Assembly: GCA_010909165.1 (NCBI GenBank)
Contig: VJWM01000108.1
Location: forward strand, 997,237 to 1,061,236
Reading direction: 5' to 3'
Length of the DNA: 64,000 nucleotides
DNA from: Anthoceros angustus
Lineage: Eukaryota > Plantae > Anthocerotophyta
In this document: piece after piece, positions 1 to 64,000 of the stretch
How the letters are laid out: each line of letters begins with the position of its first letter
Numbering within the stretch: the first letter of the stretch is position 1
Notes under the pieces: generated by a model
The model's database searches: none
What the model saw: the letters and a program-made list of their open reading frames with translations, nothing else
Told to the model about the DNA's origin: nothing
Position numbers and translations under genes: made by a program

Positions 1-1393
1 CCGTCCAGGTCACCACATCCTTTGCGGCCAAGCTTTCAAACACCTCGTGTGCATCTTCCAGTTCACCACATTTTGCATACATGTCCACCAGCGAGTTGCC
101 CACCAGTATGTCATGCATCAGTCCTCTTTTGACTATCTGCGTATGCAGCTGCCTGCCCTTTTGTATGGCACCAGAGCTTCCACAGGCCTTCAGGAGACAA
201 GCGAAAGTAACACGGTTACCCACAAGCAGGCCTTCTTGCTCCATTTGTCCATACAGTACAAGCGCCTGTTGGCCAAGTCCTCGCTGGGCATACCCAGACA
301 TCAGGGCATTCCATGTCACCACATCCTTTGTGGCCAAGCTGTCAAAAACCTGGCGTGCATCTTTCAGTTCACCGCATTTTGCATACATGTCCACCAGACA
401 GTTTCCAACAAACAAGTCGGGAGGAATGCCACTCTGCAACACATCGTAGTGCACTTTTCGACCAGATTCCAAGTCGGCCGCAAGTGCACAAGCTTGAAGG
501 GCAGCTACAAAAACGTGACCATCCGCCTTCACTCCTGACCTTCGCATCTCATGGTACAGCTGTATGGCTTCATGAGCTTTCCCATGCTTAGCATGGGCAG
601 AGATTATGGAGAACCACATGAAGGCATCTGGTTTGCCCACCCTGGTGAACACATCCATGGCCTCTCGCAGCCTACCTCCAGATGCATACATGCGCAAGAT
701 ATGATTTCCCAAGTATGCATCCGACTCGTACCCAAGTTTCACAGTGAGGTCATGAACTCGTCGCCCCATAACTAGGTCCTTCTTAGCTGCACACAGTTTC
801 AGCACTGTGTAAAACAGAGAGTGAGAAATATGAGAGTTTGTCTGCGCCAGAGAATCCAGGCCTCGAACGGCCTCAGAAAGCTTCCCCTGCTGACATAACG
901 TGCGCACGGTTACGGACGTTACGACGCCCATTTCTGATCCTGCACGCATGTGAGGTTGAGGATCGTCTGGAAAGCTCGGCTTGGACAGAGAGGCACTGTG
1001 ACCCATCTGCATATCCAAAGAAACGAGTTGCTCATCAACCCAAGCTGGCTTCAGCAAGCTGTTTAACCACAGGACCTCGTTGGACCCCTTACGCCGGAAG
1101 TCAGGCGCACGAGAGCTCTTCTTATCTCGCCTGTTGTCCCACCACATGGTAGGCTCCAGAAAAAACTGTTGCCACAAGTGCTCCTGCTCCAAGTCGCTGG
1201 ACAATCCGTCCCCACCCACACATATGGTTGGCGGTGGAAGTGCTGGGCTCCTTACACTGCTGCACCTGGAGGCCTGGTTGTTTGCCAGTGCTTGACTTCC
1301 TAAGGTAAGGCGGGAGGGAGCTCCTTGTAGAATCCCTGGAGACACACCAATTTGTTGGGTCCATGACGGGTCCGACTGCCGTAATGCGGCCAT
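1..1393 (-). CDS. PLS-class PPR protein with N-terminal PDF motif (paralogue A; runs off the left edge of the window)
   Basis: Manual translation of the minus strand from ATG 1393 is open to position 1: MAALRQSDPSWTQQIGVSPG...[41 protein letters not shown]...[40 protein letters not shown]. It is colinear with the genes at 1940 and 9599 and is missing from the ORF track because no stop falls in the window. Confidence 0.9.
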   Translation of the reverse strand, partial: MAALRQSDPSWTQQIGVSPGILQGAPSRLTLGSQALANNQASRCSSVRSPALPPPTICVGGDGLSSDLEQEHLWQQFFLEPTMWWDNRRDKKSSRAPDFRRKGSNEVLWLNSLLKPAWVDEQLVSLDMQMGHSASLSKPSFPDDPQPHMRAGSEMGVVTSVTVRTLCQQGKLSEAVRGLDSLAQTNSHISHSLFYTVLKLCAAKKDLVMGRRVHDLTVKLGYESDAYLGNHILRMYASGGRLREAMDVFTRVGKPDAFMWFSIISAHAKHGKAHEAIQLYHEMRRSGVKADGHVFVAALQACALAADLESGRKVHYDVLQSGIPPDLFVGNCLVDMYAKCGELKDARQVFDSLATKDVVTWNALMSGYAQRGLGQQALVLYGQMEQEGLLVGNRVTFACLLKACGSSGAIQKGRQLHTQIVKRGLMHDILVGNSLVDMYAKCGELEDAHEVFESLAAKDVVTWT

Positions 1394-1939
1394 CGTTCAA
1401 GGACCACTGCCGGAAGATGAGTGTAACGACCCAGCAAGGTGTCTGTAGGCGGGGGCGCGAAGGCATCGCCCACCTCAGCATGTAAAAAGAATTCCGGCAG
1501 ATCTTTACGGACCCATATTCTGTCCAAAGTACTTAGTACATACATATGTATGTACTATCACAACCTTAGTGACCCAATTGCGGACAGCTTAGCATCACAA
1601 CTCCGCATGTGCGCCCTGCGAGTACAAGATACATAGAGGGAGGACACAAGATGGAACCTGAGGCTTGTTAATGGTTAGCCATGGCGGGCGTGTTTCCTCC
1701 GCCCTCAAGTGGGCAGTTGAGATCCGATATGTTTGAGCGTGTCGGATACATGGCATCCTCGCTGCACCAGTGTGTCCATCTATCTGGCAACCAAATGAGA
1801 CTCCGTTCGAATTGCTTTGTTTCGGTGTCTTGGGTACCCAATAAAATTCCGTCTGCACTACCCTTCGGGGTGGTGTGGTCAGGCACCGTACCTGGGCATC
1901 CTCTCATAGGTTGTTGTTAACCTCATCGGTCCCTGAACG

Positions 1940-4900
1940 ATGGCCACTATATGGCAGCCGGACCCGTTGTGGACCCAACAAATCGGTGTTTGTACAGGGA
2001 TTCTACCAGGAGCTCCCACTCACCTCACCTTAGGGAGTCAACCCCTGGCACCAGCCTGCAGGTGCTGCAGTGTAAGGAGCCCAGCACTTCCAGTTCCGAG
2101 AAAATCTGTGGATGGGGACGGTTTTTGCAGCGATGGTCGTCGCAAGGAGCAGGAGCACTTGTGGCAACATTTTTTTCTGGATCCTACTATGTGGTGGGAC
2201 AACAGACGACATAAGAAGAGCTCCCGTTCCCCTGACTTCCGGCGTAAGGGGTCCAGCGAGGCCCTGTGGTTAAACAGCATGCTGAAGCCAGCTTGGGTTG
2301 ATGAGCAGCTTGTTGCTTTGGATATGCAGATGGGTCATGGTGGCTCTCTTTTCTTCAAGCCGAACTCTGCAGATGATCCTCACCCTCGCACGCGTGCAGG
2401 ATGGGAAATGGGCGTCGTAACGCCCGTAACTGTGCGGATGTTATGTCAGCAGGGGAAGCTTTCTGAGGCCGTTCAAGCCCTGGAATCTCTGGCGCAGACA
2501 GACTCTCCTATTTCCCAGTCTCTGTTTTACGTAGTGCTGAAACTGTGTGCAGCTAAGAAGGACCTAGTTGTGGGGCGACGAGTTCATGACCTCACTATCA
2601 AACTTGGGTACGAGTCGAATGCATACTTGGGGAATCATATCTTGCGCATGTATGCATCTGGAGGTAGGCTGCAGGAGGCCATGGATGTGTTCACCACGGT
2701 GGGCAAACCAGATGCCTTCATGTGGTTCTCCATAATCTCCGCATACACTAAGCATGGGAAACCTGCAGAGGCTGTACAACTATACCATGAGATGCGTAGG
2801 TCAGGAGTGAAAGCGGATGCCCACGTCTTTGTAGCTGCCCTCCAAGCTTGTGCATTTACCGCCGACTTGGAATCTGGCAGGAAAGTGCACTGTGATGTGT
2901 TGCAGAGTGGCATTTCTCCCGATGTGTTTGTTGGAAATTGCCTGGTTGACATGTATGCAAAATGTGGCGAACTGGAAGCTGCACGTCGGGCCTTTGACAG
3001 CTTGCCGTCAAAGGATGTCGTGACATGGACTGCTCTGATTGCTGGGTATACACAGCAAGGGCTCGGCCAAGAGGCACTTGTTTTATATGGACAAATGGAG
3101 CAGAGGGCCTCATTTTGGCTGACCATGTTACTTTTGCTTGCCTTCTGAAGGCCTGTGCAAGCACTGGTGCCTTACAGAAGGGCAGGCAGCTGCACTCACA
3201 GATTGTGGAAAGAGGACTGCTGATGATATACTGGTGGGCAACTGCCTGGTGGACATGTATGCAAAATGTGGTGAACTGGATGCACGCCAGGTTTTTGACA
3301 GCTTGGCCACAAAGGATGTGGTGACATGGAATGCCCTGATTGCTGGGTATGCACAGCAAGGGCTCGCCAAGAGGCACTTGTTTTATGGACAAATGGAGCA
3401 GGAGGCCTGATCGTGGCTAACCATGTTACTTTTGCTTGCCTTCTGAAGGCCTGTGCAAGCACTGGTGCCTTACAGAAGGGCAGGCAGCTGCACTCACAGA
3501 TTGTGGAAAGAGGACTGTTGCATGATATACTGGTGGGCAACTGCCTGGTTGACATGTATGCAAAATGTGGCGAACTGGAAGCTGCACGTCGGGCCTTTGA
3601 CAGCTTGCCGTCAAAGGATGTCGTGACATGGACTGCTCTGATTGCTGGGTATACACAGCAAGGGCTCGGCCAAGAGGCACTTGTTTTATATGGACAAATG
3701 CAGCAAGAGGGCCTCATTTTGGCTGACCGGGTTACTTTTGCTTGCCTTTTGAATGCCTGTGGAAGCACAGGTGCCTTGCAGAAGGGCATGGAGCTGCACT
3801 CACAGATTGTGGAAAGAGGACTGTTGCATGATATACTGGTGGGCAACTCTCTGGTGGACATGTATGCAAAATGTGGTGAACTGGAAGGTGCACGCCGGGT
3901 TTTTGACAGCGTGTCCACAAAGGATGTGGTGACATGGAATGCCCTGATTGCTGGGTACACAGCAAGGGCTCGCCAAGAGGCACTTGTTTTATATGGACAA
4001 ATGGAGCAAGAGGCCTCATTTTGGCTGACCATGTTACTTTTGCTTGCCTTCTGAAGGCCTGTGCAAGCACTGGTGCCTTACAGAAGGGCAGGCAGCTGCA
4101 CTCACAGATTGTGGAAAGAGGACTGTTGCATGATATACTGGTGGGCAACTCTCTGGTGGACATGTATGCAAAATGTGGTGAACTGGAAGGTGCACGCCGG
4201 GTTTTTGACAGCGTGTCCACAAAGGATGTGGTGACATGGACGGCGCTGATTGCTGGGTATGCCCAGCAAGGTCTTGGACAGGAGGCACTTGTTGTATATG
4301 GACAAATGGAGCAGGAAGGCCTGATCGTGGCTAACCATGTTACTTTTGCTTGCCTTCTAAAGGCCTGTGCAAGCGCTGGTGCCTTACAGATGGGCAGGCA
4401 TCTGCACTCACAGATTGTTGAAAGAGGACAGCTACATAACGTATTGATGGGCAACTGCCTGGTGGACATGTATGCAAAATGTGGTGAACTGGAAGATGCA
4501 CGCCAGGTTTTTGACAGCTTGGCCACAAAGGATGTGGTGACATGGAATGCCCTGATAGCTGGGTATGCACAGCAAGGACTTGGACAGGAGGCACTTGTTG
4601 TATATGGACAAATGGAGCAGGAGGCCTGATGTGGCTAACCATGTTACTTTTGCTTGCCTTCTAAAGGCCTGTGCAAGCACTGGTGCCTTACAGAAGGGCA
4701 GGCAGCTGCACTCACAGATTGTTGAAAGAGGACAGCTACATAACGTATTGTGGGCAACTGCCTGGTGGACATGTATGCAAAATGTGGTGAACTGGAAGAT
4801 GCACGCCAGGTTTTTGACAGCTTGGCCACAAAGGATGTGGTGACATGGAATGCCCTAATAGCTGGGTATGCACAGCAAGGACTCGGCCAAGAGGCACTTG

Positions 4901-7636
4901 TTCTGTATGAGCAAATGGAGCAAGAGGGCCTCATTTTGGCCGACCGTGTTACCTTTGGTTGCCTTCTAAAGGCCTGTGCAAGCACTGGTGCTTTACAGAA
5001 GGGCAGGCAGCTACACTCTCTGATTGTGGAACGCGGGCATCTTGACATATGGCTAGGCAACTGCTTGGTAGACATGTACGCAAAATGTGGCGAACTAAGA
5101 GATGCACGCCAGGTTTTTGACAGCTTGGCCTCAAAGGATGTGGTAACATGGAATGCCCTAATAGCTGGATTTGCACAGCAAGGACTTGGCCAAGAGGCGC
5201 TTGTTCTGTATGGACAAATGGAGCAGAGGCCTCATTTTGGCCGATGTTACTTTTGCTTGCCTTCTGAAGGCCTGTGCAAGCACTGGTGCCTTACAGAAGG
5301 GCAGCTGCACTCAGATTGTGGAAGAGGACTGCTGGATAAGGTAGTGTTGGGCAACTGCCTGGTGGACATGTATGCAAAATGTGGCGAACTGAAGATGCAC
5401 GCCAGGTTTTTGACAGCTTGGCCTCAAAGGATGTGACATGGACTGCTCTGATTGCTGGTATGCACAGCAAGGGCTCGCCAAGAGGCACTTGTTCTGTATG
5501 GACAAATGGAGCAGATGGCCTCATTTTGGCTGACGATGTTACTTTTGCTTGCCTTCTGAAGGCCTGTGGAAGCACTGGTGCCTTACAGAAGGGCAGGCAG
5601 CTGCACTCACAGATTGTGGAAAGAGGACTGCTGGATATACTGGTGGGCAACTGTCTGGTGGACATGTATGCAAAATGTGGTGAACTGGAAGGTGCACGCC
5701 GGGTTTTTGACAGCGTGTCCACAAAGGATGTGGTGACATGGACGGCGCTGATTGCTGGGTATGCCCAGCAAGGTCTTGGACAGGAGGCACTTGTTGTATA
5801 TGGACAAATGGAGCAGGAAGGCCTGATTTTGGCTGACCATGTTACTTTTGCTTGCCTTCTAAAGGCCTGTGCAAGCGCTGGTGCCTTACAGATGGGCAGG
5901 CATCTGCACTCACAGATTGTTGAAAGAGGACAGCTACATAACGTATTGATGGGCAACTGCCTCGTGGACATGTATGCAAAATGTGGTGAACTGGAACATG
6001 CACGCCAGGTTTTTGACATCTTGGTGACAAAGGATGTGGTGACGTGGAATGCCCTAATAGCTGGGTATGCACAGCAAGGACTCGGCCAAGAGGCACTTGT
6101 TCTGTATGAGCAAATGGAGCAAGAGGGCCTCATTTTGGCCGACCGTGTTACCTTTGGTTGCCTTCTAAAGGCCTGTGCAAGCACTGGTGCTTTACAGAAG
6201 GGCAGGCTGCACTCTGATTGTCAAAACGCTGGATCTTGACATATGGTGGGCAACTGCCTGGTGGACATGTACGCAAAATGTGGCGAACTAAGAGATGCAC
6301 GCCAGGTTTTTGACAGCTTGGCCTCAAAGGATGTGGTAACATGGAATGCCCTAATAGCTGGATTTGCACAGCAAGGACTTGGCCACGAGGCGCTTGTTCT
6401 GTATGGACAAATGGAACAAGATGGCCTCATTTTGGCCGACGATGTTACTTTTGCTTGCCTTCTAAAGGCCTGTGCAAGCACTGGTGCCTTACAGACTGGC
6501 CGACGGCTGCACTCTCAGATTGTGGAAAGAGGACTCCTGGATAAGGTAGTGTTGGGCAACGGCCTAGTGGACATGTATGCAAAATGTGGCGAGCTAGATG
6601 TTGCCCGCCAGGTTTTTGACGGCTTGGCCACAAAGAATGTGGTGACCTGGAATGCCCTGATAGCTGGTTGTGGTACGTGTGATGAAGGTCACAACGCAGT
6701 AGCTTGTTTTGAGGAGATGTTAGTTGCTGGTATGCAACCTGATGATACTACTTTTACTTGCCTATTAGCAGCTTGCAGTCATGAGGGGCTGGTGCACGAG
6801 GGTCGCAAGCACTTTGAGTCCATGGCCAAACAGCATGGCATCAAGCCTACTATTGAGCATTACAGTTGCATGATTGATCTTCTTGGGCGTGCAGGCCTTT
6901 TAGATGAGGCGGAGAAGATGCTATTGTCATGTGATGACGAAAGCAATGTTGTGGGGTTGACGTCCTTGCTGAATGCCTGCAAAAGTCACGGGGATATAGA
7001 GGCGGCGTTGTTTTGAAAGACTGGTGACACTGGAGCCTCAGAGTGCATCGCCATATGTGCTCATGGCCAATGCCTATGCAGATGCAGGTAGGTGGACCGA
7101 TGTAGAGAGGATTGAAAGGCAGAGGATGGTGGCAGGAGCTAACAAGAAACCTGCAGTGGCGAGCATTGAGGTGAAGAAGCAGGTACATACATTTGTGGTG
7201 GGAGAAAACAGAGATGGTGGCAGGAGCTAACAAGAAACCTGCAGTGGCGAGCATTGAGGTGAAGAAGCAGGTACATACATTTGTGGTGGGAGAAAACAGA
7301 GATGATCTTGTGCTCAAGACGGAGAGCATGAGTGCACGTCTGAAGCAGGAAGGGGGCCATGTACCTCACACCAAGTTGGTGTTGAAGCCACTGGGTGAGA
7401 AGGAAAAGGAAGATGCGCTTTGCGGGCATGCTGAGAAGCTAGCTCTGGCGTTTGGTCTCTTGAACACTCCAAGAGGCACACCTCTGGTGGTAACCAAGAA
7501 CCTACGGATGTGCAGTGACTGCCACAGTTCGACCGAGATCATGTCAAGGGTTGAAAAGAGAGACATTGTTGTAAGGGATGGATACCGTGTGCATCGATTC
7601 GCTGCTGGTTGTTGCAGTTGTAAGGGTCGACCGTGA
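1940..7636 (+). CDS. PDF-motif + PLS-PPR-E-DYW:KP (GRP-type) RNA editing factor, paralogue B; many frameshifts (assembly error or pseudogene)
   Basis: 13 copies of a ~306-bp S-P-L triplet (DMYAKCG...VVTW[T/N]ALIAGY...[10 protein letters not shown]), then E motifs ([23 protein letters not shown]), [21 protein letters not shown] and terminal CSCKGRP. The frame is broken by many 1-2 nt deletions and an 88-bp tandem duplication at 7125-7300. Confidence 0.9.
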
Positions 7637-8736
7637 GAAAGAAGAACTGGCTAGTGCGCCAAAGGTGATCTGTTGCGTGTGGGAATTGGAAGTCAGGAGG
7701 AGACAAAGGATTGTGCTGTGCTCCGCTTTGTACAAGCACCCAGCAGGGTCTGCCAAATTGCAACATTAGGCAATTTGGCTTGGATCTTGTCAAAGCTAGT
7801 GCCTCAGCAAGTCTGAAGCTCGCCGAAAAGATCCATTCCGCATGTTCAGCGGTCCTCCCTTGAAGTGATCCAGTGTTGTCAGCTCACACCCTCTAGTATC
7901 GGCCCCTTGATGACACGAGCGCTACATGACTGGAGATTATCAGTACACTAAGCAATGTGGAGTTGTCTGGCCGTGTGCCAGTTTCCGGATCAGGGCCAAG
8001 ATTACCTGGCTGCCCATCGCAGGATAGCGCCTGGAGTAAGGAGTGATTCCAGGTGGCCATGGTCTTCTGGGCCACGCATCAAACACCTGCTATGCGTTAA
8101 CCTTACTCCTGAGTTCCCGTTCATGTTATTCCAATGCACCCTGACCTTCTATACATGTTAATCAAACTGCGGGCGGCCTACACAACCTCCAATCCCTTTG
8201 CTCTAAAGTCTGTGCTTTTAACGACTCAAAGGGGCCACACTTGGTCATGCCTGCAGCAGCAAGCTTATGTGCACGTCAGCGAATTGGGCTCAGCAGCGCC
8301 CTCCTCCTGCGCACCACTCTAGAGACAAGCATGATTTGAAAAAAGCAAAGAGGCAAGCATGTATTGAAAGGAACATCACAGCTGTGGGGAATGGATGAAG
8401 CAGGGCATACACCGCAGACATAGCGGGGGAAGGACTTGTACATTGGGATACGATTCGCTGAGCATTCTTCTGCTAATAAACACTTCGTTCAAAGCGATGG
8501 CACCTAAACCCTAAACCCTTCAACACAAACAATTCCAACCATGTTGAACTACCTGTTTTCCTTCTCCTTGCCCTTGAGAGCAGAGACTGCAGAATGCGCG
8601 TCCCTAAATTCCTAATCCGCCGGCATGTTACTGTTCAAATGCAAACGCGCGGTACAAAATCCTGGAGATGCGAGACCGCAGTAACCGGTGCGCCGTGGAC
8701 GGGTACGTAAGGAAGAGAATCAATCACCTTTCCTTC

Positions 8737-9269
8737 TTAGGGCTGAAATCTCCAAGTAGTCTTGGACAGAAGAGAGGCCAAGCCGACGCCCTCGCTCTGG
8801 AAGTAATATCTGCTACCCAATCCAGTTCCCTGAACTATCAGAGATGGCCTGCAACAGGCAGAAGCAGCGAGTGCTCAGTTCGCAGGAAAATCGAGAGCAG
8901 AATCCTACTCACATCAGTTGACAGAGTTGGAACCTCCTGAACTCCATATGATTATCCCGACCATTAGGCAAGGAGAGGGAGCGGAGAGGCAGACCAAACC
9001 AAACCCTATGCTGCTGAACAACATTGGCACGGGAGGGGTTAGAGCACGCACGTCATGGCAACGGAGGATGCTGAGAAGGAGCACAGAGCCGAAGCAGCTG
9101 ATGGTGGCGCGAAAGCAGCAGCAGCAGCACTTGATTCGGCGGCGAAGGTGGAAAAGCCCTGCCGCTGCTTGTGCTTAGCATTCGAGGCACACAAAACATA
9201 CACTCTCCGCCTCCGCTTCACCACTCTGCAATGCTCACAAAGCCTCTTCACAGCTGACCGCACCTTCAT
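8737..9269 (-). CDS. rpl36: ribosomal protein bL36, plant mitochondrial type; exons 9269-9052 and 8848-8737, 109 aa
   Basis: [38 protein letters not shown] is the L36 zinc-ribbon signature. A GT..AG intron at 9051-8849 (gtgcgt...ttgcag) keeps the frame into ...[18 protein letters not shown]. The GLASL tail resembles that of plant mitochondrial L36. Confidence 0.85.
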
Positions 9270-9598
9270 CCTGGCAGGACTCGCCTGAACCTAGCCTGCT
9301 GCGGCCTCCTCGGATCTTCTCCTCCCACGACCTTGCCTTGCCGCGTCCGCCACCGATCTCAACCCGGTTCAGACCAACGCGGGTCTCCCTCAATAGTCTG
9401 AATCGTCCAAACGCAGCTGTATCCACTCGACTACAGCAGCTAGAATTACCCAGTGATATATCCACATATACCGTAGAGGCCATCAGGGTTCCGATGTTCC
9501 AATTCGCTGGTTTTGATGACTTCAAGGTGGTGTCGTCATGAAGACCTAGGGGTCGTGCTCTAGTGTCATCTTCCGGCATCGATCCCGGCCCCTGACCG

Positions 9599-12500
9599 AT
9601 GGCCACTGTATGGCAACCAGATCCGGTGTGGACCCAACAAATTGGCGTGTCTCCAGGGCTTCTTCGAGGAGATCTTGCTCACCTCACCTTCGGGAGTCAA
9701 GTTGTGCCAAACAACCCAGCATCCAGGTGCAGCAGTGTAAGGAGCCCAGCACTTCCACTTTCGACGAAATGGGTGGGTGGGGAAAGATTGTCCAGCGATC
9801 ACAGTCACCAGGAGCAGGAGCACTTGTGGCAACAATTTTTTCTCGATCCTACCATGTGGTGGGACAACAGACGAGATAAGAAGAGCTCACATTTGCCTGA
9901 CTTCCGACGAAAAGGGTCCAACGAGGTCCTGTGGTTAAACAGCATGCTGAAGCCAGCTTGGGTTGACGAGCAACTCGTTTCTTTGGATATGCAGATGGAT
10001 CATTGTGCCTCTCCTTCCAAGTCGCGCTCTCCAGATAAGCCTGAACCTGGCACGCGTGCAGGATCGGAAATGGACGTCGTGGCCGTGCGCACGTTATGTC
10101 AGCAGGGGAAGCTTTCTGAGGCCATTGGAGCCCTGGAATCACTGGCGGAGGCAGACTCTGCTACTCCCCAGACTCTGCTTTACACTGTGCTAAAACTGTG
10201 TGCAGGTCGAAGGGATCTGGTTTTGGGGCGACGGGTTCATGACCTCATCGTCAAACTTGGGTACGAGTCGGATGCGTACTTGGCGAACCATATCTTGCGC
10301 ATGTATGCATCTGTAGGTAGGCTGCAGGAGGCCATGGATGTGTTCACCGGGGTTGGAAAACCAAATGCCTTCATGTGGTTTTCCATAATATCTGCATATG
10401 CTAAGCATGGGAAACCTAAGGAGGCCATACAACTATACAATGAGATGCGTAGGTCAGGAGTGAGGGCGAGTCCTCACGTTTTTGCAGCTGCCCTTCAAGC
10501 TTGTGCATTTGCTTCCGACTTGGAATCTGGAAGGAAAGTGCACTGTGATGTTTTGCACAGTGGCCTTCCTCCCGACTTGGTTGTTGGAAACTGCCTGGTG
10601 GACATGTATGCAAAATGTGGCGAACTGGAAGATGCACGCCGAGCCTTTGACAGCTTGGCGACAAAGGATGTGGTGACATGGACGTCCCTGATTGCTGGGT
10701 ATACACAGCAAGGGCTCGGCCAAGAGGCGCTTGTACTGTATGGGCAAATGGAGCAAGAGGGCCTGATTTTGGCTGACCGAGTTACTTTTGCTTGCCTTCT
10801 GAAGGCCTGTGCGGGCACTGGTGCCTTGCAGAAGGGCAGGCAGCTGCACTCACTGATTGTCAAAAGAGGACTCCTGCATGAAATACTGGTGGGCAACTGC
10901 CTGGTGGACATGTATGCAAAATGTGGTGAACTAGACGCTGCACGCCAGGTTTTTGACAGCATGGCCACAAAGGATGTGGTGACATGGACGCCCTGATTGC
11001 TGGGTATGCACAGCAAGGCTCAGCCAAGAGGCGCTTGTTCTGTATGGACAAATGGAGCAGGAGGCCTCATTTTGGCTGACCGAGTTACTTTTGCTTGCCT
11101 TCTGAAGGCCTGTGCGGGCACTGGTGCCTTGCAGAAGGGCAGGCAGCTGCACTCACTGATTGTCAAAAGAGGACTCCTGCATGAAATACTGGTGGGCAAC
11201 TGCCTGGTGGACATGTATGCAAAATGTGGTGAACTAGACGCTGCGCGCCAGGTTTTTGAAGTGCTGCCTAGAAAGGATGTGGTGACGTGGACGACCCTGA
11301 TTTCTGGGTATGCAGAGCAAGGCCTCGGTCAAGAGGCCCTGGTTCTGTATGGACAGATGGAGCAAGAGGGCCTCATTTTGGCTGACCGTGTGACTTTTGC
11401 TTGCCTTCTGAAGGCTTGTGCTAGGACTGGTGCCCTACAGAAGGGCAGGCAGCTGCATTCACTGATTGTGGAAAGAGGGCAGCTGGACAGATGGTTGGGC
11501 AACTGCCTGGTGGACATGTATGCAAAATGTGGTGAACTGAAGGATGCACGCCAGGTTTTTGATAGCTTGGCTTCAAAGGATGTGGTGACGTGGAATGCCC
11601 TAATTGCTGGGTATGCACAGCAAGGTCTTGGCCAAGAAGCGCTTGTTCTGTATGGACAAATGGGGCAAGATGGCCTCATTTTGGCTGACGATGTTACTTT
11701 TTCTTGCCTGCTAAAGGCCTGTGCAAGCACTGGGGCCTTACAGACTGGCAGGCAGCTGCACTCAGAGATTGTGGAAAGAGGACTGCTGGATAACGTAGTG
11801 TTGGGCAACTGCCTGGTGGACATGTATGCAAAATGTGGCAAGCTGGAAGTTGCACGCCAGGTTTTTGATAGCTTGTCCATGAAGAATGTGGTCACATGGA
11901 ATGCCTTGATAGGCGGGTGTGGTGCCTGTGATGAAGGTTACAATGCAGTAGCTTGTTTTGAAGAGATGTTAGTTACTGGTGTGCAGCCTGATGATACAAC
12001 TTTTACTTGCCTTTTGGCAGCCTGCAGTCATGAGGGGCTGGTTCATGAGGGTTGCAAGTACTTCGATTCCATGGCTGAACAGCATGGCATCAAACCTTCT
12101 ATTGAGCATTACACTTGTATGATCGATCTTCTTGGTCGTGCCGGCCAATTAGATGAGGCCGAGGACATGCTATTGTCATGTGATGACCAAAGCAATGTTG
12201 TGGGGTTGACGTCTTTGCTGAATGCCTGCAAGACTCATGGGGATATAGAAAGGGCGACCCGCTGTTTTGAAAGTCTGATTAGACTGGAGCCTCAGAATGC
12301 ATCAGCATATGTGCTCATGGCCAATGCCCTAGCAGACGCAGGGAGGTGGATTGATGTAGAGAGGATTGAAACACAGAGGTTGGTAGCAGGAGCTAACAAG
12401 AAACCTGCAGTGGCAGGCATTGAGGTGAAGAAGCAGGTACATACATTTCTGGTGGGAGAAAACAGGGATGATCTTGCTCTCAAGGTGGAGAGCATGAGTG

Positions 12501-12802
12501 CACGCCTCAAGCAGGAAGGGGGCCACGTGCCTCACACAAAGTTGGTTTTGAAGCCACTGGGTGAGAAGGAAAAGGAAGACGCGCTTTGCGGGCATGCTGA
12601 GAAGCTAGCTCTGGCGTTTGGTCTTTTGAACACTCCAAGTGGCACACCTCTTGTGGTAACCAAGAATCTACGCATGTGCAGTGACTGCCACAGTTCGACC
12701 GAGATCATGTCGAGGGTTGAAAAAAGAGACATTGTTGTAAGGGATGGGTACCGTGTGCATCGATTCGCAGCTGGTTGTTGCAGTTGCAAGGGTCGACCGT
12801 GA
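9599..12802 (+). CDS. PDF-motif + PLS-PPR-E-DYW:KP (GRP-type) RNA editing factor, paralogue C; a few frameshifts near 10990-11065
   Basis: The 465-aa and 601-aa ORFs join across a short indel-damaged stretch. Five DMYAKCG-containing triplets, then KKPAVAGIEV, HAEKLA, CSDCH and CSCKGRP*. Confidence 0.92.
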
Positions 12803-13733
12803 GAATGAGTAAGGTCAAGTCAGTCCGCAGAAGGTGAACTGTGGGAGTGGGGAGTCGTTCGAAGAGGAGGTGGGCGCGAGAAGAGTGTGCTGTGCCCCAC
12901 TGTCGACAAGCGCCCAACAGGGTGGGCCAAACGGCAGCATTGGGCAATTTTCCTTTGATCTTATCAAATATAGTACCTCATGAAGTTAGCCTCCTTGGCC
13001 CAGAAGATTTACCACGCATGTGCAGTGGTCCTCACTGGAAGTGCTGCGGTGTTGTCCGCGTCTACCACCAAAGTCCTTCCTCCTTACTAACCAGACCAGT
13101 ACAACAAACAACAGACAATACCAGACATGCAGACTTCGTCTACTAACCAATCTGGCGCGGTCTGGCCCTTTGTGATTTCAAACATATTTTTCGAAATGTT
13201 TTTCCTCTAGCTTAATTCATTTCTTTATGAACTTAAGGTTGGAGTATGTTCTTAACCACCTAGTTTCCTGTTTAGTGGGAGTTAAGCTCTGTCGTTTGGC
13301 TCTTTAGGTAGCTAATTCTCATCCCTACTTCATAGTGAGTGAGAGTGGTGAAATAGTGGGTGAGAGTGCTGAAATATTTGACATATTAAGGCCCAATTCA
13401 TAAGGTATCCTTTAAATTCTAGAATTAACATTATTTATTCCTTATTTTCTTTTCCTTCTATTTTGGTAGATCACGTGAGGTCAAGATCCAAAGAGATAAT
13501 TGTATGCTATATATGTATGTCCTAGTGGAAAAGACTATCATAAAAAGTAGTTACACTTCTAAGATAGTATGTTATACATGCATGTCTTAGTATGAAAGAC
13601 TACCATAAAGAGTGATTCCTCACTATATATACGTATATCATAGCAGGAAAGACAATATATCATATAAAGTGAGTATACAGTTATTGCAAAAAATTAGCAC
13701 TTGTTCTTGCAGCAACCAATTTGATAGTTCAAA

Positions 13734-14150
13734 ATGAAATCAAAACAAAACTCCATTAACTTTCTAAAGCCGTTGCTGGGTCTTAGAAGCAATGCATGTG
13801 ATGAGGATAGCAATGGAAAAGAAAGCAAGAAGCCTATGAAATGGTACATAGCTGTGGAGGTGGGGGATGAAAGGATTAGGTTTCCTCTTTCAATGGACGA
13901 GCTCAACCATGCCTTGTTCAGGCCCTTATTAGACTATACGGAGGCTGAGTTTGGCTTTCTTCAAAAAGGCAACTTGCGTATTCCTTGCAATGTAGAATTG
14001 TTCAAGAGATTGCTTCAATTTATCAGGAGTAAGCCACCGATACCAACTTCAACCTATCAAAGCATTCTTCATCATCATTGCACACGGAAGTTGGCTTTAT
14101 GTCACAAGTGTCAACAGCTGAACCCGATGACAAAAAAAATTATTGAGTAG
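13734..14150 (+). CDS. SAUR: SAUR-family (auxin-inducible) protein, 138 aa
   Basis: K.YIAVEVGDERIRFPLSMDELNHALFRPLLDYTEAEFGFLQKGNLRIPCNVELFKRLL matches the SAUR core (KG..VYVG....RF......LNHP.F..LL....EEFGF...G.L.IPC....F..LL). Confidence 0.85.
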   Translation: MKSKQNSINFLKPLLGLRSNACDEDSNGKESKKPMKWYIAVEVGDERIRFPLSMDELNHALFRPLLDYTEAEFGFLQKGNLRIPCNVELFKRLLQFIRSKPPIPTSTYQSILHHHCTRKLALCHKCQQLNPMTKKIIE

Positions 14151-14719
14151 ATTCCTCTTTCATAACGTTGTAGTCCCTAGTAGTTGGCACACGTAATGAT
14201 GGGAGAATATGCAAACATGAGAATCAAGGTTGGAAGAATATGCGGACGGTGTGTCAAATGTGCTTAGTTTCAACTCGTCTGAAAAGTTAGCTTAGCCATA
14301 ACTTTATTACTTTATTTTCAAAACGAACCTCCCAGAGAAATATGAAGGTAGAAAATTGTAAGTTAGATTTTTAAGTTACAAGACTTCATGGAGGGTACGA
14401 GCAGACAACACTCCATCACTTCCATGGTGAACTACTGCCACATGTGTGGTAGATCTATTGGGCGAGCAAGAGAACTTGACGAGGTACTACTAGCTCTCAC
14501 AAGATCATAGCCAAATTGCCTCATGCTACCGTTGCCACACCCTGTATGACGCTCGTCGAAAGTGAGCACAACAAAGTCCTCCATATTATGACAATCACCT
14601 CCCATTGGAATGTCTCCCGTCTCCCACGTGCTGTTAACAGTTCACCTGCGCATGCCTAGTTCTTCTTCATTCTCGCAGCTCTTCAACATGACCAAAGGGA
14701 TTTAAAGGAGCCCGAATGA

Positions 14720-14885
14720 AGAGTGCCCTAATATGTTAAGTATTTCATCAAGTTAGGGAGCATGGGTTGAGGCATTGCAGGTGTTTAATACATTGCCCAA
14801 AAGAAACATGGCCACTCGGCATGCCCAGATTGAAGGCTACTCCTGTGAAGGAGATGGTGACGTGATATTAACATGCTCTGAAAAT
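14720..14885 (+). pseudogene. decayed PPR fragment (second copy ~60585-60750)
   Basis: Reads KYFIKLGSM/VEALQVFNTLPKRNMATRHAQIEGY..., a degenerate S-P motif junction (MYAKCGS..EA.QVFD.LP.RNV.TWNA.I.GY). Confidence 0.55.
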
Positions 14886-17744
14886 CGCAGACGGCCAGAC
14901 CGCCACATTGTTTAGTATATAAAGTCTGTAGATTTGGTGTTGAATGATATTGATATTTTTAAAAATTAAAATTATTTAATTTTTAGGGTTAGAATTAGTT
15001 TAATTAGTTACTTAATTGGTTATTTGGTTATAACAACCTATAACACACCTACTTCACACAAATATTATGTACTTTCTATTATTATAATCAATGCATAAGA
15101 TCCTTTGAGCAAGTCCTTGATTCTCTTCATGGTTTCATAGCCATGATTTTTGTACTAGTGTAGAGGATGCATCCTCTGTATCATCAATGACACATATTGC
15201 AAGATGCCAAAACGCAAGACTTTGACGCGGTCCACGCTAATGTGTGATCTGAGGGAGGATCTCAATAACACCACCGCCCGTTCTAGACTCATCTACTCGG
15301 ACTGTCGCGAGGGCAAAGCTCAGCGATTTCCTACGTGCATTGCCACTCCGATCCTCATTATCCAATCAACGGAATCGCGTAGCGTCAATCAAGATCCTGC
15401 TTCACTCCACAAGTCACTCGGTGTGGTAAGAGCTTCTAGATCCTTTTCAAAACGGAGACGACCAGACAAGAAAGATAAGCACAATGAACTTATGAACTGC
15501 TTTTCCTCGTGCTTGAGTGCCTCCGTGGGTCAAGGTACAGACGCCAAAATGTTGCTGCTATCCAGAGAAGTTGCTGCCTGTTGATGTCGTGTGTAGGGCT
15601 TGCTGTCCAAAAGGCAATCATGTCCAGAGATGCTGCAACCATGGAATGGCATGAAGAAACGGCAGCCAAACTCAATGTGAAAAGGCGCGCATGCGTCTAT
15701 TTGCGGACGCGCGTGCATCCTTGAGGACGTGCCTACATGCTTGAGAGCGTGCCTGCAAGTGTGCATCGACGCACGCTGAACCGGCGCCTCACACCTTGCG
15801 GCCGTGCCCCTTGGTCACCAGTGTTGCCACTTTCGTGAAGATGCCTATGTCGAGTTCATGTCTTTTTTTGCACACTGCTGCACACAAAAGTTGCTGGATC
15901 GATATGCATGACATTCGATTCATCTGGTTATGAGGCAAAACCGGATAGCTGATGAATGGTTCAGGTCAGGTGGCATGTCCACGAAGGGTCTGACCTTATC
16001 TAATGACAGGATGTGGAATGTGTGGGCTTGGTTATATTGTTGGAGAAAATGGTGATCAAAAAGAAAAAGGTGACATAGGCATATTTGATTTCCCTTGAGT
16101 GCATTAAGGTGATTATCTTCTTTCTCTAATGTGGTTGAAAAGCATGTGCCTAACGATGTATGACTGTTGTTTTGTGTAGCTGATGCTACTACAGACACAC
16201 CTTGGCCTACGTGTGAGAAGGTGGTGACTGCCAAGCCTATTGGAAACAATTTGGGGTTCTACAAGCCTGGCCTGCTCCCACTGGGTGATTATGAAAAGAA
16301 GGTTTATGTAATTACCCTAGGAGTAGGTGACAAGAATAGCATCGTCCCAGATTGCTACGTGTGTGAAGAGGCTAATATGCATGTGATGAGAATTGCATGT
16401 GTCCCATGTGAAGCATTTCGAGGGCATACCAAGCACGTTTTCCGTAAGTGCCTATGGTGCTAAAAATACTATATTTGTAATATGAAGGCTACATGGAGTG
16501 CAGACAAGGTGGGTGGAGGGAGGCCGCCATTGCCGCCACCGCGCCGAGGTGTGCCGAGTACCGAGAGCCGCCGCGCCTCCATGCAATATAGGTGCTCTCG
16601 TGGTCGATTTGCAAGGCGCCATGGCCACACCGCATCAACCAGCCAACACCTATCATAGATGGATTGCAACGGGTTTCCCTATGCACCCGTTTTTGGTTGG
16701 TAGATGGGCCATGGGACATTATTCCGTTTATTTTAAGCAATTGATATTCCATAGTACTCGTATTGGGCTATGTAGGCATTTCCCGTATTCATGTTTTCCT
16801 TGTATTTAGGTATTTTCTTTAAAACATATTTTTGGAAATGTTTTTCCTCTAGCTTAATTCATTTCTTTATGAACTTAAGTTTGGAGTATGTTCTTAAGCA
16901 CTTAGTTTCCTATTTAGTGGGAGTTAGGCTATGTCGTTTGGCTCTTTAGGTAGCTAATTTTCACCCCTACTTCATAGTGAGTGAGAGTGATGAAATATTT
17001 GACATGTTAGGCCCTATTCATAAGGTAGCTAATTTTCACCCCTACTTCATAGTGAGTGAGAGTGATGAAATATTTGACATATAAGGGCCCTATTCATAAG
17101 GTATCCCTTAAATTATAGAATTAACATTATTTATTTCTTAGGGCTACAACTAGTTTAATTAGTTACTTAATTGGTTATTTGGTTACAACAATCTATAACA
17201 GCGTGTGGGTGGAGAGGGGTTTCTCCAGTGACCCCATTTTGCACACGCCCGAACTTGCGGATGCCAAATTGCACGCTGAAAAATCCGTATTGAAAACAGC
17301 AGTTTTGAAGAGTTTAGGTCTTATTTACGCATTTACAAATGTATTTGATTTTATACTTTATCAAATTATGAGGTATCCTAAAAGAAGGCCACTCTCACGA
17401 CCAGCACGTGTACCAACGTTTACAGTTTTAGGGCCTCTGCTGTGATTCTGATGCGCAAACAAGTTTGCGCAACAACTTTTCACTCGTACCAGTCAATCCT
17501 AAGACTATACTCTCACTATGTGAATTCTATAGGACTTTGTTTCTCAAACATTGGCACGATAGTATCTTCATTGATCTAATGCTCTTGATCCGCGTGCAAT
17601 GCGAGAATGAGATTGGTATGGTAGACCTGCACTTGGAGCTGGGCGCACGCCAAACGTCTCAAGATTCAAAAGAATGGTTCTCACTCTAGTTCAAAGCTGT
17701 CATGCCGTGTGATACTAATCTATGCACTTGGGTTTAGTGTTTGA

Positions 17745-18830
17745 TTAGCATTAATTAATCTAATTACTTATCTTTAAGTAAGTGATTAGTGTTAATTAAT
17801 CTAAGATGCTTATGCTAATTAAGCATTGATTAGTGTTAATTAATCTAAAGTGCTTATGTTAATTAAGTGTTGATTAGTGTTAATTAATCTAATGTGCTTA
17901 TGTTAATTAAGCATTGATTAGTGTTAATTAAACATGGTTAGCAATAGCTAAGTGGATAAGCTCAAGTAATATGCTTTGGCATATTCCTTGCATATTATAG
18001 TGTATTCTTAGGATACAATAGCTAAGTGGATAAGCTCAAGTAATATGCTTTGGCATATTCCTTGCATATTATAGTGTATTCTTAGGATATTTCGCATATC
18101 GATGCCAATAGGATATCTTAGGAATATGCCGATGCCAGGTCTAGTATATATAGACCCTTCCATTGAGGACAAGCTCAGATCATAGCTTGTCCTCTAGATA
18201 TGCAATGCAAGAGCGTTGTGAGGAGGCCAAAGCTATGACTCCGAGAGCGATGTGTGAGGAATTTGCGTGTTGTTCTCGTGGGGAGAGTGTGTTTGTGCCA
18301 CGACGCGAGCTACTCCTCCTGTTGTTACAAGCTATGATCTCGCACGCTAGTGATGCCAGCGATGCCAGCGATGCTAGGCGATGCTGCGATGCTAGCGATG
18401 CTAGCGATGCTAGGCGATGCCAGCGATGCTAGGCGATGCCAGGCGATGCTAGGCGTGCTAGCGATGCTGCGATGCTAGGCGATGCTAGGCGTGCTAGGCG
18501 AGGCTACGCGAGGCAACGCTAGTTCTTTAAGCAAGTAGGCAAGGGACTCAAAGTGTGCCCAAGGCTTAAGGCCAAGAGGAGGAGGCGGCCCAAGTCCAAG
18601 GCCAGAGGAGGAGGAGAAGAAGCCTGCCCAAGGCCAAGGAGAGGAGGCCCAAGTCCAAGGCCAAGGAGAGGAGGCAAGAAGCCCAAGTCCAAGGCCAAGG
18701 AGAGGAGGAGAAGAAGCCCAAGCCCAAGGCCAAGGAGAGGAGGAGGCAAGCCCAAGTCCAAGGCCAGAGGAGGCAAGAAGCCCAAGTCCAAGGCCAAGGA
18801 GAGGAGGCAAGAAGCCCTACCAAGGAGAGG
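17745..18830. repeat. cluster of tandem repeats upstream of the Gypsy-like element
   Basis: ~34-bp AT-rich units (gattagtgttaattaatctaa...) at 17745-17930, a ~74-bp direct duplication at 17941-18088, 9-10-bp GCGATGC[T/C]AG units at 18347-18500, and CCAAGG/GAGGAGG units at 18560-18830. Confidence 0.8.
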
Positions 18831-19001
18831 AATGAGGCCTCCACAAGGGGGGCTGGCCTTTTAAGGCCAACCAACCAAGGGAGAAACAAGAGTATTTTAC
18901 TCTTGGGCCCCGGATTCCAAGGGATAAGGGGGAAGCGGATAGACATGGGTATGTCATCAGTCCATGTGATTTCACTTTCTGTCCAAAAGTCCTAGTTTGT
19001 C

Positions 19002-19058
19002 AGCACCCCATCCAGGTACTGATCCACCCCACGGGTGCTTAACTCTGGAGTTCCTATG
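19002..19058 (-). other. 5S rRNA-derived segment (A box, intermediate element, C box); not a complete 5S gene
   Basis: Minus strand CATAGGAACTCCAGAGTTAAGCACCCGTGGGGTGGATCAGTACCTGGATGGGGTG aligns with plant 5S CATCAGAACTCCGCAGTTAAGCGTGCTTGGGCGAGAGTAGTACTAGGATGGGTG (recalled). The 5S 5' and 3' ends are missing. Confidence 0.65.
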
Positions 19059-19235
19059 CCTTTGCTATCCAACTCACCCAGCTCACATTTTTTGATTGAA
19101 GTGTAGCCTGCAGAGTATATGTATGCGATTTTAACATGCATAGATACTTAGAGGTTTCACTAATCACGATCTAAGATAGCGGGGTGTGTTAACCTTGATT
19201 AAGGGTTTGATCTAGCCACTAACCGCCTGGAGTGC

Positions 19236-22200
19236 ATGCCTGGACACACTCGATCCGGACGGAGCTACCAACCAAGTCCATCGAGCGAATTCAAGTCCCG
19301 ACCAAGAGGAGAAGTGCGAACACTCGATTTTGGTACCACCGGACGCGGAGGAACCCAGCGACACAATCAACAATCTTTGAAGGATCATGGTGGCAACACA
19401 CAAGACACGTTAGTCTTTGCCGGGACAACTCAGTGGAAGCGACAGCGAGGAGGACTTGTCTCTAGGAGTCGTCAAGATGGGAGGAGACAAGGATCGAATG
19501 GAGTTGTTCACAGGACGAGCGGGCACCTTGCCACTGGAGGACTTCATCGAGAAGTACGGTGCGGTGTGTGCGGAGATGGAATTGAAGACCGGATACACGA
19601 AGCGATACGGCTTCATCCAAATGCCGAAGTACTTGGGGGATGAAGCATTGGCGTGCTATCGCGAGCACAAGGCGAGGTTGTTGAGCACATATCTGGAGGA
19701 CCAGTGAGTAGCAGTTCAAGCTCCGAAGGAACCGGTCACGGAGGCGGTGGCACCGAGTGGGCACGATCCCATCAAGAGATGTTTGACATCTTCCTACTGG
19801 AGTTTCGCAAGCACGGATGAGAAGATCTCCGAGCCGACACTTCAAGATGAAGTCAGCGAGACGCAAGATGGCTTATCAAGAATCGACCACTGGTACGTGA
19901 CACCAAGATCATGAGTGACCGATCGGGCGCAGAGAAGTACTTGCAGGCATTGCCATATGCACGCGCATGAAGGTGCAACAAGCGGTGCACAAAGACGGCA
20001 ACACTACACCCTCAAGGAAGTGTACGAGATGGGCGACAAGATAGGGCCGACACTTTCTCTCGTCTTTGCAAGTGATTACTCCAAGACAAGTAGGAGTGGT
20101 GGACGACATGACCGACGCGGAGGTCAGAGTGGAGGAGCTCGGCGAGACAAGCCAGCCCACAGCCCAAGTGACGAGCCCTGCGTGAGGTGCCGAGGACGGA
20201 CCATTCCCTCATGAGTGCGAGCATGCATTCGGAGGAGTCAAGGGTGAGGAGCCATGCCCTAGGTGTGGGAGGTACGGCACAATGAAGCGGCATGTTGGGA
20301 GAAGCATCCGAATTGCGGCCTCACGGGTTATCGAGCAGCAACCCCGCCAATGCATCTGCGTCAACCTCATCCACAAAATCGAAGAGCAAAGGCGCCGTGG
20401 AGGAGGCACTGCAAGTCCCGTGGACAAAAGAAACGGAAGCATCAAAGAAGACGATGGACAGCTACGTGGCACGCCTTGCAAAGCTGGAGAAGTTGGTGCG
20501 GAAGGCGAAGATCAAGGAGAGCAGTTCATCATCGAGGACGAAGAAGATGAGCACAAGCTTGGATACATGGCGTGACCAGATCCAAGGGCAGGGAAGAAAC
20601 CTCGCAGCTACGAGAGAAGATAGCTCGAGGAAGAAGAGGATGTCTTGACACCGGTCACGGAAGACACGGAAGGAAGCTTGGGGATCCTCTTCCGAACCTA
20701 TGCCAAGATGCCAAAGTCGTTTGAGCCATTGCCAGGAGCAACTGGGAGCAACATCAAAGTCCAGTGGGCGATGTGGAGAAACCCATGCAGATTGTCGACG
20801 GAGACGATGGCACAAAAGCTTCTGGAGATGCCATGTTTCAGCCTACAAGACATGGGGTTGAGCGTGAAGGAAGTCAGGGGTTTGACTCGGCGGATGTTGA
20901 CAACCCTTGAAGACGAAGCAAGTGTCGACAATGTGCCACAACAGGTGGCAATGATGTCATTGCTGACCTCGGAGCCAAGCATCTCTGTGGAGAAGCGGAA
21001 TGCTGCACGAGTGGGAGTGGCTTTGGTCAACAATCGGGAGAGGCACATTGAAATCAATGGATTCGCACCAAGGAGGTGTTAATTGACACCGAGCACCGGT
21101 GATCGTTGGAAGAAGAGTGAAGGAAGCGTTGGGTCTCCACCAAGAAAGGTTGAAGGAAACCAAGTGGAAGATCCGATCACTGGGACCACGGAGCATGTGT
21201 TGGGGTGACAAGGTACAAGCTGAAGGTTTCATTCAAACCAAGAACAGACTTCACCTTTGTCGAGGTACACCGCTTGGTCACCGATGCGCATACTTTGATG
21301 TCTTCTTTGGGAGCGGACGCTTTGTACAAACCTCGAGTCATGGTGGATTTGTGGACGGAGGCAGTCTACTATCGACCAGTGGAGAAGCGGAGCAAAACCG
21401 ATGAACGGATTGCCCGCATCCCTCTGCTGCATGGCAAGGATCATGAGAACCTCATTGCCAGCGTCTACCCGGTGTTTGGCGCCGTAGTGAAGGACACGCC
21501 ATACGTGCTTGAACCTCTTGGCGTGTGTCTAACAACCGCAACTGACCTGATGGAGGATTTCGACGAGGAGGAGGAAGACAAGCTAGGGTTGCAACCACCC
21601 TCGGAGGAGGTTCTTCAAGTCACTCGGACGGAGCTGGTGATCGCAAAGAATGAGCCGTGCAAAAGGCTGTGGAGGATGGTGCAAGAGGACCAAGGTCCTA
21701 TGAGCCGAGAACTGTAAGTTCTTGCCTAGGGTTGAGCCTGTTTGTGACCTAAACACCCAGGTCATCACATGGCGACCTCGGGAAGACGGCATAGTGATGG
21801 TGGAACTCTTTGGAGGCATCGATCGGCTTGGGCGGTGCTAAAGTGTGGCATCAAAGTGCGAAGATACGTGCATTGTGACCCGGATCCAAAAGCAAGGATT
21901 GTGTCACAGAAGCGCGTAAGAGACTTGATGGGGGAGTACCCTAACCTCGACGTGGGAGTCGGTGAAGGGTTACCGAGGCTGCCGATGGATGTTCGCATGA
22001 TAGGGTTGTCCCATTTGAGTTGTCTTGGCAACCGGTGGACCTTGTCATCGCAGTTGGGAGTGTCAAGGACTATCCTCTGCGGGGAAAGGGTCAAGGTCAA
22101 GGATCCACGCATTGTTCTATGACCTGATGAGGATCTTGCGCTTGATCCAGAAAGGGCAAGAAAGGCCTTGCGGATACATGTTGGAGAATGTGCCAGCATG

Positions 22201-22900
22201 CATGAGCATGAAGAAGCAAGTCCAGGAGGATTTTGGCATGATCCGAGGAGTGACCGAGAAGGAACGGTGTCGATTGCTTGGGCAAGCATTTGACATGGAC
22301 ATGATGACCTGGTTGTTCAGCGCTGGAGTCGCTTACCAACTTCGAAACCAGAAGAAGGCGGGGTTGAAGCAGCGGGTTCGGTGGGCAAAAGGCATTCCAG
22401 CACTCGCATCTCAACAAGAGAAGGCGAGTTTGGAGGGCAAGGAGAGTAAGCGCGTAGAGGAAGCGTGCAAGCCATCTGAGCCACAGCCACATGAGTGGTT
22501 AACAGGCATCGAGTTGAAGAGCAATCAACGGCGTCAGCTAAAGGAGTTGTTGGAGGCATCGCGACATGTGTTTGCTTTCACGCTATGGAGATGGGGAAGT
22601 ACACCAAAGGGAAGTTCCACATAGAACTAATCAAGAATGAACAAGTGTTCGCAGAGGCACAGCTCGAAGGCAAGAAGAAAATGGCGAGCAACCGGCTGGG
22701 GGGGAGAGTAGTCCACATGACAGGCGCATGAGGATGCTGAAGACAACCCTCCACTTATGGACAAGGTTCATAACCTCTGGACGACATTCAAGAAGATTAA
22801 TCGGTTTTGTGCACAATGCGCTAACAAGAGGTGCGTACGTGTGTAGTCCTACTAATGATAATGTTTTGACTTAGAGTCTCACATTATCAGGGGGGGATTG
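19236..22900 (+). mobile_element. degenerate Ty3/Gypsy-like retroelement: gag - CCHC knuckle - protease - C5 DNA methyltransferase - RT start; RT core, RNase H and integrase deleted; LTRs unresolved
   Basis: gag-like start MPGHTRSG and MELFTGRAGTLPLEDFIEKY. CPRCG..GHNEAACWEKHP knuckle at ~20250-20310. VLIDT protease motif at ~21077-21092. Gypsy pre-RT segment QRRQLKELLEASRHVFAF..EMGKY...FHIEL at ~22525-22630. Purine tract AGGGGGGGA at ~22889. Confidence 0.75.
21722..22330 (+). pseudogene. DNA (cytosine-5)-methyltransferase domain inside the retroelement polyprotein (frameshifted, internal deletion)
   Basis: Joining frames gives motif I GIVMVELFGGI, II KVRRYVHCDPD, III LPMDVRMI, IV PVDLVIA/WECQGLSSAGKG...ALFYDLMR, VI GYMLENVP and X ERCRLLGQAFDM, in canonical order. 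Confidence 0.85.
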
Positions 22901-22992
22901 GTTGCACCTATATCTGCGTATGAGATTTGTTTGCTTGGTTGTTGGTCGGGAAGTGCTTATATGAATTCAGTGCTTACCTCGTGCGACATCGC

Positions 22993-23632
22993 CATACAAT
23001 GGCTGGCCCACAATGGCTGGCCATACAATGGCTGGCCCACAATGGTGCCATACAATGGTCGGCCCGACAATGGCTGACAATGGTTGGCCATACAATGGCT
23101 GGCCCACAATGGGCCGACAATGGTCGGCCCGACAATGGTTGGCCATACAATGGTGGCCCACAATGGCCATACAATGGTTGGCCCGACAATGGCTGGCCCG
23201 ACAATGGCTGGCCCGACAATGGCGCCCGACAATGGCGGGCCGGACAATGGCGGCCCGACAATGGTCGGCTCGACAATGGTCGGCTCGACAATGGCTGGCC
23301 ATACAATGGCCGGGCCGACAATGGCATACAATGGCTGGCCCTACAATGGCTGGCCCGAAAATGGCTGGCCCGACAATGGCTGGCCATCGATGGTTGATCA
23401 TACAATGGCTGGCCAAAATCCAAGAATGGCGCCTAACGCCGGCAATGGCCGCCCGACGATGGTTGGCCCGATGATGGCGCCCGACAATGGCTGGCCCGAC
23501 AATGGCCGGGCATAAAATGGTTGGCCAAAATCCGTGAATGGCGTACGCCCGACAATGGTCAGCATAAAATGGCTGGCCAAAATCTAGGAATGGCGCCCAA
23601 CGCCCGACAATGGCTGGCCATATAATGGCCCG
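22993..23632. repeat. 15-bp satellite/minisatellite ACAATGGCTGGCC(CG/CC/AT), array 1
   Basis: Dozens of tandem units, with an interspersed longer variant (ggccaaaatccaagaatggcgcc..acgcccg). Confidence 0.95.
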
Positions 23633-23994
23633 CAAAAGGCGGCATGTACAAACATGTACCATCGGGGGAGTGCGCACTTGCTTGTGGGTGTAGAGGTGGC
23701 ACCTGCTCATAATAAGAACACTTAAGAAAATGCCAAAGAGCGTGACGTACTAGTATTAGAGCGCCCCCGCTCGCGACTTTTTCCCTTTCTAGGCCAGACT
23801 GTGTGTAAGGGCTGGGATTAATGGAGTGCGTGTTGCCGAGTGGCACGCCTCCGCACATTTGAATGGACGTGTTCATCATCCCCCCACCAAATTTAAAATA
23901 CCCCTCCCCCCTTCCTCCCGTCTCCCACCTAGCCCCCCTTGCTAGTCCACCAAATTTATAACTTTGCTTACATTTTACAATGTTGCTTATACTT

Positions 23995-24555
23995 CACAAC
24001 GCAATCTACAACATGGGAGCCACATCATCGATCCCCTGTTATAAATGAACTCTAATCATATTTTTGAAATCAATACCAATAATAAAGACTTTTGAAGAAA
24101 TAAAGATCAAATATCAAATTTTGAGAAAAAGATTTTACAATGTAATCTACAACAAGGGAGGCACGTCATCAATCCACCGCTGCAAATGGTCTTCAATAAT
24201 ATTTTTGTGATTAATAACAATAATAAAGAGTTTAAAAATGAAGAACACATTTCGAGAAAAATATTTTACAACGTAATCTACAACAAGGGAGCCACATCAT
24301 CAATCGCTGATATATATTACCTCAAATCATATTTTTTGATTAATAATAAAAAAAAGTTTTAACAGAATAAAGAATACATTTTGAGAAAAATATTTTACAA
24401 TGTAATCTATAACAAGGAAGCCACATCATCAATTGCTATTGTAAATGGCTTCCAATCATATTTTTTTGATTAATGATGATAAAATATTTTTTTTGAAGAA
24501 ATAAAGATCAAAATTTGAGAAAAAAGGCTTTACAACGTAATCTACAACAAGGGCG
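23995..24555. repeat. AT-rich ~130-bp tandem repeat, about 5 units; also at ~48705-49260 and ~53418-53960
   Basis: Recurrent core TTACAA(C/T)GTAATCTACAACAAGGGAGCCACATCATCAAT. Confidence 0.85.
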
Positions 24556-24599
24556 CCCAACGCCCGACAATGGCTGGCCCGACGATGGCTGGCCCGACA

Positions 24600-25573
24600 T
24601 GAGGAGGTTGCTGCTAGCAGTAAGTCATTAGCAAAAATTGCTTCATCTGCCTGCTCATCATTTTGCTGTTGTTCTTCTTCCCCCCCTGCAGGAGCAATCT
24701 CCTCAGGTGCGAAGTCGTGAAAAACAGTGACGTCAGGAAGAGCAGAGAGGTCGAAATCCTCCTGTGTAGTGGGAACAGCTCCCACTTGCGGCCAAGTCCG
24801 GCTTTCATCAAAGGTGACACTGCGTGCGTAGACCACCTTGTTCTGAGGTACGTCATAAAGCTTGTAAGCTTTTATACCTTCAGTGTATCCTATCATAAGG
24901 AATTTCTTGGCCTTAGCAGCTAACTTGGTTCTCTTGGCCTTAGGAATGAAAGCGTAAGCTATGCAACCGAAGGTTCAAGATGAAGGATAGGCGGTTTTCG
25001 CCAAAGAAAGCTTCATAAAGTGCATCCGTATCTCGGTGAGGACGTCACAAAGGAAGCCTGGACCATATCTCAGCTGAAGTCTTGCATCCAGAGGTCTGTC
25101 TCAGCATGTCAGAGGTCAACCCACTCCGGATCAGGTACATGGCAGCTTCATCCCTAATATATTGTCCATGTATCCTGATTCTTCTTTTCAGTAATAGAAG
25201 GAGTGGAGTCGGCAGGTACAATGGCAGGAAACTTGTCCTCCCCTTTGGCCAGCTTCCATAGCTGCTTGTTTTGTAGTGCTCCTTGCATCCGCATAACCTA
25301 GATATCATAATCTGCTCCCCCAAATCTGTCCTTTTCCTTGAAGCCATCTCCACCAAGGTTAGTGTTTGGCTCAGCCATGATTAGGATTTTTGTAGGTCCT
25401 TCCTAGCTGTTAGGATTTTTATGGCTGTTAGACTAATGCTCTTGTCTAACCTAACCTATGTAGGTCAACAGGGCTAATGGTTCAAGGGTATCTAAGATGC
25501 TATTGATGTATCAAAGATGGGCTGCAAACTGCGGCCAGTTTTTACTAAGGGTTAGCAGGGTTAGCATGTCTGT
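24600..25573 (-). mobile_element. Copia family 4 fragment (gag N-terminus joined to integrase C-terminus); continues upstream at 36587-~37270 beyond the Copia-1 insertion
   Basis: MAEPNTNLGGDGFKEKDRF gag start at 25379 and MIGYTEGIKAYKLYD...VVYARSVTFDE integrase tail. The flanks of Copia-1 rejoin to match the uninterrupted copy near 56.84 kb. Confidence 0.8.
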
Positions 25574-25810
25574 TGTTGAAATAACCTCTTTAGCTTATAT
25601 TTGTAATCTAGGCGTATGCATTAGGGTTTGACTATATAAACATTACTTCATGTAATATCACTTGTACATTATTATTTTCTCTTGGCTTTCCTTCGTGCCT
25701 TGTGTGTGCTACCGTGAGCGTCATGTCAAGCTTCCTTGGCATAAATCCAGCGTTCTGTATTTTGGTTATGGTATCAGAGCCGTCATGCTGGTGATTATGT
25801 TGTAACTAAG

Positions 25811-26359
25811 ATGCCGAGGAATAGATCGAACTCTGGACCTGGAGGCAGAGGAGGTTTTGTTAAATCCGTTTCCAGACCTCTAGATAGATGTTCTGTTCCC
25901 TCGAGCATCCCGTGGATTGAGGCTGAGTTAAAGGCTGAGCGTGATCAGAGGGTTCTGGAAAATTACATGCGGAGCAAAGGCCGCAGTAATTCTTATTTTT
26001 CAACGTCACGATTTTCTACTCCTAGGCCGTGTACAACTTGTGGACGCTTTTTCAGACCCGATAGCTCCTCAGCCAGGCCACCCTCTAAGCGGCTATTCTC
26101 AGCCCCACTTTCCTGCACGGAGGACGCCAGTGTATCTACAACAGCAAACGCTGATTCCCAGTCAGAATTACAAAATCTTGAATTCACTTTGAATGCTGCT
26201 ATTCAGCGACAGGAATCTTTCTCAAAGCGAATGGACTCATCAGATATGAAAATTCACAAGTTTGCCGTTAAATTCTCATATGAACTTGATAGATTGACTA
26301 GGCAACTGCAGGTTTTGAACACAACACTTCGCTCCTCTTATGAGGAGCGTTCAGATTGA
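25811..26359 (+). CDS. extra ORF upstream of Copia-1 gag (182 aa; basic N-terminus, CxxC, C-terminal coiled coil)
   Basis: Intact ATG-to-stop ORF starting just after the PBS; contains CTTCG and heptad-like LQNLEFTLN...LDRLTRQLQVLNTTL. Confidence 0.55.
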   Translation: MPRNRSNSGPGGRGGFVKSVSRPLDRCSVPSSIPWIEAELKAERDQRVLENYMRSKGRSNSYFSTSRFSTPRPCTTCGRFFRPDSSSARPPSKRLFSAPLSCTEDASVSTTANADSQSELQNLEFTLNAAIQRQESFSKRMDSSDMKIHKFAVKFSYELDRLTRQLQVLNTTLRSSYEERSD

Positions 26360-26747
26360 TCTAACCTTTGTTTCCTGGTTTTGTCTAGGGTTTTTTGTTG
26401 ATCAGGATAGGTTCTAATGGATGTGCTATCTGTTTCTCTTGTATCCCCCCACCATGAAGCTTCCGCTGAAGCAGCACAGGCGGTTGGTAACCGTTCCTCC
26501 AAACCTTCCTTGCCCTAGGACAGAAAGTCAAAAGTCAGCAGGTTAATTTAGCTTTTTCTGCTGAAACCGTAACCCTAAAAAAAAAAAAAGTGTTTCCTTC
26601 TATAACCGTTTACCTGTTCAGACCTTTGCTCTCCAGCGTATGTCTACTAGAGACCATCTGCTGTTCTTTCCCCTGTCTCCCTACATTTCACGTAGACGTG
26701 GCCTAGGTACCAGTTCCTTACCTCCCAATCCTCTACAACCTGTCGTC

Positions 26748-27587
26748 ATGGCAGCTGCTACTATGTCATTTACCACTGATGTTAAAGATAAGGACAGGTT
26801 CAATGGAACCAAATTTCAGATTTGGCGTGTTCGTATGCAAAGTACCTTAAAAGCACGGGGAGTGTGGTCAGTTGTAGATGGCTCCTACCCAGAACCTGTC
26901 CTCCCAGCTGCTGGTTCCATCCCCGCGACAGGAGCAACTACTGTCACTCAAGTTGATGTTGATAAGTGGAATGGTCTGAACAGTATTGCCGTTGCCATTC
27001 TTATTTATGGACTTGATGAGGTCCTGATTCCGGATGTGGAATCTCTTACAAAAGCACATCAGATCTGGACTCAACTCACTGGTACATATGCCGTTAAAAC
27101 AATGCTTTCAAAGTCTGCAGCAATCCATGAGTTCTATACTTTGAGGATGCGGGAGGGTGATAGTGTGCCTGCCCACACAAGCAAGTTTCGTCACCTTCGC
27201 TCCCGCCTTGCTGAGTTGAACTCGACGATGTCGGATAAGGATGCCGTAGCACAACTGCTGCTCACCCTACCTGCATCATACCAAACATTCGTGTCACTCC
27301 AGAATGGACCTCTTGCTATAGCAGGTCAGAATTTAGCAGCTGGCAACCCGGCTGCCCTTACCTTGGAGAGTGTGATTGCTGCCCTTTATCACGAGGAACA
27401 GAGCCGACTTCGACATACCTCGAGTGGCTCTAGCAGAATCCAAACTGATCGTGTTTTATATACCTCACAGCGTGGAGGTTTTGGAAGAGGGCGAGGTAGA
27501 GGAGGAAGGTCCTCTTTCCAACGTCCACAACAAACCTCTAATGTTGTTGGATCATCTACTTCTAAGAAGCCTAGCAGTTGTAACTAG
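26748..27587 (+). CDS. Copia-1 gag (stop codon inside the zinc knuckle)
   Basis: KDKDRFNGTKFQIWRVRMQSTL...LLLTLPASY...CN*CQTPGHWERD. Confidence 0.85.
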   Translation: MAAATMSFTTDVKDKDRFNGTKFQIWRVRMQSTLKARGVWSVVDGSYPEPVLPAAGSIPATGATTVTQVDVDKWNGLNSIAVAILIYGLDEVLIPDVESLTKAHQIWTQLTGTYAVKTMLSKSAAIHEFYTLRMREGDSVPAHTSKFRHLRSRLAELNSTMSDKDAVAQLLLTLPASYQTFVSLQNGPLAIAGQNLAAGNPAALTLESVIAALYHEEQSRLRHTSSGSSRIQTDRVLYTSQRGGFGRGRGRGGRSSFQRPQQTSNVVGSSTSKKPSSCN

Positions 27588-30500
27588 TGTCAAACACCGG
27601 GACACTGGGAGAGGGACTACTTCGACCCCCGTGGCTGCATCGACCACGCCATGACACTTGCCTGCAACTGTACAAGCCAACTGTGGCATGCTCGACTCGG
27701 CCATGTCAACAAAAATACATTAATAAAAATGACCACTGAGAACTGCTATGCTGAACCACTTCCTTCTTGTTTCAAGGATTTACCAATCATGAGGCATGCT
27801 TGCTTGCAAAACAACGGAGAAGCCGTTTTCCCATGCTGGTTTTCGCATCTTCTCTCGATTTAATTCATGCCGATATCTCTGCAAGTTGCAGACCAAGTCC
27901 ATTGGTGGATCGTCCTATTATCTGACCATTACGGATGATTTTAGTCGCTACATATGGACTTACCCAATGACAAAGAAGAGTGATACGTTCACCTATTTTC
28001 AAGAGTGGTTGCCTATGGCGCAGAGGCAGTCTGGCCATTTCCTCAAGTGCATCTGTTCTAATAATGGGACTGAATTCTGCAACAACCAATTTGATCAGTA
28101 TCTCCAAGAGCATGGCATCATTTGACAACTCACAGTTCCTTACACACCACAGCAGAATGGTGTGGCGGAGCGCAAGAATCAGACCCTTATGGGCATGACG
28201 AGAAGTATGCTAAACCGCGCCTTTACTGCAGAATCAATGAGGCTATTGTGACTTCAACGTACATATGCCGTTAAAACAATGCTTTCAAAGTCTGCAGCAA
28301 TCCATGAGTTCTATACTTTGAGGATGCGGGAGGGTGATAGTGTGCCTGCCCACACAAGCAAGTTTCGTCACCTTCGCTCCCGCCTTGCTGAGTTGAACTC
28401 GACGATGTCGGATAAGGATGCCGTAGCACAACTGCTGCTCACCCTACCTGCATCATACCAAACATTCGTGTCACTCCAGAATGGACCTCTTGCTATAGCA
28501 GGTCAGAATTTAGCAGCTGGCAACCCGGCTGCCCTTACCTTGGAGAGTGTGATTGCTGCCCTTTATCACGAGGAACAGAGCCGACTTCGACATACCTCGG
28601 GTGGCTCTAGCAGAATCCAAACCGATCGTGTTTTATATACCTCACGTGGAGGTTTTGGAAGAGGCGAGGTAGAGGAGGAAGGTCCTCTTTCCAACGTCCA
28701 CAACAAACCTCTAATGTTGTTGGATCATCTACTTCTAAGAAGCCTAGCAGCTTGTAACTAGTGTCAAACACCGGACACCGGGAGAGGGACTACTTGACCC
28801 CGTGGGCTGCATCGACCACGCCATGACACTTGCGCGCATGCAAGCCAAGCGTGGCATGCTCGACTCGGCCATGTCAACAAAAATACATTAATAAAAATGA
28901 CCACTGAGAACTGCTATGCTGAACCACTTCCTTCTTGTTTCAAGGATTTACCAATCTGTGAGGCATGCTTGCTTGCAAAACAACGGGAGAAGCCGTTTTC
29001 CCATGCTGGTTTTCGCACATCTTCTGTTCTCGATTTAATTCATGCTGATATCTCGGCAAGTTGCAGACCAAGTCCATTGGTGGATCGTCCTATTATCTGA
29101 CCATTACGGATGATTTTAGTCGCTACATATGGACTTACCCAATGACAAAGAAGAGTGATACGTTCACCTATTTTCAAGAGTGGTTGCCTATGGCGCAGAG
29201 GCAGTCTGGCCATTTCCTCAAGTGCATCCGTTCTGATAATGGGACTGAATTCTGCAACAACCAATTTGATCAGTATCTCCAAGAGCATGGCATCATTCGA
29301 CAACTCACAGTTCCTTACACACCACAGCAGAATGGTGTTGCGGAGCGCAAGAATCAGACCCTTATGGGCATGACGAGAAGTATGCTAAACTGGGCAGCTT
29401 TACCTGCTGAATACTGGGCTGAGGCTTTTGTGACTTCAACGTACATTCTGAATCGGCTGATAACTACCTCTCTTCAAGGCAAGACCCCTTTCGAAATGTT
29501 TTGGAATAGAAAACCAAGCATCCTACATCTTAGAGTCTTTTGTTCGCCAGCTTTTGCCTACATTCCACAAGTCAAGCGTCAAAAGCTAGATGATAGATCT
29601 AGAGCCTTGCTATTTATTGGCTATAGCGAGGAAGCAAAGGCATATAAGTTAATAGACCCTCTTACCTTTGCCCCAGTCTTAGCAAGGAGTGTTGTCTTTA
29701 AGGAACTTGTGGACCCAGGATCCCCTGTGAGAACAGGAGTGCATGCAGACTCCGATTCTGATTCCTCTGATAATGAGGATATCTTCTCAGACCTGACTGG
29801 TTTTGATACACAGCCCATTCAATTTCCACAGGGTCCTCCTGTTATTCCTCAACCTGTGTTATTGCCTGGCCCAGCACATCAACCTGCAATCGCCCAACCT
29901 TTTTTGCCTCAAGGCCCTTATTCTGACCCCCTGGATGATTTCGAATTGGACCCCCTTGCTGCAGTCCAGGATCCCGATCAGCCTGATCTAGTCCTAGAGC
30001 CTGAACCTTTTTCTGCTCCAGACGAAGCTCCAGTCCTGTCAGATTCAGAGGTAGATCCCTATGTCGTCGTTGCCCCTAGACGGAATCCTCCTCGAGACCA
30101 ATGGGCAGAACCCCCTTATACCTCTGTCGATTTCAGACCCTCTGCCCGTGCAGCTAATCCCGGTAGTTCACCCCTTATCCTTGACCCTGTATCCATGGAC
30201 GAGGCATATGCAGGCCCTGATGCCTCTCATTGGCGAGCTGCCGTTGAGGAGGAGTATCAATCTATTATAAAAAACAAGACTTGGGAGTTAACAAATTTGC
30301 CACCTGGAAGGAAGGCAGTTACTTGCAAATGGGTTTTTAAAACCAAGCTTAATGCTGAGGGCGAGATTGCTCGGTACAAAGCCAGACTCTGCGCTCGAGG
30401 TTTCACCCAAGTCCTTGGTTTAGACTACCAGGAGACTTTCTCCCCTGTGGTCAAGGCACAATCCATCAAAATGCTGTTAGCCCTATCTGCTGAAAAGAAC

Positions 30501-32479
30501 TTGGAGCTACACCAAATGGATGTATGTACTGCTTTTCTACATGGTGAAATCAAGGAAGAAATCTACATGGAACAGCCCCAAGGCTATGTCGACAAGAAAT
30601 TTCCTAACAAGGTACTCAGGCTACTTAAAGCCCTGTATGGGCTCAAACAGAGTGCGATGTTATGGAATGAAAAGCTAGATGCTGAACTCAAGGCTTTGGG
30701 TTTTGTGCAAAGCAAAGCGGACTCGTCTGTTTACTACTTGGTTGATGGCTCTATGTTTTGTATCCTTGTCGCTTATGTGGACGATTGCATCTTCGCCTCG
30801 CAGACACCACCATTCTCAACAGAGTCAAGGATCTTCTCAGCAATAAATTCGAAATGAAAGATGTGGGAGCTTTAAAATTCTGCCTAGGTGTTCAAGTCCT
30901 AAGGAATAGAGAGAAGGGACTCATCATTATACATCAGAAGAAGTACTTAATAGAAATCTTGAGGCGATTTTCCCTTGATCAAGCTAGACCAGTTTCCACT
31001 CCAGGTTCTGTGGGAGTCAAGCTGACTGTAGACCAGTGTGCTGCTACCCTTGAAGAGACTGCCGATATGGAGAAGATTCCTTATAGGCATGCTGTAGTGT
31101 TAAGTTTAGTAAGAGTTACATAACCCTAGCTAATAGTCAGGCGAGTTAGGCTAACCTAGCTCGTTGTTTAACAATGATCCCTACGAAGGTGCCCGGGTTC
31201 CTATAAAAGGACCCCTAATCTATGTACTTTTCCAACTCTTTTCCTAATTCATGCTTCCGCTTTTGTTCTCATCTTAGGAAAGTTCACATGGTATCAGAGC
31301 ACAGCTCGAGGTCTAGCTGGGAGGCGCCACTACCGCCTCCGTGGCGCCCGCCTTCCCCACTCTCCTAGCAAAAAAAAAAAAAAAAAGAGAGGAAGGAAAT
31401 AGAAGGGGGAGGGAGTACTAGCATCCTATTTTCCTTGTTAGGATTTGTAGGCCCCTCCTGCCTCCTCCCCTCTTCCCCTTTTCTCCCATCCATGCAGACC
31501 AGGCAAGAAAAAAAAATCCGGCAACAAGGCATGCAGATCGGTTCCCCACCCAAGTCCCGATCCACGCCAAGGCCGCTTATTAGCGGAATTCCAATGAGCG
31601 CCAATTGACGCGTCAGATTGACCCCAACACGCGACGGCGAGGAGGGCCTCAGCACGGATCTGCAACAGGCCCCGAGGTCGGCACTGCTCATCGGATTTTC
31701 TACAAATTCTAGAAGCCCAGCGGGCTGCGGCAATCGAAGATGCGTTGAAGGCGGACCAGAAGGTTTCTGCGACCGGCACGTCCTTCAAATCTTGGGAGCA
31801 CATCGGCCAATTTCCCTATCCAGACTGCAATTGGGGCAATTGCCCTATCCAGATTGCAATTGGGGCAGGCGCCAAGCCGGGAGTGTGAAGAATCCATCCG
31901 GAGCCGGCCCAGCGCGCAGACATCGCACCCCCACCAATCCAAGATTCCGGTCGATGTGTAAAGGAGGAGCACCGTTCCGGACCTCAAGGATCTTCACCGG
32001 CGTCCCCAGCCAGATCTCCCGAGCAATCAGACCCCGACATCTCCCATTGCTGAAGATCTGGGCGAGCGCGGGGCTGCTGGGGGCGGATTGGGCGCAGGTC
32101 CCCATGCAGGCGCGGGCGCTCAGATCCGGCCAGGTGCGCGCACGTATGCCCCCGTGGGCCTGGAAAACTTCGCAGGCGCGGGCGCTCAGATCTGGCCAGG
32201 CGCGCCCTCAGATGCCTCCGTGGGCGATCCCCAGGCCCGGAGATCGACACCGGCGCGCGGCGCGGCAGGGCACAGATCTGCAGCGCGTGCCCCCACACGA
32301 ATGTAGGCACACTCCTGGGCACGGGTGTGGAGATGGGAGCGGGCGCTGGCGCGGTGATCAGCACGGGCGCAGGCACCGCGGGAGCAGGCGCGGCCAGGCT
32401 GGTTCTAATGGGCAGGCGCACGCGGCGCAGATGCGCGACCCGGGCTCGCGGGAGGCGCGAACCTCCCTGCCATCTGCCG

Positions 32480-32665
32480 GCCCGGAGCCCCAACGGGCGC
32501 GCCCGCGGCAGCCTCGAGACCCCAACGGGCGCGCCCGCGGCAGCCACGGAGCCCCAACGGGCGCGCCCGCGGCCGCCACGGAGCCCCAACCGGCGCGCCC
32601 GCGGCCGCCACGGAGCCCCAACCGGCGCGCCCGCGGCCGCCACGGAGCCCCAACCGGCGCGCCCC
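32480..32665. repeat. GC-rich ~31-bp tandem repeat in the 5' region of the TR-GAG-like element
   Basis: CACGGAGCCCCAAC(G/C)GGCGCGCCCGCGGC(C/A)GC repeated about 6 times. Confidence 0.85.
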
Positions 32666-32753
32666 GAACCCGTTCGGGGACGGGATTATTTAATGGCCCC
32701 CCCCCACGGGGCCCTATTATTATCTTTCATCCTTTCGCAAAACACAGAAGAAC

Positions 32754-32823
32754 ACGCCAACGGGATTCGAACCCACGACCTCCAGCTTTCGCATGGAAGA
32801 ACTAACCGCTACACCAAGTCACT
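32754..32823 (-). ncRNA. tRNA-derived Pol III cassette (SINE-head-like); not a canonical tRNA
   Basis: Minus strand has A box TGGTGTAGCGG, B box GGTTCGAATCC and a downstream TTTT. Acceptor stem pairs poorly and there is no 7-nt anticodon loop. Confidence 0.6.
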
Positions 32824-35788
32824 TGGTTGCAATCGTATGATATTCGCGAGTACTTAAATTGTTCTGGCAGAAGTATAAAGTCCCTCGCAAAATAAAGACA
32901 AGAACAGAAAAAGAAGGATCAGAAAGCAAAAACAACACAAAAGGCAAGGGAGAATCCTCACGTGAGAAAGCAAGCAAGAGAGGGATACTCACCTTCTCCG
33001 AGATATCGTGTCGGCACTTATGGAGGACGGATCCTCGAGCTTCGGGTGATCATGATGGCAGTAAGGTGGACACTGTAGGCTATTACACCGGCCTGCGACG
33101 AGGATTGGACCTGACACCCTATGATCACTTCAATTCACTCTCGACCAATCCTCCTATCGCCATGGCCAACAGTACCCCAGCTACCACTAGCAGGACTCCT
33201 GCTCCAGTTTCTGCGGGATCCATACCAATCTTCATCGACAACATCAAGGAGAAAGACCGGTTCAACGGCCAGCACTACCCAGTATGGCGTGTCCGGATGA
33301 AGTCCGTGTTGGTTGGCAGAGGTGTTTGGAAGGTCGTGGATGGCACCTTCCCCAAGCCGGCCTCTACCTCCGTTCCTCCACCCTCGACTGCCGACGTGGA
33401 GCGATGGGACTACCTCAACGGGATACCTGTGGCACTCCTGATCAGCGGACTCGACTCAAGCCTGGTGCCCAGCGTGGAGTTCCTCACGGAGGCTTCTGCC
33501 ATTTGGGACCAGCTATCAAACACGTACAACGTTAACAATGTTCTAACCTTGTACAGTGTACGACAAGAATTCAACGCCCTCAAGATGAAGGAGTCAGACA
33601 CGGCGGCGGCTCACACATCTAAGTTCCGGCGATTAGGGCGGTAGCCTCTCGGCTCAACGATGACCGAGGCCGACGCCGCCGCTCAACTCCTAATGAGCCT
33701 CCCGGATTCTGACCAGCATTTCGTCACCAGCCTGATGCTGATGGCGACCCGCGGCACCACCAGCTCATCCTCCTCTCTAACAGTGGAGGACATTATTGGT
33801 GCTCTGTATCAGCAGGAATAGAGCCGCCTAGTTTCTGCAGGAGGGTCCAAGCCTGATGCAGACAGGGCGCTTTCCACCCATTTCAAGCTCGGGAGGAATT
33901 CGAAGGGCAAGGCGAATTTCACCCCTAAAGGTGACTCAACCTCTGCCACTCCTCGCCGAGTTGGGAATCGCACAGGCGGAGTCGCCGCCATTGGGCACGA
34001 GTGCCGCAAGAAAAGAGGCCGGAGAGCCGCAGTAACGCCGACCGCTGCCAGCGCCAGCTAAGGAACGCCAACACAGCGGAGGCAAGGACCGTGAAGATAG
34101 TTGCGGTTTGCCTCAACACTCAGTTGCATCAGCATGCGGGGTGGTACCTGGATGGTGGAGCCACCGCCCACATATGCAACGATCATGCTCTATTCACCAA
34201 GCTGGACACTTGCCCTCTGGAGGAAGGAGCGTTACTTGGTGATGAACAGAGTAGAACCAGACTGCCAATCATGGGACAAAGCACTCGCGAACCTCCTCTG
34301 AAGGATGGTTCGGTGCTTACTTTGGAGCCTGCGCTCCCCGTCCCGAAGATGGGCCAGAACCTGGTGTCTATGACTCAGCTGCTGGAGCAAGGCGATCTCG
34401 AGATGCTTGCTTCAAGGGAGTCAAGTTGCTTTTTCAGGACCTCGAATCCTGACTCGAGCCTCTTCACAGCCGTGCCTCAAGACGGCATGAGCAAACTCTC
34501 ATTCACCGGCGGGAGTGGACCCGCCGCCACCCTCCGACAGCCTGGTACCCCTGCAGCCCGCGAGGTGGGAAGACTCAGCTTCAGAGGGAGCGCGCCACAG
34601 AGGAGCGTTGCTCCATGGAAGATAGTCTCCACCGTCGTTACGTTAAATTTTAAGAGGAGTTGTAGCTTAGGTTATGTTACTCTTAAGAGGGAGTGTTAAG
34701 TTTAGTAAGAGTTACATAACCCTAGCTAATAGTCGCGAGTTAGGCTAACCTAGCTCGTTAACAAATGATCCCTACGAAGGGTGCCCGGGTTCCTATAAAA
34801 GGACCCCTAATCTATGTACTTTTCCAACTCTTTTCCTAATTCATGCTTCCGCTTTTGTTCTCATCTTAGGAAAGTTCACATGTAGGCTGCCTAATATTTA
34901 TCTCGAACTGGACACGTCTTGATATAGCTTTTTCAGTTAGTTGCGTTTCCCAATTTCTAGAAAGACCAGGACGAGCACACTGGGCAGCCGTGAAACGAAT
35001 TTATCGTTACCTGAAAGGCACGATGACTCATGGTATTTTCTTCCAAGCTGGCTCCCTATCAGGACTAACCCTCTCAGCTTTCACAGATGCCGACTGGGCT
35101 TCTGACATTGATTCACGGAAGAGTTTATCAACGTACTGTTTCCTGCTGGCTGGAGGGGCCGTTAGCTGGTCTTGTAAGAAACAATCGAGTATTGCACTTT
35201 CATCAACTGAAGCTGAATATATCTCATTGACTGATTCGGCTAAAGAGGCAGAGTGGGCAAGATCTTATCTGAAGGACCTTTATGTTGAGCAGGCCAGTCC
35301 CACCATAGTACATTGTGACAACAGTTCTGCCATTGCTCTCGTGGCCAACCCTCGTTTCCATGCTCGTACCAAGCATATCAAAATCAAACATCATTATATT
35401 AGAGACACTGTGGCCAAAGGAGTGATTCAAGTCAAATATATCCCTACAGCTGACAATACAGCGGATATCTTAACTAAGGCTGCCTGCCACGTACATTCAC
35501 AAAGACATGGAGTCCCTTGGCCTCACGGGACTTGATTTTATCGTAAGGTGATGAAAGGTAAATTCTGATCATAAGTTGACCTTGTGGAGTTGGGGGGGAG
35601 GGGACTTGAGTCCCCTGGTTTTACAAGCTTATCATAATCTAGTTTGTAGAACCCATGCTCACAGGCTGTCCTACCCATCTGTCCTTTTCTGTGCTCTGCA
35701 GCACATCACAACAGGTTTTTTGAATAGGTTAGGCATGGTCAGTATTTACACACAGCAGTCATGGATGAAGCATCATATACCTACCCAA

Positions 35789-36265
35789 TCATGGCTTCTG
35801 TCCTTCAGTTTTCTCTTTCCTTGCTCCTCCGTCCTTTTCTGTGTTTGGTGCACCCTGCCCTTTGTTGTCCTCGTCCTCAGGCAACGGAGTCCTTATTGCT
35901 TCTGCCCACACGACGCGCATCCCTCTAAGGGGATCAGCTGGCAGCGCTTGGATACCAGGCTTGATATCTTCAGTATTCTCAGCGAGGTCTTCTCGCCTCA
36001 ACGTCACCCGAGCTGCAACCTCAAGCTCCCAGCCAAATCCTCTGGCAAACTGCTGGAAATCGAAGGGCTTCCACACCCTTGTCCCGGCAGTTCGAGTTGT
36101 GCTGGCCTCCTGTTTCCTAGTCCTTCTCTTCCTTGGCACAGCGTCATCACCATAGTTTTCAGGTCTGTAGCGAGCCCCGTTTCTGGTTGCCATTTGCTGC
36201 TGCCACTGAATCAAGATGCAAAAGGAAGCCAGGATGATTGCCACCACCGCGAGCAGCTGAGACAT
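35789..36265 (-). CDS. antisense ORF between RNase H and 3' LTR of Copia-1 (158 aa from ATG; N-terminal hydrophobic helix)
   Basis: MSQLLAVVAIILASFCILIQW followed by basic PRKRRTRKQ and a charged tail; no internal stops. Confidence 0.5.
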   Translation of the reverse strand: MSQLLAVVAIILASFCILIQWQQQMATRNGARYRPENYGDDAVPRKRRTRKQEASTTRTAGTRVWKPFDFQQFARGFGWELEVAARVTLRREDLAENTEDIKPGIQALPADPLRGMRVVWAEAIRTPLPEDEDNKGQGAPNTEKDGGARKEKTEGQKP

Positions 36266-37776
36266 GTACACTGACGCCACCGTTTGAGCTTCTCGCACGT
36301 AACGGAGAGGGTATAACTGAGGCACAAAGATAACGAATTTTTCTCTACTCCGCTGTTTCGTGAAGAGGATACTGCCTAGCTTATGTGGGAGTGTTGAAAT
36401 AACCTCTTTAGCTTATATTTGTAATCTAGGCGTATGCATTAGGGTTTCACTATATAAACATTACTTCATGTAATATCACTTGTACATTATTATTTTCTCT
36501 TGGCTTTCCTTCGTGCCTTGTATGTGCTACCGTGAGCGTCATGTCAAGCTTCCTTGGCATAAATCTAGCGTTCTGTATTTTGGTTATCTGTTACCCACAG
36601 GTAGGTTGACAGGCTGCATTTGAACTCTGTTTGCAATCCTTTGTTTTCTAATCTCCCACTTGTTAAATGCGTAGGTGGAGCAAGAGGGACATGAATTTGG
36701 AGCATCAAATGTATGCAGCTTATTTGTTTTATTTGCACGCTTACATGCAACACCCCTGGAGGCTGGGTTAGCAAGTAAAGCGGGCTTTAACAATGTAAGC
36801 AACTTGAAGTCCAAATGTCCTATCTGCTCTTTCAGATCTTGTTTCAGATCGACAAAGAACACGCTTCCGATCGATGTTTTGAAAACGTCTATCAACATGT
36901 TGCTGGTGTGCTTCAATTCTGGCATTTAACTGTGATACACTTGTGTGTGGTGCGACATGTGTGGTCAGGAAACCCTTGGGATTACCGTTACCATGGAATG
37001 CTCGCTGCACACGCACTTCTGGAAGATTGTTAGGGTTTCTAGGTGGAGGGGCAAACACCAGATGGCGCTGTTCAGGGAAGAGAGTCTCAATCAATGTGTT
37101 GAATGACTGCCTTACTTCAAGAGCAAGTGCAGGTCAATTTTGCGTTCGAACTGTCCATTCCTGCGTCTGTTGGTGGAGCAGTTATGCAATCATTTGCCTG
37201 GTACTCCTTGCCCTATGCGGCGATTCTGCTGTGGAATGCGCTCAGCGCGGCGTGGCTGCCATTGTTGCCCGTCCAATAGATTGGCCATTCATTTGGCTAG
37301 GATTTGTGTTTTAGAATTTTTCGAGAAACATTTTTGTAATTCTATATGATTTTATATAAAGATTTTTGCCAATTGCTTGTTCTAGTACCTAGTGTCAAAT
37401 TGCTCTGACAATCGACAACAGTGCACTAGGACAGACTCCTAGAAATGAAAATTTTCTAAATAAAAATCAAGAAAAGAAACTACAAGTTGGTTTCTTGATC
37501 ATTTTCTTGTTTTCTCATTAGAAAATTATTTTAACAAAATATGTAATGGGTGCAGATCAATTAACATATTATTAATTACATTGTATATATGTGTATATAA
37601 GGAAAAACAAGTATATGAAAGCGAGAACTAGACTTAACTTAATAATGAAAAGGCATGACTCTTTGCTAAAGGACGTAACCCTAATGAAAGGGTAAGTAAG
37701 CTAAATTAAATCTAAGTGCACACTTTATATATGTAGATATAACTAAACCGAAATAACTCAACACTACTATCTCCAT

Positions 37777-38342
37777 TATGGCTGGCCCGACAATGGCTGG
37801 CCAAAATCCAAGAATGGCGCCCAACGCCCGATAATGGCTGGTCATACAATGGCTGGCCCCACAATGGCTGACCATACAATGGCTGGCCCCACAATGCCTG
37901 GCCCCGCAATGGCTGGCCATACAATGGTCGCCCCACAATGGTCGGCCATACAATGGTCGCCCATACAATGGCTGGCCATACAATGGCTGGCCCCACAATG
38001 GCTGGCCACAATGGCTGGCCATACAATGGCTGGCCATACAATGGCTGGCCATACAATGGCTGGCCCGACAATGGTAAAAATCCAAGAATGGCGCCAACGC
38101 CCGATAATGGCTGGTCATACAATGGCTGGCCCCACAATGGCTGACCATACAATGGCTGGCCCCACAATGGCTGGCCCGACAATGGCTGGCCATACAATGG
38201 TCGCCCCACAATGGCCCCGCCATACAATGGTCGCCCCACAATGGCTGGCCACAATGGCTGGCCCCACAATGGCTGGCCCCACAATGGCCATACAATGGTT
38301 GGCCCCACAATGGCTGACAATGGCTGGCCCGACAATGGCTGG
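37777..38342. repeat. 15-bp satellite array 2, left part; continues at 52703-53075 after Copia-3
   Basis: Same ACAATGGCTGGCC unit, split by Copia-3 with a GCTGG TSD. Confidence 0.95.
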
Positions 38343-38861
38343 TGTTAGAAAATAAAGCCTTACTCGCTTAGGGTTAATTATCGGGTTATTTATATTTAGG
38401 TTTTATTATCTAAGGGTCATCTAGTGAAGAGGCACCTAGTGGATATATAGATATACTTTTAAACACTTTTTGTATATTATTATTCTTATCAATTTGTCTC
38501 ATGTTCTTTTCTCTCCTGCTCTCCCTTTCTGGTCATGTCCTATTGTCATGTCCAATAATTATCATGGTATCAGAGCCATGAGCATATACGATTACAAACT
38601 TTGCTATCGTACACACTTCCGCTGCCCTGCAGGATGAGAACCTAAGAATCTAATTTCTATGAGCTGATATCTGGACAAGTAAGAAGGCGAATTCAAATTC
38701 AGCACCATCTCCGATCTTTGGTGAATCTTGTTGAAGACCCTGCTTCCCTTCCTGCAAGTCAGAGTTAGCCTAATTTCTATGGATTATGCTACTAATCTGG
38801 AATGATTATCCAGACGCCCAACCTGTATAGAATATTGCTGTAGTATGTACTCTAAAAAAAA

Positions 38862-39212
38862 ATGCCAAGACGCAGAAACAAGCAGGCCACAAGGCCATCA
38901 TTTTCTGGTCAACCCAGACCTGATGGAGTGCCTGCAGGATATACAGCGAATGGCAATTGTCAGCGACAATCACCATCACAGCCAATTCATCTACAAGACT
39001 GTGCACTCGTGAAATTGACAGATCTTACCAGGTTGGAACAGAAATTCCAAGTTTTGAGTGACCAGTTGTCGCGCCTACTTCTCATTGAGAAAGCAGCATC
39101 TGTATTTGCCAGAAGAAATGAGTTTGAGCGTGAGATGTATAGACCACGTCAGGATTTCTCCCGGCCAGATTCCGGATGTTCGACTAGCAGCTCGAGATTC
39201 CAACTGTGGTGA
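38862..39212 (+). CDS. extra ORF upstream of Copia-3 gag (116 aa; MPRRR start, coiled coil)
   Basis: Intact ORF between PBS and gag, with heptad-like LTDLTRLEQKFQVLSDQLSRLL. Confidence 0.5.
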   Translation: MPRRRNKQATRPSFSGQPRPDGVPAGYTANGNCQRQSPSQPIHLQDCALVKLTDLTRLEQKFQVLSDQLSRLLLIEKAASVFARRNEFEREMYRPRQDFSRPDSGCSTSSSRFQLW

Positions 39213-42200
39213 AGAGTCACAGGTTGTCGAGGGGAAAGGCACACGTGGATGCGCCTGCTCGCTCGTCTGTGTCTCGTGACATTCCATATCCTACCACAAC
39301 CGCTTTTAGGGTTAGTTCATTTCAACAATGTTTTTGAACTCATATCCCTAACGAGATCTTTTCGATAGGGGGTTTTGTGTCTCTTACTTGTTAAGTACCT
39401 CTTCACCTCGATTGGTGCCTCCTCCTATCACATCACTGCTTCCCTTGCGCTCAAAACATCACGGACTCTCTAGCAATGTCGGGCATCCTCCCCTCCTCCA
39501 CCGATTCGGATCTTTTACACTGTCTTCACGCCCGAGTTAAAAGAAAAGACCGGTTTACTGGACAAAAATATGAGCTATGGAAGGTGAAGATGAAGTCCAC
39601 TCTGCTTGCTAGAAATGTCTGGGGATATGCTGATGGTTCTATTCCAGAACCAGCATCTACAGCAACCAAGGGAGAAAAGGATCATTGGGCACATGCCAAC
39701 AGCATATGCATGGCCCTCCTCATTGCTGGTCTTTCTGAAGACCTCCTCCCCGACGTAGAATTCCTCACCAAGGCGAGTCAAATATGGCAACAGCTTGCTG
39801 ATACTTATCAAGTGCGCAATGTCATGACGTTATGTGCACTTCGCTTGGAATTCTATGGACTGGCGAAAGAAGGGATAAGGTACTTACATTGCAACAAGTT
39901 CCGTCACTTGCGAGCTCAACTTATGCAGGCACCAAAATGGATGAGATTGATGCGGTGGCTCAATTGCTTACGAGCCTCCTCCCACTACCGAATTTATCTT
40001 CACATAATGCCAAGACGCAAAACAAGCAGGCCACAAGGCCATCATTTTCTCGTCAACCCGGACTGATGGAGTGCTCGCAGGATATACACGAATGGCAATT
40101 GTCGACAATCACCATCACACCAATTCATCTACAAGGCGTACCGTGAAATTTGAGATCTTACCGGTTGGAACAGAAATTCCAAGTTTTGAGTGACCGGTTG
40201 TCGCCTACTTCTCATTGAGAAAGCAAGATCAGATTTGCGGAAGAAATGAGTTTGAGCGTGAGATGTATAGACCACGTCGATTTCTCCCGCCGATTCGGAT
40301 GTTCGACTAGCACCGAGATTCCAAGCGTGGTGAAGAGTCACAGTCGAGGGAAAGGCACACGTGGATGCGCCTGCTCGCTCGTCTGTGTCTCGTGACATTC
40401 CATATCCTACCACAACCGCTTTTAGGGTTAGTTCATTTCAACAATGTTTTTGAACTCATATCCCTAACGAGATCTTTTCGATAGGGGGTTTTGTGTCTCT
40501 TACTTGTTAAGTACCTCTTCACCTCGATTGGTGCCTCCTCCTATCACATCACTGCTTCCCTTGCGCTCAAAACATCACGGACTCTCTAGCAATGTCGGTG
40601 ACATCCTCCCCTCCTCCACCGATTCGGATCTTTTACACTGTCTTCACGCCCGAGTTAAAAGAAAAGACCGGTTCTTGGACAAAAATATGAGCTATGGAAG
40701 GTGAAGGCCATGTCGGGAGGAAGGCACAGATACCAGTGGAGAGAAGGAAGATGGAGGAAAGGTGGCAAACAGGGGAGCGTCACCGTCAAGTGATGCCGGA
40801 GGCAACGTAGATGGTGGGGGAACCTGGATGTGTGATGGCATTGTCACCGACAAGGCGTATCATACGATCTGTGTCTAAAAGCGTGAGTCGCTGAGTCGTC
40901 AGACGCTGGAGTCGCCAGTGCATGGGTGGACCGGTGATGGTCAATCAGCAACAAACAGAGGAAATTGGTCTTCCCACCTTTGTAGCCTAGCATTTACAGG
41001 GGTCCTCTGCCGTTAAAGTGGTAATTGAGGTCGCTGGATAGGTCTAGGAAGTTGTGGAGGAACCCTGAAAACAATGGTGTTGGTCTGAAGAGTCACCAAG
41101 TGACGTCGCGTCGCTTCAGTTTAGAGGCACATGTTTGTATTGCACGCAAGACGCATATGTTCATATCACTTGAAAGACGCACATGTTCGTAGTTAAAGCC
41201 AATGGCATCAGTGGCAACAAAGCTGAAAGGGATAGAGGACGCTTGAAGTGTCCAAAAATTCCAATTAATTTGTCAATAAAATCAAACATATATATATATA
41301 TGCAAGGTATGAGAGTGACGTAAGGGTTAGCACATACATATTAGTACATAAACAAGTCTTGAAGCCTATATATATATATATACGATACAAAGGAGGTACA
41401 TATAAGTACACTAATATAATATAAGTCCACTAATATAATATATATATATGCAAAGGATATGCAAAGGAGGTACATATATATGCAAAGGATATGCAAAGGA
41501 TATGCAAAGGATATGCAAAGGAGGTACATATATGTACACATACTTACATATGCATGGCCCTCCTCATTGCTGGTCTTCAAGACCTCCTCCCCGACGAGAA
41601 TTCCTCACCAAGGCAGTCAAATATGGCAACATTGCTACTTATCAAGTGCGCAATGTCATGACGTTATGTGCACTTCGCTTGGAATTCTATGGTGGCGAAA
41701 GAAGGGATAAGGTACTTACACATTGCAACAAGTTCCGTCACTTGCGAGCTCAACTTGTCAGAGGCACCAAAATGGATGAGATTGATGCAGTGGCTCAATT
41801 GCTTACGAGCCTCCCTCCCAGCTACCAGAATTTCGTATCTTCACATAATGCTCCCATTAGAACAGCAAATGTTGCTGTTGCTGCTGGACAGGCCTCTCCA
41901 CTCACCCTTGACGGGATGATAGGGGCGTTATACCAGGAAGAGCAAAGCAGGCTCATGTCAGGGTCTGGATCCAAGTCCAAAGCTGACAGAGTGTTTTCTG
42001 CTTTCCGTGGTAAACCATTCCAGAGGGGCAGGCCAAGACATGTGATAGGTACACATCCTCCTCGCCATGAGACTCGCCATGAGGCTGGTCCATCAACCAT
42101 TAAGCGTCAGGGCCCATGTAATTGGTGTGGTATCCCTGGACACTGGGCAAAGGAATGTCGTAAGAAGAGAGCTGGCGAACCTCAGAGGCTCCCAGAACTG

Positions 42201-42750
42201 CATCAACTGCCATTGTTAGAGAAAAATTCTCCAGTGCAGATTCTTCAAAGCCAGTGGTAAAAATACTGATTGTTTGTCTTACCTCATCGACACATGACAG
42301 ATCTTCTTGGTTCCTGGATTCTGGAGCCACAGCACACATTTGTCGTGATGAGTCCCAATTCACCAGTCTGCAGCTCACATCAAACGTGGAGCGTGTTTAC
42401 CTGGGTGATGAACACATTGACACGAGTTTACAGATCCTTGGTCAAGGTTGCTGTAAATTCAGACTGAATGACGAGACTGTCCTTACATTATCTGATGTCC
42501 TCTATGTGCCTCGTATGGCCAAAAACTTGTTCTCTTTGAGCAAGTTGATGAAGACCCAGTGTTTTCTTCTCCAAGTTTCAGATACCTCATGTTGCTTCTA
42601 TCGGAACTCTGCTCCGTCTATATGTGTGTTTCGGGCACATCCGGAACAGGACTTGTATCGCCTGGACATCCAATGCATCATCAGTTCTAATCCTCAGGCT
42701 CATTCTACAAGTGTAGGAAACCTTTCAGCTACTCAGCAAGCAGTTTTATG

Positions 42751-45700
42751 CCCTACTAGAAATGGCAGCCCATGTTACACTTTATGTTAAGATTTGGACC
42801 CCTGGATGTAACACTCATGTTGCAATTTTGGGGTCATGTAACACTTTTTGGGCCCCTTGTTACACTTTGGCTTGGAAACCATACCACTTTGTTGCAATCA
42901 TGTTGCAATAGTGTTGCAATTATGTTAAGATGAAGTGAGAGGTGGTTTTGCCCTCTCTCAAAATTGCAACATGATTGCAACATATAAAGTGTTACAAGAA
43001 AAGTCTTGTAACACTTTTGGAGGCTTGGTACCGAACCTCCTCCCCATCCACCATTGCCCTTTTACTTTTGCCCTTGAAATACCACGTTTTACTTGGTATT
43101 TACCACCGATACACCCTTCAATATGACCATATACAAATACCTGTATCAATACATCCTTGTACTATACGCATGTAATCTACGGTGATAAATGTACTATATT
43201 ATTCTAAGTGCTATCTGGTATTCAATTTCATATAAAATAAGTTTGTATATTACGCGTATTACATAATTACCGTATACATATTCATGGTACCATACTTTGT
43301 ATTTACTATACGTGTAAATAGCGGCGCCCTTTATACCCCTACTTTATAGCATGCGGCGTGCGGTTTGTCCTTCCACATCACCAATAGCCATCGGCTCCGC
43401 CATGGCGCCCAAGAAGATATTGTCCCCACCTATCACCTTCGTGACGCATCACGTGAGGTAACTGATCCGTTAGCTAGTTACGCAACAACGAAAATTGACA
43501 GAAATCACGATCGGAGCGGTCTTGGCGACCTTGCAATGCTCGCAAGTACAAGATCCGCTTGCGGCTGTACACATGATCCCGCCACAATCCCTTCACCAAC
43601 ATCATGTCACATTGGTTACGCATCGGTGAAAATTGAATCACGGCATGAAACGGGTCTCTACTTGAAATCACGGCATGGAACGGGCCTCCTCCTCTTCCTT
43701 TCCTCTCCCCTTCTCCTTCTTCCCATCTCCCCTCCATCTCCCCTCCTTCCTCCCCTTCTCCTTATAAAGCTTGACCCTCAAGCCGTGGCAAAAGAACATA
43801 GTTTTGAACATTTTCACCTTAGTTATAATAGTTGAGACGTGCATGTCATCTCTCAAGCTCTGTGACTAGTTGCATTCCTTTCATCAGGCAACAACGACAA
43901 GCATGTCGGTTGTAAGGTGGACGGAAATTGCACAAGCTACATTGCAAGCCGCGAACAACTTGGGACATTAATCCCACCCATCTCTTCCGATTTTCCATCA
44001 CCGCTCGAGAGCCTTTCCATCAAAAGTCAAGCTACCACATTCTCGCCCACCAAAAGCGCAATCTAATAATTTGAACAAGCGAGACCACGCAGAGCAAACT
44101 AAGGACAAAACAAAGCAATACATACACGGAAATCAATAAAGTTCGTTCACACCTTCCTCGGGATTTGAGCAAGCGTATACCACACATGATCAAAATTCCT
44201 ACATTGTGAGAACAAACAAGTTTCACTCCATGAACCTTACAATGCATAACGTCGTCATGCCGGTGGTGGTCCAACATGGTAAAGATGGACGGAAAAAGCG
44301 TTAACTCCAAGAAGCTAAGCATAAAACCATGGAAGCTGTCCTCCAATTGCACGCCACGGCACTCCATTCACGTCTGCTCGTGCGCCAACGAGCTTAGACT
44401 CGATTAGATAGCGGACTGCGATTTGCGAGCCGAGCTCGAAAGAGTGCAGTGCAACTACGGTGAAATAACGGCGAAACAAAGTCAATTGGCCATGTGTCCG
44501 ATGGCGAGCAAAAATGGAAGCACGAGCTGAAAAAGTATCCCAAGTAAGAGGTGCATTACCATCCACCGGTGGGTTCTGAATTCGAGCTCGAAAGTCCTCA
44601 TCCGCCTCACCCGCCTAAACACGTTGCTCAACCATGATCCAGATCTGGACACAGTTCATGGATCTTCCTTGATGCCACTTTCCTCTCTCGGCGAGGTTTG
44701 CTCCAAAAATGCCCTCGGTGGGCAGTAGTTCTCCGCCCCCTCCTTGTGCCTGCAATTCACACGCACTCTTCCCTGCAGGTGATCCGGACTTGTTGGTGTT
44801 TATTTTTCACTGTTTCCTTTCTGCTTGAAGCACATCACACCAAGCGCAATCGCAGTGCGGATGTCGGGCACAATTGGAAAGACTATCCATCCTCTAACGA
44901 TTCTTTGCATTTGGATCGCGGATGGCGATTGAAACCCATTCCTCGTAGACCGGTACCAGATCCGCACCATCGTGAGAAGGAGTGAGCACCGGTGGACGCG
45001 CAATGTCCGGTGACATCAAATCGGCATTCGTACAAAACCAAGTTGCTGGCGGATCTGGTGGCTGGACCCACAAATGAGGAGGAGCGGATCTGGTCCGGAC
45101 CAAGAGTGAAAGCGTGATCCGGTCGGAAAAGATAGAAGAGGAGGAGATGTTTGTGCAATCGCTTAGCAAAGGTGAGTGGCATCTTGCGCACGCGGGTGAA
45201 ACGTCTAGGCCAGTTGAACACCGCACGGCAACATTGGGCGATAAGCGCATTCGTTTGCGAGCGTGGACGCCGCCATCGGCGTATCTGCGATCACGTGCCA
45301 CTGCGCGCGCAACTGCGAGGCCCCACCACACGCCGTCTCCTTTCAAATTCGCAATCAAAATTTGGGTAGCTGGTAAGAACCGTAGTCGAGTCAAAATGTC
45401 CGTCATATCCATGTTGGAAAGTAAAGGAAAACTTACATACTAGAAATGGTATCAGCGGTGGGAGGAGCGCAACCGATGAGTTGAAGTGGGTAGCAAGGCA
45501 TGGATTGGAGAGCATGCCGAGATCGGAGTGGTATAGTGGTCGTTGAGGGTTAATGGAATGCTTAGTTGTGCGAAAGGTTGGTGCGGCGTGGTGATATGTA
45601 GGACGTGAGCTCTAAGTGATGTGTGTGCATGATTGTAGGGAAGGGAAGGAAAGCTGGTGGAAGGTGAAGGCCATGTCGGGAGGAAGGCACAAATACCGGT

Positions 45701-47070
45701 GGAGAGAAGGAAGATGGAGGAAAGGTGGCAAGCAGGGCGTCACCATCAAGTGATGCCGAGGCAACGTAGATGGTGGGGAACTGGATGTGTGATGGCATTG
45801 CCACGACAAGGCGTATCACACGATCTGTGTCTAAAAGCGTGAGTCAGTCAGGGGCGTTGGAGTCGCCATGCATGGGTGGACCGGTGATGGTCAATCGGCA
45901 ACAAAGCGGAGGAAATTGGTCTTCCCACCTTTGTAGCCTAGCATTTCTGGTCCTCTGCCGTTAAAGTGGTAATTGAGGTCTGGATAGGTCTAGGAAGTTG
46001 TGGAGGAACCACGAAAACAATGGTGTTGGTCTAAAGAGTCACCAAGTGACGTCGCGTCGCTTTAGTTTAGAGGCACATGTTTGTATTGCATGACGCATAT
46101 GTTCATATCACTTGAAAGACGACATGTTCGTAGTTAAAGCCAATGACATCGGTGGCAACAAAGTGAAAGGGATAGAGGACGCTTGAAGTGTCCAAAATTC
46201 CAATTAATTTGTCAATAAAATCAAACATATATATATGCAAGGTATGAGAGTGAGTAAGGGTTAGCACATACATATTAGTACATAAACAAGTCTTGAAGCC
46301 TATATACATATATATACAAAGGAGGTACATATAAGTACACTAATATAATATAAGTCCACTAATATAATATAAGTATAACAAGGATGTGTACATATATATG
46401 TACACATACTTATATGCAAAGGATATGCAAAGGAGGTAAAATAGGAAGAGAAGGATACCCCGGGAGATAGAGGTCCTTGTTACAATCATGTTACAAGAGG
46501 AAGAGGAAGAGTATAAAATGGTTGTGATAGGGGAGCTCCTTCTCACAATCATGATGGAGGAGAAGGAGTGAAAGAGTATAAAAGGGTGTGATAAGGGGAG
46601 CAATAACTAGCATGGTGAGGTGAGAGAGAGAGACCAAGCATTGTGTTAAGATGGTGTGAGAAGGTGGATAAGAAATTGACACCTTGAACACCAAGCCACC
46701 AAAGAGTGTTGCAATTTTGAAGTGGTACATGAAGTGAGAGACCAAGCATTGTGTTAGGATGGTGGGAGAAGGAAGAGAAAAATTGACCAAGTGAACACGT
46801 CATCAAAACGTGTTGCAAGTTGGAAGTGTTACATAAAATTGCAACAACGATCGAATAAGGGCAAGTGGGAAATTATTAACAATGCTTGTGAGAGAGGGGG
46901 GGTATCCATAAGGGTGAGGTGGGAAGAGAGAGTGCAAGGTTCGTGTTAAGATGGTTGCACTAAGCGGGGAATGACAAACTTAATACCAAGCCTCCAAAAC
47001 ATGTTGCAATGTGGAAGTGTAACAAAAATTGCAACATCGATTGTAACATAGGTGCCCTTTTCTAGTAGGG
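42751..47070. mobile_element. CACTA/EnSpm-like DNA transposon with CCCTA termini, 4320 bp, 3-bp TSD ATG; no recognisable transposase
   Basis: Perfect 12-bp TIR CCCTACTAGAAA...TTTCTAGTAGGG with ATG on both sides. Removal restores Copia-3 AVLWHARLGH. Subterminal TGTTACAC/TGTTGCAA repeats at both ends. Confidence 0.9.
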
Positions 47071-50000
47071 ATGGCACGCACGCTTGGGTCATGTTAATCG
47101 CACAACAATGATTTCCATGAGCAAGCATGCTGGTTATCGAGAACCCTTACCTTCTTGTCTGAAGGATTTGCCACTCTGTGAGACATGTGCTTTGGCCAAA
47201 CAGAAGGAACTTTCTTTTCCCAGCACATCTGCTCACAGATCTACTCAACTGCTCGCATTGGTCCATGCTGATATCTCAGGCCGCCTTCAGGTTTCTTCAC
47301 TTGGGGTGACATTATTTAACTATCAGCATGATTACAGAGATACACATGGACATTCCCATGCACAAGAAAAGCGACACCTTTCCTTTATTTCGGGATTGGC
47401 TAGTCATCGACAACGCATAAACGTTGCCTCTTGAAGTCGGTGTCCGATAATGGGACAGAATTTGTTAATACTGCCTTCTCTACTTTCCTGGAATCATAAG
47501 GCATTATACATCAGCTTATTGTCCCATACACGCAGTTAAGAACGGCGTCAACGAAAACCAGACACTTATGGGAATGGCAAGAGCTATGCTATTATGGTCG
47601 TTTACCATCCCCATATTGGGCAGAGGCAGTTGTCACGTCCACATATATTCCGAACAAAGTTACAACCGCCTCTAACCTCCAAGACACCATATGAGCTTTT
47701 CTGGAAACGTAAGCCCAGCTTACTACATCTTAGGGTATTTGGCTCCAAGGCCTTCGCATATATACCTTCTGAGAAGCGACGCAAGCTTGACAACAGGTCT
47801 CACAGCCTTATTTTTATTGGCTACAGCGAAGATGTAAAAGCTTACAAGCTTATTGACCCTTCTTCACGTCAGCCTGTCCTAGCGCGTAGTGTAACTTTCG
47901 TTGAACCACTGCAGCCAGTTGCACAGTCAGCAATTTATGACACATATTCTGGCTCAAATGTATCACCTGTTACTCTGGACGATGAGGATGATTCTAATGG
48001 AATTATTTCAGTTTACCCTCTTGATGCTGATGGTGATCCAAGTGTCCCTCCTGTCCAGCCTGTCTCACCTCCTTTTGCTCATATGAATGCTGATCCACCA
48101 GCCCAGCCTGATGTCCCTGATGTTCTTGATGCACCTGGTCCACCCTTAGATGATGCAGCACAAGCACTGTTAGATCCAGATGATTTTGCAGTCGCTGATG
48201 ATCATGAAGATGCACTCACCAAGCTTCCCTGAATGCACATGAGTTGGAATTACTGCGATGCTCACTGGTAGATGCCCCGATCCGAGATCTTTGGACTTGA
48301 CGATCTACTCGCCATCGCCCTCCACCATCGATTGGCAAGAGCCCGATATACATCTATAGACTTCCGGAAGCACACCGCATGCCATGCCTTCCATCCCTAT
48401 TGTCCCACCCGAGCTCGCCACCGAAAGAAGCATTCAGTCCGGATAAAGAAAATGCCAAAGAGCGTGACGATTAGTATTAGAGCGCCGCCGCGACTTTTTC
48501 CTTTCTAGGCCGACGTGTAAGGGCTGGGATTAATGGAGTGCGTGTTGCCGAGTGGCACGCCTCGCACATTTTGAATGGACGTGTTCATCATCCCCCACCA
48601 AATTTAAAATACCCTCCCCTTCCTCCCTGCCTCCCACCTAGCCCCTTGCTAGTCCACCAAATTTATAACTTTGCTTACATTTTACAATGTTGCTTATACT
48701 TCACAACGCAATCTACAACATGGGAGCCACATCATCGATCCCCTGTTATAAATGAACTCTAATCATATTTTTGAAATCAATACCAATAATAAAGACTTTT
48801 GACGAAATAAAGATCAAATATCAAATTTTGAGAAAGAGATTTTACAATGTAATCTACAACAAGGGAGGCACGTCATCAATCCACCGCTGCAAATGGTCTT
48901 CAATAATATTTTTTGTGATTAATAACAATAATAAAGAGTTTAAAAAAATGAAGAACACATTTCGAGAAAAATATTTTACAACGTAATCTACAACAAGGGA
49001 GCCACATCATCAATCGCTGATATATATTACCTCAAATCATATTTTTTGATTAATAATAAAAAAGAGTTTTAACAGAATAAAGAATACATTTTGAGAAAAA
49101 TATTTTACAATGTAATCTATAACAAGGAAGCCACATCATCAATTGCTATTGTAAATGGCTTCCAATCATATTTTTTTGATTAATGATGATAAAAATATTT
49201 TTTTGAAGAAATAAAGATCAAAATTTGAGAAAAAAGGCTTTACAACGTAATCTACAACAAGGGCGCCCAACGCCCGACAATGGCTGGCCCGACGATGGCT
49301 GGCCCGACAGGAGGAGGTTGCTGCTAGCAGTAAGTCATTAGCAAAAATTGCTTCATCTGCCTCCTCATCATTTTGCTGTTGTTCTTCTTCGCAGAGCAAT
49401 CTCCTCAGCGAAGTCGGAAAAACAAAGGACGCTGTGAAGAGCAAAGAGGTCGAAATCCTCCTGTAGTGGGAACAGCCCCACTTGCGGCCAAGTCCGGCTT
49501 TCATCAAAGGTGACATCAAGGCGTAGACCACCTTGTTCGAGGTACGTCATAAAGCTTGTAAGCTTTTATACCTGTATCCTATCATAAGGAATTTCTTGGC
49601 CTTAGAGCTAACTTGGTTCTCTTGGCCTTAGGAATGAAAGCGTAAGCTATGCAACCAAGGTTCAAGATGAAGGATAGCTGGTTTTCTACCAAAGAAAGCT
49701 TCATAAGGGTCTCCCTAAGATGCAGCAGGCAACTGCGTAAATAAACAGTCATGAGGGCCTCCAAGATGGGAGTGGCGGTGAGGCTTGGTGGAACAAGGAA
49801 GAAACCATCTCCTGCAGTGTTAAATTCAAGCGCTCAGCTACAACATTTTGTTGTGGTGTGTATAAGTTGTCGTCCTATCCTCATCCGCACAATAGGCTTG
49901 AAATTTGTTTGATGTGAATTCACCACCATTGTCGAACGGAGGGTTTTCACTGCTTTCCACCATCTCTCTCTGTATACTTCATGTAGTCTTTAAAATAGGA

Positions 50001-52723
50001 GAAGTATTCACTTTGGCTTTCGTAATATAAGCCATGACAACTGTCTTGTCGCCTATGAATGTTAGGAAATATCCGCCACCACCAATTGAGTGAAAGTGGC
50101 TCACATATGTCGCGGGACGAGCTCAAGAACGAAGCCTGTGAGGAGCTTGAAGTTCTTGATGACGCTTGACAAGATCTGCTTCACAAAGTGGTAAGGGTGG
50201 CAAACCGCAAACCTATCACATGCAAATGGATGTTTGCACGGCTTTTCTCCATGGCATCCTGGAAGAAGAGTTGTACATGGAGCGCCTGTAAGGCTATGTC
50301 GATCCGCACATCCGGACTATGTATGTTTCCTCATCAAATGCCTCTATGGGCTCAAGCAAAGTGCAGAACGATGGTACAAGCGTTGTGATAAAGCACTTAA
50401 GTCCCTTGGCCTTCGCCAATGCACAGCAGACTCCAATGTATATGTCCTGCAGGATGGAGCCAATTATGTTCTTCTGGCACTGTATGTTGATGACGTCATC
50501 CTGGCTTCTAACAGTACTGACCTTCTTACCCGTGTCAAGGGTCTCCTTAGCCGACCTTCGAGATGACAGATAGTGGTGACCTTCGCCTGCTTTAGGCATC
50601 CAATTACTCGTGGTTAGGTCCGAACGGCTCTTGATCATTCATCAACACAAGTACATAGCGTAAATTTTGCATAAGTTTAACATGCTTGCACATCCAAAGA
50701 AGTACACGGAGCTGCTTGGGGCTAAACTTACCCGTTATGAATGCCCTCTGACTGATGCTGATAAGGCAGATATGGCTGATGTTCCTTATCGTCACGCAGT
50801 AGGTAGCTTGATTTTTGTGAGCAATTGGACTCGCCCTGACATTCAACACTCGGTTAGTACAGTCTCCCAATTTATGGAGAACACAGGCCGAGCCCATTGG
50901 ACTGCTGTCAAGAGGATATTTCGATATTTACGTGGAACTCACTTCTATGGCCTTTGTTACAAGCATACTGGACAGTCCCCACTTACCTTGCATGGCTTCA
51001 CAGACGCCGATTGGGCTTCCGGTGACTCTAGGAAGAGTCTCGACCTATGTTTTTCTCCTTGCAGCCGCCGTTAGCCGAGTCATAAGAAGCAAACCAGCAT
51101 TGCGTTATCATCTTCCGAGGCGGAATATAAATCACAGCGGATGCAACTAAGGAAATCGAATGGGAAAGGTCTTTTCTTGATATCGGCCAAGAGCGATTAG
51201 GTCCCACTCACCGCAGCAGATAACCGCCATTGCTCTTGTCTCCAATCCTCGGTTCCATGCTCGTACAAAACACATCGAGATACAGCACCACTATGTCAGA
51301 GATGCTGCTGAGAGGGGAATTACCAAGGTTTTATATGTTCCCACAGATGATAACACAGCAGACATTCTGACTAAGGCTCTTCCCAAAGACAAGCATTACA
51401 AGCATATGGAAGGCCTCGGGCTGATTGTTTACAAGCCCTACTTTCTCAAAGAGTAACTCACAGATGGGGGGGGTGAGGTCTTCAACCTCAGATATGTGGA
51501 GATGCTGCCCGTTTTTTCTATGTTTCTCAAGTGCTCAGTGTGTGCAAACGAATAGATCATGGTCTGCGGAACCATAAGCTATTACTTTTCGATGATCAAA
51601 TGCATCGATGATCCTACATTCTGTGGGAGTGAACAGGATATGACTGTTGTTATCCATGTTGAGCTTCCTAACAGAGATGAGGTTCCTCGTCATTTCAGGG
51701 ACATGATACACATCTGTGAGTAAGAGTGTGATCCCTGAAGGAACTGGAATTTTCACTGTGCCTATTCCTGGAGACACAAGTGATCTATCGTCACCCAGGC
51801 AAACGAACTGATCTTTAGCTGGTCTATATGTGACGAATGCGCTTTATCGAAACTAATGCTAATTGTGATCAAGGTACCACTCATGTAATCGGGTCTCCCT
51901 TGTGTGTTTGTTGATGACATGTGGGTTAGCACCACTTCACCGCATGTGGATGAATCTGTCGCTCTAATCACCGGATGCCGTGTCTTTTCTCCTCCTCCGC
52001 AATATCTTCAGCAGAGTAGTCTCTGCTTCTTGAAGGGGTCCGAGCTAGTTTCGTTGCTGTATCCTGGAGTGTCTTCTCCTCGCAGGCTTTGCCCGGAGTA
52101 TGTTGAAGAGAACTTTCCAGCCTCCGACCACGATGGCGGCGCCACTATGTGGGTTTTCATCCCACTCCTCTTCACCGCTTCTTCTTGGCGCTCATACGTG
52201 TCCTACTGCTTGGACCTTTTCGAGGGCATTGTGCACACTAGGGCCATACAACTTGGACTCAAATAAGATGCAAGTGATGAGGACCGCGTATGCAGCTGCG
52301 AGATTTGTAGCAGTCTCCATGACTCTCCAGCTCACGCGTCCTTGTTTGGTTATGATCGCCGCAATTCAAGTTCCCTGCGCCCGCTTCTGCCTCGTGACTG
52401 TCCTGTGTCTTCTTCATTGATGACCCTGTCCTTCATCAATTGCGCCCAGACCTCCCTAAGCTCGTTTTGCTTAAGGGAGGGTGTTAGGAATTAAGCCTTA
52501 CTCGCTTAGGGTTAATTATCGGGTTATTTATATTTAGGTTTTATTATCTAAGGGTCATCTAGTGAAGAGGCACCTAGTGCATATATAGATATACTTTTAA
52601 ACACTTTTTGTATATTATTATTCTTATCAATTTGTCTCATGTTCTTTTCTCTCTTGCTCTCCCTTTCTGGTCATATCCTATTGTCATGTCCAATAATTAT
52701 CAGCTGGCCTAAACCCTAAACCC

Positions 52724-53075
52724 TGACAATGGCTGGCCGGACAATGGCTGGCCATACAATGGCTGGCCCGACAATAGCTGGGCATACAATGGCTGGCCCG
52801 ACAATGGCTGGCCCGACAATGGCTGGCCATACGATGGTTGATCATACAATGGCTGGCCAAAATCCAAGAATGGTGCCTAACGCCCGGCAATGGCTGGCCC
52901 GACGATGGTTGGCCCGATGATGGCTGGCCCGACAATGGCTGGCCCGACAATGGCTGGGCATAAAATGGTTGGCCAAAATCCAGGAATGGCGCCCAACGCC
53001 CGACAATGGCTGGGCATAAAATGGCTGGCCAAAATCTAGGAATGGCGCGCCGACAATGGTCGCCATATAATGGCC
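52724..53075. repeat. 15-bp satellite array 2, right part
   Basis: ACAATGGCTGGCC units, preceded by CCTAAACCCTAAACCCT at ~52708-52724. Confidence 0.9.
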
Positions 53076-53959
53076 CGCAAAGGCGGCATGTACAACATGT
53101 ACCATCGGGAGTGCGACTTGCTTGTGGGTGTAGAGGTGGCACCTCATAATAAGAACACTTAAGAAAATGCCAAAGAGCGTGACGATTAGTATTAGAGCGC
53201 CGCTCGCGACTTTTTCCTTTTAGGCCGTGTGTAAGGGCTGGGATTAATGGAGTGCGTGTTGCCGAGTGGCACGCCTCCGCACATTTTGAATGGACGTGTT
53301 CATCATCCCCCACCAAATTTAAAATACCCTCCCCTTCCTCCCGTCTCCCACCTAGCCCCCTTGCTAGTCCACCAAATTTATAACTTTGCTTACATTTTAC
53401 AATGTTGCTTATACTTCACGCAATCTACAACATGGGAGCCACATCATCGATCCCCGTTATAAATGAACTCTAATCATATTTTTGAAATCAATACCAATAA
53501 TAAAGACTTTTGAAGAAATAAAGATCAAATATCAAATTTTGAGAAAAGATTTTACAATGTAATCTACAACAAGGGAGGCACGTCATCAATCCACGCTGCA
53601 AATGGTCTTCAATAATATTTTTGTGATTAATAACAATAATAAAGAGTTTAAAAAATGAAGAACACATTTCGAGAAAAATATTTTACAACGTAATCTACAA
53701 CAAGGGAGCCACATCATCAATCGCTGATATATATTACCTCAAATCATATTTTTGATTAATAATAAAAAGAGTTTTAATAATAAAGAATACATTTTGAGAA
53801 AAATATTTTACAATGTAATCTATAACAAGGAAGCCACATCATCAATTGCTATTGTAAATGGCTTCCAATCATATTTTTGATTAATGATGATAAAAATATT
53901 TTTTGAAGAAATAAAGATCAAAATTTGAGAAAAAGGCTTTACAACGTAATCTACAACAA

Positions 53960-56900
53960 GGGCGCCGACAATGGCTGGCCCGGATGGCTGGCCCGACAGA
54001 GGAGGTTGTCGTAAGTCATTAGCAAAATTGCTTCATCCGCCCTCATCATTTTGTTGTTCTTCTTCCCCAGAGCAATCTCCTCGTAAGTCGCGGAAAGTGG
54101 CGTCGGGAAGAGCAAGAGGTCGAAATCCTCCTGTGTAGTGGGAACAGCTCCCACTTGCGGCCAAGTCCGGCTTTCATCAAAGGTGACACTGCGTGCGTAG
54201 ACCACCTTGTTCTGAGGTACGTCATAAAGCTTGTAAGCTTTTATACCTTCATTGTATCCTATCATAAGGAATTTCTTGGCCTTAGCAGCTAACTTGGTTC
54301 TCTTGGCCTTAGGAATGAAAGCGTAAGCTATGCAACCGAAGGTTCGAAGATGAAGGATAGCTGGTTTTCTACCAAAGAAAGCTTCATAAGGGGTCTGTCC
54401 TAAGACTGCAGTGGTGGGCAATCTGTTGCGTAAATAAACAGCTGTCATGAGGGCCTCAGCCCAGTATGGGAGTGGCAGTGAGGCTTGGTGGAACAAGGAA
54501 GAAACCATCTCCTGCAGTGTTAAATTCAAGCGCTCAGCTACACCATTTTGTTGTGGTGTGTATACGACTGTAAGTTGTCGTCCTATCCCTCATCTGCACA
54601 ATAGGCTTGAAATTTGTTTGATGTGAATTCACCACCATTGTCAGAACGGAGGGTTTTCAGCTGTTTTCCAGTCCATCTCTCTGTATACTTCATGTAGTCT
54701 TTAAATAGGGAGAAGTATTCACTTTTGGCTTTCAGAATATAAGCCATGACAAATCTGGTCTTGTCGTCTATGAATGTTAGGAAATATCTGCCACCACCAA
54801 TTGAGGGCTGTGAAAGTGGCTCACATATGTCAGTGTGGACGAGCTCAAGAACGTCTGAAGCCTTGTGAGGAGCTTGGTTCTTGAAGGCTGCTTGATGACG
54901 TTTGGACAGTACACAGGCTTCACAAAGTGGTAAGGGTGGCAAACCGCCAATTTTTCCATCACCATACATGTCACTAGTTGCTAGTTTCTGTAACTTGGCA
55001 CTGTGAGGGTGACCTAAACGTGCATGCCATAACCTAGCTTTTTCTATCTGCTTTGCAGCGCTTTGCAGTTGTCTCTGAAGACTTAGAAGCTAAGTGTGTT
55101 CTGGCATCACTGCTGTGTGTGTGTGCAAACGAAATAGATCATGGTCTGCGGAACCATAAGCTATTACTTTTCCATGATCAAATGCATCGATGATCCTACA
55201 TTCTGTGGGAGTGAACAGGATATGACTGTTGTTATCCATGTTGAGCTTCCTAACAAAGATGAGGTTCCTAGTCATTTCAGGGACATGATACACATATGTG
55301 AGTAAGAGTGTGATCCTGAAGGAACTGGAATTTTCACTGTGCCTATTCCTGGAGACACAAGTGATCTATCGTCACCCAGGTAAACGAACTGATCTTTAGC
55401 TGGTCTATATGTGACGAATGCGTTTCTATCGAAACTAATGTGCGCTGTTGCACCTGTATCAAGGTACCACTCATGTACTGGTCTCCCTTGTGTGTTTGTT
55501 GACAGACATGTGGGGTTAGCAAGAGGATGAGCAAACTCCCTAGTCCCTACCGTCAGGGCTGAAGGGGAAGCTTGCTTTTTCACCATGGCGTGTGTCTCAA
55601 AAGTGGAGTTGCCCTCCTTGCGAGGTACCCCGGGCTTCTTCGACACTTGCTTTCCCAATGACCGAACTGCACCAGTGGCATTTTCCGTCTTCTTGGGTTT
55701 CTTCGTGAAGTAGCTCACGTGAGGTCAAGATCCAAGGAGATAATTGTATGCTATATATGTATGTCCTAGTGGAAAAGACTATCATAAAAAGTAGTTACAC
55801 TTCTAAGATAGTATGTTATACATGCATGTCTTAGTATGAAAGACTACCATAAAGAGTAATTCCTCACTATATACGTATATCATAGCAAGAAAAGATAATA
55901 TATCATATAAAGTGAGTATACAATTCTTGCAAAAATTAGCACTTGAGGTATTCTTTACCTCGAGTTAGGCTTGCCGCCTTTGTTTCGCTTTGTGGTGTGA
56001 AGAGCTGCGCTTGCGCATGCCCTAGTTCCTCTTGTTGCTTCTTCCCGAGAAGAGCTCTCACTAACTCAAAACGTTGTTTGGGGAAGGGTAAAGCCTGCAG
56101 CCTTAGCTAGTTTCGGCCCTGGCTGCGGCGTTGTAGGACGTCACAAAAGTGTGACCATGACTGGGAGTGACATCATGAAAATACAATGTGAGTAAATCAT
56201 GCTTGAGAGATTCTTGAGAAGCGCTCTCTAGCTTAGAAACCAGTGTTCTAAAGAATCCAAGATGTTTTTCAATTGTATCTCCGCTCTCATTTTTGCGCTC
56301 AACATTGTGAAGTGTCCGTCGACTTGTGGTATTTTGTGCTCGTAGATCTTGAAGCTGGACCATATCTCGTGAAGTCTTGCATCCAGTCTCACGAGCATGT
56401 CGAGGTCAACCCACTCCGGATCGGTACATGGCGCTTCATCCCTAATATATTGTCCATGCATCCCGATTCTTCTTTCAAGAGTAGAAGGAGTGGAGTCCAG
56501 TACAATGGCGAAACTTGTCCTCCCCTTTGGCCAGCTTCCATAGCTGCTTGTTTTGTAGTGCTCCTCGCATCCGCATAACCTAGATATCATAATCTGCTCC
56601 CCAAATCTGTCCTTTTCCTTGAAGCCATCTCCACCAAGGTTAGTGTTTGGCTCAGCCATGATTAAGATTTTTGTAGGTCCTTCCTAGCTGTTAGGATTTT
56701 TATGTCTGTTAGACTAATGCTCCTGTCTGACCTAACCTGTGCAGGTCAACAGGGCTGATGGTTCAAGGGTATCTAAGATGCTATTGATGCATCAAAGATG
56801 GCCGCAAACCGCGCCGCTTACAAAGGGTTAGGTGGTTAGCATGTCCATTACGTAGGTTGACAGGCTGCATTTGAACTTTGTTTGCAATCCTTTGTTTTCT

Positions 56901-57010
56901 AATCTCCCACTTGTTAAATGCATAGGTGGAGCAAGAGGGACATGAATTTGGAGCATCAAATGTATGCAGCTTATTTGTTTTATTTGCACGCTTACATGCA
57001 ACACCCCTGG
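53960..57010 (-). mobile_element. Copia family 4, longer copy: gag - protease - integrase, truncated before RT, no LTR seen
   Basis: MAEPNTNLGGDGFKEKDRF (56659), WYLDTGATAHIS, LWHARLGH, CEACVLSK, LRSDNGGEF, YWAEALMTAVYLRNR. Confidence 0.9.
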
Positions 57011-57016
57011 AGGCGA

Positions 57017-58310
57017 GCATCGACGCACGCCTGTTCAAACTGAAGGCGCGCCTCACACCTTGCGGCCGTGCCCCTTGGTCACCAGTGTTGCCACTTTCGT
57101 GAAGATGCCTATATCGAGTTCATGTCTTTTTTTGCACACTGCTGCACACAAAAGTTGCTGGATCGATATGCATGACATTCGATTCATCTGGCCGCCGCGC
57201 CTCCATGCAATATAGGTGCTCTCGTGGTCGATTTGCAAGGCGCCATGGCCACACCTGCATCAGCCAGCCAACACCTATCATAGATGGATTGCAACGGGTT
57301 TCCCTATGCACCCGTTTTCGGTTGGTAGATGGGCCATCGGACATTATTCCGTTTATTTTAAGCAATTGATATTCCATGATACTCATATTGGGCTATCTAG
57401 GCATTTCCCGTATTCATGTTTTCCTTGTATTTAGGTATTTTCTTAAAAACATATTTTTGGAAATGTTTTTCCTCTAGCTTAATTCATTTCTTTATGAACT
57501 TTGGAGTATGTTCTTAAGCACCTAGTTTCCTATTTAGTGGGAGTTAGGCTATGTCGTTTAGCTCTTTAGGTAGCTAATTTTCACCCCTACTTCATAGTGA
57601 GTGAGAGTGATGAAATATTTGACATGTTAGGGCCCTATTCATAAGGTAGCTAATTTTCACCCCTGCTTCATAGTGAGTGAGAGTGATGAAATATTTGACA
57701 TATAAGGGCCCTATTCATAAGGTATCCCTTAAATTATAGAATTAACATTATTTATTTCTTAGGGATACAACTAGTTTAATTAGTTACTTAATTGGTTATT
57801 TGGTTACAACAATCTATAACAGCGTGTGGGTGGAGAGGGGTTTCTCCAGTGACCCCATTTTGCACACGCCCGAACTTGCGAATGCCAAATTGCACGCTGA
57901 AAAATCCGTATTGAAAACAGCAGTTTTGAAGAGTTTAGGTCTTATTAACGCATTTACAAATGTATTTGATTTTATACTTTATCAAATTATGAGGTATCCT
58001 AAAAGAAGGCCACTCTCACGACCAGCACGTGTACCAACGCTACGCTTTAAGGCCTCTGCTGATTACGATGCAAACAAGTTTGCGCAACAACTTTCACTGC
58101 ACTACCAATCCTAAGACTATACTCTCACTATGTGAATTCTATAGGACTTTGTTTCTCAAACATTGGCACGATAGTATCTTCATTGATCTAATGCTCTTGA
58201 TCTGCGTGCAATGCAAGAACGAGATTGGTATGGTAGACCTGCACTTGGAGCTGGGCGCACGCCAAACGTCTCAAGATTCAAAAGAATGGTTCTCACTACT
58301 AGTTCAAAGC
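57017..58310. repeat. second copy of 15765-17695, lacking 15925-16568
   Basis: Near-identical sequence; near-identical short ORFs in the track at 17179 and 57800. Confidence 0.85.
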
Positions 58311-59344
58311 TTTGATCACTACAAGAAAAGATGAGGGCTAAGTCAAGATGAGGACATATTCAAATTAGGGAGGTGCACAAAAAGGGTTGAAAACACCAAA
58401 ACGAAAACTTTTAAAACAACAAAAATATTAAAAAAATACCAAAAAAATGCACGAAAAGGCCAAAATTTTATAGCAAGTGCGCTCACTTGCCCGAGAACCT
58501 AAAATTGTTTTTTTTTGGGATGTATTTTGTATGTTTTTGGATTTGTTTCTTATTTTGTGCAAATAGGCTTGCACACTACCACGTTGGGTTCGCAAACCTG
58601 TCTGTGCACTCATCTCGTTCTGTCTGTTTTCTAACAGAAATGCTTGTATGGGATGAAGGGCGGACATGCTTATGAAATAGCTTGTAACTGATGGTTCTCC
58701 TTATTTTCACCCCTTCAAAATTGCGGTGTCCACCCATGGATGCGGTACATTGTGACCAAATGAAAATACAGGGTGTGGCGCCGCGACTTTGAACACCACA
58801 TTTAAATTAGCAAACACTCTTAAAAAAAGCCAAAAACAAAACGAATACGCATTTTTGCCCAAAAAACGACGGGATTTTAGCCATAACTCCTTTTTGCCGG
58901 AGAAACCCCTTTCTACCCAGAGGTTATTCTATAACCACTTAGTTCGTATAAATATTATGTACTTTTCATTATGATAATCAATGCATAAGTTCCTTTGAGC
59001 TTGTCCTTGATTCTCGTCATGACTTTCTGTGCATGTTAATCAAACTGCCGGCTACATACACATCGCCTCTCCTTGTCCTATGGTCCTATGTATGTAGCTG
59101 CCTACTAAGAAGCAAAGCGCTCTATAGGAGCAAGGCGGCCATACCTGCACATGCTTGCGGCAGGCTCACACATAACGAGAAGGCAATAGATTTGGGTAGA
59201 GCCATGCCCTCTTCTTGCATAGCACAATGGAGGAAGGTCTAAAGGCCATGCCGGGGATATCCTTACATACGGACTTGATAAAAAGCATGTGGTGACGGGC
59301 TGCCTGTTTGATCAATTGATTTGTTGATTGATTAATGCATATAT

Positions 59345-61700
59345 TTTCTTTTCCTTCTATTTTGGTAGATCACGTGAGGTCAAGATCCAAGGAGATAATT
59401 GTATGCTATATATGTATGTCCTAGTGGAAAAGACTATCATAAAAAGTAGTTACACTTCTAAGATAGTATGTTATACATGCATGTCTTAGTATGAAAGACT
59501 ACCATAAAGAGTAATTCCTCACTATATATACGACATCATAGCAAGAAAGATAATATATCATATAAAGTGAGTATACATTCTTGCAAAACATTAGCACTTG
59601 TTCTTGCAGCAAGCAATTTGATAGTTCAAAATGAAATCAAAACAAAACTCCATGAACTTTCTAAAGCCGTTCTTTGGGTCTTAGAAGTAATGCATGTGAT
59701 GAGGATAGCAATGGAAAAGAAAGCAAGAAGCCTATGAAAGGGTACATAGTTGTGGAGGTGGGGGATGAAAGGATTAGGTTTCCTCTTTCAATGGACGAGC
59801 TCAACCATGCCTTGTTCAGGCCCTTATTAGACTATACGGAGGCTGAGTTTGGCTTTCTTCAAAAAGGCAACTTGCGTATTCCTTGCAATGTAGAGTTGTT
59901 CAAGAGATTGCTTCAATTTATCAGGAGTAATCCACCGATACCAACTTCAACCTATCAAAGCATTCTTCATTATCATTGCACACGGAAGTTGGCTTTATGT
60001 CACAAGTGTCAGGAGCAACCCGATGACAAAAAAATTTATTAAGTAGATTCCTACTTCATAATGTTGTAGTCCCTAGTAGTTGGCACACGCAATGATGGGA
60101 GAATATGCAAACATGAGAATCAAGGTTGGAATATGTCAAATATGCTTAGTTTCAACTCGTTTGAAAAGTTAGCTTAGCCATTACTTTATTACTTTATTTT
60201 CAAAACGAACCTCCTAGAAATATGAAGGTAGAAAATTGTAAGTTAGATTTTTAAGTTACAAGACTTCATGGAGGGTACGAGCAGACAACACTCCATCACT
60301 TCCATGGTGAACTATTGCCACATGTGTGGTAGATCTATTGGGCAGAGCAAGAGAACTTGACGAGGTACTACTAGCTCTCACAAGATCATAGCCAAATTGC
60401 CTCATGCTACTGCTCACAGGTTGCCCCTGGCCGGAAAGTGAGCACAACAAAGTCCTCTACATTATGACAATCACCTCCCATTGGAATGCCCCTGCCTCCC
60501 ACGCAGGTCATACCATGCTATCAGTTCTTCTTCATTCTCGCAGCTCTTCAACATGACCAAAGGGATTTAAAGGAGCCCGAATGAAGAGTGCCGTAATATG
60601 TTAAATATTTCATCAAGTTAGGGAGCATGGGTTGAGGCATTGCAAGTGTTTAATACATTGCCCAAAAGAAACATGGCCACTCGGCATGCCCAGATTGAAG
60701 GCTACTCCTGCGAAGGAGACGGTGACGTGATATTAACATGCTCTGAAAATCGCAGACGGCCAGACCGCCACATTGTTTAGTATACCAAGTCTGCAGATTT
60801 GGTGTTGAATGATATTGATATTTTTAGAAATTAAAATTATTTAATTTTTAGGACTAGAAGTAATTTAATTAGTTACTTAATTGGTTAATTGGTTACAACA
60901 ACCTATAACACACCTACTTCACACAAATATTATGTACTTTCTATTATTATAATCAATGCATAAGATCCTTTGAGCAAGTCCTTGATTCTCTTCATGGTTT
61001 CAGAGCCATGATTTTTGTACTAGTGTAGAGGATATATCCTGTGTATCATCAATGACACATATTGCAAGATGCCAAAACCCAAGACTTTGACGCGGTCCAC
61101 GCTAATGTGTGATCTGAGGGAGGATCTCAATAACACCACCGCCTGCTCGACTCATCTACTCGACTGCGCGAGGGCAAAGCTCAACGATTTCCTACGTGCA
61201 CCGCCACTCCGATCCTCATTATCCAGTCAACGGAATCGCGTAGAGTCAATCAAGATCCTGCTTCACTCCACAAGTCACTCGGCGTGGTAAGAGCTTCTAG
61301 ATCCTTTTCAAACGGAGACGACCAAAGAAGCGAGATAAGCACAATGAACTTATGAGCTGCTTTTCCTCGTGCTTGAGTGCCTCCGTGGGTCAAGGCCTGA
61401 CGCCAAAATGTTGCTATCTAGAGATGCCGCCTCGTTGATGCTGTGTAGGGCTTCGCCGTCAAAAGGCAATCCGTCCGAGATCGCAACCATGGAATGGCAT
61501 GAAGAAAGCAAACTCAATGTGAAAAGGCGCACATGCATCGTGTGGACGTGCATCCTTGAGGCGTGCCTACATGCTTGAGGCGTGCACGCAGTGTGCATCG
61601 ACTACGCTGGAACCGGCGCCACACCTTGGCGCCGTGCCCCTCGTCACCAATGCTGCTACTTTCGTGAAGATGTACCAGTCTATGTTCTTTTTTGCACAAC
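59345..61700. repeat. second copy of 13445-15880
   Basis: Near-identical sequence including the SAUR gene, the PPR fragment and the MPK.KTLTRST ORF. Confidence 0.85.
59631..60042 (+). pseudogene. SAUR: SAUR-family copy 2 (apparent +1 frameshift after codon 13)
   Basis: ATG at 59631 is homologous to 13734, but ccgttctttgggtcttag has one extra base and stops. The downstream frame keeps KGYIVVEVG...LRIPC. Confidence 0.75.
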
Positions 61701-62574
61701 CCTAAACCCTAAAAGTTGTTGGATCGTGTGGAACGCAAAAGTTTGGGCAACCAGCCCAAAAGAGCCAGAAGACGAACAGGTTTGATTTTTTTTTTGGCTA
61801 AAAACGATTGAAGGGGAGCATGTCAGGAAATTTTCTGCGAAGCTTGGAGTCGGAGTTGTAGGATATTGTTAGGAAGGCAGCGAGGACATCTCAGGGAAAA
61901 GAAACGGGTCGAAACGACCCCCAGACGAGGCGGAAGGGCATTTGGCGCAGACTACCGCCGAGGTCAGCCACCCTTGCCCGAGGGGTCGAGAAAGGGGCAG
62001 ACTACTGTGGCAGAATCCAAGGCATCATGTGGGCCGACGAACTGCCAAAAGGGAAATTAGAATAGGAAGGGGTATCCACTATATATGCTCATCAATAGGG
62101 GAATAAATATGTAGGATAATTCGAACGCAATTAATTAGGGATAATAGGCAGAATAGGAACATAGGTAATTCAGATAGGATTAGGTAATTTAGAATGATGA
62201 CACGAATCTAGGGTTGTGAAGCCTCCAGGTGGCGGACATCCGAGAAGGGCAAAGTGCAGTTTTGGAAGCGCCAACTCTCTCTTCGAACTAAGGCATCCTC
62301 ACTTCGCGAGACTGGAGCTGGAGCGTAAGCGCAAGAGGAAAAAGAGAGAGCCGCCATCGCCCTTGCCATCACCAATTGCTGGCCAAAGCAGCGAAAAGGA
62401 GCTAGGCGCATGTTAGATCGAGATAACCTGAAATGGACTCAGCTTTGAATTGGCTCGGAGAAAGAGCGCCAGGGAAAGACACCGAGGATGCGGAGCGTGA
62501 CGGACTGGCGATTTCGCAAGGCAGCCATTGCCCGCCCAGCAGTACCGTAAGTGTTTACGTAGCCACAACGCAAG

Positions 62575-62890
62575 TTAGGGTTAAGGGTTTTAGGGTTTAG
62601 GTTTAGGGTTAAGGTTTAGGGTTTAGGGTTCTAGGTTTAGGGTTTAATAGGGTTCTAGGGTTTTAGGGTTTAGGGTTTAGGGTTTTAGGGTTTAGGGTTT
62701 TAGGGTTTAGGGTTAGGGTTTAGGGTTAGGGTTAAGGTTTAGGGTTTAGGGTTTAGGGTTTAGGGTTAGGGTTTAGGGTTAAGGGTTTAGGGTTTTAGGG
62801 TTTAGGGTTAGGGTTTAGGGTTAGGGTTTAGGGTTTTAGGCCTCCAGGGTTTAGGGTTTAGGGTTTAGGGTTTAGGGTTTAGGGTTAGGG
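62575..62890 (+). repeat. interstitial telomeric repeat (TTTAGGG)n with TTAGGG and TTTTAGGG variants
   Basis: About 45 tandem plant telomere units; unique sequence resumes at 63.36 kb. Confidence 0.95.
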
Positions 62891-63361
62891 CCCAGGCCCA
62901 GGCCCAGGCCCAGGCCCAGGGCCCAGGCCCAGGCCCAGGCCAGGGTTTGAATGAGGCAGGGCCCAGGCCCAGGCCCAGGCCCAGGGCCCAGGCCCAGGGC
63001 CCAGGCCCAGGCCCAGGGCCCAGGGCCCAGGCCCAGGCCCAGGCCCAGGGCCCAGGGCCCAGGCCCAGGGCCCAGGGCCCAGGGCCCAGGCCCAGGCCCA
63101 GGCCCAGGGCCCAGGCCCAGGCCCAGGCCCAGGGCCCAGGCCCAGGCCCAGGCCCAGGCCCAGGCCCAGGCCCAGGGCCCAGGCCCAGGCCCAGGGCCCA
63201 GGCCCAGGGCCCAGGCCCAGGGCCCAGGCCCAGGCCCAGGCCCAGGCCCAGGGCCCAGGCCCAGGCCCAGGGCCCAGGCCCAGGCCCAGGGCCCAGGCCC
63301 AGGCCCAGGCCCAGGCCCAGGGCCCAGGCCCAGGGCCCAGGCCCAGGCCCAGGCCCAGGGG
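62891..63361 (+). repeat. (CCCAGG/CCCAGGG)n array contiguous with the telomeric array
   Basis: Mixed 6- and 7-bp units, equal to TTTAGG(G) with T replaced by C. Confidence 0.85.
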
Positions 63362-64000
63362 CCATTTTCCTTATGCACGCCGCCATCTTCACACTCTCCA
63401 CGTTCACTTGCTCGGCTCATGATTCAAAACATTCGCACACCCTTGGTGTGGTCGTCCCACAAGCACGTTGAGCAGCTTAGAGCTAGTAAATCGTGGTTTG
63501 CGAACCCGTCAAGATTCTAACATGCGATTTAGTAACTATAATATGCGTAGCTATAGAATAAGAAATTCTCCGATGCTATTATGCCATGACAATGACCAAA
63601 ACGGACTCATTGGCTAAACACGTAGCGATATACTCCAATCTCGCTTCACTACATCAATTTCATGATCGCTTGCATGGCTTGAAGACTTTTCACAAGAAAG
63701 AGGCCGAAGAGTGGTTTAATGAAATTATGAATAAAGTTAAAATAAAAAATCATTATATTAAAAATATATCATACAAATAAAAATTCTTATATAATAAAAT
63801 TACTATCTTTCATTATTAGCCTACATTACTCTCCTTCCTCTCCTTTGGTTGAACCTATATTGTAGGAGGAGGAGGAGCCACCTTCTCCACGGCGACCACT
63901 ACTCGAGATCCGGACATGGAAATTCCTCAACACCTTGGATATTCATGATATCCGGATGATGACTTTTCCAGCTCTGAATATACGGATGCATCAGCCGGTT

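Follow-up and report, generated by a model that had tools for sequence, protein, structure and literature searches.

A probable Gypsy retrotransposon copy with a DNMT3-type methyltransferase domain in a likely hornwort genome

Introduction

Can a Gypsy retrotransposon of a land plant carry a cytosine DNA methyltransferase of its own? The question is raised by a locus in a 64-kb stretch of DNA (hereafter the window), for which an original prediction had described a Gypsy-type element with gag, CCHC knuckle, protease and methyltransferase motifs and a segment preceding the reverse transcriptase (pre-RT), all on one strand. Each of these motifs was recovered in place. From sequence comparison, the locus is very probably a dead copy of a Gypsy retrotransposon, interrupted by two deletions and belonging to a multi-copy family, likely of a hornwort, with a DNMT3-type domain between protease and reverse transcriptase (RT); this judgement covers the identity of the element and its family, and excludes enzyme activity.

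Domain layout of the element

The window contains a decayed Gypsy polyprotein at 19471-22665 on the forward strand, composed of gag, a CCHC knuckle, a protease, a cytosine methyltransferase and the start of RT (Table 1). The gag-like block is closed by an in-frame stop and has no Pfam match. The protease is recognized by a profile of its relatives at 21199-21426 (E 5e-8) and 21096-21176 (E 0.028), with the core at 21076-21093. Downstream, the pre-RT profile matches 22412-22591 (E 1.3e-6), and residues 1044-1080 of the related protein P0051 align with 22540-22650 by tblastn. A pooled profile of the regions located 5' of the methyltransferase (DNMT) domain has no significant match in the window (E 0.49).

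Table 1. Coordinates of the element and its deletion points in the window
Feature	Position	Strand	Basis
Gag-like N-terminal block	19471..19707	+	tblastx, 33-45% identity to L060, L069, L042, matching place
CCHC zinc knuckle	20255..20310	+	C-x2-C-x4 and H-x4-C, two frames, 1-nt slip
Conserved block, gag-protease interval	20786..20932	+	35-47% identity to L060, L069, L042, L070, L051
Aspartic protease	21002..21426	+	Three frames; core LIDT 21079-21090; profile of relatives, tblastx
Acidic linker	21550..21582	+	Sequence
DNMT3-type C5-methyltransferase, motifs I to VI	21770..22246	+	Profile matches; catalytic Cys (WECQG), Glu-Asn (ENV)
Internal deletion, ~135 residues (motifs VII-IX and target-recognition region)	22246..22247	+	Profile gap 161-295, loose ends
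DNMT motif X region (RLLGQAFD)	22247..22327	+	E 5.7e-7; family-profile alignment to DNMT3A end
Gypsy pre-RT segment and first RT residues	22412..22665	+	Pre-RT profile, tblastn
Second deletion junction (RT, RNase H, integrase gone)	22665..22681	+	Loose ends, depth gap
Pol 3' tail	22681..22850	+	Cover in runs X1, X3, X4
Purine run (22889-22897) and 3' non-coding end	22889..22990	+	Sequence

The methyltransferase motifs follow each other in the order I (VELFGGI, 21800-21820), IV (DLVIA ahead of 22052 and WECQGLSSAG at 22055-22084), VI (ENV, 22184-22192) and X (LLGQAFD, 22274-22294), all on the forward strand, i.e. in the unpermuted arrangement. The catalytic Cys of motif IV and the Glu-Asn of motif VI are retained, and motif VIII is deleted. 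As had been predicted, the domain is split, its motifs spreading over three frames, with slips near 21825, 22030 and 22052 breaking the frame upstream of 22246. The catalytic Cys indeed stands in WEC instead of PC, a feature common to many relatives (Closterium, Mesostigma and the L042 group), while Klebsormidium has WPC.

The proposed check against Pfam PF00145 gave a match that stays under the cut-off of 22 bits: 21.4 bits (E 2e-4) for 22055-22246 and 18.4 bits for the longer frame 22019-22621. A profile of the relatives' DNMT domains (330 positions, built from 57 domains) maps to the locus in order: positions 20-88 match 21832-22032 (E 1.5e-8), positions 95-160 match 22052-22246 (E 2.2e-15) and positions 296-324 match 22241-22327 (E 5.7e-7), positions 161-295 being absent from the window copy. 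Scanned against all six frames of the window, the profile finds no scoring site beyond 21832-22327.

Profile searches of the window copy gave no match to RT, to RNase H or to a Gypsy integrase. Terminal repeats of the copy were not found within the 64-kb window, nor was a primer-binding site found for it. Its 3' end is truncated at about 22990 by a different repeat, which occurs three more times in the window (at 37.8, 48.4 and 52.7 kb); the cover by sequencing runs X3 and X4 drops after 22917. A PHD-finger remnant in the pol tail is possible, but the tail did not stand out from controls: it scored 22, a value reached by 215 of 265 controls, and 14.8 bits in a second test, reached by 85 of 213 controls. 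By eye, one loose contig end in X4 resembles the end of a PHD finger.

The element is flanked by plant PPR genes and Copia elements. The PPR genes of the window are of the PLS type with E and DYW domains, and the DYW domains of two neighbouring genes both end in GRP. According to the available text of Ichinose et al. (PMC9478123), DYW:KP proteins are restricted to hornworts, lycophytes and ferns, and GRP is a hornwort variant. This one marker family thus points to a likely hornwort host, in keeping with the land-plant origin proposed for the locus.

Affinity of the methyltransferase domain

Searched by HMMER against 1.84 billion representative sequences, the frame 22019-22621 retrieves 31 proteins at E <=0.001, the named ones being from Closterium and Mesostigma. 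PF00145 is present in 29 of the 30 matches scanned, several of which also contain RT, RNase H, integrase, zinc knuckle or protease domains. A word-index search with the window's frame, covering longer proteins only, returned none of 2,172 candidates, and scans of metagenomes and viruses with window peptides produced 68 and 4 pattern matches, respectively, with no confirmed relative among them.

A family profile of 20 members, two of which are pieces of the window, was compared with the PDB. DNMT3A, DNMT3B and DNMT3C make up the first 29 of 56 matches (E 2e-18 to 2e-12), followed by M.HhaI (1.5e-10), DNMT2 (9e-4) and DRM2 (2e-3). The Closterium relative P0040 finds DNMT3s in all 26 of its matches. 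The assignment to DNMT3 rests on the family, since the short fragment left in the window has no DNMT3 match of its own in the PDB (best E 1.1), its length being insufficient for one. The Atlas model of the relative P0002 superimposes on DNMT3A clusters with TM 0.73-0.74 and on a phage cluster with 0.69; in the feature ranking for the same protein, two phage clusters tie with a streptophyte cluster at 0.96. A single-sequence fold of the relative L042 is of low confidence (pLDDT 32.7).

Against 38 retrotransposon-type DNMTs, the window's domain, read through with X at the breaks, reaches summed scores of 57-123 bits; seven phage or plasmid enzymes, drawn from the top rows of searches, give 25-40. 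For the suggested phylogeny, a tree of 36 rows was built (10 of 46 being omitted as short or redundant, with host DNMT3 not among the rows), and the window's domain groups with the retrotransposon-type DNMTs with unstarred support of 89/85, its sister within them staying unplaced. In a second tree of protease plus DNMT, with 23 rows (12 of 80 loci and 10 proteins, hand-picked), the window's element forms a separate deep branch with no sister placed. Compared with the Closterium and Mesostigma proteins and the metagenome loci, its highest identity is 36% over 302 columns. Two candidates were rejected: a host DNMT3 or DRM gene, as the domain sits between protease and pre-RT, unpermuted and in intronless colinearity, and a bacterial or phage C5-methyltransferase, on the bit scores given above.

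Relatives and architecture

The position of the domain within pol, between protease and RT, also stands: the profiles are colinear in the window and relatives have the same order. The relative P0005 encodes protease, DNMT, RT, RNase H and integrase within a single ORF, as do P0088 (Klebsormidium) and P0084/86/87, so that the refuting condition named in the original prediction does not hold. The family profile retrieves KFL_009030040 of Klebsormidium nitens, where a protease-like domain, DNMT, RT, RNase H and integrase follow in that order; the Closterium relatives are partial but keep the order protease-DNMT-RT. Scanning metagenomes with an alignment of six sequences gave 208 pattern matches; 198 of them were confirmed, and 80 loci were kept. 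By tblastx, L042 and the window's element have 12 blocks in the same order between gag and pre-RT; for L069, L070 and L051 the count is 11 each, extending from gag to motif X. This colinearity indicates that the methyltransferase belongs to the polyprotein as a constant component and did not land there by chance.

The methyltransferase might instead be a fragment of a bacterial, phage or host gene that inserted on its own, or the assembly might have joined contaminant DNA to the locus. Either would agree with the weak Pfam score, the broken frames and the weak matches to phage methyltransferases (E 0.03-0.07). Against this, relatives share not only the order but also the spacing of the blocks from gag to pre-RT and hold protease, DNMT and the remaining pol domains in one ORF; every retrotransposon-DNMT score exceeds every prokaryotic score; the tree grouping points the same way; four sequencing runs have cover through all domains; and the locus lies among PPR genes of a plant and Copia elements. 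We regard this explanation as already largely refuted and hardly credible.

Motif VI is well preserved in the related loci, with Glu in 71 and Asn in all 80 of them; the Cys found in 80 of 80 is built into the search pattern and is not counted as evidence. A PHD region lies 3' of the integrase in 25 of the 80. Split repeats in the arrangement A-coding-B-A-B are found in five of eight related loci examined, one other having the B pair only and two having none. Among L034-L036, the least decayed relatives, dN/dS is 0.10-0.12 for the DNMT domain in three pairs, and 0.05-0.06 for RT-RNase H-integrase. Six other pairs, mostly of stop-ridden copies, give 0.17-0.82 for the DNMT domain. For the window's own family, 4 of the 6 differences listed in the stable DNMT frame are silent, which is few for a test of selection; the tally uses 32 of 40 listed differences, and 20 further ones exist.

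Deletions, frame slips and other copies

Motif VIII, the target-recognition region, RT, RNase H and integrase had been reported as missing and the copy taken for dead or non-autonomous. The losses can be refined to two large internal deletions, which suffice to make the window copy dead. Contigs for comparison came from public sequencing runs: of the seven considered, which stem from three organisms and three studies, six include parts of the window. Run X1 is possibly the source sample and X7 is possibly RNA; five DNA-type runs were compared. Contigs matching at 80% likeness number 1,832-3,827 per run and cover 29-30 of 30 bins in X1, X2, X3 and X5; they are short, none spans the element, and their summed depth does not equal copy number. 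Contigs of the three organisms cover the whole element, with different sequence at both deletion points. We read these variant contigs as a multi-copy family present in related species, as the original prediction had anticipated.

At the first deletion, contigs have loose ends just before 22247 in X1, X2, X3, X5 and X4. These ends coincide exactly with the jump of 135 profile positions, which means that other copies carry other sequence at this point. By eye, the loose ends resemble the sequence that relatives have ahead of motif X.

At the second junction, loose ends before 22681 are seen in X3 and X4, and the depth of X3 contigs is 0 at 22646-22679. One X7 contig of 1,264 nt departs from the window at 22650 and continues; it may belong to another subfamily, as its 5' 79 letters do not fit. 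Judged by eye, the codons that come first after 22650 agree with the beginning of RT. The cover of X1 spans the junction at 22666 with a summed depth of 215, and a single X1 contig extends about 30 letters beyond it, which is borderline by the search rule. The deleted form may therefore exist more than once.

These junctions bear on whether the family survives in its host solely as non-autonomous derivatives that depend on another Gypsy element for their copying, the DNMT domain being a relic. Such a state would fit the window copy, devoid of RT, RNase H and integrase, and the X1 cover across 22666, by which the deleted form may recur. We nevertheless consider it quite improbable: X3 and X4 contigs enter 22681 from other sequence, with X3 lacking cover at the junction itself, the X7 contig runs past 22650, and other sequence precedes 22247 in all five DNA-type runs.

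The frame slips have a partly different explanation. All 12 of 12 indels among those listed correspond to bases that the window lacks, including positions in the knuckle and DNMT regions (276 further ones exist); in the knuckle, other runs carry one extra base at 20275. Elsewhere in the window, two nearly identical duplicates show 13 and 11 gaps alongside 25 mismatches each, per 1.1-1.2 kb, and the PPR genes of the window are frameshifted too. Taken together, the missing bases, the gaps between duplicates and the frameshifted PPR genes suggest that indel errors in the assembly are likely to explain part of the slips.

Possible role of the methyltransferase

In retroelements, gag-pol is cleaved by its own protease inside the particle. 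An intact copy of the element would accordingly make one gag-pol polyprotein, cut by the protease in the particle. Because the domain lies between protease and RT of a polyprotein cleaved in this way, the DNMT would be packaged together with RT and integrase and would meet the fresh cDNA first. The retained catalytic Cys and Glu-Asn make methylation of the cDNA or the new insertion its most likely role: the enzyme would write CG methylation, and the copy would enter the genome pre-marked, a proposal that we find plausible though a little short of probable. Methylation of the element's own DNA had been proposed as a role by de Mendoza et al. (PMC5890265). In the yeast test described in the available part of the same study, a DIRS-borne Dnmt3 methylated CG, whereas neither human DNMT3B nor the Gypsy domain of Klebsormidium gave methylation; the authors call the Klebsormidium result inconclusive.

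The same element might instead use its DNMT as a DNA- or chromatin-binding module, serving to target integration or to support the particle, or the enzyme might act together with host co-factors on the integrated copy only. The inactivity of KnitGypsy-Dnmt3 in yeast (PMC5890265) is compatible with this possibility, as are the PHD finger after the integrase in 25 of 80 loci, which suggests chromatin targeting, and the replacement of the usual PC by WEC in many members. However, the catalytic Cys and Glu-Asn are retained in the window and in distant relatives, and human DNMT3B failed in yeast as well, while the DIRS-borne Dnmt3 worked (PMC5890265). A binding or co-factor-dependent function is the main alternative, held tentatively and somewhat behind methylation of cDNA or new insertions.

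The DNMT domain may go back to a single capture, in early streptophytes or before them, and may since have been maintained by selection. In its fullest form, the proposal is a self-methylating Gypsy lineage with split direct repeats that passed to the earliest land plants and continues to amplify in hornworts, where its DNMT3 works and its insertions are born methylated; as a whole, this scenario is rather unlikely. If true, part of the hornwort repeat methylome would be written by a transposon enzyme and not by the host. The methylome of Anthoceros agrestis displays CG and CHG methylation on transposons and almost no CHH, according to the accessible part of PMC10952607.

Novelty and significance

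We found no report of Gypsy-DNMT3 elements in land plants in the literature searched, subscription papers being outside its coverage. The table of 96 genomes in PMC5890265 names Physcomitrella and Selaginella, and its available part lists no hornwort, Marchantia or Sphagnum. Two later sources, PMC12344493 (2025) and bioRxiv 10.64898/2026.05.21.726589 (2026), mention such elements merely as reported in streptophytes in their accessible passages. The accessible text of PMC6453930, PMC10952607, PMC11982613 and PMC11194755 contains no mention of them in land plants. What is new is the land-plant host, likely a hornwort, as the architecture has already been published.

With this finding, the range of Gypsy elements that carry a DNMT3 reaches beyond one alga into land plants. 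Hornworts are transformable and their methylome has been profiled, which makes a question of 2018 testable in a plant: what use a silencing enzyme is to its transposon. There is also a practical side: such elements can inflate the number of DNMT3s counted in bryophyte genomes, and Gypsy-DNMT3 copies that have decayed score below the Pfam cut-off. The importance of the locus is bounded by the published architecture and by the window copy being dead.

Comparison with known systems

Several classes of enzymes resemble the window's domain in part. Host DNMT3 genes (human DNMT3A/B and Physcomitrium PpDNMT3b, the latter from the available text of PMC6453930) share the linear motif order, but have introns and extra domains and are not built into a polyprotein. 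The circularly permuted DRMs have scores far below those of DNMT3s with the family profile. SymbioDIRS-Dnmt3 from Symbiodinium likewise places a Dnmt3 within a Pol polyprotein; in the accessible part of PMC5890265, de novo methylation of CG is demonstrated for its enzymes alone among those of this type. Unlike the window's element, it is a DIRS element with a tyrosine recombinase and is described as an independent capture (PMC5890265). EpiLTRs are also LTR retrotransposons with a DNMT, plus a chromatin-reading domain, but their DNMT is sister to DNMT4 and accompanied by DAM and a chromodomain; the available text of the source describes the streptophyte Gypsy-DNMT3 as a separate acquisition from EpiLTRs (bioRxiv 10.64898/2026.05.21.726589).

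Closer to the window's element are unannotated Gypsy-DNMT proteins of Closterium spp. and Mesostigma viride and the metagenome loci L008-L087, which have the same architecture and share with the window the GWECQG motif and colinear gag, protease and pre-RT blocks. Tetradesmus-type relatives (P0083) differ in carrying the DNMT between RNase H and integrase.

The closest described system is KnitGypsy-Dnmt3 from Klebsormidium nitens (de Mendoza et al. 2018, PMC5890265), and the order protease-DNMT-RT shared by relatives argues that the window's element is a member of this kind. As far as the available part of that paper describes it, KnitGypsy-Dnmt3 has an intronless, non-permuted DNMT3-type domain inside Gypsy pol in the same order, and its A-coding-B-A-B split repeats are matched by relatives of the window's element. 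The window and Klebsormidium domains are about 38% identical over 92 aligned residues, with WEC in the former and WPC in the latter. Unlike KnitGypsy-Dnmt3, the window copy is dead and doubly deleted, its repeats not found, and whereas the known host is a charophyte alga, the host of the window's element is likely a hornwort.

Features surrounding the Gypsy-DNMT3 element

Several short tandem arrays lie upstream of gag and may be part of the 5' region of the Gypsy-DNMT3 element, because in the related metagenome locus L051 gag is likewise preceded by a tandem array. At its 3' end the element is truncated by one copy of a recurring unit. This unit combines a satellite of 15 nt with an AT-rich tandem repeat of 129 nt and a minus-strand Copia integrase tail. 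A Copia-like element at 26565-30857 contains a tandem duplication of ~1.18 kb, the copies of which (27082-28264 and 28259-29446) are 96% identical. The DYW domains of the tandem PPR genes display the active-site motif HAEK. With these domains, which end in GRP, the encoded PLS-type proteins are candidates for DYW:KP-type factors that edit U to C in RNA.

Repeats, Copia-like element and PPR genes in the window
Feature	Position	Strand	Remarks
PLS-type PPR gene copy	2-1400		Inverted relative to the + strand tandem genes
PLS-type PPR genes, in tandem	1937-7636, 9596-12802	+	DYW domains with C-terminal GRP end
Short tandem arrays	17779-18817		Units of 44, 74, 9-10 and 34 nt
Recurring repeat unit	22991-25018, 37778-38342, 48446-49706, 52725-54389		Four places
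Copia-like element	26565-30857	+	gag, integrase, RT
GGCCCA(G) array, long	62865-63400		Adjoins telomere-like TAGGGTTT-type word

Related elements elsewhere

Among the related DNMT-carrying proteins, P0083, P0089 (Tetradesmus deserticola), P0019 and P0029 are retrotransposon products whose DNMT is flanked by RNase H and integrase, a second architecture, from a chlorophyte; P0083 and P0089 terminate in a PHD finger. In the protein P0015, a PCIF1-like match (PF12237, E 2.5e-6) lies ahead of the same DNMT domain. Complete Gypsy-DNMT3 elements are found in metagenome loci L042 (4377-13701), L078, L072, L044 and L032, all with a PHD region after the integrase and split direct repeats in the order A-coding-B-A-B. 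The same repeat order is reported for KnitGypsy-Dnmt3 of Klebsormidium nitens. The complete elements are well suited to the study of the use that is made of DIRS-like repeats by an element with a DDE integrase.
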